Origin: a virus
Virus record (IMG/VR): IMGVR_UViG_3300009285_000030
Reading direction: 5' to 3' (one strand)
Length of the DNA: 38,390 nucleotides
The notes beneath the pieces are model-generated. The model had not been told where the DNA came from. It saw only the letters and a program-made list of their open reading frames with translations, and did not search any database. Below, one piece after another: positions 1 to 38,390 of the stretch (within the stretch, counting starts at the first letter, position 1; each line of letters opens with the position of its first letter). A program made the position numbers and the translations under genes.

Positions 1-77
1 TCCATAAGTTCAATAGCTTTTGCTAAAGATTTGTTTACTTGCTGTAACAGAGAAATTATCATCTTCAGTTCTTTCTG
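1..77. repeat. Terminal repeat copy 1, identical to 38314..38390; most likely a circular-assembly overlap
   Basis: The first 77 bases match the last 77 bases of the window letter for letter. Confidence 0.95.
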
Positions 78-85
78 TTCCATAG

Positions 86-277
86 TCAGGATTTCCCGTT
101 GTCTTTATCCGGACAAAACGGACAGGCTCTATAGACTTTCTCATGTCGGGCAACTGTGCCGTTCAATATATCTAAACGCTTCCCGATACCGATGTTTTGT
201 CTCAATATCCATCCTAATGAGCCAAAGACGGGAGTAAAGAATATTGCTAAAATCCCAAGTAGCATCGTCTCACTCAT
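86..277 (-). CDS. Small single-pass membrane protein, holin-like candidate (63 aa)
   Basis: It has one hydrophobic helix (LLGILAIFFTPVFGSLGWIL). Its ATG overlaps the stop of 274..810 (ATGA). It lies next to the putative lysin at the end of the late arm. Confidence 0.45.
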   Translation of the reverse strand: MSETMLLGILAIFFTPVFGSLGWILRQNIGIGKRLDILNGTVARHEKVYRACPFCPDKDNGKS

Positions 278-810
278 TTTTTCTTCTCCTCTAATTTAGC
301 AACTATCCGTGAAAGTAAGGGCGGTTCTTGCTCTGGTTGGATTTCCTTGCCCATATACCGGCAGAACTCCGCGAGATTTTCCCAACACATCTTTAGACCA
401 TTGACCACCCTGAATGGATGGTGAAAGTATATCATAGAGATACCGCCAAGAAACACCCAGAGGTAGGCAAGGACATCATAGGATTCGTCATTGTGCTCAT
501 CAGTATATTTGTCTATCTTCTCCTGGTCAGGTTCTTCCAGCCATCGGTAGATACGGCAATCGCCCATGTCATTGATGCTGGGATATGTTACCACCTCAAC
601 GCCCCGGGCTACCGCCTGTGAGGTAACAATATCATCGTCCGGGAGTATCCTAACAATGTAACCAGTATGCCAGGGTTTCCAGTCTCGTTTCAGCCAGCCA
701 GACTTGAAATCAATCAGACCTAGAAGGAAAGAGAGTACCTGAAAAACAAGTCCCTGCCCTTTCCACAGAATGGCATCTCCTGCCTTTGCTTCCTCTGGTT
801 TTATTCTCAT
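274..810 (-). CDS. Permuted papain-fold (NlpC/P60, YiiX-like) amidase/peptidase; candidate endolysin (178 aa)
   Basis: The motif order is GDAILW, then WHTGYIV, then YD, then MCWEN, with His before Cys as in permuted NlpC/P60-type enzymes. This is a by-eye call. Confidence 0.5.
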   Translation of the reverse strand: MRIKPEEAKAGDAILWKGQGLVFQVLSFLLGLIDFKSGWLKRDWKPWHTGYIVRILPDDDIVTSQAVARGVEVVTYPSINDMGDCRIYRWLEEPDQEKIDKYTDEHNDESYDVLAYLWVFLGGISMIYFHHPFRVVNGLKMCWENLAEFCRYMGKEIQPEQEPPLLSRIVAKLEEKKK

Positions 811-822
811 CTTTACTTTTCC

Positions 823-1854
823 TTATACTCCGTCTATCTCGGCTGGTGTAACACCGCCAAACTCAGCAACAGCTACACCAGAGAACTCTCCTGACCAACC
901 ATCTTCCCAACTTCCCAATGTTCCATAGGTAGGTTGATTGGCTGTCCAGTTACGGACTATGAAGTCATCAAACCAAGAATCATAGTCGTTTGTTGGAGTC
1001 CCTGTAAAGGCAAAGGCATTTGTATAACCACTAATGGTAAAAATAGTACAGTTTGCACTTACTCCATTGACCCATATCTTAAATGTATTGGCACTAAAAT
1101 CTATGTTAGTTATCTCAATTAAGTTCCAAGCATCAGCTAAGGCATTTAACCCTGTATCTTGATAAACAGAGCCATCATAGTAAACAACATCCTCATCTGC
1201 TTCTATGCGTGGCTGTAACCTTTCTACCCCATCGCTATGTTGCATAGTAATAGTAGCGAGGGTCTCTTTATACAGTCTAAATCTAATAGCCTTATTAAAT
1301 GAGGGAACTACTGTGGTTCTGCAAGTGGGTGTTGTACCTGTAACACCGTCTATTCTAGCTCCCCTTGTTCCCCCAAACTTCTGTCCTGTATCTATATAAA
1401 CATTTGTTACAGTTACCCAGTCCCCACCTATTGCGTCCTCATCACTTCCACGCTCCACATCATCCCCTTTGATAAAGGTATTGACTACACTGGAGGCATT
1501 CGTATCGGAGGCTTTTCCTGTGTAGATATAGAAGTTGGCGCTGTTCCCGCTGCCGCTGGGAATGTCTGTGTATTCCGCAAAGTAAATAGCTGGATTAGTT
1601 CCTGAGCCAGCTTCCTGCCAGCAGTCTATGAGGGTTTCTCCATCAGATTTTGTGAAGCGAATATCATCGGGGAAACTTAGCCCACGACTGCCTAGATAGA
1701 TAGTAGCTTCAGCTGGGTCTTTCGTATTGTCAATACTATTAGTTCCAGCACCACTATATAGCTTGACGATTAGCTGATATAGCGCTTGAGCACCATCATT
1801 AGTGCCGTTGACAGGTATCTGTAATCTGGAAGTATATCCAGTGAGCCAAGCCAT
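823..1854 (-). CDS. Tail fibre or receptor-binding protein with a DUF2341-like N-terminus and a lectin-like C-terminus (343 aa)
   Basis: WLTGYTSRLQIPV and DIRFTKSDGETLIDCWQE resemble DUF2341. The gene is distal in the tail module. Confidence 0.5.
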   Translation of the reverse strand: MAWLTGYTSRLQIPVNGTNDGAQALYQLIVKLYSGAGTNSIDNTKDPAEATIYLGSRGLSFPDDIRFTKSDGETLIDCWQEAGSGTNPAIYFAEYTDIPSGSGNSANFYIYTGKASDTNASSVVNTFIKGDDVERGSDEDAIGGDWVTVTNVYIDTGQKFGGTRGARIDGVTGTTPTCRTTVVPSFNKAIRFRLYKETLATITMQHSDGVERLQPRIEADEDVVYYDGSVYQDTGLNALADAWNLIEITNIDFSANTFKIWVNGVSANCTIFTISGYTNAFAFTGTPTNDYDSWFDDFIVRNWTANQPTYGTLGSWEDGWSGEFSGVAVAEFGGVTPAEIDGV

Positions 1855-1857
1855 CCT

Positions 1858-3180
1858 TTATCCTACCTTCACCCAATCAGGACTAACATTAACCGCTATC
1901 TCATCTGCACTCCACACATGACCGACAACTTTCTGGAATTGTCCTGTGGTCAACTCAGTCAGGGTCATATCTCCAGCCGTAGCAGCGCTGATAAATACTG
2001 GAGCACCTATTGTTGCCCAGTTCCAGTCATCTTCCCTGATAAAGCCTCTGGTCATAAGAACAATGGATTCTGTATCAGCACCACCTACAATCACTAATGC
2101 TACCATTGGACTAATGGTTGCCTCAGCATCCCCTTTAGCCAGAAGCCATTTACCAGAACTGGCAAGATAGACTACATCACCAAAGACTAAGGTAGCTCCA
2201 GCCGTGCCTGGGAAAGTATCTCCTGACCATTTACCATCAGCACTCAAGGCAGAGTCTAACTGTATTGCTTGCTCACCTATAAGCCAGTCGGCAGTCAGGG
2301 CAACGGAGCCATCCTTCTTCAATACCTCACTGTCAAGAGGATAAACAGTGTGAGGGTCAGCCTCCCCAGCGTGGGTTGTAATAGCAGCATCCCTTTCAGT
2401 AACACCATCTACCGTAGTAACTCCATGAGTTGAGGTATCGGCAGCGTGGATATCTACCTTACCCTGTGCTCCGACAGATGTCTCCAGTTCGGTATCAAGT
2501 TGCTCTTTTTCAATAACACCATCTTCATTGGAATCATAGACGGCTTTGGTCATATCGCCAGAGCCACCAGCATGACTGTGAAGGGCTGATTCCCCTCCAT
2601 CAGTCAGGTCAGCAGCGTTGACATCAGAGATATTATTGACTTCAGCCCCGGTCTCTATACCATCTAGCTTATCTTTCTGAGCTTGGGTCATGCCTTCATT
2701 GACCATATAAGTTGTCTGTGGTCTTTTCTCCATCATGTCATTGAGCCGGTCTATCTCCCCGGTCAGCCATTTTATATCATCCTTTACTTGAGCGAGTAAC
2801 TTGTTGATAGGCTCAAGGTCTGTCTCAAATACGCTGATATTTACTTTCTCCTGAACCATATCCACCCGGGATTTGTCCTGCTCAACAGTTGAGGTTAGCT
2901 GAGAGAGTCTATCAGTCAGTTGCTTCTGCTGTTCGGATAGGGACATGGTATTGGTTGTCTCGGCGGTGTTGATGTCCTTGATAGCATTGGTGAGTTTGGC
3001 AATATCTTTCTGTAGGGCAAGCAGTTCCGCGATGAGCTTTTTCTTTTCCTCGTCAGTATCCTGCGCCTGCTGAATGATGAGTTTCAGGGCAGCCACAAGC
3101 TCTTTATTATCAACAGGCAGCTTATTTATCTGGGACTTTTCTTTTCTTAAATCAGGTGCCTGAATCAGTTTTCTTACCAT
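1858..3180 (-). CDS. Tail fibre protein with an N-terminal coiled coil (440 aa)
   Basis: About 170 aa are heptad-rich. A Gly/Thr/Asp-rich region follows, with HSH and THG motifs common in phage fibres. Confidence 0.55.
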   Translation of the reverse strand: MVRKLIQAPDLRKEKSQINKLPVDNKELVAALKLIIQQAQDTDEEKKKLIAELLALQKDIAKLTNAIKDINTAETTNTMSLSEQQKQLTDRLSQLTSTVEQDKSRVDMVQEKVNISVFETDLEPINKLLAQVKDDIKWLTGEIDRLNDMMEKRPQTTYMVNEGMTQAQKDKLDGIETGAEVNNISDVNAADLTDGGESALHSHAGGSGDMTKAVYDSNEDGVIEKEQLDTELETSVGAQGKVDIHAADTSTHGVTTVDGVTERDAAITTHAGEADPHTVYPLDSEVLKKDGSVALTADWLIGEQAIQLDSALSADGKWSGDTFPGTAGATLVFGDVVYLASSGKWLLAKGDAEATISPMVALVIVGGADTESIVLMTRGFIREDDWNWATIGAPVFISAATAGDMTLTELTTGQFQKVVGHVWSADEIAVNVSPDWVKVG

Positions 3181-3783
3181 CTATACTACCGTTCCTTCAA
3201 GGTATCGTTCTACTCCATAGGCATCTAAATAACGAAATTGTGTCTGATATATCGCTATAGCTCCCTTCGCTTCGCCAGCGAGAGGGATACCATACTCCAT
3301 AAAGAGAGAGTCTCTCTCTTGAGAAGGAGGTGTGTAAGCTGTCCACGAAGCCCCAGAATCTGTGGTGGCTATCTCAGTCCCTCCTGAGTAAGTAGCATAG
3401 GAGCTAGTTTGCAGAGCAATGCCAACATAGTTGCTGATATCACCGGACAGGGCTTTAATATAGGCAGCATATTTCGTGCCACTCGTCAAAGAAGTAGCTG
3501 ATAGAGTAATTTCTACCCAAGCAAGGCTAGTTGTCAGGGCATCCCCGTCAAATGTTGCACTGACTAAATCAGCCCCAGTTGGTAGCCCGTTAACATCTGT
3601 GGCTGTAATATGAACACTGGCTGAACCAGGACTCCCAACCTTTTGAAGGTAGAATTTAATAGAGGTAAGATTATGGCTACCTGAAGGTGTAAAGGTCTGC
3701 CCAGCCCACTTAGCACCACCTGCCCAATCTGTAGACGGAATGGGGTCAGTAAGTTCAAAACTCTCAAACAATGTATCAGACAT
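3181..3783 (-). CDS. Virion or tail-associated protein (200 aa)
   Basis: The ORF abuts its neighbours with no gap. Its composition is beta-rich and Ser/Thr/Gly-rich. Confidence 0.4.
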   Translation of the reverse strand: MSDTLFESFELTDPIPSTDWAGGAKWAGQTFTPSGSHNLTSIKFYLQKVGSPGSASVHITATDVNGLPTGADLVSATFDGDALTTSLAWVEITLSATSLTSGTKYAAYIKALSGDISNYVGIALQTSSYATYSGGTEIATTDSGASWTAYTPPSQERDSLFMEYGIPLAGEAKGAIAIYQTQFRYLDAYGVERYLEGTVV

Positions 3784-3784
3784 T

Positions 3785-5347
3785 TTATTCTACCACCGGA
3801 ATAATCATTAAGTCAGTAACGTGCCACTTTGCCACTACGCCCCGGTTGATGAAGTCAATCAAAGCATTTTGGTTTTCATAGAGTATTTTTATCTCTTCCA
3901 TTAAATCGTAGAGCATATCTAAGATAGCATTAAACTGCCCCGCTAATTCTGGGGAAACACCTGCGCCAGCCCCTGAAATATAAGAAATACCTATGCTTTG
4001 AGTATTTACCCGCCCCAGACGGATATTCATACTGAAATCACCATCGCCACCCAGGTCTGGCGACTTGCAGTTGAACTGGATATACTGGACATTCCCTACT
4101 CGGCTGTCCTCATTCCGCCCATCGGTAACTTTTATATAGTCCCATATCTCCTGCCCGCAGTTTAGTGGAACTCTGACTGAACCTCTTTCGGCATCAAGCT
4201 CATAGCGAGCTATAATCGCCTCTGCTATAGACGTGCCTTGAGCACTAGAGGCTAATCTTCTATAGGTGGTATGTATTTTCTTCTTTAAGGCATAGCTAGT
4301 CGCACTCGTAGCATTACCTGTATATTGGGGCGAATGGTCAGGATGAGACTTGACTATCTCTTTATTTGGATTGACAAAGCGGTTTCTCAAAGCCTTACTG
4401 AGAAAGGTATGGTATGTATCCACCAGCAGGCGGTATTCGTAATTATAAACTTCACCGCTTGTCGTAGGAACTAAAACATGGATTGCCCCATCCGCCTCAG
4501 CCCTTCTCTTACAACCAGTATAGTTCAAAAGCTCTTGAATCTTATCATCCCTGTTTTCGTTTATATTCACCGAGAAGTAATCGGCAGGGATAAAGGAATC
4601 AATGAGGGAGTCCTCGCTGTCATACGTTACCGTGTAAGCGGTGTAGTTCGTGTAAGGCGCTAGAGTAGCAGCAGCAATAGCTGTAATTAAATCCTTGCAG
4701 GTATTGGTATCCGAGCTTTGCTGAGTGTACTCAGATTCAGCCTTATCGCCCCTCATGTCATTGGGTATGCCAGTCAAGTAAAGCCTGCAAATTAGCTGTG
4801 TCTCTGAGGATATGAACTCCTGTCCTTCTATTTTTAGCGGGGCCCGGGGAGCATACTCATCGCCGGCATTGCCATCCATCTCCCAGGTTACTGTGCCATC
4901 GGTTACTCTGACTCCGAGGTCTGTCGGCCAGGTGGGTTCAGTGGTGGCATGGGAAGTGCCCGCCACGACACACTTATACTGGTATCCATTGGCGGTAGTG
5001 GGAATAACAATGCCAGCAGCGGATACCCCTTTAACATAGGTTACGTAAGCGGTGTTGGCTACCCATGCACTACGACTCACCCCAGTGTGGTAACCATAGT
5101 GGATAACCCCCTGGTACTGTTCAAAGTTTATGTCGTTAAGGGCAAGGTCGGAGTTCTGGAGCAAGACCTCGGATACTCCATTATCCTCTTCCTCGGTATG
5201 CTGGATTTGAAGCACACGACTCCGGTCATAGCCCCTTGTAGTTTGCCCTGATAATGAGAGAATGATTTTCCAAAGTTGCTCATGCGCTGCCCCTGTAACG
5301 CCAGCACCCTTCTGAGTAGCGAGTAAGGTCGCCGATAAGCCTATCAA
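3785..5347 (-). CDS. Large tail or hub structural protein (520 aa, TTG start)
   Basis: GGGAGA lies upstream of the TTG. It contains YKCVVAGTSHATTEPTWPTDLGVRVTDGTVTWE, a motif I recall from phage tail proteins. Confidence 0.45.
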   Translation of the reverse strand: MIGLSATLLATQKGAGVTGAAHEQLWKIILSLSGQTTRGYDRSRVLQIQHTEEEDNGVSEVLLQNSDLALNDINFEQYQGVIHYGYHTGVSRSAWVANTAYVTYVKGVSAAGIVIPTTANGYQYKCVVAGTSHATTEPTWPTDLGVRVTDGTVTWEMDGNAGDEYAPRAPLKIEGQEFISSETQLICRLYLTGIPNDMRGDKAESEYTQQSSDTNTCKDLITAIAAATLAPYTNYTAYTVTYDSEDSLIDSFIPADYFSVNINENRDDKIQELLNYTGCKRRAEADGAIHVLVPTTSGEVYNYEYRLLVDTYHTFLSKALRNRFVNPNKEIVKSHPDHSPQYTGNATSATSYALKKKIHTTYRRLASSAQGTSIAEAIIARYELDAERGSVRVPLNCGQEIWDYIKVTDGRNEDSRVGNVQYIQFNCKSPDLGGDGDFSMNIRLGRVNTQSIGISYISGAGAGVSPELAGQFNAILDMLYDLMEEIKILYENQNALIDFINRGVVAKWHVTDLMIIPVVE

Positions 5348-5359
5348 TCATTATCTCCC

Positions 5360-6466
5360 TTATGGTAAAGCTATACTCGGAGCTAAATCGCCTTCCAGCC
5401 TTTTGATTTCTGCTATGGCTGAGTCGTAACGCAGCTTGCCCCATTCCCACATATAGCGGTATGGATTGGGGCCGTAGTTAATCTTATTGATGTAGCTTCG
5501 GGCTTTGCTCATGGCTACCTTGCCAGCTACTAAGTCAGCGAATAATCCTTCAGATTGGAAATCCAGTGTGTTGCTGATAAAGCGGACAGTGGTATCATCA
5601 ACAGTGGCATCGGATAAAGGTGGGAAGAAAGTTACATCACTTTCCCCACTGGTCAGGGTTCTCTGGTAGTCTGCAACATAAATGCCCCTTACGCCGTCAA
5701 TCTTGAATGACTGCCCTTTGAGAATAACATCACTGGCGGTCATATCGTCTATATGAACTGTAGTAACGCCGGCAGCATAACCGGCAACTAAGTCAATCTT
5801 GCCTAAGAGAGTGGTCAGTTTAGATAGCCAGTGCATTAGCTTAAAGTAAATCCAGACCTCATCGGCAGCATCGGAGTCTTTGGTGTTGGGTGGCTCGGCA
5901 TCTACCTTGAGCCTTAAAATATTATTTTCCTGCATCTCCCATTGACCCCGCCTGAGAAAGGATGGCGGGTCTTGAAGAATAGGATACTCAATCTTCTCAA
6001 TAGCAAGCCAGTCAAAAAGACGGCTACCCAAAGCTCCGTCTGCTTGCTGTGGAGCTTCAAGATTGATTTCCTTGCTGTCGGTACATCCCTTATTGAACAT
6101 CTGGTAACTTTCGCCAGATGCCATAATATCCTTAGAGAGAGTCAGTTGAGTAGCTGAGACATAAGCCGTGACCTGCGCCCAGGTGCGGTCAGTCTCATTG
6201 TAAATCCACTTGCCCACATCACCTGAGAGGAACTGGTCTAGGGTAGTATCCACAAGAGCACTGGCCGTTGTCGCACTTGCTGTGCCCTTACGGCTTTCAA
6301 GATTGAACTCAGCCTTGTAGATATAAGGGCGGTATTGCCCGAACTCACGCAAGCCCTCGGTAATGCCGAGGTCAATCTCTGTTGGGCTGAAGACAGCGTT
6401 ACCGGTATCCTGTAGCTTCTGTTCTATTAAATCCCGCATTGTAGAATGGGTTTCAGGAAATGCCAT
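5360..6466 (-). CDS. Virion structural protein, adaptor or tail candidate (368 aa)
   Basis: It is a long ORF within the tightly packed structural module. Confidence 0.4.
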   Translation of the reverse strand: MAFPETHSTMRDLIEQKLQDTGNAVFSPTEIDLGITEGLREFGQYRPYIYKAEFNLESRKGTASATTASALVDTTLDQFLSGDVGKWIYNETDRTWAQVTAYVSATQLTLSKDIMASGESYQMFNKGCTDSKEINLEAPQQADGALGSRLFDWLAIEKIEYPILQDPPSFLRRGQWEMQENNILRLKVDAEPPNTKDSDAADEVWIYFKLMHWLSKLTTLLGKIDLVAGYAAGVTTVHIDDMTASDVILKGQSFKIDGVRGIYVADYQRTLTSGESDVTFFPPLSDATVDDTTVRFISNTLDFQSEGLFADLVAGKVAMSKARSYINKINYGPNPYRYMWEWGKLRYDSAIAEIKRLEGDLAPSIALP

Positions 6467-6477
6467 ACATCACCTCA

Positions 6478-6738
6478 CTAAATTTCTTGCTCTACACAGG
6501 GCTGAGGATTAGCCTCATCGTGTTTACAAATGTGGTAAGTGAATCTCACCGTTGCTTCTTCATTGGCATAACCTTCATTTATCTTCCTTGTAAAGGATTT
6601 GATAGCCCTGAGTTCATCTCTCAAGGTAGGTAAATGATTAACCACAGTCTGCGGTAATTTAATTCCCAAAGAAGGAACTAAAACGCCATTGGGGTCTTCG
6701 GGAATAAAGCCATCTATTTGATAACGCAATCCAGCCAT
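6478..6738 (-). CDS. Hypothetical protein (86 aa; start moved to the internal ATG)
   Basis: The ATG overlaps the TAA of 6738..7562 (TAATG). GGAGG lies 9 nt upstream. Confidence 0.5.
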   Translation of the reverse strand: MAGLRYQIDGFIPEDPNGVLVPSLGIKLPQTVVNHLPTLRDELRAIKSFTRKINEGYANEEATVRFTYHICKHDEANPQPCVEQEI

Positions 6739-7562
6739 TAGACATACCTCCATTTGCTCGTATTATAGATATGAAGAATCTCTCCCACTGATAAGGCTCG
6801 GCTATAAACCCAGACTTCTCCCATAATACCCGCCAGTGGCACGGAGACAGCAGCGTTCCTTGAGCCAATAGCAAAGTTATTGGTTGACTGGATAGTATTG
6901 CTGCCTAAAGTGTTCACCTCATCCGTGTCAGCAAGAAGAACCCCAGCTGAATAAAGGAGAACACCAGTGGTTAATCCCGAACCAGAATAGGTTGCAGCCA
7001 GGAAAAGATTGGCATTTGTATCTGTAAAGGTGCTATTACTAGCAACACTAAGATATAAACTTCCAGCAACAGCGTTACATAATTCAAATCTGAACTTATT
7101 ATCACTACTCAAAACAATGTTCCAGCCTCGGTAAGGAACATCACTACCCCTTTTCCCTGCTATGAAGTGAGTTGCTCCATTAGTTGTTCTCTTTACCCAA
7201 GCAAAGACCGAGAATGGGTCAGTTCGTTCAAAGTTCAAAGTGGATATGTTTCCCAAGTTTATATTGTCATCTATACCATCAAAGGTTCTGCCAGTTGAAC
7301 CCCAGACAGCCCCTGTAACAGTGCAGGAATGCCTATACAAGTCAACTGACTTGAATTTGCTACCCCTGCACAGATATAGCGGAGCATATAATACCAACCC
7401 ATTGGTAGGAAAGTCATACTCCCTTACCCCATTTCTGATAGCCGACTTGTATAAAGGATTATCGTTAGGCTGATAAAGGGCATTAGACCTTTTCTGCTCT
7501 GGCTTCCAGATGTCGGGTCGCAGTCTTTCTTTTGAGAGTCCATTTCTAACTGTCTGTAACAT
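6738..7562 (-). CDS. LamG-domain (concanavalin A-like lectin) structural protein (274 aa)
   Basis: FDGIDDNINLGN, FSVFAWVK and GEVWVYSRALSVGEILHIYN match the usual LamG_3 pattern. Confidence 0.6.
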   Translation of the reverse strand: MLQTVRNGLSKERLRPDIWKPEQKRSNALYQPNDNPLYKSAIRNGVREYDFPTNGLVLYAPLYLCRGSKFKSVDLYRHSCTVTGAVWGSTGRTFDGIDDNINLGNISTLNFERTDPFSVFAWVKRTTNGATHFIAGKRGSDVPYRGWNIVLSSDNKFRFELCNAVAGSLYLSVASNSTFTDTNANLFLAATYSGSGLTTGVLLYSAGVLLADTDEVNTLGSNTIQSTNNFAIGSRNAAVSVPLAGIMGEVWVYSRALSVGEILHIYNTSKWRYV

Positions 7563-7572
7563 TGGCTACTCC

Positions 7573-7941
7573 TTATATCAACTCATAGACTATTCGGAGT
7601 CCATAAGTTCTGACATCAGTATTGGTGTAGGCTATGTCAATTTCATCATTAGGCGCAAACTCATAGCCTTTACCAAATGGAATAATCAAATCGGTAACAC
7701 TACCTACTGATAAGTCCTCTTTGTGCAAAACTGTATCATAGGCAGCACCATCGCCAGCATCCACAGTAACAGTAAAGTTCTCAGATGTAGTAGGGGCTGC
7801 GCTAAGATGAAGTAAAACTGCTAGTAGCCTGAAGGTAGTTCCTGGGGAAACAGCTTCGGCTATCGCCGCTGCCCCTGTGCTCCTTGCGAAGCGGTATCTT
7901 TTATCACTTCGCCCTGTGTAACCTTTAGTTGTTAATGCCAT
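7573..7941 (-). CDS. Hypothetical virion protein (122 aa)
   Basis: The ORF lies in the structural module with an RBS-like AGGAGG upstream. Confidence 0.45.
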   Translation of the reverse strand: MALTTKGYTGRSDKRYRFARSTGAAAIAEAVSPGTTFRLLAVLLHLSAAPTTSENFTVTVDAGDGAAYDTVLHKEDLSVGSVTDLIIPFGKGYEFAPNDEIDIAYTNTDVRTYGLRIVYELI

Positions 7942-7986
7942 TTAACCATCCTCCTTCTTTTTATTTACTCCTCCTCCCCCTCCACC

Positions 7987-8169
7987 CTATGATTTCTTTT
8001 TCTTAATCGGGCCAGAAGCCATGTCTCTGAGTTCTTCCTCGGACATGGAATCCTTCATCTTACGGCAGGCTTCTTCCGCCTCTGGGGTATTGAACTTCGG
8101 CTTATCGCCCCGCTTCCATGCCAGAGCCATCCCCGCCATGCGTCTCTGAGACTCCGAATATGGACTCAT
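7987..8169 (-). CDS. Small basic protein, DUF3008-like (60 aa)
   Basis: The QRRMAGMALAWKRGD and MSEEELRDMA pattern is present. There is an ATGA overlap with the upstream gene. Confidence 0.4.
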   Translation of the reverse strand: MSPYSESQRRMAGMALAWKRGDKPKFNTPEAEEACRKMKDSMSEEELRDMASGPIKKKKS

Positions 8170-8594
8170 CTCATTCCCTCCTTAGTTATCCGTTCAAGGG
8201 TTTTCTTTCTCTTGCCCTTTGGCGCTTTCATAGTCTCAGTAACCACATTCTTGAGAGCCACAGTAGCCAGTCTTGGTTCGGCTTTCTTGACTCTTTCTTT
8301 CTCTTGGGCTATCGCTTCATCAGCCACGTAGTCAACCTCTTCCTTTTCCAGAGCACCGTAACTGGGAATGAGAATTGGTAGCCCACCAGTCTCTCTAGAA
8401 CTGATAAAGCGTCCTCTGGATTTATTGCCAAGAGGCAATCGTTCCCTTTCATGGATTACCGCTGGTGCTGGCACAGACATTATCTTCTCAAGAAGACGAC
8501 CACAGTTAGGGCATATTACTGTTGGGTATTTGCCGAATGGGAATAATCTCGTTTCAACACGTCCACAAGTACATTTATATTCGTAAATTGGCAT
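8166..8594 (-). CDS. FmdB-type CxxC/CxxC zinc-ribbon protein (142 aa)
   Basis: The N-terminus is MPIYEYKCTCG...CPNCG. Confidence 0.6.
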   Translation of the reverse strand: MPIYEYKCTCGRVETRLFPFGKYPTVICPNCGRLLEKIMSVPAPAVIHERERLPLGNKSRGRFISSRETGGLPILIPSYGALEKEEVDYVADEAIAQEKERVKKAEPRLATVALKNVVTETMKAPKGKRKKTLERITKEGMR

Positions 8595-8596
8595 AT

Positions 8597-8941
8597 CTAC
8601 ACCGCCTGGAATCCTACCAGCAATCCTTTCTTAAAAGTGAATTTGTATCCCCCGACTGTCCGCTCACCAGTTAGTCCAGCATCGCCGTCAGCCGATACAG
8701 TTCCAGTGAAGTTGATATTGCCGTGAGTAGAATGTTCGTGACTGGAATCAGCTTTACTATCCAGAGCATCACTCAATCCCGTTATGGCAGATAAGGCAAT
8801 CGGCAGAGGAATATCATAATCACCTGTTTCAGGATTGTAACGATATAGCCCACCAGTCTCAGGGTCAACCTTTATCCACTTAGTTCTATCAGGATTTGTG
8901 TTTATCCACCCATTTTTGAACTCATCAGGCATTTTCGCCAT
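8597..8941 (-). CDS. Small fibre-like structural protein (114 aa)
   Basis: ITGLSDALDSKADSSHEHSTHG resembles a fibre motif. Confidence 0.4.
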   Translation of the reverse strand: MAKMPDEFKNGWINTNPDRTKWIKVDPETGGLYRYNPETGDYDIPLPIALSAITGLSDALDSKADSSHEHSTHGNINFTGTVSADGDAGLTGERTVGGYKFTFKKGLLVGFQAV

Positions 8942-9224
8942 CTCCTCTGTTTAGAACTCTGGCTTTTTCGTGCACTTCTTCCTTATATTCACTTAAAGCC
9001 TTTCTCACCGCCGTGTCTTTCATTATATGTTGTCTATCGTAAACCCTCACCGGGTCGTTATAATCTAATTTTTCGGTGTGGTGAACTCGGAAGAATCCAA
9101 TAGATGACAGTAAGCGCCGGGAGTCTTTACCACATTTGGGGCAAGGGCATAGACTATTTGAGTTAATTCGGGATATGACCTCAAATGTCCCATGCTCTGG
9201 ACACTGATATTCGTAAATCGCCAT
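8925..9224 (-). CDS. FmdB-like zinc-ribbon protein with a degenerate first knuckle (99 aa)
   Basis: The N-terminus is MAIYEYQCPEHG...CPCPKCG. Confidence 0.5.
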   Translation of the reverse strand: MAIYEYQCPEHGTFEVISRINSNSLCPCPKCGKDSRRLLSSIGFFRVHHTEKLDYNDPVRVYDRQHIMKDTAVRKALSEYKEEVHEKARVLNRGDGENA

Positions 9225-9454
9225 TAAATATCCTCTGGCTCAAGCGCCTTACCAGTTGGTACTTTTGTCAGTATTTCGGGGTACGGGAGTTTAGGTGTTA
9301 ATGCAGAATCCCCTTTCCCCCAGTCCAGATTCTTTTTGAGTAGCCATGTTTTCTCACGGGAAAAGCGTAACATCCTCACCTTATAGGCCAGCTTTAGCCC
9401 TTGCCTATCCTTAAAGCAACTGAACTGAAAGCCGAAATAAAATCCTTTTCTCAT
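9224..9454 (-). CDS. Hypothetical protein (76 aa)
   Basis: Its stop overlaps the next start (TAATG). No SD is present, and a GC hairpin sits 8 nt upstream. Confidence 0.4.
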   Translation of the reverse strand: MRKGFYFGFQFSCFKDRQGLKLAYKVRMLRFSREKTWLLKKNLDWGKGDSALTPKLPYPEILTKVPTGKALEPEDI

Positions 9455-9462
9455 TTGTGGTA

Positions 9463-9489
9463 AGGGGGAGGGGAATTACCCCTCCCCCT
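9463..9489 (-). promoter_or_regulatory. Perfect 11-bp GC-rich hairpin with a 5-nt loop, between two small ORFs
   Basis: AGGGGGAGGGG, loop AATTA, then CCCCTCCCCCT. There is no U-tract after it on the coding strand. Confidence 0.6.
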
Positions 9490-9496
9490 CTGCCTC

Positions 9497-9610
9497 CTAA
9501 TCACTCGGTCTGAAAGAATGACCACACTTCGGGCAAGCTGTTACTCCCTCCTCGCTCTGTGGCACATTCTTCTCACCGCATATCGGGCATTTCTTTTTTA
9601 CTGCCGGCAT
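9497..9610 (-). CDS. Mini zinc-ribbon protein (37 aa; below the ORF-track cutoff)
   Basis: The sequence is MPAVKKKCPICGEKNVPQSEEGVTACPKCGHSFRPSD. GAGGAGG lies 8 nt upstream of the ATG. Confidence 0.55.
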   Translation of the reverse strand: MPAVKKKCPICGEKNVPQSEEGVTACPKCGHSFRPSD

Positions 9611-9641
9611 ATTAAAACCTCCTCGTTTTATTTGCCTCTGC

Positions 9642-10400
9642 CTACTCTATCTGAAGCATTATCAAGGCATCGCCATAGTTACCAGAGAACATCAGGTAAC
9701 CCGCTCTCTGCTTTGAGACTGCTTCGGTATTGATACCTTCATCCGCCATCTTGACAGTTCCATCAATATGGAATATGACATCCCTATCACCTGCAGCAGC
9801 CCCAGGCCAAGTGCCCGTAATCCATGCCCAATGTGGCCCCTGCACCTTGCCCCAGAAATAGTAACCAGAGGTGATTGGCCTCTCAATACAGCAGGCAAAG
9901 TGTTCAAAGTTACTAGAGTAAGCACCAGCGTTTCTGATGTTTCTCCAGGGGTTGGGGTAGGCTGCCAGAGTTCCACCAGCAGCATAAGCATAGATGAATG
10001 GCTCTGACACGTAGAGCTTATAGGTATTGCTAACCTCAGCATCGCTCTTCCAGATGTGATGGAACACATCGTACGTGCCAGAACTGGGTATAGCGAGATA
10101 GCCGTCCTGCCAGTAATCTTTCGCCCGGGAGTTGGTAGCATCAGTGATAACAACGGTGGTATCGCCCACAGCGATTGCCGCGGCTGTAGTCTCAGCCACA
10201 TCGCCGGTAACGCCTTCAAGATAGCGGTAGTGATTGATTTTAGCAGCCAGTGGATTTGTTATGGCTGCCCCCGCTTTGCAAAGGCGGTACAGACTACCGT
10301 CCTCCGTCATGCCCTTTCCTCCAACATGGAGAGACCTTGTTGTAGCATACTCATTGATAACCGCAGCGTAAGGCAAAGCAGCTAGATATGGGAAACTCAT
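9642..10400 (-). CDS. Virion structural protein, capsid-auxiliary or adaptor candidate (252 aa)
   Basis: It is a long ORF two genes downstream of the capsid gene with an RBS present. Confidence 0.45.
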   Translation of the reverse strand: MSFPYLAALPYAAVINEYATTRSLHVGGKGMTEDGSLYRLCKAGAAITNPLAAKINHYRYLEGVTGDVAETTAAAIAVGDTTVVITDATNSRAKDYWQDGYLAIPSSGTYDVFHHIWKSDAEVSNTYKLYVSEPFIYAYAAGGTLAAYPNPWRNIRNAGAYSSNFEHFACCIERPITSGYYFWGKVQGPHWAWITGTWPGAAAGDRDVIFHIDGTVKMADEGINTEAVSKQRAGYLMFSGNYGDALIMLQIE

Positions 10401-10436
10401 TTTGTTACCTCCTATTTTCTTCTTTCCTCCACCACC

Positions 10437-10976
10437 CTACTTCTGATTGTGTATTGTTCTCATGTGTCTTGCCAGACCGATAAATGTCTTGCCGATGAAT
10501 GAGCAACCTTCAACATGGCAGGCAAGAGGGTTTTCTTGTTTTGCACTTGGCATCGGCTCTTTGACTACTTCAACCTTTTCTTCTGAAGCCTCAGTCAACT
10601 GCTTTTCAAGCTCCTGAATCCTCCGTTGTAGAGCATCCTGTGTCTCCTGATTCGGCTCCTGTCCCGGAGGCCAGAGCTTAAAACCCTTCTTGACATAGTG
10701 GTTCATGTGCCAGGCATCGGCTGGCAAGAGTGTTGTTGGGATATACGTGGGTTCCTTTGTTTCCTCAACCTCACCGAGAGCCATTCGCCTTCTTATCTCC
10801 TTGAGTATCTCAGGAGTGGCAGCTTTTAGTTCTTTGCCGGTGGCTTTCTCAATGAAGTGAGTAATGGTTGCCGGTCGGTAATAAACCCGTGTTTCCATCG
10901 TAGCACCCTGCACGATGTCATTGGGGTCATGTATGTCCTGGAATCCGACCCTCGGTATTGATGCACTTTGTGTCAC
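10437..10976 (-). CDS. Protein with a C-terminal classical C2H2 zinc finger (179 aa, GTG start)
   Basis: The finger is C153-x4-C158-x12-H171-x4-H176 (CHVEGCSFIGKTFIGLARHMRTIH). GGAGGT lies upstream of the GTG. Confidence 0.55.
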   Translation of the reverse strand: MTQSASIPRVGFQDIHDPNDIVQGATMETRVYYRPATITHFIEKATGKELKAATPEILKEIRRRMALGEVEETKEPTYIPTTLLPADAWHMNHYVKKGFKLWPPGQEPNQETQDALQRRIQELEKQLTEASEEKVEVVKEPMPSAKQENPLACHVEGCSFIGKTFIGLARHMRTIHNQK

Positions 10977-11017
10977 TTTATTATTACCTCCATATTTCCT
11001 ATATTCGCTTACTGCTA

Positions 11018-11875
11018 CTAACTCGTAGGAGCAGTTGCATCAAACAGGAGATAACGGCCGTATCCGCCATCTTCCTCTACCATAGCGTAGTCCGCCACGA
11101 TGCCGATTTCCCAGCCTCTCAAGGAATCATCCCAGACTACCCATGTGTCTGGCTCCCAGCCTACCACATAGATGAAGGCTTCCTTAGAGTAGATAGCTCC
11201 ATAGGCATCATTGTCGGAATCAATGGAGATGTTGGAGTCGTGGAAAACAGGCACTCCGTTCATCTTGATGATACCGGCGAAGTGGTTCTGGAGTACCGCC
11301 TGTTGGTATTCGCTCGGCATATGGCTGGTTCCCGGTGTTGCAATGGCATCCACGATGGTATTTAACTGGTAGGGATGCAGGACAAACGCCATCGGCATAG
11401 GAGCAGGTTCAGCCTGACCAATACACTGGGTAACAGCAGCAGCAGCGTAACCAAGACCGAAGGCGGTATTAGCATTGCTCAAACCACTGTCAAGACCAGA
11501 GTAGAGAGTCAAGCCGTCCTGATCCATCTTCTTGCCCATAGCGTTACCGATAACCTTGCCAGCATCACGGGCAACATTCCCTTTGAACTGGTTTGCTAGT
11601 TTCTTGGTAACGATGACCTTGCACCCAGCCTCGTTGGTGGTATGAGTCGTGCCGGAGATGGTGAGCGTCTGAGAGTTGGCCATATCTACACCATCAATCA
11701 GACCCTCAGCCACAATCGTGCCGAACTTTGGCACGTAGTAGCTTTTCTCACCCTTACCCATCCGGTGAACATTGACCGTGTTCTTGAAAACCTGAATTGG
11801 CTCGTAGGTATATCTGGCTGCTCCCACCATAGCTACGGCACCAGCAGCCAAATCAGCAGCAGTTGTATTTGCCAC
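11018..11875 (-). CDS. Major capsid protein, HK97-fold type (285 aa)
   Basis: It lies directly after a coiled-coil scaffold-like gene and has a strong AAGGAGGT RBS. Its sequence pattern is typical of HK97-like coat proteins. This is a by-eye call. Confidence 0.7.
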   Translation of the reverse strand: MANTTAADLAAGAVAMVGAARYTYEPIQVFKNTVNVHRMGKGEKSYYVPKFGTIVAEGLIDGVDMANSQTLTISGTTHTTNEAGCKVIVTKKLANQFKGNVARDAGKVIGNAMGKKMDQDGLTLYSGLDSGLSNANTAFGLGYAAAAVTQCIGQAEPAPMPMAFVLHPYQLNTIVDAIATPGTSHMPSEYQQAVLQNHFAGIIKMNGVPVFHDSNISIDSDNDAYGAIYSKEAFIYVVGWEPDTWVVWDDSLRGWEIGIVADYAMVEEDGGYGRYLLFDATAPTS

Positions 11876-11890
11876 TTGTGACCTCCTTGT

Positions 11891-12697
11891 TTACAGAGTT
11901 ACATTGAATCTTTTAGCAGCCTCTTGGTACTGCTCAAAGGAGATTTCGCCACTGATAAAGGCTTTCTCATAGTCTTCCCAAGTCCGAAATCCCCTTGTGG
12001 CAGAACGTGAACCTGCGCCGGCAGCCCTCGCCCTCTGGCCTTTGACTTCTGAGGTTTCAGTTTCCTTTTCGGATTCCTCTTCCTCTTCGCCCTTGGGCAC
12101 AGTCTTGGCTATAGACTCCATGCGTTTCAGGTTATAAGTTACCCTGCCATTATCAGCCGTATCAGAGCCTATCTGGAGAAGTAACTCAGCAGTCAGTCCG
12201 CTTTCTTTAGCAAGTTGCCTTGCTTTTTCCTCAGCTTCAATCCTGAGAGCCTTGTCCACAGCAACCTGGTGTTCAGTTCTTTCTCGTTCAAAGTCTGAGC
12301 GTGCTTTATTGACCTTATCCCATTCATCTTCTGCCTGATGTTTGAGACGCACCGAGTCAATCAGGTCTGGAGTTCCCTCAACAGACTTCAGTTCCCGCTC
12401 CCGTTCTTTCAACTTGAGTGACCTTATGGTTTCCTCAAGTTCAGATAATCGCCTACCCTGTCCATCGTAGTTTCGTTGCAGGACAGAGTGAGCTTCAAGA
12501 GTGGTCTTTAGAGTTCTGCCGATTTCTCCCCTCGCAGCATTTTCTCGGTCTCGCAGATCCTTCTGGGATAGCGTTATGGTATCCCCTTCTTCTGCTCCTG
12601 GTTCTAGCGTTTCTTCTGAGGTAGTTTCGGGTTCGACTGGCTGGGTCGTTTCCTCGACAGCCGTGCCTCCGCCGATTTCGCTCTTCTTTCTAGCCAT
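11891..12697 (-). CDS. Scaffolding protein (268 aa)
   Basis: It is highly charged and predicted coiled coil, and sits immediately upstream of the capsid gene. Confidence 0.6.
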   Translation of the reverse strand: MARKKSEIGGGTAVEETTQPVEPETTSEETLEPGAEEGDTITLSQKDLRDRENAARGEIGRTLKTTLEAHSVLQRNYDGQGRRLSELEETIRSLKLKERERELKSVEGTPDLIDSVRLKHQAEDEWDKVNKARSDFERERTEHQVAVDKALRIEAEEKARQLAKESGLTAELLLQIGSDTADNGRVTYNLKRMESIAKTVPKGEEEEESEKETETSEVKGQRARAAGAGSRSATRGFRTWEDYEKAFISGEISFEQYQEAAKRFNVTL

Positions 12698-12726
12698 GAT
12701 TTGTTTTTCCCCTCCTACTTTTTACT

Positions 12727-12763
12727 TAAACAAAAAGCCGACCTCTCCTAAGAGAAATCGGCT
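12727..12763 (-). terminator. Rho-independent terminator on the minus strand
   Basis: On the minus strand: AGCCGATTTCTC, loop TTAG, GAGAGGTCGGCT. This is a 12-bp stem (10 Watson-Crick and 2 GU pairs) followed by TTTTGTTT. Confidence 0.75.
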
Positions 12764-12809
12764 ATTGTTCTTCAACTTGCCGTTGATTATTCAGTTATTA
12801 AACTAGATG

Positions 12810-12983
12810 TTACCCGAATTTATAATCCTGTTTGACAGTAGAAGCATAGACTGGCTCGCCTTTTTGGACTATGACTTCCTGTATTTTGCCATAACCAATT
12901 TCCTCACAAAGCGCCAGAAAATCCGCCTGTGCTTTACTCAACTCCTTATATTGATTAGTAGCACTTTTATCTTTTTCTGTCAA
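12810..12983 (-). CDS. DUF2292/YezD-like small protein (57 aa, TTG start; below the ORF-track cutoff)
   Basis: Hand translation gives MTEKDKSATNQYKELSKAQADFLALCEEIGYGKIQEVIVQKGEPVYASTVKQDYKFG. AGGAG lies 5 nt upstream. Confidence 0.5.
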   Translation of the reverse strand: MTEKDKSATNQYKELSKAQADFLALCEEIGYGKIQEVIVQKGEPVYASTVKQDYKFG

Positions 12984-12991
12984 GTATGCTC

Positions 12992-15900
12992 CTACTTCAT
13001 AGCCTTGAGTTTCCGTTCAATTTCCTCTTTGAGTCTATCTATCTCCGCTCTTTTCTTCGCTAAGTCTATGGCTATTTTTTCAGCCGTAGTCATACCAGCT
13101 TCAACATCAATCTGCTCTATCGGCTTTGAAACAGCACCGATAAGGACAAGCCAGGCATCCAACTTAGGATGTGTCCGCCGGTATTGTTCTCTGGCTTTGC
13201 TCCGAGACATATCAGGGGAACCAATCATTGAATCATAAATCAGATATTGCTCATAGACATCTTTCGGCGGAACTCTGCTGAAGTCTCTCGCCCCTGGCTT
13301 CCAGCCTTCCTTGCCCTCAGTTTTGGTATATAGGTCTGTCATCGCCCTGTAAAGTTCAGGGTGGTCAAGCAGATACCAGTCGTCATCAAACCAATAGTCC
13401 TGCCCGGGCGGTTTGCCTCTAGTCTCAATAACTTTATAACCCACATAATCCGGGACTAACTTTTCATTGCCGATAAAGAATAGATAGCCTTGCCGTTCCC
13501 AGATAGCCTGCTGGAAGTCAGGATTGCGAGCAAGTAAGCTCTCCCGCTTAGCTTCACGCTCATCTTTATCAGCTATGTATAAATCTGAAGCACCATCAGA
13601 GTAGCCATCAAGCTCCTCAAACAAGTCCTCATATTCAAAGTAAAGGTTATCGTAGCGCACATCGGGAATCTTGGTGGCATCCACTTTGTCTCTGACAGAG
13701 CTACCCATAATTGCTGGATTGGTCAGGATTGATTCAAGGTCAGGATTGTTTGCCAGATACCGTTCTTTTACATAGCCCTTCTCGGATAGCTCATAAAAGC
13801 CCACATACTTATCACGGAGGTTATCGGCTATGTCAGGAACATTCAAGGAATAGAAGTCCCTCTGCCGTCTCGCTATGCGGTAGTCATTATTCGCCTTGAG
13901 ATAATCCGCCCTTGTCTGGTCTGTTTTAAGAGCTTCATAGGCTTTGTCCTGCTCCCGCCACTGGACATTTATCCTGAGAACATTCTTATTCCAATCCTTT
14001 CCGTCATCGGTTAAGAGTTCATTATCCAGCGCCCACTTCCAGACATCTGGATGGTCAAGAAGCCAGACCTTTGCCTCAGAACTGCCCGCTGTGAATTGGT
14101 CAATAGTCCTGCCCCTGTCTACCCACGACTCCACAATCTTCGGGTCGGTTGGTGCTTTATTAGTCCCTATCTCAATAGCCTCAATCCTGCGGTCAATATC
14201 AATGTAGGTCTGGTCGCCAATCTTGGTAGCCTTCAGGTCGGCAATATACCTATCTCTGGCTGTTAAGCTGTTCTCATCTTTGACTTTATCATCTAGTGTC
14301 TTCAGGTAATCTTTATCATCCAGCTTGTGCCATATTGCCCGATATGTCTTTTCAGTCTTCAGTTCCAGGGAGGCGATAGGAGTATCTATTGGCTGCCTAC
14401 CTAAGAACTGTAACAGCTTCTCATCCTTTGCCAGAAGGAGTTGTGCCTCCCATGAGTTTTTATTCTCCATATCTTGGTACTTGAAATAACCGTCTATGGA
14501 ATCTTTTGGTGGCAGGGTTAATTCAGGCAAAGCATTATCGGGAATATCATATTCACCTACCAGCCTGTTAAATTCATTATAAGATTCTTTGGTCAGGAGT
14601 TTAACCTTGCCAACCAGTGCTAAGAGGGCGTTTTCCTTTGTGTTTTTCAGGAGATAATCATTTCGGGGATTTACATTAAGCCCAGGATTATCCTTTACAA
14701 ACTGCGCCTTGCTTCTATCATCTTTCTGGTTATAATAATTTGTGATTAAGACGAAATCGGACTGGCTGATATTACCTTTCTCATAACGCAGTTCTGCTTC
14801 TTCAAGAGTCAACTCTTTTAGTTTTTGGTTTGTCAGTAGCTCAGTATCGTCCCAGAGAATATGCGCCTCTACCATTAGCTTATCCAATGGCTCGTAGCCC
14901 TTGCGCTCTGTCATTGTTTCTGGGTCAAGGTCTGTATAGACCTGCCCCACCTTGCCAAAATAGCCTGCTATGCTGTAGTTATCCTGCTTCTGGACTCGGA
15001 ATGGCTTTGCCTCGTTATATTCCCAGGGTATCGGTAGTCCGAGTTTCTTTCTCTCCCGGTCAAGGTAAGTATTGTCAAGAGTTACCAGGTTTACGCCCAT
15101 GAACTGAGATATTACCTGCTGCCAGATGTCCTCTTTATATCGCTCTCCAAGTCTAACAGCTTCCAAAGGAGCACCAGCCGTTAGCGGTAGGATATTCTCA
15201 AGTTCATATTCAAGCATCCTTAGCATTTGTTCAGGGAAGTCGCCCTTCCTGATTTCGGTCTTGGAGTAGTCCTTATTTAATACCAAATCCAGTTGAGTCC
15301 TGAGTAATGGAGTAATTCTATTTTTTAGATACATCGGCACGCCAGCAAAAGGCACCGGGAATGGGATTCCCTCTATCTTCTGAGGGTAGAAAGCCCTGAA
15401 TAATGCTCTATATGGCCCGCCTAGCGGTATTCTCTTATTACCGATAATAATGCTGGCGAAGTTACCATTCTTCGGGTCGGGGTCAATAGCCTGCCACATG
15501 GCATTGATAACATCTTCATCATCATCACCTCTGGCTATAGCTGATAAAGCTGCACTGGTAGCAGAGATTGCCAGAGTAGAAACAACACCGGTCAGCATTA
15601 CCTTAATTGACAGCGTTTCCTTTGGAGTCAGTTTCTGGAAGGTTGCCAACTTAGCCAGCCCGGTAGTTGTCTCACCTATTAGAGCTAGAGGTTGAACGAT
15701 AAAGGAATAAGATGTTGGCAATGTTCTAAGTAGCGCTGCCCGTTTTTGAGACTGACCTAGCAAACCTGGATTAGCCAGAGGGTAAATCTCACTGGCTATC
15801 TTCATCGCCATAATCTGAGCATCAAGTTCAGTGATACCGTGTTTCATCATATTGCGATAGTTAGCCCGCCATGAGTGGAATTGCGCCCGAGTAACTGAAA

Positions 15901-18900
15901 CAAAGGCAGATTCATTAGCAGCACTCCATCCAGGTAGCTTAGAGAGATAACCAGCACTATATTCTGGTGCCGTACCCGCTACCGTGTAACCACGCAGGGA
16001 AGCAAATATACCCCACTCTTGCGGGTTAGCGTCAATATCCTCTCCTAATGCTGAGATTCTGACAGAACGGAACGGGTCTTTGTGAACGATAGAAGCCTTT
16101 AGTCCACCGACGCCGACTACCATACTGTTTATAGGGTCAGCAAGCACTCCAATTACTCCTTGAATAGTGAATGGCGAGAAGTCCCCGGTGAATGTGCCAG
16201 CCCGCACCATCTCAATAGCCTTCAGGGCTTTACTTCTACTCATTTCTCTGGAATATTTAATATCCTTTACCATATCAGAGGGGAAGTAACGGAAAAGCCC
16301 TTCTTGGACAAAGACATAAGGCTTGAGGTTGGCAGCCTTCCACGCTGGGCGAATCTCTTCAAAATCAGCCCGCACCTCATTTATTTCAGCATCAATATCT
16401 GCAAATGTTTTACCAGCTTGAGCCTTAGCAACATAACGCCCTGGTTTTAGTTCAAGAGAATCTCTCAAATTGCCAATGTCTGCATCTTCAAAAGAGGACG
16501 AAAGGAAAGTATCAATAGATTCCAATTCTTGTTGTCTAAGTACATTCCGATAACCTTGCAATCTTTGGAGTTTCTTTCTAAGAGCAATCATCTTGTCATA
16601 TAATTCGGGGTGTGTTTTTTCCATTGCCTCAAGTCTGGTTAGTCCACCGATGGCAGCCCGGTAAGTGTTTCCCGCAGCAGCCGATGCCTTGAAACTGTCC
16701 AGTCCTTCAATGAGTTTTTGGACATCCAGTTCAGGTTTGAACGGAGTCTTACCAGCTATTCTCTCCCTGGCGGTCGCCCAGATACGGGTCTTACCACGCC
16801 CGGATACAACCGCCCTTGTTTCGCTCTCCAGGTATTCAATCACATCCTCAGAAATATCAATATTCGGCAGGAAAGCACCATCAGGTTTTGGAATGAACTT
16901 ACCTATCTCAGCGCCATAGTTTTCTACCACCCAGTCAAGCATCGTATTATTGTGGACTTCCATATTTGCTAAAGCCCCTAATTGAGCTGTGGAGAGTTCA
17001 TAAAGTTCAGGGTTATCGGCAATGTCCTTGAGAGTGCCAGTAATAGGATTCCTAGACTGTTCAATAGTGCCTAGAAACTTAATATCAGACTTACCGCCTC
17101 TCAGAACATCCTTACCGAAGACATCTCTTAGTTCTCGGAGTAACCTGATGCGAGAGGATAAGCTGAAGTTAGCCACATCAGCCCTTGCCTGTTGTTCGGC
17201 TACCATCGCCGTATGGACATCTTTGTTTAAGGTTAATGCTGGTTGGTTAAAAGCAAGTGCCTGTCTAATACCAGGTATCTTGAGCATAAGGCGGGTAAAT
17301 GCACCGGCGGGATTCAGTTCTATCTGTCTCTTTGCCATAGTAATGATGCGTTTTATTTCACTATCACGAGGCATCGCAGGTAATGGTGCAGGAGGCACTA
17401 TTGATTGAGTAGGTGGCGGTTGCGGAGGCGGAATACCAGCAGGAGGCGGTTGTGCTGGTAATTCTTTAACCTCTGGTGTTACTTCTGCTGGAGGGGTAAC
17501 AGCTTCCGCCTTAACTCTTGCTGCCACTTCCTCAAAATAAGTGCCAGCCTTAATTTTCTTTCTAACTAATTCAGCCTCTTTTTTAGAGGCAAATACTTCC
17601 CGCCAAGCTGGAGCAGCCCAAATCCCTACTGTAAGCACATATTGTTTAGGTTCAGTTAGGGTTTCACGAATAACTACCTTTTCTGGTATAACAGCTTCCT
17701 CAGCATTTAGTCTTGAGGCTTCTGCGATAGATATTCCCTCAGCTTTTGCCCTTGCTTCCGCTCCAGTTTGTGTTGCTGGATAAGTAATACCAACTTCGGG
17801 GGTGGGGGGTTTAACTTCAGAAGTCTTCTCCCAAATAGTTTTGCCAGTCCGCTTAGTGTAAGTTGCTTTATAACCTTGCGATAACATATATTGCCCATAA
17901 GACTGTAAATCCTTAAAATCCTCAGGCTTTTTTAAGGAAGTTACAACATTTTTCTGGTCTCTTACACTGTAATTATTACCAACATCTATAGGTTTTGTAA
18001 CCTCTGGGGTAACAGGTTTAATCTCCAGTGGCTTCTCACGGGCAACTTCAGGAGTTATCTTATTCCTGATAATACTGCTTCTTTCTCCTACATCAAGTTC
18101 TGCTATCCTAGCATCAGACCAACCTAGCTCTTTTAATTGCGATTCTTCTACGGTGGGGAGTTCTGGTTCAACATAACCCACCGCTTTAGCCTCAACCTTC
18201 CCCTCATCCACCAGCTTCTTCTTGAGATTATCAAGAGCTATTTTATCAGCCTCAGTCTTAGGCTTAATCTGCCGGACTGTCGCTTCCTTTTCAACTTGGG
18301 CTGTAGCCTCTTTCACAATCTTCTCACCTTCAGGAGTCTCAGCCACATTATCAAGTGCCTGCTTTTTTGCCTCAAAGTCGTTTAATCCTTGTCTTACCAG
18401 TTCAGCAACATTATCTTCATAGGTAGTCTTTTGCTCTGGAGATAGCTTTTCAATAACTCTATTCTGAATACGGACTATAATATCGCCACCACCGCCCATG
18501 CCAATACCAGCAGCAGCACCGAGCGCAAATACCTCTTGCATGGCAGGGTCTTTAATGAGTTCACCAAAGCCTCTCTCATCGCCCATCGCTCTTAGCTGTA
18601 TCATCTCCTGGTATAATTCCTCACCACCTTCTGTAAGCCCGGTGAAAGCCAGCTTGCCCGCTACCATAGCAGTTCTAAATAGACCGCTTTTTGCCATCTG
18701 CCCGAATACTCTTGCTGGTTGGGGAGCAAAGGCTACCGCAAGTTGGGCGGCATCAAGCCCACCCAATTTAAGATTATTGACAAACACCTTGTTGGCAGCT
18801 ACCTCAGCATCTTCGTGGGACAGCCCCTTTGCTCTAGCCTGGTCATAAGCGCCAGCAGCCTCCATCGCACCTTCAAGCGGACGGCTTAAAGCAGCACCAC

Positions 18901-19933
18901 CAATACCGGTTAGAATGGTTTTACCCAAAGCCCCCAGCCCTACTCTACCTGCTATTGAGCCTGCCAGACCATAGCCACCAATTCCAGGGATAGCCAGTAA
19001 CATCAAGTTCGGCAGCATCCTCACGCCCCTGTTTATCCACCAGTCGCCGTTGAATAATTGCTTCCATGTAAAATCGCCCAGTTCGTCAGGCTTCAGTTGC
19101 ACCTGCATAAACTGTCCAACATCAGTAATTTTTTGTCCGATACCTTCAGCACCAAGCCACCTGAAAATACCGCCGACATTAGCGACCAAATCGCCAGTTC
19201 CAGCAGTAAAGGCAGCACCGAAACCAGCCTTAGCCTGCTTCGCCTCTTTCTCGATAACCATCGCCGTCTGGCTAAAGTAGTTTTTAAGTTGCGATTCGGT
19301 TATGTCAGTATAAAGCGTCTTAACCAGCGCCTCGGTATTGGCGTTTCTGCCAGCAGTAATTAAATTACGCCTCAGATTTTCAGGGTCTTTCAAAAGATAA
19401 TCTGTCATCTCATCTCTGTTTATTTCACGCACCAGAAGGGGTAGTGCTTTCTGAAAAGTCTCTGGCAAAAACACGGCGTTTATATTCTTTTCTTCTAAGC
19501 CTAAACCTCTCAGGATAGTCTCTGTATCCGCATTTCTACCTTTCGTCTGGATATTCTTAACGAAAGCATCAGGGTCCTCAAAGGCTATTGTTTGGATAGC
19601 AGTTAGAGTTTGTTCAGGAGTCTCCAGCCCTGTAAAGGATTCCGGATATAGGTTCTGTAATGATTTAGATAGCGTCTCAGGAATTTCAAAGGCTGGCAAA
19701 ACTGGGGTTATTGGCAGAGGAATCCCACCATACAAAGCCCCCTCTTTTGGCTGAGTGGGAGATAGCAGGAAGTCCTCGCCTTCAGGAGTTTCATAACCAA
19801 GTTCTCTAGCTTGCGGAGAGGTCAGCCATAGAGGTTTGGTTAGCTGTTTTTTACCAAGCGTTCCCTCCTTGAGATAGCGCTTCAAAAGCTCTAACTGTTT
19901 AGGGCTGGCATATTCTTTAGCTTCAGTCACCAT
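12992..19933 (-). CDS. Giant virion-associated protein (2,313 aa), candidate internal or ejection protein
   Basis: It is an uninterrupted 6.9-kb ORF between the portal and scaffold genes. It has two Gly-rich hydrophobic clusters, a Pro-rich linker and a C-terminal repeat motif. Confidence 0.6.
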   Translation of the reverse strand: MVTEAKEYASPKQLELLKRYLKEGTLGKKQLTKPLWLTSPQARELGYETPEGEDFLLSPTQPKEGALYGGIPLPITPVLPAFEIPETLSKSLQNLYPESFTGLETPEQTLTAIQTIAFEDPDAFVKNIQTKGRNADTETILRGLGLEEKNINAVFLPETFQKALPLLVREINRDEMTDYLLKDPENLRRNLITAGRNANTEALVKTLYTDITESQLKNYFSQTAMVIEKEAKQAKAGFGAAFTAGTGDLVANVGGIFRWLGAEGIGQKITDVGQFMQVQLKPDELGDFTWKQLFNGDWWINRGVRMLPNLMLLAIPGIGGYGLAGSIAGRVGLGALGKTILTGIGGAALSRPLEGAMEAAGAYDQARAKGLSHEDAEVAANKVFVNNLKLGGLDAAQLAVAFAPQPARVFGQMAKSGLFRTAMVAGKLAFTGLTEGGEELYQEMIQLRAMGDERGFGELIKDPAMQEVFALGAAAGIGMGGGGDIIVRIQNRVIEKLSPEQKTTYEDNVAELVRQGLNDFEAKKQALDNVAETPEGEKIVKEATAQVEKEATVRQIKPKTEADKIALDNLKKKLVDEGKVEAKAVGYVEPELPTVEESQLKELGWSDARIAELDVGERSSIIRNKITPEVAREKPLEIKPVTPEVTKPIDVGNNYSVRDQKNVVTSLKKPEDFKDLQSYGQYMLSQGYKATYTKRTGKTIWEKTSEVKPPTPEVGITYPATQTGAEARAKAEGISIAEASRLNAEEAVIPEKVVIRETLTEPKQYVLTVGIWAAPAWREVFASKKEAELVRKKIKAGTYFEEVAARVKAEAVTPPAEVTPEVKELPAQPPPAGIPPPQPPPTQSIVPPAPLPAMPRDSEIKRIITMAKRQIELNPAGAFTRLMLKIPGIRQALAFNQPALTLNKDVHTAMVAEQQARADVANFSLSSRIRLLRELRDVFGKDVLRGGKSDIKFLGTIEQSRNPITGTLKDIADNPELYELSTAQLGALANMEVHNNTMLDWVVENYGAEIGKFIPKPDGAFLPNIDISEDVIEYLESETRAVVSGRGKTRIWATARERIAGKTPFKPELDVQKLIEGLDSFKASAAAGNTYRAAIGGLTRLEAMEKTHPELYDKMIALRKKLQRLQGYRNVLRQQELESIDTFLSSSFEDADIGNLRDSLELKPGRYVAKAQAGKTFADIDAEINEVRADFEEIRPAWKAANLKPYVFVQEGLFRYFPSDMVKDIKYSREMSRSKALKAIEMVRAGTFTGDFSPFTIQGVIGVLADPINSMVVGVGGLKASIVHKDPFRSVRISALGEDIDANPQEWGIFASLRGYTVAGTAPEYSAGYLSKLPGWSAANESAFVSVTRAQFHSWRANYRNMMKHGITELDAQIMAMKIASEIYPLANPGLLGQSQKRAALLRTLPTSYSFIVQPLALIGETTTGLAKLATFQKLTPKETLSIKVMLTGVVSTLAISATSAALSAIARGDDDEDVINAMWQAIDPDPKNGNFASIIIGNKRIPLGGPYRALFRAFYPQKIEGIPFPVPFAGVPMYLKNRITPLLRTQLDLVLNKDYSKTEIRKGDFPEQMLRMLEYELENILPLTAGAPLEAVRLGERYKEDIWQQVISQFMGVNLVTLDNTYLDRERKKLGLPIPWEYNEAKPFRVQKQDNYSIAGYFGKVGQVYTDLDPETMTERKGYEPLDKLMVEAHILWDDTELLTNQKLKELTLEEAELRYEKGNISQSDFVLITNYYNQKDDRSKAQFVKDNPGLNVNPRNDYLLKNTKENALLALVGKVKLLTKESYNEFNRLVGEYDIPDNALPELTLPPKDSIDGYFKYQDMENKNSWEAQLLLAKDEKLLQFLGRQPIDTPIASLELKTEKTYRAIWHKLDDKDYLKTLDDKVKDENSLTARDRYIADLKATKIGDQTYIDIDRRIEAIEIGTNKAPTDPKIVESWVDRGRTIDQFTAGSSEAKVWLLDHPDVWKWALDNELLTDDGKDWNKNVLRINVQWREQDKAYEALKTDQTRADYLKANNDYRIARRQRDFYSLNVPDIADNLRDKYVGFYELSEKGYVKERYLANNPDLESILTNPAIMGSSVRDKVDATKIPDVRYDNLYFEYEDLFEELDGYSDGASDLYIADKDEREAKRESLLARNPDFQQAIWERQGYLFFIGNEKLVPDYVGYKVIETRGKPPGQDYWFDDDWYLLDHPELYRAMTDLYTKTEGKEGWKPGARDFSRVPPKDVYEQYLIYDSMIGSPDMSRSKAREQYRRTHPKLDAWLVLIGAVSKPIEQIDVEAGMTTAEKIAIDLAKKRAEIDRLKEEIERKLKAMK

Positions 19934-20113
19934 TTAGAACACCTTTGGCTCACCACCGCTCACCACAGGTGGGAGTTTCGCCTGCCGTTTCAAAATGGAT
20001 TGCCTTAATCTCTCCACCAGTAAATTAGAGCCAGCCACAGGTAAACGCTTCTTTACAGCGTTGTTGATTATCTGCTGGGATAGCTTCTGTAGTTCCTTAT
20101 CTAAAAATGGCAT
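19934..20113 (-). CDS. Hypothetical protein (59 aa; below the ORF-track cutoff)
   Basis: Hand translation gives MPFLDKELQKLSQQIINNAVKKRLPVAGSNLLVERLRQSILKRQAKLPPVVSGGEPKVF. It overlaps the upstream stop as TAATG, and its own stop abuts the giant gene's ATG. Confidence 0.5.
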   Translation of the reverse strand: MPFLDKELQKLSQQIINNAVKKRLPVAGSNLLVERLRQSILKRQAKLPPVVSGGEPKVF

Positions 20114-20490
20114 TATATTTCAGCCTCCTGTGTCCCCTTTAATTTATCAAAGGCTTCAACTATATTGTTATAAAGAATCTCCGAAACTAAACCTAGCCGT
20201 CTTTCTTGAATTTCTTTAAACTTGCGCCTAAATTTTGGGGAGAGGAACCTATACCATCTAAATTGCCGACAATTATCAATAGCAAATCCATATTCCCAGC
20301 CTCTATAAAAATTATCAGAAGCAATCCAATCTTCAATCAGGCGACTCGGTAAAATTCTGTGTTTTATAGCATAATTCCTTATTGTTTGAATTAAAGTCCA
20401 TTTAGCGCCAATCCTTTTGTTTTTATATTCAGGACTTGCTCTCATCTTTTTTGTTATGATAATCTTCAAGCCCATTTCTGTGTGTTTCAT
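20113..20490 (-). CDS. Hypothetical protein (125 aa)
   Basis: The ORF is packed tightly between its neighbours. Confidence 0.5.
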   Translation of the reverse strand: MKHTEMGLKIIITKKMRASPEYKNKRIGAKWTLIQTIRNYAIKHRILPSRLIEDWIASDNFYRGWEYGFAIDNCRQFRWYRFLSPKFRRKFKEIQERRLGLVSEILYNNIVEAFDKLKGTQEAEI

Positions 20491-20759
20491 CAGATTTTTA
20501 CCTCCTCATCTGGGATAAAAACGAACACGCCACTTTTAGTTTCTGAATCCTCATCGGGATGGCAAATACCGATAATCTTATCTTTATCCACTGTGATTTT
20601 AGAATATGACTTGGTTCTAAGTGCATTAAGCATAGCATCAGCACCAGCCTCAAAGGCATTGTGCATCAGGTTCCTAGTTCCTTGAACGTCCATAACTAGA
20701 GGAACATAATTAGGGTCTTTCTTATACGGATTATTCCATACTTCCCTAGGTCTCCACAT
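20490..20759 (-). CDS. Hypothetical protein (89 aa)
   Basis: The ORF lies directly after the portal gene. Confidence 0.5.
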   Translation of the reverse strand: MWRPREVWNNPYKKDPNYVPLVMDVQGTRNLMHNAFEAGADAMLNALRTKSYSKITVDKDKIIGICHPDEDSETKSGVFVFIPDEEVKI

Positions 20760-20760
20760 A

Positions 20761-22542
20761 TTATATTTCTGCCTCCTGTTCTATTTCTCCAGCGCCGGGC
20801 GGTTCCATTTCCCTGGTCGTTCTGGTCTGTCCTACTGGCGGTGACCCCGGGCCCACCATCAAAGCAGCAGCTTCCTGCGCTGGCGAAGCTTCTGGAACTT
20901 CAACACCAGTAATTTTTGTTACTTCCTTTGGCGCAATCCCCTCAAGAGCCATACCCATTTCTACCAGAAGAACTTTAGCCTCATCATTTTTACCCTGCTT
21001 ATCAAGAGCCTGTGCCATCTGGAATAATCCCAGAGCACGGCTCACTTTCTGAGCCGTTTGCACCAGATACTTCTCGTCAATATCGTCATAGTCCCGGTAT
21101 TTTAGAATAGTCTTGCGGATGCTCCTATCGTCCATCCACCTCTGTGCCATACCTGCCAGACCATAAGCGGCAGCCGTCTCCTCTGGTAAAGCGGTCAGGT
21201 ACTCAAAGTCAACTGTATAATCGCCAGCCAGGTCAGCAGCCGTATAAGTCCGCTTATTGCCGTGCCGTCCGATAGCAGCACTCATCCCAAAAGCTGTGAA
21301 CTGCCAGGCAGCCTCTTTGAAAAGGAGTTTCTTGAACCGCTCCATAGTCTTAATCCGGGGGGTAAACACCTGTCTGGAAGCGCCAGCCAGGGTAGCGATA
21401 GCAACCTGTGATAGCTGGAACGTAAGGTTTCCCCAGTCTATTTCGCTCAAGGAACCACGTTGTTTAGCACCATTCAGAGTAGCCATGATGAAGCGAACAG
21501 CACCGATTATATCTGGCCCCTCTACCTTTGAAAGCCCCTCAGTAGTTTTAAGTGCCAGCACATTACCAAGCCGGTAAATCGGGTTTGCGGGCACTTTTGT
21601 CCCCGACTCGCTTTTGAGAACCTGTGGGGGCCGGAGTGAAAGTATACTCATACTTTGTAGAATAGAAGCTATCTTATTGATGTGCGGATACAAGTCCCGG
21701 CTACCACTAAAGATAGATTCGCCCCGCATCCTTAAAGCTCTCGTTGAAGTATCCAGAAAAGTTCCTTGCTGGCATAAAGCTACCACAAAAGGCAGATGCC
21801 GAAGTTTATTCGGTATTGCCTCGTAGAATTTGCCGTCGAGGAAAATCACTTCCTCGTTATAATTCCAAGAGTCCCATCGTGTGACGCCTTCACCCTGCGG
21901 TTTGTAATCGGGATATTCTTCACGGCAGAAATCCTTATCGAGGGTATCCCAGAAAGCGACTTTTGACAGTCCCCACCTGCCCACCGAATAAATACATTTC
22001 CGCCTATCCACCGGCAGTAAGTCCACATCAAAGCCGAGTCTATCCTGGGACAAAAGAATCCTTGCCACCATTCCGCCCCTGATTGCTACCTGCTCCCACT
22101 CGTAAGTATCAAAGTCTGGCATCAGGATTTCGTTAAGATGGTCGTTGGCAAGATACATCAGGTCATGCCACCAGTCCTCGATAACCTTTGTCTGGTGTCC
22201 GTCCAGTTCTTCGCCGTTCCTCTGCCCGTTTACCTCGATAATTTCTTCGGACTCATTCAGGACAGCCAACACCCGTTCTCCATAGACCCTGGCATCATTC
22301 ATGGTCACGTGTTCAACCGCTTCCATGTCATTTCCTTCAGGGTCTTTAAGCTTGAATAGCTCTCCAGTCCATAGCTTTTCATCCTCATCCATGCGAGGGA
22401 AAATATGCTTGCCCCACTCCATACTGACCGAGTTAATCCAGTTCATAGTCTCGTCATCGGAGGGAAGCATTGGTATCTGAGCCGACAATGAGGTTGATTG
22501 CGGGACTGCTTTTGAACCTTTGAGGTCTGCTATTTTAGTCAT
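20761..22542 (-). CDS. Portal protein (593 aa)
   Basis: Its size and its position immediately downstream of TerL support the call. Confidence 0.7.
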   Translation of the reverse strand: MTKIADLKGSKAVPQSTSLSAQIPMLPSDDETMNWINSVSMEWGKHIFPRMDEDEKLWTGELFKLKDPEGNDMEAVEHVTMNDARVYGERVLAVLNESEEIIEVNGQRNGEELDGHQTKVIEDWWHDLMYLANDHLNEILMPDFDTYEWEQVAIRGGMVARILLSQDRLGFDVDLLPVDRRKCIYSVGRWGLSKVAFWDTLDKDFCREEYPDYKPQGEGVTRWDSWNYNEEVIFLDGKFYEAIPNKLRHLPFVVALCQQGTFLDTSTRALRMRGESIFSGSRDLYPHINKIASILQSMSILSLRPPQVLKSESGTKVPANPIYRLGNVLALKTTEGLSKVEGPDIIGAVRFIMATLNGAKQRGSLSEIDWGNLTFQLSQVAIATLAGASRQVFTPRIKTMERFKKLLFKEAAWQFTAFGMSAAIGRHGNKRTYTAADLAGDYTVDFEYLTALPEETAAAYGLAGMAQRWMDDRSIRKTILKYRDYDDIDEKYLVQTAQKVSRALGLFQMAQALDKQGKNDEAKVLLVEMGMALEGIAPKEVTKITGVEVPEASPAQEAAALMVGPGSPPVGQTRTTREMEPPGAGEIEQEAEI

Positions 22543-22543
22543 T

Positions 22544-23884
22544 TTATCCCCTTATTCTAACACTTGGTGCTATTTCCTCGTTATTCGGAAAAACCGATAG
22601 CGGTCTGAACTGCGTCATCATATAGCGTTCACTCGCCATGAAGTGGAATATCTCTTCGTTCTCAATCTTGTCCTCAATAGGCACGTAGTTAGCATCAAGT
22701 TCCCTGGAGAATGTCTGCTTCTCCTCCAAGTAATTCCGGCAAGTCCTGAAAACCTTGTGCTTGTGCAGCTTCTCAAAACCGTAAACCCTGTTTATCTGAG
22801 ACCAAACACTTTTATCAAGTGGCTTATCAATGCGCCAGCCCGCCTGGGAGAAGTCGCCCCGCCAGCCATCCTCGGTCGGGGAACCGCCCATTCTTGAAGC
22901 AATCCGCTCTCCCTTAGATAGTTCAATCCAATTCGTAACGTGCTCAAAGGTAGATAGCTGTCCCATAGAGTAGTCCCGATAAGTATAGAAAATCCCTGTA
23001 GAGGGGTCGTAAGCCTTCCACAAACTCACCGTATTGATTGGCCCGAAGTCGTGCCCAACATATCTCGGCCAGTGGGCGGGTATTTCAAACGGCTCTATAA
23101 TATCATTGACTGAATCAAAGGCATCATAAATAAGCCCGGCCGGTTTAGAGAATCTACCCCGGTGGAACATATCGAACTTCCAGGCTGGCATCATTTTCTG
23201 CATCCTCTGGAACTCATCCAGGGGGAAAGCGGGATTAGCGGTCGAGTCAAACTGAATTACATCAATATCGGGATTGCCCTTGAGCCACTCGTCATAAATA
23301 TCGGTCTTGAGCCAACCCAAGCCGTAGAGAGTGGTCGTCATTAGAATCCGGGCCTTGTTAATTAGCGTCCTGCGCTGGACAGCTTCCCATGTTTCCCGCT
23401 TGAACTGCTTTTGACCGCACTCGTCCAACCACACGCCCTTAACTGTAGCCGATTCCATTGACTCGGGGTTCTGAGCTGACCCGATTATCACCCTGACCGG
23501 AACATCTGAGTCAGGAAACAAGACATAGTCCGTCTTTTTCTTCGCTGTCTTCTTAGAATGAAAGGTGAAAATCTTACGGTTCTGGTCGTAAACCCCATAG
23601 TGGAATAAGTCGCCAAACACATATAGGAACTCAGGCAGTAGCTTTCTATCAAGCAAAGGAAAGGTTGAAGTGCCTACCAGGTAGTCCCCGGGCCCACAGG
23701 TTCTTATTTCCCTGTCTAACCAGTGTGGCCCGAAAGAAGTCTTGCCCCCCTGGCTTCCCGCCTGCATATCTATTATCCGCTTCTTGGAGAGCCATGTCTT
23801 GACCTGCCCGGGATGGAAATTAACAACCAGTGTTCCATCGGACTTTATCTCCCGAAACGGCTTGACCTTAATTTCTGTGACCAA
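22544..23884 (-). CDS. terL: Terminase large subunit (446 aa, TTG start)
   Basis: It has a Walker A motif (AGSQGGKTS) and Walker B (VWLDECGQ), followed by a nuclease-half-like C-terminus. Confidence 0.85.
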   Translation of the reverse strand: MVTEIKVKPFREIKSDGTLVVNFHPGQVKTWLSKKRIIDMQAGSQGGKTSFGPHWLDREIRTCGPGDYLVGTSTFPLLDRKLLPEFLYVFGDLFHYGVYDQNRKIFTFHSKKTAKKKTDYVLFPDSDVPVRVIIGSAQNPESMESATVKGVWLDECGQKQFKRETWEAVQRRTLINKARILMTTTLYGLGWLKTDIYDEWLKGNPDIDVIQFDSTANPAFPLDEFQRMQKMMPAWKFDMFHRGRFSKPAGLIYDAFDSVNDIIEPFEIPAHWPRYVGHDFGPINTVSLWKAYDPSTGIFYTYRDYSMGQLSTFEHVTNWIELSKGERIASRMGGSPTEDGWRGDFSQAGWRIDKPLDKSVWSQINRVYGFEKLHKHKVFRTCRNYLEEKQTFSRELDANYVPIEDKIENEEIFHFMASERYMMTQFRPLSVFPNNEEIAPSVRIRG

Positions 23885-24269
23885 CTTCGGATTCCTTCAT
23901 ATATTTGTTCAGGATACCACTTTTCGCTATAAATCTTAAAAGAGAATCTGGAAGAACAACTTTACAAAGCTCAACTTTCTGTAGTTGCCCCTCGGCAGTG
24001 AGAGCGACACCTTGTGCAAACACCAAAAAATCTTGGTCGTCAGATTCCCGATAAAATTCGTAACTACGGAGAGATGCGTCTCTTTCCATAATATACTTCA
24101 TGCCATCGCCCCCCTTCCCCTCAAAATGCACTATCTTACCTATCCCATTCACCAGCTTGGCTCCGCACTTCGGACAACTGAAAACTCGCCTCTCCCCATT
24201 TTCATACGTGAGACGCTTCTCTTCCTTGAACCCGCACCCCTGACAAAAATAATCATAGAGAGGTGACAT
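23868..24269 (-). CDS. FmdB-like zinc-ribbon protein (133 aa)
   Basis: The N-terminus is MSPLYDYFCQGCG...FSCPKCG. GGGAGG lies 6 nt upstream of the ATG. Confidence 0.55.
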   Translation of the reverse strand: MSPLYDYFCQGCGFKEEKRLTYENGERRVFSCPKCGAKLVNGIGKIVHFEGKGGDGMKYIMERDASLRSYEFYRESDDQDFLVFAQGVALTAEGQLQKVELCKVVLPDSLLRFIAKSGILNKYMKESEVGHRN

Positions 24270-24501
24270 CACTAACCTCCCATACCCTCATTAGCCACGC
24301 CAACCATTCTATCTCCTCCACCATCTCCCCTATCTCAGCGTCTTCTAAAAGCTCCTCTACTGTCATGCCTAATTCCCTTGCGGATTCCTCGCCCCAGGGA
24401 AAACCCCCATCCCAAATCCACCCCCCTGTTTTGGCATTACTAGATTCGGCTGCTTCTTTACTCTGCTCTCCTCTATCGACGTCACATATATCGTCCCACA
24501 T
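24253..24501 (-). CDS. Acidic hypothetical protein (82 aa); start uncertain
   Basis: It overlaps 24369..24737 by 133 nt in the -1 frame. An alternative start at 24366 would give 37 aa. Confidence 0.35.
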   Translation of the reverse strand: MWDDICDVDRGEQSKEAAESSNAKTGGWIWDGGFPWGEESARELGMTVEELLEDAEIGEMVEEIEWLAWLMRVWEVSDVTSL

Positions 24502-24737
24502 TTAACACATATGTCTGTCGTCACATGGTACGCTGGCAACTCCGTCCCCATCGGCAGTTTCCCCTCTAACCCCTTGTCTACACATACCCCCTCTATCACC
24601 TGAAAACAAAAGCCCATCTCCTTCCTCATGTGCCCCCTCGCCTTCTCCTTATTCCCCATCTCCTCACAATACCGCTCCGGAGACCCACACACCGGACAGA
24701 CCTTGTACTCCTTTATCCCTATCTCTACCTCTGCCAT
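24369..24737 (-). CDS. Zinc-ribbon protein (122 aa; start moved to the internal ATG)
   Basis: It has paired motifs CPVCG...CVKCG. GAGGAGG lies upstream of the ATG at 24737. Confidence 0.5.
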   Translation of the reverse strand: MAEVEIGIKEYKVCPVCGSPERYCEEMGNKEKARGHMRKEMGFCFQVIEGVCVDKGLEGKLPMGTELPAYHVTTDICVKCGTIYVTSIEESRVKKQPNLVMPKQGGGFGMGVFPGARNPQGN

Positions 24738-24738
24738 T

Positions 24739-25002
24739 TTACCTCCTCTGTGAACCTTTTCCACTCTGCCCAAAAGACTTAATAAAACCCTCCGCTAATC
24801 CTTTTGTGCCTTCTAAAGTTACCTCTTCAAACCCCCTGACGTACCCTATGCCATCTATCCGCTTTGAATAGTCTAACCCTAATTCCTCAACCTCCCCTCT
24901 GTATACTAACTCTTCACAAGTGGTATCTTTATACAACTTGAACCACCCGTGACTGCTTATCTCTATTGTCCGCCCCTCTATATCAAAATATATCTTCGCC
25001 AT
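24739..25002 (-). CDS. Hypothetical protein (87 aa)
   Basis: The ORF has an AGGAAG RBS. Confidence 0.5.
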   Translation of the reverse strand: MAKIYFDIEGRTIEISSHGWFKLYKDTTCEELVYRGEVEELGLDYSKRIDGIGYVRGFEEVTLEGTKGLAEGFIKSFGQSGKGSQRR

Positions 25003-25230
25003 CTCTTCTTCCTAAAACCTTTTTCTTTCTTTAAAAAATTCCAGCGACCTCCAGTAATCTCCACCCCACCCGATTTACACGACCACCCCCCTGGCTCTCT
25101 CCTTGTTCTACGGCACACGAACTAACTCCTGTTCTATTTGTTGGCACCAATCCTCTGTCCATTTTTACTACTTAAAGTCCCTCGCACTAATGCCACTTAT
25201 GTAAACCAGCCTGACTTGTGGCACGTCTTA

Positions 25231-25335
25231 CTACTTCTTTGTAGCCTTTTGTCCCACGCTCAGGATGCTGGCAACTTGCTCTGCCAGTCTCTCCAGTCTC
25301 TTCTCCAGGGTGTCCAGCACTATCTTCTCAGACAT
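25231..25335 (-). CDS. Mini-ORF, helical peptide (34 aa)
   Basis: The sequence is MSEKIVLDTLEKRLERLAEQVASILSVGQKATKK. GAGGAGGG lies 8 nt upstream. Confidence 0.4.
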   Translation of the reverse strand: MSEKIVLDTLEKRLERLAEQVASILSVGQKATKK

Positions 25336-25352
25336 CTGTCTGTCCCTCCTCT

Positions 25353-25439
25353 TTACCAACCTAACCTGAGAAGTATAAGATATATAGCCCTAACCACTAG
25401 GAAAAAGACAGCCAGTTCCAAAATAAGCTCTAATTTCAT
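25353..25439 (-). CDS. Mini-ORF, TM peptide (28 aa)
   Basis: The sequence is MKLELILELAVFFLVVRAIYLILLRLGW. Its ATG overlaps the TerS stop (ATGA). Confidence 0.4.
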   Translation of the reverse strand: MKLELILELAVFFLVVRAIYLILLRLGW

Positions 25440-25930
25440 TCCTTCCCCTCCTCTAGCAATTCACTCGCCTCGCCCTCTACCACCTGCGGTATCTCCTGCC
25501 CCGGGCTGAGGTTGTATTCCACGTGGGTGATATGGACTTCCTTATGTTCGTCAAGAGTGATTCCGATAGGAGCTGGCCGGCCCCAGCGCTCCCGGTGTCG
25601 GCGCTCCAGGAAAGTTATCGCTGGCAGCCAGTCCTTCTTTTGTAGGGCTGTCTCACGTACCATTGAGGCTAACTCAGCTTCGGCGGCAGCCTCAGCCCTT
25701 TTCACAGCAATCATAAAGTCAAAATACATTCCCCCGCCGTTGTTTTCTTCTTTTAGGGCATTGTTCAACCAGAGGTTAAAGGTATTGGTATCGATACCGA
25801 CAGCGGAGCAAGCAGTAACGAGGTAGTTACCGGCCGCGATATACTTACAGATTTTCTCTTGGAGTTCTGGGGTAAGTTTAGTAGGACGGCCGGTGCCCTT
25901 ATAGCCTGGTGGTTTTGAAGAGGTAGTCAT
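25436..25930 (-). CDS. terS: Terminase small subunit (164 aa)
   Basis: The N-terminal HTH (GRPTKLTPELQEKICKYIAAGNYLVTACSAVGIDTNTFNLW) and DWLPAITFLERRHRERWG are typical of TerS. Confidence 0.75.
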   Translation of the reverse strand: MTTSSKPPGYKGTGRPTKLTPELQEKICKYIAAGNYLVTACSAVGIDTNTFNLWLNNALKEENNGGGMYFDFMIAVKRAEAAAEAELASMVRETALQKKDWLPAITFLERRHRERWGRPAPIGITLDEHKEVHITHVEYNLSPGQEIPQVVEGEASELLEEGKE

Positions 25931-25994
25931 ACAACAAGTTTAGCACAGGGTGTCAAGAGGATACAAGGGGAGGGGTTTCTCTTTGGTTCTTTCT

Positions 25995-26024
25995 CTTTTA
26001 GGTAATTCATACAGAGCTTGTCAA
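25995..26024 (-). promoter_or_regulatory. Candidate sigma70-type promoter facing the TerS/late arm
   Basis: On the minus strand the sequence is TTGACA-N18-TAAAAG. The -10 is weak. Confidence 0.3.
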
Positions 26025-26026
26025 AG

Positions 26027-26118
26027 TATTACAGTGAAATATTACAGTAATTATCTAGTAATATTACTATTACTTACTATATAGTAATATAGTGCGGTAA
26101 TAGAAAATAACATTACAG
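26027..26118. promoter_or_regulatory. AT-rich repeat and palindrome array (operator, origin or packaging-site candidate)
   Basis: TATTACAGT occurs twice (26027, 26040). There are two perfect 14-bp palindromes, TAGTAATATTACTA (26056..26069) and TTACTATATAGTAA (26074..26087). About nine ATTAC/GTAAT pentamers are present. Confidence 0.6.
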
Positions 26119-26174
26119 GCGTAACCTTGAATTATCCTTTGAAACGTGTTATTATTAAAGCAAGGAGAGAAGCG

Positions 26175-26600
26175 ATGAATAAATTTAGAACTATCTATGC
26201 TCTAAGGTGGCAAGTACTTGAGAGAGATAATTTTACCTGTCAATACTGTGGTCAGCATGCCCCGAATGTGCAACTCGAGGTTGACCACGTTATACCTGTT
26301 TCAGAAGGCGGAGACAATAGCCTGGATAATCTAAAGACCTCATGTTATGCCTGTAACCGAGGGAAGTCAGGTTTAAGCATCATAAGAAAACGTAGAGGCA
26401 CAGTTAATAAAACCCGCATTATAGCACCGGCTAGAGACAGCATGATGAGACTGGTTACATCCAATCAAGAGATAACAGCCAAATACATTGCGGAGAGGCT
26501 AAATATTAAAACAGCTCACGCCAGGATTTTAATACACAGGGCCCTTAAACATAACTTATTGAAACGTACCAAAGTAGGCCGCTATATCCTCAACCAATGA
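26175..26600 (+). CDS. HNH endonuclease with a C-terminal wHTH-like tail (141 aa)
   Basis: The HNH motif is CQYCG...EVDHVIPVSEGGDNSLDNLKTSCYACNRGK. The ATG at 26175 follows AAGGAGAG. Confidence 0.85.
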   Translation: MNKFRTIYALRWQVLERDNFTCQYCGQHAPNVQLEVDHVIPVSEGGDNSLDNLKTSCYACNRGKSGLSIIRKRRGTVNKTRIIAPARDSMMRLVTSNQEITAKYIAERLNIKTAHARILIHRALKHNLLKRTKVGRYILNQ

Positions 26601-26692
26601 GCCAAAGCGTGGTTCGCACTATTTGAGATAGAGGCACGGGAAACAGGCGTAAAATAAATACAGTTATTGTAAAGTAAAATGGTCAAAACCAC

Positions 26693-26722
26693 TTGACAAG
26701 GTAAAACAAGATAGAGTAAGAT
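26693..26722 (+). promoter_or_regulatory. Candidate promoter TTGACA-N18-TAAGAT
   Basis: It shares the 14-nt AAACCACTTGACAA with the promoter at 31855. Confidence 0.5.
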
Positions 26723-26754
26723 TAGACAGGATTAAATAGAAAGGAGGCACCCAG

Positions 26755-27462
26755 ATGACAGACAAAGCAAGAGAATTGTCGAAACAACTCCAAGTACTAG
26801 CTAACCAGATAATAACAGACACAGACAAGCTAGACCAGTTCTCAAAGAAGTGGAATAACGGCTTCCACGATTACAGCTTTGGGAATACAATATTGATATG
26901 GTTTCAGAAGCCAGATGCTACGCTATGCGCCGGGTATCACGATTGGTTGGCAAAGCACAAGCGGTATGTCAAGAAGGGGGAGCACGGCATATCAATACTA
27001 GCTCCCATGTTTATTAAGAGAGCAGAAGAGAATGACGCCGGGGAAGTGGAAGAGCGGGAAGTTAGATTTTTCCGGGCAGTTACTACCTTTGACGTGAGCC
27101 AGACAGACGGCGAACCGTTAGAGCTAGGACAAAGCGACAATCAAAGAGGACAGGGGAAGTTAGCACTCAATAAAAGGATAGGAGAGAGGAAAATGGACTA
27201 TACAAAGGGAGATTGGAAAGTAGAAGAGAATAGTTTACTGAGAACTCGCCCTTATATGATTAGAGCAGGGAATCAAGTGATAGCAAATGTTGACTCAGAA
27301 GCCAATGCCCGGCTAATATCCCAAGCCCCTAGAATGTATGAGGCGCTGAAACAGATACGTCAAGATATAAACTGGATGCTTAATAACCATAAATTTCTCA
27401 ACCCTTCTAGCTTTGAATATCTTGATAAAGCTCTATTTTTATCTGAAGTGGAGGGTGAGTAA
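26755..27462 (+). CDS. ArdC-N-like (DUF1738) ssDNA-binding domain fused to an unrelated C-terminal module (235 aa)
   Basis: YSFGNTILIWFQKPDATLCAGYHDWLAKHKRYVKKGEHGISILAPM matches the ArdC N-domain pattern. The RBS is AAAGGAGG. Confidence 0.65.
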   Translation: MTDKARELSKQLQVLANQIITDTDKLDQFSKKWNNGFHDYSFGNTILIWFQKPDATLCAGYHDWLAKHKRYVKKGEHGISILAPMFIKRAEENDAGEVEEREVRFFRAVTTFDVSQTDGEPLELGQSDNQRGQGKLALNKRIGERKMDYTKGDWKVEENSLLRTRPYMIRAGNQVIANVDSEANARLISQAPRMYEALKQIRQDINWMLNNHKFLNPSSFEYLDKALFLSEVEGE

Positions 27463-27463
27463 A

Positions 27464-27595
27464 ATGACGACTGATAAAAGACCCTTATGCTGTGGCAAGC
27501 CTATGATGAAAGCCGGTAAAGCTTGGAGCGGAACGAATAAGGTTCAGGCTTACAAGTGCAACCAATGCGGTAGGAAAACCACGAAACAAGGCTAA
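27464..27595 (+). CDS. Small zinc-ribbon protein (43 aa)
   Basis: The sequence is MTTDKRPLCCGKPMMKAGKAWSGTNKVQAYKCNQCGRKTTKQG. GAGGGTGAG lies upstream. Confidence 0.5.
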   Translation: MTTDKRPLCCGKPMMKAGKAWSGTNKVQAYKCNQCGRKTTKQG

Positions 27596-28857
27596 TTCTC
27601 TGGCGCATCCAGTGTTAGAAGGCCGTACGCTTTACCAACCTTAGTGACCTTGCCTCGCTTCTGCAACCTGGTTAGAGCCACCCGGCAACTATTAACAGAT
27701 ACTTCAAGCGATTCAGCAATATCCTTAACTTCCAGAGCGCCGGTCTTTAGCACATCTAATATCCTCGCTTGAGTGTTTAACTTCTCACTGAACTCTGAAA
27801 CTGATACAGGCTCACGCTCAATAGACATCGAGCCGTCATTCTTAAAATCAATACGGAAGCCCATTGGTGGTGACTTCCTTGCTAGGTTACATTCCCGGTG
27901 GAACAATGCCAGGTGCTTTGTGTTACCGCCCTCATCCTCAGAGTGGCACAGTTCAAAGATGTTCCTGGCATAGTAGGTAAAAATCGTGGAACCGTAAATC
28001 GTTTTCTTGTGTGCTTTCTGCTGGTCCTGTACCTTGCTGGTCTGCGCTATTATCAGGCTGGTTGTTTTTAGTTTCCTTAGTGCTGTATTAAACCTCAAAG
28101 CTGATTGGCTCCCCTTCAACTCACTGTCCTCGCCGCCAGCTGCTGCTGCCAAACTGTCTATTATCAGCAATTCAGCCCCGGTTCTTTCAATCTCTTTCTC
28201 GATTGCCTCGATGTCCTCAGCCAGCGGTAGGGTACAGCGCTTGTAGTTCAAAGCAAATGCTGGTATATCCATCCCCTTATGCAACCTTGCTAAGTAGAAA
28301 TTGAATGTCTCCCGGTCTGTCTCCCAGTCCAGCACCAGTGACTTGATGCTGCGGTTCGCTGGTTCCAGTTCAAGCGCATTGTCTAACCAGGGCAGAAACA
28401 CGATAGCACCACAGACATAGGCTACTGTAGTCTTATTAACGCCCTTCTCCCCGAAGATGATATTGCTCATCCCTTTAATTATTACCGGTTTAAGTAAAAA
28501 CTCTGGTGCCACAATCTCATCGGAAGCCCAGACCTCTTCGGCTCCCTCAGTCGCCCGGGCCAACTCCTGCACCTTGTAGCCGAGATAATCAAACAGCTCA
28601 ATCCAGTTGAATGTACTGGCTAGCTTTGTCTGCATCTGCCTGGCGTACTTCACGCGGGTTGGCTCCGAGGAAAAGTTAAATTGCGTTGAGGGAAGAAGGA
28701 TAATCGGCTTCTGCTTGTTATTGTTGCTGATGAATAGGTCGCCCGTCACCCGGCCATCAGTATGGGTTTGGAGACGGCTCACCTTAATAACAAGATGTTC
28801 CTTCTCCCATTCAAAGAGATAACCACCAATCTGAGGCGTTATTATAGGCTCAGGCAT
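27592..28857 (-). CDS. RecA-superfamily (AAA_25/RepA/DnaB-C-like) ATPase with a C-terminal wHTH (421 aa)
   Basis: It has a Walker A-like motif (GEKGVNKTT) and Walker B (ELLIIDSL). The C-terminal wHTH is ILDVLKTGALEVKDIAESLEVSVNSCRVALTRLQKRGKV. Confidence 0.65.
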   Translation of the reverse strand: MPEPIITPQIGGYLFEWEKEHLVIKVSRLQTHTDGRVTGDLFISNNNKQKPIILLPSTQFNFSSEPTRVKYARQMQTKLASTFNWIELFDYLGYKVQELARATEGAEEVWASDEIVAPEFLLKPVIIKGMSNIIFGEKGVNKTTVAYVCGAIVFLPWLDNALELEPANRSIKSLVLDWETDRETFNFYLARLHKGMDIPAFALNYKRCTLPLAEDIEAIEKEIERTGAELLIIDSLAAAAGGEDSELKGSQSALRFNTALRKLKTTSLIIAQTSKVQDQQKAHKKTIYGSTIFTYYARNIFELCHSEDEGGNTKHLALFHRECNLARKSPPMGFRIDFKNDGSMSIEREPVSVSEFSEKLNTQARILDVLKTGALEVKDIAESLEVSVNSCRVALTRLQKRGKVTKVGKAYGLLTLDAPEN

Positions 28858-28871
28858 AGGCTAATAATCTC

Positions 28872-29453
28872 CTAGCTTGTCGGTAGTCCTTTGTATGTTG
28901 GTGGCTTTGTCTTAGGCTTGGGTTTTGGTTCATACTGGTGGAAGTGCCGGTGAATTATCTCCCGGGGGGCAGCGCTTTCATTCGTGGATGCTTGCTCAAT
29001 GAGACTATCATCACCTGGGTCTGGCCACCCGTGATACTGGCACAACGCCCGGTAGTGAGAGTAGGAAACAGGGTAATCTATATCGGAAGGGACTAGCGGG
29101 TGAAAGTGGTCTATTTCAGGATGATTATACTCGCTACATTCACAGAAAAGAAAGGCATGAGGGATAGTCTTACTCTCTTTATTCACGAAGGGTAGCAAGC
29201 CAGTTCCCTTGCAAATAGGGCACTTTGGCTTGGGTGTTTCCTGACTGACAGGGTGTGTCCAGTTCTCAAAAAGCTCTCTTAGAGTTTCCCCACATCTTTC
29301 TCTTACCCACCATTGCCGTTTATCGTCATCCCAGGCGCGGTCACGCTTCTCAATGGCATCCTTAAATACTTCAAGGAAATCAGGGTCATAGGGGAACTGA
29401 ATAAACCACCCTTGCCTGTATCCTAAGCATGGAGTGCATTTTGTGAGTTTCAT
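28872..29453 (-). CDS. Cys/His-rich hypothetical protein (193 aa)
   Basis: It contains a CPICKGTG knuckle, CECSEYNHPEIDHFH, and a KPKPKPKTKP tail. Confidence 0.5.
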   Translation of the reverse strand: MKLTKCTPCLGYRQGWFIQFPYDPDFLEVFKDAIEKRDRAWDDDKRQWWVRERCGETLRELFENWTHPVSQETPKPKCPICKGTGLLPFVNKESKTIPHAFLFCECSEYNHPEIDHFHPLVPSDIDYPVSYSHYRALCQYHGWPDPGDDSLIEQASTNESAAPREIIHRHFHQYEPKPKPKTKPPTYKGLPTS

Positions 29454-29513
29454 TTTGCCATAACCTCAGCCAGACTTCTCATCTTCATACCTTTACTCCA
29501 ATCTCAGTCCCCT

Positions 29514-29545
29514 TTCTAAAGAGACAGGTTCATTACGCTTTGAGA
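29514..29545. repeat. 32-bp cassette boundary B1, an exact inverted copy of 37187..37218
   Basis: On the minus strand it reads TCTCAAAGCGTAATGAACCTGTCTCTTTAGAA. It covers the last 3 codons and stop of the SPPY methyltransferase plus 19 nt beyond. Confidence 0.95.
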
Positions 29546-30762
29546 AAAACTAGCACATCTTCATACTTTAGCTCTGGCGCATCAGGGTATTTCTGCTTAT
29601 AGATTATCCGCCAGAATGATTGGGCAGGTAGTTCCCGATACCAGCGTTCCTTGAAAGTAAATCCCGCTTGCTCACAGAGTTTAATCGTATCTAGGTCTAG
29701 CCTGATTTCTTTTTGGTCCCGGATAAAGTTCTTGGTGACTAATATCATCAAGCCTTGTGGCTTCAGAACTTTGTGGCATTGCTGATAGACTTGAAGCATC
29801 GCTGAAAGATAGGAGTCTGATTTTAGATTGCCTATATTTTCTTGAGATTTGATATAATCCTCCCCTTGCGGAACTCCAAGCATCTTACCACCACTACTTT
29901 GCTCACCACCTAGTAACCTACCCTCTAAACTTTTTGACCATTCACCACTTCCTTTATGTACTTGATTCTCGTATGGCGGGCTGGTGATTATGCTGTCAAC
30001 CGAATAGCCCATTTTGCCTTTTCGTCTATCTTCTAATATACTTTCCCTCGTCTCTCCTGATTGAAATCTTTTAATCCCATCCCAATTTTCGTTGTGTGGG
30101 TCTATACTTCCCTCATACGGTGGTGAGGTTATAATCTTGTCTATCTGACCATAGGGGAGATTGCCTACTTGCCCGGCGCCGGCACCGTAACCATTAGTCG
30201 GATGTTTATGAACGCCTTTAGTAGTGCGTCCATCTATCCGCCCGTGATTCATTGCCCGCCATTCTGATTCGGTATATCGTTTGCCTTGCCATTCAATATA
30301 ACCTTTTGTTTCTAGTTGCTCTAAAACCCATCGCTGAAAATCAGCCCTTCCAGTTTGCCAATCGCCGACACCAGTTTCTGCGTAAGGTGGGCTAAACACG
30401 CACTTATCTACCCGTATTCTCTCAAGGTTTCTGGCATCCCCCTGTATTATCTGGCAAGCCCCCATAGTAGAGCCTAACTGCGGTTTCATTCTGGCCTGTC
30501 CCCAGTTATCCCGCATCATCTTACAAAACTTCTCTTCAAGCTCTACCAAAATAACATTCCTGCCAAGCCCGCAAGCCAGCATCGTTGTCCCGCTTCCAGC
30601 CATCGGGTCAAGGATTGTCTCACCTGCTTCCGTGTAATGTTCTACTATCCAGATTAAAAACTGGGCATCCATCTTAGCAGGGTGGGCAAAGCTGTTTGGC
30701 ACAAAGAACTGCTTACGAAAACTGGTGTCTCTTTTGAATGTGATTATCTGATTAAAGTCCAT
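29533..30762 (-). CDS. N4/N6-type DNA methyltransferase with motif I first and three SPPY motifs (409 aa)
   Basis: Motif I is HPAKMDAQFL...ILDPMAGSGTT. SPPY occurs at aa 124, 213 and 261 (nt 30382..30393, 30115..30126, 29971..29982). Confidence 0.8.
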   Translation of the reverse strand: MDFNQIITFKRDTSFRKQFFVPNSFAHPAKMDAQFLIWIVEHYTEAGETILDPMAGSGTTMLACGLGRNVILVELEEKFCKMMRDNWGQARMKPQLGSTMGACQIIQGDARNLERIRVDKCVFSPPYAETGVGDWQTGRADFQRWVLEQLETKGYIEWQGKRYTESEWRAMNHGRIDGRTTKGVHKHPTNGYGAGAGQVGNLPYGQIDKIITSPPYEGSIDPHNENWDGIKRFQSGETRESILEDRRKGKMGYSVDSIITSPPYENQVHKGSGEWSKSLEGRLLGGEQSSGGKMLGVPQGEDYIKSQENIGNLKSDSYLSAMLQVYQQCHKVLKPQGLMILVTKNFIRDQKEIRLDLDTIKLCEQAGFTFKERWYRELPAQSFWRIIYKQKYPDAPELKYEDVLVFLKA

Positions 30763-30772
30763 AGATTAAACC
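30744..30772. repeat. 29-bp cassette boundary A1, an exact inverted copy of 36410..36438
   Basis: On the minus strand it reads GGTTTAATCTATGGACTTTAATCAGATAA. It carries the stop of the PF07505 gene plus the RBS, ATG and first 6 codons of the methyltransferase. Confidence 0.95.
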
Positions 30773-31458
30773 CTCGGAAACTCCTGCCTTAACTTCCAAC
30801 CAGCCCATTGACATACCAGAAGTGGCTTCAAATTATTCTTCATAAAAACTGGGATGTTAATAGGATTATCGCAAGCAACAAGGATTTCCTGTATCCAACC
30901 TATCTTAGGCATTGTGGCTTTCTTGACTGGCGTTTGCTGCCCGATGATTACCCAACCTATACCACCATCAAAAAGTCTAGCTTGAATTAGCGGAGACTTG
31001 GCTTTAAAATGTAGCAACGGTTCAAAACTGATAAACTTGACTGATGCCTCAATTTCTGCCAATTTATCGCAACCTTTAGTAAACATCTCATAATTCGTAG
31101 CACTTACCCCTACCCAGCAGTTCTCTGGGAAGGGACTCCACTTGATTAGGTTCTGTGGTTGCTTGGTGAGGAAGATAAAGGTGTGTTGAGGATAAGTTTG
31201 GGCTATCATAAATATATCTTCAAGCCATTCGTGCCTTACCCAATCGCCGAATAATTCAAAAGTGCTTCCTACAAAGATTCTGGATGGCTTTTTAAGACTA
31301 GCCAGACCAGCAAAAGTGTTTGAGTCGTATCTTATCTCAGGATTCCACTTAAACCGCTTGTACATCGCTCTGGCGTAGCAATAACTACAGCCCACAGGAC
31401 ATAAGCCCTTCACCGGATTAAGAGTATAATCGCACCACTCAATTTTAGTTTTCGTCAT
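30766..31458 (-). CDS. Phage Gp37/Gp68 family (PF07505/DUF5131) three-Cys protein (230 aa)
   Basis: The N-terminus is KIEWCDYTLNPVKGLCPVGCSYCYA. Cys20-x3-Cys24-x2-Cys27 has radical-SAM spacing. Confidence 0.75.
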   Translation of the reverse strand: MTKTKIEWCDYTLNPVKGLCPVGCSYCYARAMYKRFKWNPEIRYDSNTFAGLASLKKPSRIFVGSTFELFGDWVRHEWLEDIFMIAQTYPQHTFIFLTKQPQNLIKWSPFPENCWVGVSATNYEMFTKGCDKLAEIEASVKFISFEPLLHFKAKSPLIQARLFDGGIGWVIIGQQTPVKKATMPKIGWIQEILVACDNPINIPVFMKNNLKPLLVCQWAGWKLRQEFPRV

Positions 31459-31469
31459 AGATTAAACCT

Positions 31470-31577
31470 CTACCTGAAAAGAGATGGTAGCTTATAAGTT
31501 ATTAGCCACCAAAGAATTACCCCCACACCAAGAGCAATTATGACCGCTTCAAATAGGAGCTTCAGTAAATACTTCAC
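31470..31577 (-). CDS. Mini-ORF, TM peptide (35 aa, GTG start)
   Basis: The sequence is MKYLLKLLFEAVIIALGVGVILWWLITYKLPSLFR. Its GTG overlaps the TGA of the HTH gene (GTGA). Confidence 0.4.
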   Translation of the reverse strand: MKYLLKLLFEAVIIALGVGVILWWLITYKLPSLFR

Positions 31578-31747
31578 CCTGTTACCCTAGCCTCAATAGT
31601 TTGTAAGGCTTTTTTCACAGCTCGCTCTACAATCTTTGGGTGTTTAATATGGAGTACCCGGGCCAATGAACTGTAAGATTTATATCTGCCAGTTTTCCAC
31701 AACTCTACGATACGATTGTTCAGTTCTTTGTTTTCTTTTCCTCTCAT
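31574..31747 (-). CDS. Small HTH protein, repressor-like, apparently leaderless (57 aa)
   Basis: The sequence is MRGKENKELNNRIVELWKTGRYKSYSSLARVLHIKHPKIVERAVKKALQTIEARVTG. There is no SD, and a consensus-like promoter ends 7 nt upstream of the ATG. Confidence 0.55.
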   Translation of the reverse strand: MRGKENKELNNRIVELWKTGRYKSYSSLARVLHIKHPKIVERAVKKALQTIEARVTG

Positions 31748-31754
31748 AAATACA

Positions 31755-31783
31755 ATGATATACCCGAAAGAGTATCCTGTCAA
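31755..31783 (-). promoter_or_regulatory. Leftward promoter TTGACA-N17-TATCAT, positioned to give a leaderless transcript
   Basis: The -35 is at 31778..31783 and the -10 at 31755..31760. The ATG is at 31747. Confidence 0.6.
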
Positions 31784-31789
31784 GGGCTT

Positions 31790-31816
31790 TAGACAACTGC
31801 TTAAAAATGTTATAAT
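31790..31816 (+). promoter_or_regulatory. Rightward candidate promoter with an extended -10
   Basis: The sequence is TAGACA-N15-(TGt)TATAAT. Confidence 0.4.
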
Positions 31817-31854
31817 AATTTTTATTTTAAGCGTAAAATAGTTGTCCAAACCAC

Positions 31855-31883
31855 TTGACAACCAAAAACAGGCGTGATATACT
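31855..31883 (+). promoter_or_regulatory. Rightward promoter TTGACA-N17-TATACT with a TG extension
   Basis: The hexamers are near consensus, and it is preceded by the shared AAACCAC. Confidence 0.65.
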
Positions 31884-31905
31884 CTTACCAGAACCTTAAC
31901 AACTG

Positions 31906-31921
31906 AATACTGCCGGGCAGA
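31906..31921. repeat. 16-bp inverted repeat, left arm (pairs with 32295..32310)
   Basis: AATACTGCCGGGCAGA lies immediately 5' of the RBS of 31937..32284. Confidence 0.9.
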
Positions 31922-31936
31922 GAAGGAGAACTTACT

Positions 31937-32284
31937 TTGACAGAACAGACTCATAACGAAAGCTCACTCTTGGATAGATTTGAGAAGGTTAGAGATGGTC
32001 TGTGGGGACAGCCAGGTTTTCAAAGACGGAATAGCACGATAGTCTCTTTGGGCTTCTCACTTATTCCCCAAGCTACTTGGATTGTCGAGACGATTAAAAC
32101 AGATGATTCTCTAGCCATATTCCTACAAGCCATTGATAAAGACGGCGGGCAACGGATAGTCCTACCACGAAAGGTATGTGAGGCTATCTACAACCAGCAC
32201 GAAAGGATAACCAAAGTCCGCCGACAAGTTAGGGCACAAAGAGGTGCGGAAACAAGACGGATGAAAAAGGTCGAGGCTCAGTAA
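31937..32284 (+). CDS. First rightward early protein with a basic C-terminus (115 aa, TTG start)
   Basis: GAAGGAGA lies 7 nt upstream of the TTG. Confidence 0.6.
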   Translation: MTEQTHNESSLLDRFEKVRDGLWGQPGFQRRNSTIVSLGFSLIPQATWIVETIKTDDSLAIFLQAIDKDGGQRIVLPRKVCEAIYNQHERITKVRRQVRAQRGAETRRMKKVEAQ

Positions 32285-32294
32285 AATAAAACAG

Positions 32295-32310
32295 TCTGCC
32301 CGGCAGTATT
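32295..32310. repeat. 16-bp inverted repeat, right arm
   Basis: TCTGCCCGGCAGTATT lies 10 nt after the stop of 31937..32284. Confidence 0.9.
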
Positions 32311-32344
32311 GAGAGGTTAAAATAAACTAAGAGGGTAAGAGAAG

Positions 32345-32491
32345 ATGAAAAATAAACTCAAAGAAAGGAAGATAGTTCAATGGGCTAATCGCCGTCTTTG
32401 CAATAGACCCTTTTCATGTCTCTTTGAGGATGACGATAAGCGATGCACAAAGTATGGAAGGTGTAGTTGGAAAAGTGATAAAGGAATTTAA
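32345..32491 (+). CDS. Mini-protein (48 aa)
   Basis: The sequence begins MKNKLKERKIVQWANRRLCNRPFSCLFEDDDKRCTKYGRCSW. A purine-rich RBS is present. Confidence 0.45.
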   Translation: MKNKLKERKIVQWANRRLCNRPFSCLFEDDDKRCTKYGRCSWKSDKGI

Positions 32492-32515
32492 TAAACCAAA
32501 GGAAGGTGAAGTAAA

Positions 32516-32674
32516 ATGACACCCGAAGAGGAAATGAAAGCAATCAGAATAGTGGTTAGAGAGATGAAGAGACTAGCAGGAGAGGCGTTTTATGATGTTG
32601 AACTAGAGGAAACTTTAACCACCCCAGAACTTGAGGAAGTAATCCTGGGAAAAGATAACTGGGAACTGAACTAA
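32516..32674 (+). CDS. Acidic mini-protein (52 aa)
   Basis: It has a GGAAGGTGAAG RBS and no internal stops. Confidence 0.5.
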   Translation: MTPEEEMKAIRIVVREMKRLAGEAFYDVELEETLTTPELEEVILGKDNWELN

Positions 32675-32684
32675 GGAAGTCACT

Positions 32685-32864
32685 ATGACGACTCAAACAA
32701 AGCAATGTATCTTCTCACCCTATGAGTACCCCTGCGATAAGACCGACTGCCGGGGCTGTCCAATTATGACAGAGTTCCAAGCTAAGGCAAATGAAGAGAT
32801 TATAGAGAACTTGAAGAGCTACTGGGCCAACCTTAACGCTGGCTCGGCAGATTGGAGGGGATAA
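32685..32864 (+). CDS. Cys-containing mini-protein (59 aa)
   Basis: The sequence begins MTTQTKQCIFSPYEYPCDKTDCRGCPIM. Its stop overlaps the next ATG (TAATG). Confidence 0.5.
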   Translation: MTTQTKQCIFSPYEYPCDKTDCRGCPIMTEFQAKANEEIIENLKSYWANLNAGSADWRG

Positions 32865-33070
32865 TGTCATATTTCAGGCCGTTAAAGATATTGGGAGAGC
32901 AGGAAATCATTGAGGCACTCGGTCATAATAGCCTGACACCGAAGCAGATGGAAGAAGCTATGACCATAGCCGAGAAGCAGCGGAACAAGGACTTCAGAGA
33001 GGTAATGGCTGACTTCGGAGAGGCAGCCTGTCAGTGGGCAAGGGATAATGGTTGGACTGAGCCTTCATAG
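32864..33070 (+). CDS. Hypothetical protein (68 aa; ATG start preferred over the upstream TTG)
   Basis: It is coupled to the upstream ORF by a TAATG overlap. Confidence 0.55.
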   Translation: MSYFRPLKILGEQEIIEALGHNSLTPKQMEEAMTIAEKQRNKDFREVMADFGEAACQWARDNGWTEPS

Positions 33071-33181
33071 CAGGTCTAAGGTTGCTAGTGCCTTAAATAA
33101 AAACCTGGAATTAAATAAAAGTAAGGTAGTGGGACAGAAAGTAGGACTAGGGATACTAGCTACCCTAGTTAAAGGAGCGAG

Positions 33182-33355
33182 ATGGCACACGAATGTCCTG
33201 ATTGTGGACAACAATGTTATTGCAACGGTGATATTGACGATTGTTGTAATAACTTTGAGGCTGATGTCATGCGTTGTACTCACTGTGAGGGTGAACCTGA
33301 TGATGTTGAGGACACTTGGGATGATTATGCAACAGAATTAAAGGAGGTTATATGA
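33182..33355 (+). CDS. Cys-rich mini-protein (57 aa)
   Basis: The sequence begins MAHECPDCGQQCYCNGDIDDCCNNFEADVMRCTHCEGEPDD. The RBS is AAAGGAG. It is preferred over the overlapping 33048..33341. Confidence 0.5.
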   Translation: MAHECPDCGQQCYCNGDIDDCCNNFEADVMRCTHCEGEPDDVEDTWDDYATELKEVI

Positions 33356-33549
33356 AACTATTATTCAAGTGGAACATATCTTTTGAGAAGCATTACTACA
33401 AATCGGTCAGGTTGGAATATCTGGTAAGGCTCTGGCATCCGGTGAAATATAGACCACCGAAGAAACCAAAGTTACAACAATTCCCAAATAAGGGGCAGAC
33501 AGGTGAAATGATTTCAGGTTTTGGTGAATCAAAGGAGGAGGTTAAATAA
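33352..33549 (+). CDS. Hypothetical protein (65 aa)
   Basis: AAGGAGG lies 4 nt upstream, and there is an ATATGA overlap with the previous ORF. Confidence 0.5.
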   Translation: MKLLFKWNISFEKHYYKSVRLEYLVRLWHPVKYRPPKKPKLQQFPNKGQTGEMISGFGESKEEVK

Positions 33550-33773
33550 TGGCAGAACTAGAAGTTTCAAAGAGGTTCCGTATCAACATATCTACCAGCG
33601 TTAAGGGTGTGAAAACCTACGACTGCACAGTGGACATAGAGCGTAAGATAATTGGTGGTGGAGAAGTTGATACTGATAATGAATATCAAAGGCAGGAGAT
33701 TTTAGCTGAGAGCGATAAGTTGACAGCGGAACTTGATAAAAGATACCCACCATCAGTCGAAGAAAAGAAATGA
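33549..33773 (+). CDS. Hypothetical protein (74 aa)
   Basis: It has a GGAGGAGG RBS. Confidence 0.55.
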   Translation: MAELEVSKRFRINISTSVKGVKTYDCTVDIERKIIGGGEVDTDNEYQRQEILAESDKLTAELDKRYPPSVEEKK

Positions 33774-34864
33774 TAACCACAGAGACGATGCCCTATGAGA
33801 CTATGCAGAAGAGAGTGGACAGCCACAGTTGCGGTGTCTGCCAGGGCAACTTAACGATTGCTTGGGGCGGTGCCTATGGTTTCAATGGTTATATTCTCAG
33901 GTGTGGTAATGACATCAACCACGACATTCTTACGGACTATAAAAGACCATCACCCGAATACGAAGAGGGAAATAAATTATTCAGGAGGTTATACGGAATG
34001 GACTCAACAGCTTTAATGAACATGAACAAGGAGACAATGCTGGCCCGGGTTTCTCAGGCAAAGTTCCCGAAAGACCTGACCAAAGATGAGAAAGCTTTGA
34101 TTGCCGAAGTATCAAGAAGCTATGGGCTTGACCCCTTGATGCAGGAACTAATGATTTACCAGGGCAATCCATATCTTACTATCAATGCCAGATACCGCAA
34201 GGCACAAGAGACGGGCTTGTTTGATGGCATTGATACCCGGCCAGCCACAAAGACAGAGCGCTCAGACCGCAATGCTAAAGATGGTGATTATCTTTATCGT
34301 TGTGAAGTTTGGAAGAGAAGCTCCACTCATCCCTTTGTCGGCTGGGGAAGAGTAAGGGGAGCCGAGACGCAGGGTGATACCCATTTACCAGTAGTCAAAG
34401 ACCCGGATAGGCAAGCGGAGAAGAGGGCAGAGGTAATGGCTTTGCGTAAGGCTTTCAGTATGCCGATACCCTTCCAGAGTTGGGAGGAATTTCAAGAACA
34501 GGCCGCCGCCGAGAAGGTTATTATTACTGATTCCACTGGTAAAGTCTTAAATACTACCACTGGTGAGATAACCGAACCCGAAGCAAAGCCAGAAGCCTCT
34601 ACTTCTGTGCCTGAAAAACAAAGCCAGGGGGTTACTCAAGAGGAAGCAGGACAAAGTGGTCAGAATGAAAAGAATAAGGGTGTCACAAAAAGGGACACTG
34701 CAACCATTAAGACGATAACTGATATGTATAAAGCCTGCCATGTTGATTTCGGTATGCAACCGGCCATGGTTATGGCTGAGCTAAACGTTAATAGTTGGAA
34801 GGAATTGACACTGACCCCGGCAGAGGCGTATAGAACGATTGCCAGTGTCCATACTAAGGAATAG
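33770..34864 (+). CDS. RecT/Bet-like single-strand annealing protein with an N-terminal Cys cluster and an acidic tail (364 aa)
   Basis: SRSYGLDPLMQELMIYQGNPYLTINARYRKAQETGLFDGI and AEKRAEVMALRKAF resemble RecT/Bet family blocks. Confidence 0.7.
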   Translation: MITTETMPYETMQKRVDSHSCGVCQGNLTIAWGGAYGFNGYILRCGNDINHDILTDYKRPSPEYEEGNKLFRRLYGMDSTALMNMNKETMLARVSQAKFPKDLTKDEKALIAEVSRSYGLDPLMQELMIYQGNPYLTINARYRKAQETGLFDGIDTRPATKTERSDRNAKDGDYLYRCEVWKRSSTHPFVGWGRVRGAETQGDTHLPVVKDPDRQAEKRAEVMALRKAFSMPIPFQSWEEFQEQAAAEKVIITDSTGKVLNTTTGEITEPEAKPEASTSVPEKQSQGVTQEEAGQSGQNEKNKGVTKRDTATIKTITDMYKACHVDFGMQPAMVMAELNVNSWKELTLTPAEAYRTIASVHTKE

Positions 34865-35054
34865 CACCTTAAAAATTTAATAGCTGGTGTTAGCTCTCCT
34901 GACAAGGGCGGGTTGAAGAAGTCCACCGCTGTTGACACTAAAGCTCAGCGAGACACTATTAGTCGGCAGCTTATTAGGAATTAAGCAATACAATGCGTTA
35001 CCAAGAATATATTATGACAATTCCAATTATTAGATAGTAGGGAGGTGATAAAAG

Positions 35055-35447
35055 ATGACAGAGCTGTCAGGTATGACACCAAAAGAGAAAGTTCAGGAAT
35101 CTCTTAGACAAAATAAGATGACCAGTCCTGAAGAACAAAGGGTGAGAGAGGAAATAGAAAAGATATTATCTGGTGCTGAAACCCCAGAGCGTTTTCCGAG
35201 TGGTAATATTCTTCATAGTGCGAGTCTTTCAATCACTCAAGTTAGGAATTTATCAGAAGATATACTCTCCAAATTCCAGAAACATTATGAAGGCTACCTG
35301 AGTCCAGAGGAAGTTGAGGCAAAGGTAGAGGAAGCCAAGACGCAGGAGAGGGAGAGGATAGTCAACCAGTTGGTGCATTGGCAACAAGATGGAACACACC
35401 TTATTTCTAGTGAAGCAATTCAGTCCCTCAAGGAGGGTAAGAAATGA
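35055..35447 (+). CDS. Hypothetical acidic protein (130 aa)
   Basis: It has a GGGAGGTGA RBS. Confidence 0.55.
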   Translation: MTELSGMTPKEKVQESLRQNKMTSPEEQRVREEIEKILSGAETPERFPSGNILHSASLSITQVRNLSEDILSKFQKHYEGYLSPEEVEAKVEEAKTQERERIVNQLVHWQQDGTHLISSEAIQSLKEGKK

Positions 35448-35530
35448 AGGTATTAAGGATAGATAAGCGTTGTAATCCTAGATGTGGTTGGTATTGTAAA
35501 GGATGTCCATTCAAAAGGAGAAAGAAATGA
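35444..35530 (+). CDS. Possible Cys-rich mini-ORF (28 aa)
   Basis: The sequence is MKVLRIDKRCNPRCGWYCKGCPFKRRKK. It is ATGA-coupled at both ends. Confidence 0.3.
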   Translation: MKVLRIDKRCNPRCGWYCKGCPFKRRKK

Positions 35531-36039
35531 AACTAGCTCTTAATATTCTAACAGCCCTAATAATTGGATTTGCTCTCGGTGGCTGGTACGTAGAATATCA
35601 ATGGAGACCATTTGCAGAGAGGCTGGAGAATGACCTAAGGATTGTTAGCGACCTAAATGGCTATCATTTTAAACTTCTAGTTGAGACGGATAAAAACATT
35701 AAGCAACTGACTGCCGATACAGAAACAGCTACCAAATTAGCTCAACTTTACGAAAAGAGTTATCTTCAAGCAGAAGCGCAATTAGACTTCCTCAAGAAAA
35801 ACCCTATAATCAAAGAAGTCTATATTGACAGGCTTGTCTATCTACCAGCTACAGAAGGTGAAATCAGAACAGCATTTGAAACCCTTGAGATGGGACTTAC
35901 TTCTCATTACTGGTATATTCTGAATCCACAAGCACAGTCGGTTACTTCAGGGAACACAGCTACGAACCTTGAGTGGGTAGCCCGGTATGAACTTCTACAG
36001 AGACTATTTGAACAGGCTTATGGGAAACGAGAGAGGTGA
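35527..36039 (+). CDS. N-terminally membrane-anchored coiled-coil protein (170 aa)
   Basis: The TM segment is LALNILTALIIGFALGGWYV. AAGGAG lies 6 nt upstream of the ATG at 35527. Confidence 0.55.
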   Translation: MKLALNILTALIIGFALGGWYVEYQWRPFAERLENDLRIVSDLNGYHFKLLVETDKNIKQLTADTETATKLAQLYEKSYLQAEAQLDFLKKNPIIKEVYIDRLVYLPATEGEIRTAFETLEMGLTSHYWYILNPQAQSVTSGNTATNLEWVARYELLQRLFEQAYGKRER

Positions 36040-36040
36040 G

Positions 36041-36238
36041 ATGAGTGATAAGCATTTAACAATATTAGTTCATCTGTGGCTTGACGAAAGAAATCTAAGA
36101 GCCACAACAGCTAAGAAATGGCAACGACATGAATCTAAGGGTAATGTTCGTTCCTACTGGTGGAATTACTTCCGAGTAAATGGTAATTGGTGGGGCTTTA
36201 ATGTTTATGATGATGAGAAGGTTGAAAGGTTAGTCTAA
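36041..36238 (+). CDS. Hypothetical Trp-rich protein (65 aa)
   Basis: GAGAGGTGAG lies directly upstream of the ATG. Confidence 0.5.
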   Translation: MSDKHLTILVHLWLDERNLRATTAKKWQRHESKGNVRSYWWNYFRVNGNWWGFNVYDDEKVERLV

Positions 36239-36263
36239 TCAGTCACTATAGCAAGGAGAAAGA

Positions 36264-36395
36264 ATGATACTTGATTTAATAATTACCCGGATAGCTCTAG
36301 GCTTTTTACTCCTGGTTATTATAGGGACTCTCTTGTGGCTCTGGGTACGGACTTGGAATGTAACCATCCGACATAAAGGTTGGCATAAGAAATGA
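36264..36395 (+). CDS. Mini TM protein (43 aa)
   Basis: The sequence is MILDLIITRIALGFLLLVIIGTLLWLWVRTWNVTIRHKGWHKK. The RBS is AAGGAGAAAG. Confidence 0.5.
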   Translation: MILDLIITRIALGFLLLVIIGTLLWLWVRTWNVTIRHKGWHKK

Positions 36396-36409
36396 GTAAC
36401 CTTCTAAGA

Positions 36410-36438
36410 GGTTTAATCTATGGACTTTAATCAGATAA
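36410..36438. repeat. 29-bp cassette boundary A2 (plus-strand copy)
   Basis: It is identical to the reverse complement of 30744..30772. Confidence 0.95.
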
Positions 36439-36488
36439 CAAAAGCCAGTAGGATATTCGTTCTGATTACCTGTAGCGAGAGTCGGTAA
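36420..36488 (+). other. 22-aa mini-ORF starting with the methyltransferase 5' end (MDFNQI...); either a leader peptide or a remnant
   Basis: The first 19 nt of this ORF are identical to the start of 29533..30762, after which the sequences diverge. Confidence 0.3.
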
Positions 36489-36526
36489 CGAGTTAGTCGT
36501 CAGAGTGAATAAGGGGCTGAAATAGA

Positions 36527-37180
36527 ATGAATTCAGACAAGATAATTCTTGACCTATGTGGCGGGACTGGGGCTTGGAGTAAGCCCTATAAAGAGGCGGG
36601 ATATGATGTTCGCCTTATTACTTTGCCTGAACAAGACGTGCGGACATACCAACCGCCAGCGGGCGTTTATGGAATACTCGCAGCGCCACCTTGTACTGAG
36701 TTTGCAATAAGTGGTGTGAGGTGGTGGAAAATGAAACCACCAGAATTACTAACTGAGGCTTTGGAAGTAGTTAATTCTTGCCTTGATATAATTTTGCTTT
36801 TAACTGACCCGGTTTTTTGGGCACTTGAAAATCCAGTAGGTAGACTACCTCGGCTAGTACCAAGACTAGGGAAGTGGAGATACACTTTTCAACCTTACGA
36901 TTACGGCGACCCTTGGACAAAACGAACCTGTATTTGGGGAAAGCATAATATACCAATGAAAGTACCTGTTGAACCGGTAGGTTCTTATCTGGGAAGCGGG
37001 CATATGGCGCATGGAAAAACGTTAGGTATTGTAGACCATCCGCTCATGTTGCTAAAACCTGACCAAATCTTTTTTCCACCTGATTGGATACACAAGTTGC
37101 CACCTTCAGCAGATAGAGCCACATTAAGAAGTATCACACCAGCTGGCTTCAGTAGAGCATTTTTTGAGGCTAATAAATAG
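36527..37180 (+). CDS. Short C5-cytosine-methyltransferase-like protein (217 aa)
   Basis: Motif I is ILDLCGGTGAWS, motif IV is APPCTEFAISG, motif VI is ALENPVGRL, and a motif VIII-like block is YDYGDPWTKRTCIWG. The space for a target-recognition domain is very small. Confidence 0.7.
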   Translation: MNSDKIILDLCGGTGAWSKPYKEAGYDVRLITLPEQDVRTYQPPAGVYGILAAPPCTEFAISGVRWWKMKPPELLTEALEVVNSCLDIILLLTDPVFWALENPVGRLPRLVPRLGKWRYTFQPYDYGDPWTKRTCIWGKHNIPMKVPVEPVGSYLGSGHMAHGKTLGIVDHPLMLLKPDQIFFPPDWIHKLPPSADRATLRSITPAGFSRAFFEANK

Positions 37181-37186
37181 CGTCTC

Positions 37187-37218
37187 TCTCAAAGCGTAAT
37201 GAACCTGTCTCTTTAGAA
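37187..37218. repeat. 32-bp cassette boundary B2 (plus-strand copy)
   Basis: It is identical to the reverse complement of 29514..29545 and starts 6 nt after the stop of 36527..37180. Confidence 0.95.
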
Positions 37219-37228
37219 GGAGGTTAAA

Positions 37229-37672
37229 ATGAGCATAACTGAAGATGAACTTGCCAAACTGCTTGCCGAGAATCCTGACCTGAAAGTGAAACAGGAGAAC
37301 CCTTCGACTCCGCTCAGGGTGAACCCCTTACCCCGATTAGTCCGGGCTTTAGAACAGAAGCCCCACAAATACCACGCCCAAAGAACTGAATACAATGGTA
37401 GGTGGTACGCCAGCAAGAAAGAAGCTCTCCACGCTCAGGAAAACGACTTAAAGATTAAGGCAGGTTATCTGGACTTTTATTTGACTCAGGTACCATTTCG
37501 CTTACCCGGCGGAATTACCTACCGGGCCGACTTTGCTGAGTTTACTAGGGTAGTTAATACTCCTATTTTTGAAGTTCACTGGGTTGATACCAAAGGTTAT
37601 GATACGCCGGTAAGCGACTTAAAGAGGAAACAGGTTAAGGAAATCTACGGCATTGAGATTGAGGTAATTTAG
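37229..37672 (+). CDS. DUF1064 protein, endonuclease-fold; putative junction resolvase (147 aa)
   Basis: KYHAQRTEYNGRWYASKKEA...YRADFAEF...VDTKGYDT matches the DUF1064 pattern. Confidence 0.7.
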   Translation: MSITEDELAKLLAENPDLKVKQENPSTPLRVNPLPRLVRALEQKPHKYHAQRTEYNGRWYASKKEALHAQENDLKIKAGYLDFYLTQVPFRLPGGITYRADFAEFTRVVNTPIFEVHWVDTKGYDTPVSDLKRKQVKEIYGIEIEVI

Positions 37673-37674
37673 AA

Positions 37675-37827
37675 ATGGCTGGTACATCAGGTACATCAAG
37701 ATTCACTACACGAGTATCTATAAGACTTCCTAACGAGATGGTGCGGACACTTGAACGTAGAATTAACGGCAGCAGGTCAAGGTGGTCAAGTGTGGGTGAA
37801 TTACTTGAAGGAACGCATCATCTATGA
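37675..37827 (+). CDS. Ribbon-helix-helix (CopG/Arc-like) protein (50 aa)
   Basis: RVSIRLPNEMVRTLERRI is a typical RHH strand plus helix 1. Confidence 0.6.
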   Translation: MAGTSGTSRFTTRVSIRLPNEMVRTLERRINGSRSRWSSVGELLEGTHHL

Positions 37828-37901
37828 CGTAGAGCGAAAGCACTATCGCTTAAATAAAGACAAGAGAAGTAGTTTTAAGAAATTACAAAAGGAGGTTAAA
37901 G

Positions 37902-38084
37902 ATGGAAGTCAAAACAGTAGATAAGAAATACTTGCTCAAACAAATTGCTAGCCTCTTGGCTTATTTAGACCAGGAAATCCTGAAGAGCAAACCGAGATGG
38001 TGTCCGGCAACTATTTACCTGTGGTGGGTACAGGTAGAGGTAGGAATAAAGGAATGGTTTGAAGATGGCTATTCCATTTACTGA
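37902..38084 (+). CDS. Hypothetical protein (60 aa)
   Basis: It has an AAAGGAGG RBS. Confidence 0.5.
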   Translation: MEVKTVDKKYLLKQIASLLAYLDQEILKSKPRWCPATIYLWWVQVEVGIKEWFEDGYSIY

Positions 38085-38232
38085 TTTAGAAGAAGCCCGC
38101 GAGAACCGGGAGCGTATTGAGAAGGACAGGTTGACAGAGAAACAGCAACCAGATATTCCGTTCCCTGTGCGTCATAAGAAACCTAAAAAGAAAGTGAGAA
38201 AAACAGGAGAACCTATGAGGAGAAGAAAATAA
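38065..38232 (+). CDS. Possible basic protein (55 aa)
   Basis: The sequence begins MAIPFTDLEEARENRERIEKDRLTEKQQPDIPFPVRHKKPKKKVRK. The plus strand is purine-rich here, as in other plus-strand genes. The RBS is weak. Confidence 0.35.
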   Translation: MAIPFTDLEEARENRERIEKDRLTEKQQPDIPFPVRHKKPKKKVRKTGEPMRRRK

Positions 38233-38270
38233 CTCACTACCCAATACTTGACCACCGCATCTCCGACATT

Positions 38271-38390
38271 TCATTTGACATCAGTTTTCTTTTTCCGTTC
38301 GTCTCTTAGAAACTCCATAAGTTCAATAGCTTTTGCTAAAGATTTGTTTACTTGCTGTAACAGAGAAATTATCATCTTCAGTTCTTTCTG
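38271..38390 (-). CDS. C-terminal 39 codons of a 41-aa ORF that crosses the circular junction; its ATG is at 83..81
   Basis: The sequence is MEQKELKMIISLLQQVNKSLAKAIELMEFLRDERKKKTDVK. It starts 2 nt after the stop of 86..277. Confidence 0.3.
   Translation of the reverse strand, partial: QKELKMIISLLQQVNKSLAKAIELMEFLRDERKKKTDVK
38314..38390. repeat. Terminal repeat copy 2
   Basis: It is identical to 1..77. Confidence 0.95.

Follow-up and report, generated by a model that had tools for sequence, protein, structure and literature searches.

Why would a phage with a genome of 38 kb spend 18% of it on one protein? The question is raised by an open reading frame at positions 12992–19933 (minus strand) of the window, by which we mean the whole 38,390-nt stretch of viral DNA that was analysed. 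We suggest that its product is probably carried in the capsid and shot into the host.

Architecture of the giant protein

An exact repeat of 77 bp is found at both ends of the window, and the genome is therefore circular, with 38,313 bp. The reading frame, described earlier as free of internal stops, is real. It starts with ATG, occupies 18.1% of the circular genome and encodes 2,313 amino acids (258.8 kDa, pI 5.45). The protein consists of four parts: a duplicated N-terminal region (N1), a 360-aa module (N2), a 730-aa central module (MID) and a repetitive C terminus. Like the gene itself, all features given below lie on the minus strand.

The N1 region (aa 1–240; 19214–19933) is variable and carries a tandem duplication of about 63 aa. 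Both copies of the GRNA[DN]TE motif reported near the N terminus were found, GRNADTE at aa 132–138 (19520–19540) and GRNANTE at aa 195–201 (19331–19351). They are part of a true tandem duplication: the local alignment score is 61, whereas 1,000 shuffles averaged 24 and reached 53 at most. In many homologues, one or two copies of GR[NTS]xxT are encoded 5' of N2. Between N2 and MID lies a linker (aa 601–894; 17252–18133) of charged helices that is conserved among the closest relatives and not beyond. It contains the TPEV repeats that had been noticed by eye, four in number (aa 627, 642, 711 and 819), and the proline linker, which we located at about aa 815–853 (window positions 17375–17491). The C-terminal module (aa 1626–2313, about 690 aa; 12992–15058) is the part most widely held in common by the giant proteins, and is present in 18 of 25 homologues. 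It has a recurring motif, [YW]L..[ND/H]P[DE]L, and internal repeats at offsets of about 120 and 250 aa (profile self-alignment probability 99.6%).

Two hydrophobic clusters had been proposed. The first, which is Gly-rich, is present, with Kyte-Doolittle peaks at aa 306–349 and 468–486 and a composition of 18% Gly and 18% Ala across aa 301–400. The second also exists, as two helices (aa 1255–1278 and 1445–1463) inside a confidently predicted compact fold, so that it slightly overruns the range of aa 1240–1400 given for it.

The absence of an enzymatic signature was borne out in profile searches, which gave no Pfam match at E < 0.1 and no NCBIfam match. Two Pfam matches fall at E 0.14–0.18, above the threshold of E ≤ 0.1. 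Neither an HExxH motif nor a conserved P-loop was found in the sequence.

A conserved slot among the head genes

The original prediction placed the gene between those for portal and scaffold. The landmarks on either side were matched directly: the large terminase subunit (446 aa; 22544–23884; phrog_2, E 3.9e-18) and the major capsid protein (285 aa; 11018–11875; Pfam Phage_capsid_4, 28.6 bits with a cut-off of 27). The latter shares 24–25% identity with its counterparts in pelagiphages HTVC111P and HTVC112P. The identities of portal and scaffold are probable. The candidate portal (593 aa; 20761–22542) is encoded directly after the terminase, and 2 of the 19 members of its family match the portal family phrog_64 (E 6e-5); a direct family match was not found for this protein itself. 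The candidate scaffolding protein (268 aa; 11891–12697) is highly charged, and is assigned from its position and coiled-coil-like charged composition only.

The order terminase, portal-like, giant, scaffold-like and capsid gene occurs in seven genomes, this window included. In the six others (L001, L015 and L019–L022), giant genes of 2,247–2,556 aa occupy the same slot, and the portal-like proteins range from 81% down to 22% identity to the one here. All the relatives examined have the giant gene within the head module, and a MID-only protein is likewise encoded just 5' of scaffold and capsid genes. The giant gene is a hallmark of a metagenomic phage clade of about 38 kb.

Minor head proteins of the MuF or SPP1 gp7 type are also encoded directly after the portal gene; they are internal to the head and can carry effector domains (PMC5512222). 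The giant gene has this genomic slot in common with them. Its product is about 5–7 times larger, and no Phage_Mu_F domain was detected in it, in agreement with the earlier observation that the MuF motif is missing.

N2 resembles the injection domain of N4 gp50

The all-helical N2 module (aa 241–600; 18134–19213) was delimited by a family alignment (A1, 23 sequences), an AF2 model (pLDDT 77, pTM 0.71) and a match to phrog_2206, the PHROG virion RNA polymerase (vRNAP) family. It is marked by the motifs SRPxE, EAxGAYDxA, GLSxEEA, TGLTEGGEExYQE and GxGMGxGGD. The phrog_2206 match (E 1.8e-8) aligns aa 324–573 to profile positions 233–508, and 8 of the 23 family members match the same profile. It is the sole profile-library match of the giant protein at E ≤ 0.1, and falls in the N-terminal injection domain of N4-type vRNAPs.

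The N2 motifs are collinear with the N-terminal domains of 11 schitoviruses. The order common to the N2 and gp50 families is a hydrophobic Gly/Ala-rich stretch, (M)EAGGAY, GxSxEEA, ExxEExxQ and GxGxGxxG. With an extended N2 HMM, 3 of the 11 schitovirus domains align collinearly and score 11–15 bits, compared with a maximum of 9.2 bits in 1,100 composition-preserving local shuffles. Comparison of N2 with gp50 by hhalign gave a probability of only 7–35% over short stretches, and the segment is compositionally biased. On these alignments, N2 is a remote homologue of the membrane-inserting core of the gp50 N-terminal domain, at a distance that needs profiles to be detected.

In N4, injection requires the gp50 N-terminal domain, which inserts into membranes (PMC13434306; PMC5512222). 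The domain has predicted membrane-spanning helices at residues 224–278, inserts into nanodiscs and is the proposed inner-membrane anchor of the polymerase (PMC13434306). The glycine-zipper hydrophobic helices of N2 (aa 306–349; 18887–19018) are likely a membrane-inserting segment. Their 19-residue Kyte-Doolittle peaks are 1.36–1.59, comparable with the 1.29–1.47 of the gp50 domain, and AF2 confidence is low here (pLDDT 35–43). At 1.4–1.6 their hydrophobicity is moderate and borderline for a classical transmembrane helix, which weighs against ejection.

The resemblance extends to the proteins as wholes. N4 gp50 is likewise a giant protein of a tailed phage, with an N-terminal helical module in which moderately hydrophobic Gly/Ala-rich helices are followed by the same ordered motifs, and it is also completely free of cysteine. 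Unlike gp50, the giant protein lacks both a T7-like RNA polymerase domain and an HExxH metallopeptidase, and no counterpart of the gp50 C-terminal domain was found. Its gene adjoins a portal-like gene, whereas the gp50 gene lies next to gp51/gp52-type partners, and the genome is 38 kb compared with about 70 kb in N4.

An exchangeable central module and its sisters

The MID module (aa 895–1625; 15059–17251) is mostly helical, and is modelled by AF2 as a compact globule, not an extended coiled coil (pLDDT 84.7, pTM 0.81). It has 331 metagenomic cluster representatives at 50% identity. It has no described relative in Pfam, PHROG, PDB sequences, PDB folds or cultured phages. Against BFVD, a set of predicted viral structures, the model gave 27 matches at E < 1e-3 (TM up to 0.54). 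Besides a VP2 protein, the BFVD fold matches comprise only segments of giant phage proteins, for the most part from large multi-part entries. Among these giant proteins are some named 'large polyvalent protein associated domain-containing'; the match to the 'internal virion protein' of Vibrio phage VP2, which is of the epsilon15-gp17 type, is weak (E 1.6e-3, TM 0.29). Modest structural similarity (TM 0.3–0.54) weighs against ejection, as does the lack of any link at the sequence level between MID and proteins known from virions.

Phages with portal-like proteins 73–81% identical carry unrelated central cassettes, and MID can be exchanged between related phages. Given this swapping among close relatives, the host-matched part is probably MID, which could extend a conduit through the envelope or act as an effector on host targets.

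P0002 and the L020 giant protein are relatives in which the N- and C-terminal modules are similar and an LPD38 cassette takes the place of MID. The L020 protein has in common with the one here aa 76–155, a weak N2 match and the C terminus. The LPD38-type cassette is homologous to gp44 of pelagiphage HTVC034P, whose gene is preceded by those for tail tubular proteins A and B and for an 'internal virion protein B-like' product, which is the T7 gp16-type slot. Mass spectrometry detected gp47 of phage phi24B, a protein of 2,811 aa that combines LPD38 with other domains, in virions, and it was invisible in cryo-EM (bioRxiv 10.64898/2026.04.10.717836).

These connections lead to the polyvalent proteins (Iyer et al. 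2017), such as the DarB-like methylase-helicase giants and phi24B gp47, which are, like the giant protein, very large and encoded in a late or virion gene context. Two of them have an N2 head: P0023, in which it precedes a 2H phosphoesterase, an Eco57I-type methylase, a SNF2 helicase and LPD38, and P0025, in which it is combined with a methyltransferase and LPD38. Further links are the LPD38 of the sister proteins and the matches of the MID fold to polyvalent-named segments. Unlike polyvalent proteins, which are defined by a mix of disparate biochemical activities, the giant protein has no MuF or metallopeptidase domain, and neither an enzymatic domain nor a named LPD domain was detected in it.

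Absence of cysteine

There is no cysteine in the 2,313 residues (P about 3e-7 at the cysteine content of 0.65% that 12 further late proteins of this phage have). The same is true of 65 of 93 long homologues, of N4 gp50, gp51 and gp52, of HTVC034P gp44–46 and of Bacillus phage Page_20. This absence fits an exit through a channel in a largely unfolded state.

A probable ejection protein and its alternatives

We regard it as fairly probable that the giant protein is a virion-internal ejection, or 'cargo', protein; this is its most likely nature, rather than that of a tape measure or virion RNA polymerase. All the computational evidence gathered supports the original prediction, which favoured an internal or ejection protein packaged in the virion over a tape measure. 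We infer the protein's packaging and ejection, its insertion into the membrane and the functions of its two ends because N2 resembles the gp50 N-terminal domain and also heads clear polyvalent proteins, cysteine is lacking as in N4 gp50, gp51 and gp52, the slot in the head-gene block is conserved, the LPD38 sister proteins are linked to internal virion proteins, and the compact MID fold matches giant phage proteins and a VP2 protein.

The protein would be made late, at the same time as the head proteins, and the procapsid would enclose a few copies of it. The signal for incorporation may reside in the conserved, repetitive C terminus, by analogy with N4 gp50, or in the N1 repeats next to the portal gene. 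Encapsidation of N4 gp50 needs its C-terminal region. At infection, the protein would leave by way of the portal and the tail channel in a largely unfolded state. N2 would put its glycine-zipper helices into the cytoplasmic membrane and so anchor the rest of the protein at the site of DNA entry, and MID and the C-terminal repeats could then be delivered to the periplasmic or cytoplasmic side.

The role proposed here, from storage in the head to bridging of the envelope, is that of T7 gp14/15/16, N4 gp51/52, epsilon15 gp17/VP2 and HTVC034P gp44–46. These internal virion proteins of short-tailed phages are, like the giant protein, helical and cysteine-free. The differences are that the giant protein is one chain of 259 kDa rather than three separate proteins, that no sequence similarity to VP2, gp44, gp45 or gp51 was found, and that it has no lytic transglycosylase. 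Ejection systems often carry a peptidoglycan hydrolase, and the failure to find one weighs against ejection. The location of the gene counts in the same direction: it is in the head block, whereas ejection genes of short-tailed phages follow the tail tubular genes, and to our knowledge those of T7, P22 and N4 do not lie between portal and scaffold genes.

Alternatively, the protein may be made late but act inside the infected cell and never enter the virion, as a membrane-anchored platform for assembly or replication or in superinfection exclusion or lysis. Hydrophobic glycine-zipper helices would suit a resident membrane protein as well. We consider this unlikely, as it leaves unexplained the conserved place within the head-gene block in seven genomes, the N2 similarity to an injection domain, the absence of cysteine in common with known ejected proteins and the link of the sister cassettes to internal virion proteins.

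Rather less probable is an external component of the virion, for instance a fibre of great length, a decoration on the head or an appendage of the tail. Large size, C-terminal repeats and high variability among close relatives are traits of host recognition, and fibres have proline-rich linkers. Counter to this, nearly the whole protein is predicted to be helical, and beta-helix, Ig-like and lectin domains are missing from the prediction; an exposed fibre would not usually have hydrophobic glycine-zipper helices, N2 resembles an internal injection domain, and separate fibre-like and LamG-type genes are present downstream.

We give little credence to a displaced tape measure of a long-tailed phage that sets tail length and then forms a membrane channel. 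Tape measures are helical and low in cysteine, often with Gly-rich hydrophobic segments. Moreover, this is the sole very long gene, the downstream tail-like genes include no tape-measure candidate, and in a relative a homologue of 368 aa gave a faint match of the Dit type. Arguing against it, the gene lies between portal-like and scaffold/capsid genes, not after tube and chaperone genes; tube, sheath and chaperone genes gave no matches in the genome, and their absence rests on this lack of matches only. The central 730 aa form a compact globule, profile searches found no match to tape-measure families, and N2 is related to a module of short-tailed N4-like phages. Full-length homology to a tape measure or vRNAP, named in the original prediction as contrary evidence, was not found; the similarity to vRNAPs covers about 250 residues of the N-terminal domain only and includes no polymerase. 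The N-terminal module in common with N4-type vRNAPs and a size close to that of crAss-like polymerases could suggest an equivalent of either, or another nucleic-acid enzyme, too divergent to recognize, but we think this the most improbable reading, given that no polymerase profile matched, that the best polymerase match of the confident MID model in the PDB has E 0.6 (probability 0.06), that hhalign found nothing between the MID and C-terminal profiles and full-length gp50, and that unrelated cassettes replace MID in close relatives, unexpected for an essential polymerase.

Small features flanking the giant gene

Two small open reading frames (89 and 125 aa; 20113–20759) lie between the portal-like and giant genes, where relatives have from 0 to 4. 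Just 3' of the giant gene is a 57-aa frame with a TTG start (12810–12983), for which a search found no significant similarity; small frames occur at the same place in L014, L015 and L020. About 40 nt 5' of the start of the scaffold-like gene is a hairpin with a stem of 12 bp and a T-run after it (12736–12763).

Position and composition of the giant gene

The giant gene occupies 12992..19933 on the minus strand, where translation from an ATG start proceeds for 2,313 codons without a stop, and the acidic product has a computed mass of 258.8 kDa. The window opens and closes with the same 77 bases (1-77 and 38314-38390), so the sequence represents a circularly assembled genome of 38,313 bp, probably complete, of which the giant gene makes up 18.1%. 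The original prediction, made by eye, described a giant open reading frame between portal and scaffold genes that would encode a packaged internal or ejection protein, and the sequence features it listed are all present. Near the N-terminus, GRNA[DN]TE is duplicated (GRNADTE at aa 132 and GRNANTE at aa 195). There are four copies of the TPEV short repeat and a proline linker at approximately aa 815-853. The Gly/Ala-rich hydrophobic region peaks at aa 306-349 and 468-486, and the second hydrophobic region comprises two helices (aa 1255-1278 and 1445-1463). Both GRNAxTE motifs lie within a real tandem duplication (local alignment score 61; 1,000 shuffles averaged 24 and reached at most 53), and the motif recurs once or twice at the same place in many homologues.

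Read along the minus strand, the gene order is large terminase (446 aa; phrog_2, E 4e-18), a 593-aa portal-like protein, two small ORFs (89 and 125 aa), the giant gene, a 57-aa ORF with a TTG start directly after it (12810-12983, minus strand), a scaffold-like protein of 268 aa and a major capsid protein of 285 aa (Pfam Phage_capsid_4). The portal-like protein has no direct match in Pfam, PHROGs or the PDB and no similarity to the portal of HTVC111P; two of 19 members of its family match the phrog_64 portal profile (E 6e-5). Only its position and its wealth of charged residues identify the scaffold-like protein. Among cultured phages, the closest capsid proteins are those of pelagiphages, at 24-25% identity. 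After the 57-aa ORF comes a strong hairpin (12736-12763, minus strand) whose 12-bp stem contains 6 G-C pairs and which is followed by a T-run; approximately 40 nt further on are the ribosome-binding site (AGGAGG) and the start codon from which the scaffold-like gene is translated. Only a gap of approximately 40 nt is found where this region sits in the closest relatives, contigs L001 and L019. The hairpin could act as a terminator or as a site of RNA processing, so that the giant gene is expressed at a low level and the scaffold and capsid genes at a high one.

Constant ends and an exchangeable centre

A database search returned 25 metagenomic homologues of 1,450-3,560 aa, and mapping these onto the giant protein divides it into five regions. 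N1 (aa 1-240) is variable and holds the tandem duplication, whereas N2 (aa 241-600) is present in 23 of the 25. A poorly conserved linker (aa 601-894) leads to a central module, MID (aa 895-1625), that is common to only two of the homologues, and then to a C-terminal module (aa 1626-2313) common to 18. The stretch between N2 and the C-terminal module is of several unrelated types, each found in a few proteins.

Six further contigs were reached via the portal-like protein, and all have a gene for a protein of 2,247-2,556 aa in the slot of the giant gene. The order of terminase, portal-like, giant, scaffold-like and capsid genes is kept in the window and all six relatives. Identity of the portal-like proteins to that of the window is 81% in L019, 77% in L001, 73% in L020, 45% in L021, 30% in L022 and 22% in L015. 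Despite these related portal-like proteins, the giant proteins are mosaics. In L019, similarity to the window's giant protein is confined to aa 63-155 and to the last third (52% identity for aa 1855-2313, 26% for aa 1480-2200); N2 is divergent, and an unrelated cassette occupies the centre. The giant protein of L020 has an LPD38-type centre. Judged from these alignments, the ends stay constant while the centre is exchanged, much as in polymorphic or polyvalent effectors, and this suggests that selection is diversifying the part that faces the host.

Sister proteins provide links to virion proteins. The metagenomic homologue P0002 is 66% identical to the window protein at the N-terminal end and 39% at the C-terminal end, and its central cassette (aa 644-1570) includes LPD38. 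This cassette matches proteins of cultured short-tailed phages. One is gp44 of pelagiphage HTVC034P, whose gene follows an 'internal virion protein B-like' gene and those for tail tubular proteins A and B, which is the T7 gp16-type slot; another is a 1,679-aa late protein of Bacillus phage Page. In Stx phage phi24B, the 2,811-aa gp47 (LPD5, LPD1, LPD38 and MuF-C domains) is abundant in virions by mass spectrometry and invisible in cryo-EM, and its authors proposed that it is an ejection protein (bioRxiv 10.64898/2026.04.10.717836). N2 also heads two further metagenomic homologues: P0023, a DarB-like protein with 2H phosphoesterase, Eco57I-type methylase, SNF2 helicase and LPD38, and P0025, with a methyltransferase and LPD38.

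The C-terminal module is repetitive. Self-BLAST found no repeats in it; a profile of 123 aligned segments aligns to itself at offsets of approximately 120 and 250 residues (probability 99.6%), and a recurring [YW]L..[ND/H]P[DE]L motif lines up between the repeats.

An N-terminal module with a likeness to N4 gp50

The sole significant profile match of the whole giant protein is to phrog_2206, 'virion RNA polymerase' (E 1.8e-8), a profile that is also matched by 8 of the 23 N2 members. The match is limited to aa 324-573 and to profile positions 233-508 of 3,406; it is not the full-length homology to virion RNA polymerases (vRNAPs) with which the original prediction would be hard to reconcile. 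For comparison we assembled 11 N-terminal domains, from N4 gp50, the vRNAP of this schitovirus, and ten other schitovirus polymerases. N2 and these domains have in common an ordered series of hydrophobic Gly/Ala helices, (M)EAGGAY(Q/D), G(M/L)SxE(E/Q)A, (R/T)ExxEExxQ and GxGxxGxG. The Gly/Ala-rich helices that head the series are moderately hydrophobic, and the hydrophobicity of N2 is comparable to that of the N4 domain. After jackhmmer had extended it to 38 proteins, an N2 HMM gave collinear alignments with three of the 11 schitovirus domains, scoring 11-15 bits against a 99th percentile of 4.4 bits and a maximum of 9.2 in 1,100 shuffles that preserve local composition.

Since hhalign links N2 and the N4 domain only weakly (probability 35% for one sequence, 7% for the 11-sequence profile), the case for homology rests on the PHROG match, the collinear motifs and the shuffle-controlled HMM scores. 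The jackhmmer search from N2 converged on its 38 proteins with no vRNAPs among them, and, with default filters, an HMM of the 11 vRNAP domains failed to recover the N2 family. Weighing these sequence comparisons, we think it likely that N2 is a remote homologue of the gp50 N-terminal domain. A 2026 study (PMC13434306) predicted that gp50 residues 224-278, immediately ahead of the motifs common to N2, span the membrane, showed that the isolated N-terminal domain enters nanodiscs and proposed that this domain anchors the ejected polymerase at the inner membrane. If the relationship holds, the injection domain would be a portable module reused by unrelated giant cargo proteins, and a sequence marker for ejected proteins in metagenomic phages.

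An AlphaFold2 model of N2, built from the 23-sequence alignment, is all-helical (pLDDT 77, pTM 0.71), with low confidence exactly across the glycine-zipper helices. A search of a large protein database with the profile of the same alignment gave two proteins only, perhaps due to low-complexity Gly/Ala words crowding the candidate list. A 493-aa metagenomic protein, P0241, aligns with the first N2 sequence across 60% of N2 at 48% identity and also has a precomputed Pfam match to Terminase_2 (small terminase); it may be a gene fusion or an artefact of assembly or gene calling. We rejected a Walker-A-like GLGALGKT at aa 332, as its lysine is not kept in the family consensus.

The central module

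An exhaustive HMMER search with aa 880-1720 against 1.84 billion representatives found 331 proteins at E < 1e-3, 236 of them below 1e-30, which have in common a unit of approximately 740 aa. The majority, with lengths of 1,000-1,800 aa, contain no N2, and a proline-rich stretch precedes the module in them. Scanning 35 members gave no Pfam family, MID has no sequence relatives in the PDB, and three tblastn queries (the whole protein and two divergent MID relatives) found none in cultured phages. MID is a large uncharacterised family.

The AlphaFold2 model of MID is compact and mostly helical (pLDDT 84.7, pTM 0.81). The hydrophobic helices at aa 1255-1278 and 1445-1463 sit in high-confidence parts of this model and are therefore more likely core helices than transmembrane segments. 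In Foldseek comparisons, a check proposed with the original prediction, the PDB gave no fold match for N2 and nothing for MID (best E 0.2). BFVD, a set of predicted viral structures, gave 27 matches to MID at E < 1e-3. The majority fall on segments of giant phage proteins, under names such as 'large polyvalent protein associated domain-containing', zeta toxin, ART-PolyVal, LT_GEWL, helicase and methylase. A further match to MID (E 1.6e-3) is a virion protein of the epsilon15 gp17 type, named 'internal virion protein' in Vibrio phage VP2. The BFVD matches have modest TM-scores (0.3-0.54) and no sequence similarity. MID is large and confidently modelled, has hundreds of relatives in metagenomes, lacks any annotation and lies where cassettes are exchanged rapidly; it is a concrete target for finding new host-directed activity.

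Absence of cysteine

None of the 2,313 residues of the giant protein is cysteine. In 12 other late proteins of this phage the cysteine content is 0.65%, a frequency at which zero would arise by chance with P ~3e-7. Among homologues longer than 1,500 aa, 65 of 93 are cysteine-free, as are several known or presumed ejected proteins, namely N4 gp50 (3,500 aa), gp51 and gp52, HTVC034P gp44-46 and Page_20 of phage Page; the replication proteins of N4 contain 1.15%. This signal is independent of sequence homology; we infer that it would fit unfolded passage through a narrow channel and an oxidising periplasm. It may be a simple and little-used general marker of phage ejection proteins.

Relationship to known families and proposed role

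The best-supported interpretation is that the giant protein is packaged in the head and would be ejected. N2 would insert into the cytoplasmic membrane, and the host would receive the central cassette and the repetitive C-terminus, as a conduit or an effector. The analysis shows the architecture and its distribution, the exchange of cassettes, the remote relationship of N2 to gp50, the absence of cysteine and a compact predicted fold for MID; packaging, ejection, membrane insertion and any incorporation signal are putative. In its working the protein is probably comparable to an N4 gp50 that lacks the enzyme, or to several internal virion proteins fused into one.

Alternatively, the giant protein could be a late membrane protein outside the virion. 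Its hydrophobic N2 helices are compatible with this; the cysteine-free composition is that of known ejected proteins, and we consider this alternative unlikely. An external fibre or decoration is more doubtful. Several downstream late proteins are LamG- or fibre-like.

A displaced tape measure is very improbable, and the original prediction was right that this is not a tape measure. Tape measure genes sit between tail chaperone and distal tail genes, whereas the giant gene lies between the portal-like and scaffold and capsid genes. Tape measures are extended helical or coiled-coil proteins, whereas the central 731 aa here are predicted to be compact, and no tape-measure profile is matched in Pfam, PHROGs or NCBIfam. 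In profile and similarity searches, none of the downstream late proteins resembles a tube, sheath, chaperone or tape measure.

Least probable of all is a cryptic polymerase. The giant protein has a remote but reproducible likeness to the N-terminal helical domain of gp50, with its membrane-inserting helices. Pfam, PHROGs and NCBIfam give no polymerase family match and the MID model has no significant polymerase match in the PDB. The C-terminal region of gp50, needed for encapsidation, contains an HExxH metallopeptidase, whereas the giant protein has no HExxH or HExxxH anywhere. Profiles of MID and the C-terminal module find nothing in gp50 by hhalign, its C-terminal domain included, and have no similarity to gp51, VP2, HTVC034P gp44-46 or Page_20. 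Lacking a polymerase, an HExxH motif and any resemblance to the C-terminal domain of gp50, the giant protein is placed by its sequence outside the vRNAP family.

Searched whole, the giant protein has two chance-level matches in Pfam, none in NCBIfam, none by sequence in the PDB and none by tblastn against 50,697 GenBank phage records. It is not a MuF protein (no Phage_Mu_F Pfam match at E <= 1) and is unrelated to T7 gp15 or gp16, to which neither the N2 nor the MID model gives a PDB fold match. A lytic transglycosylase marks gp16, whereas Pfam gives no SLT or lysozyme match here, so that the lack of MuF, lysozyme and SLT motifs noted by eye is borne out.

Polyvalent proteins combine at least two domains of disparate biochemical activity (Iyer et al. 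2017), as P0023 and P0025 do; like the giant gene, their genes lie among the packaging and virion genes of portal-terminase phages. Because no enzymatic domain was detected, the giant protein is outside this definition, yet it may be part of the same module network: N2 is common to LPD38-bearing proteins, and the MID fold matches BFVD segments of LPD-named proteins. LPD38 itself was rejected as a component, since an HMM of three LPD38 segments finds only those three; hhalign of LPD38 against MID gives a probability of 0.1%, and no Pfam LPD family is matched.

Giant packaged proteins are an established idea. The architecture seen here is undescribed: a proposed N2 anchor, a swappable cassette of 700-1,000 aa and a repetitive C-terminus, with the gene between the portal and scaffold genes of 38-kb phages. 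To our knowledge, how short-tailed phages pass DNA and very large proteins across the envelope is understood for a few model phages only. A bolder possibility, which we would bet against, is that N2 defines a broad N-terminal 'eject-and-anchor' family that carries an RNA polymerase in N4, DarB-like anti-restriction enzymes in others and here a 730-aa machine with a fold unseen in the PDB. MID and the C-terminal repeats would then be a new device for genome entry or host reprogramming rather than passive cargo, in the role that N4 gives to transcription by its injected polymerase, and cassette swaps between near-identical phages would reflect an arms race with host envelopes or defences.

Other features of these genomes

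The terminase gene of L020 (7706-9991) encodes 761 aa, against approximately 446 aa, and has a weak intein-splicing match, which suggests an inserted intein. Upstream of the window's terminase gene, 24001-25000 carries short overlapping ORFs and has a GC skew down to -0.51, against about -0.1 to -0.2 elsewhere on the same strand. Two late-operon ORFs, 8166-8594 (142 aa) and 8925-9224 (99 aa), both on the minus strand, have a near-identical N-terminal zinc-ribbon motif, M[PA]IYEY[KQ]C...C..CG, and Zn_ribbon_8 proteins occur in the late regions of L001, L015 and L019.

ArdC-N, an anti-restriction, ssDNA-binding domain, is among the commonest domains of polyvalent proteins. The window encodes it as a stand-alone protein (26755-27462, plus strand; Pfam E 6.5e-11), and L001 has a weak match in the equivalent region. 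In the early region, an N6/N4 DNA methylase gene adjoins one for a DUF5131 (phage Gp37/Gp68) protein (29533-31458, minus strand), and nearby 27592-28857 encodes a RepA/KaiC-like AAA_25 ATPase with a C-terminal winged helix.
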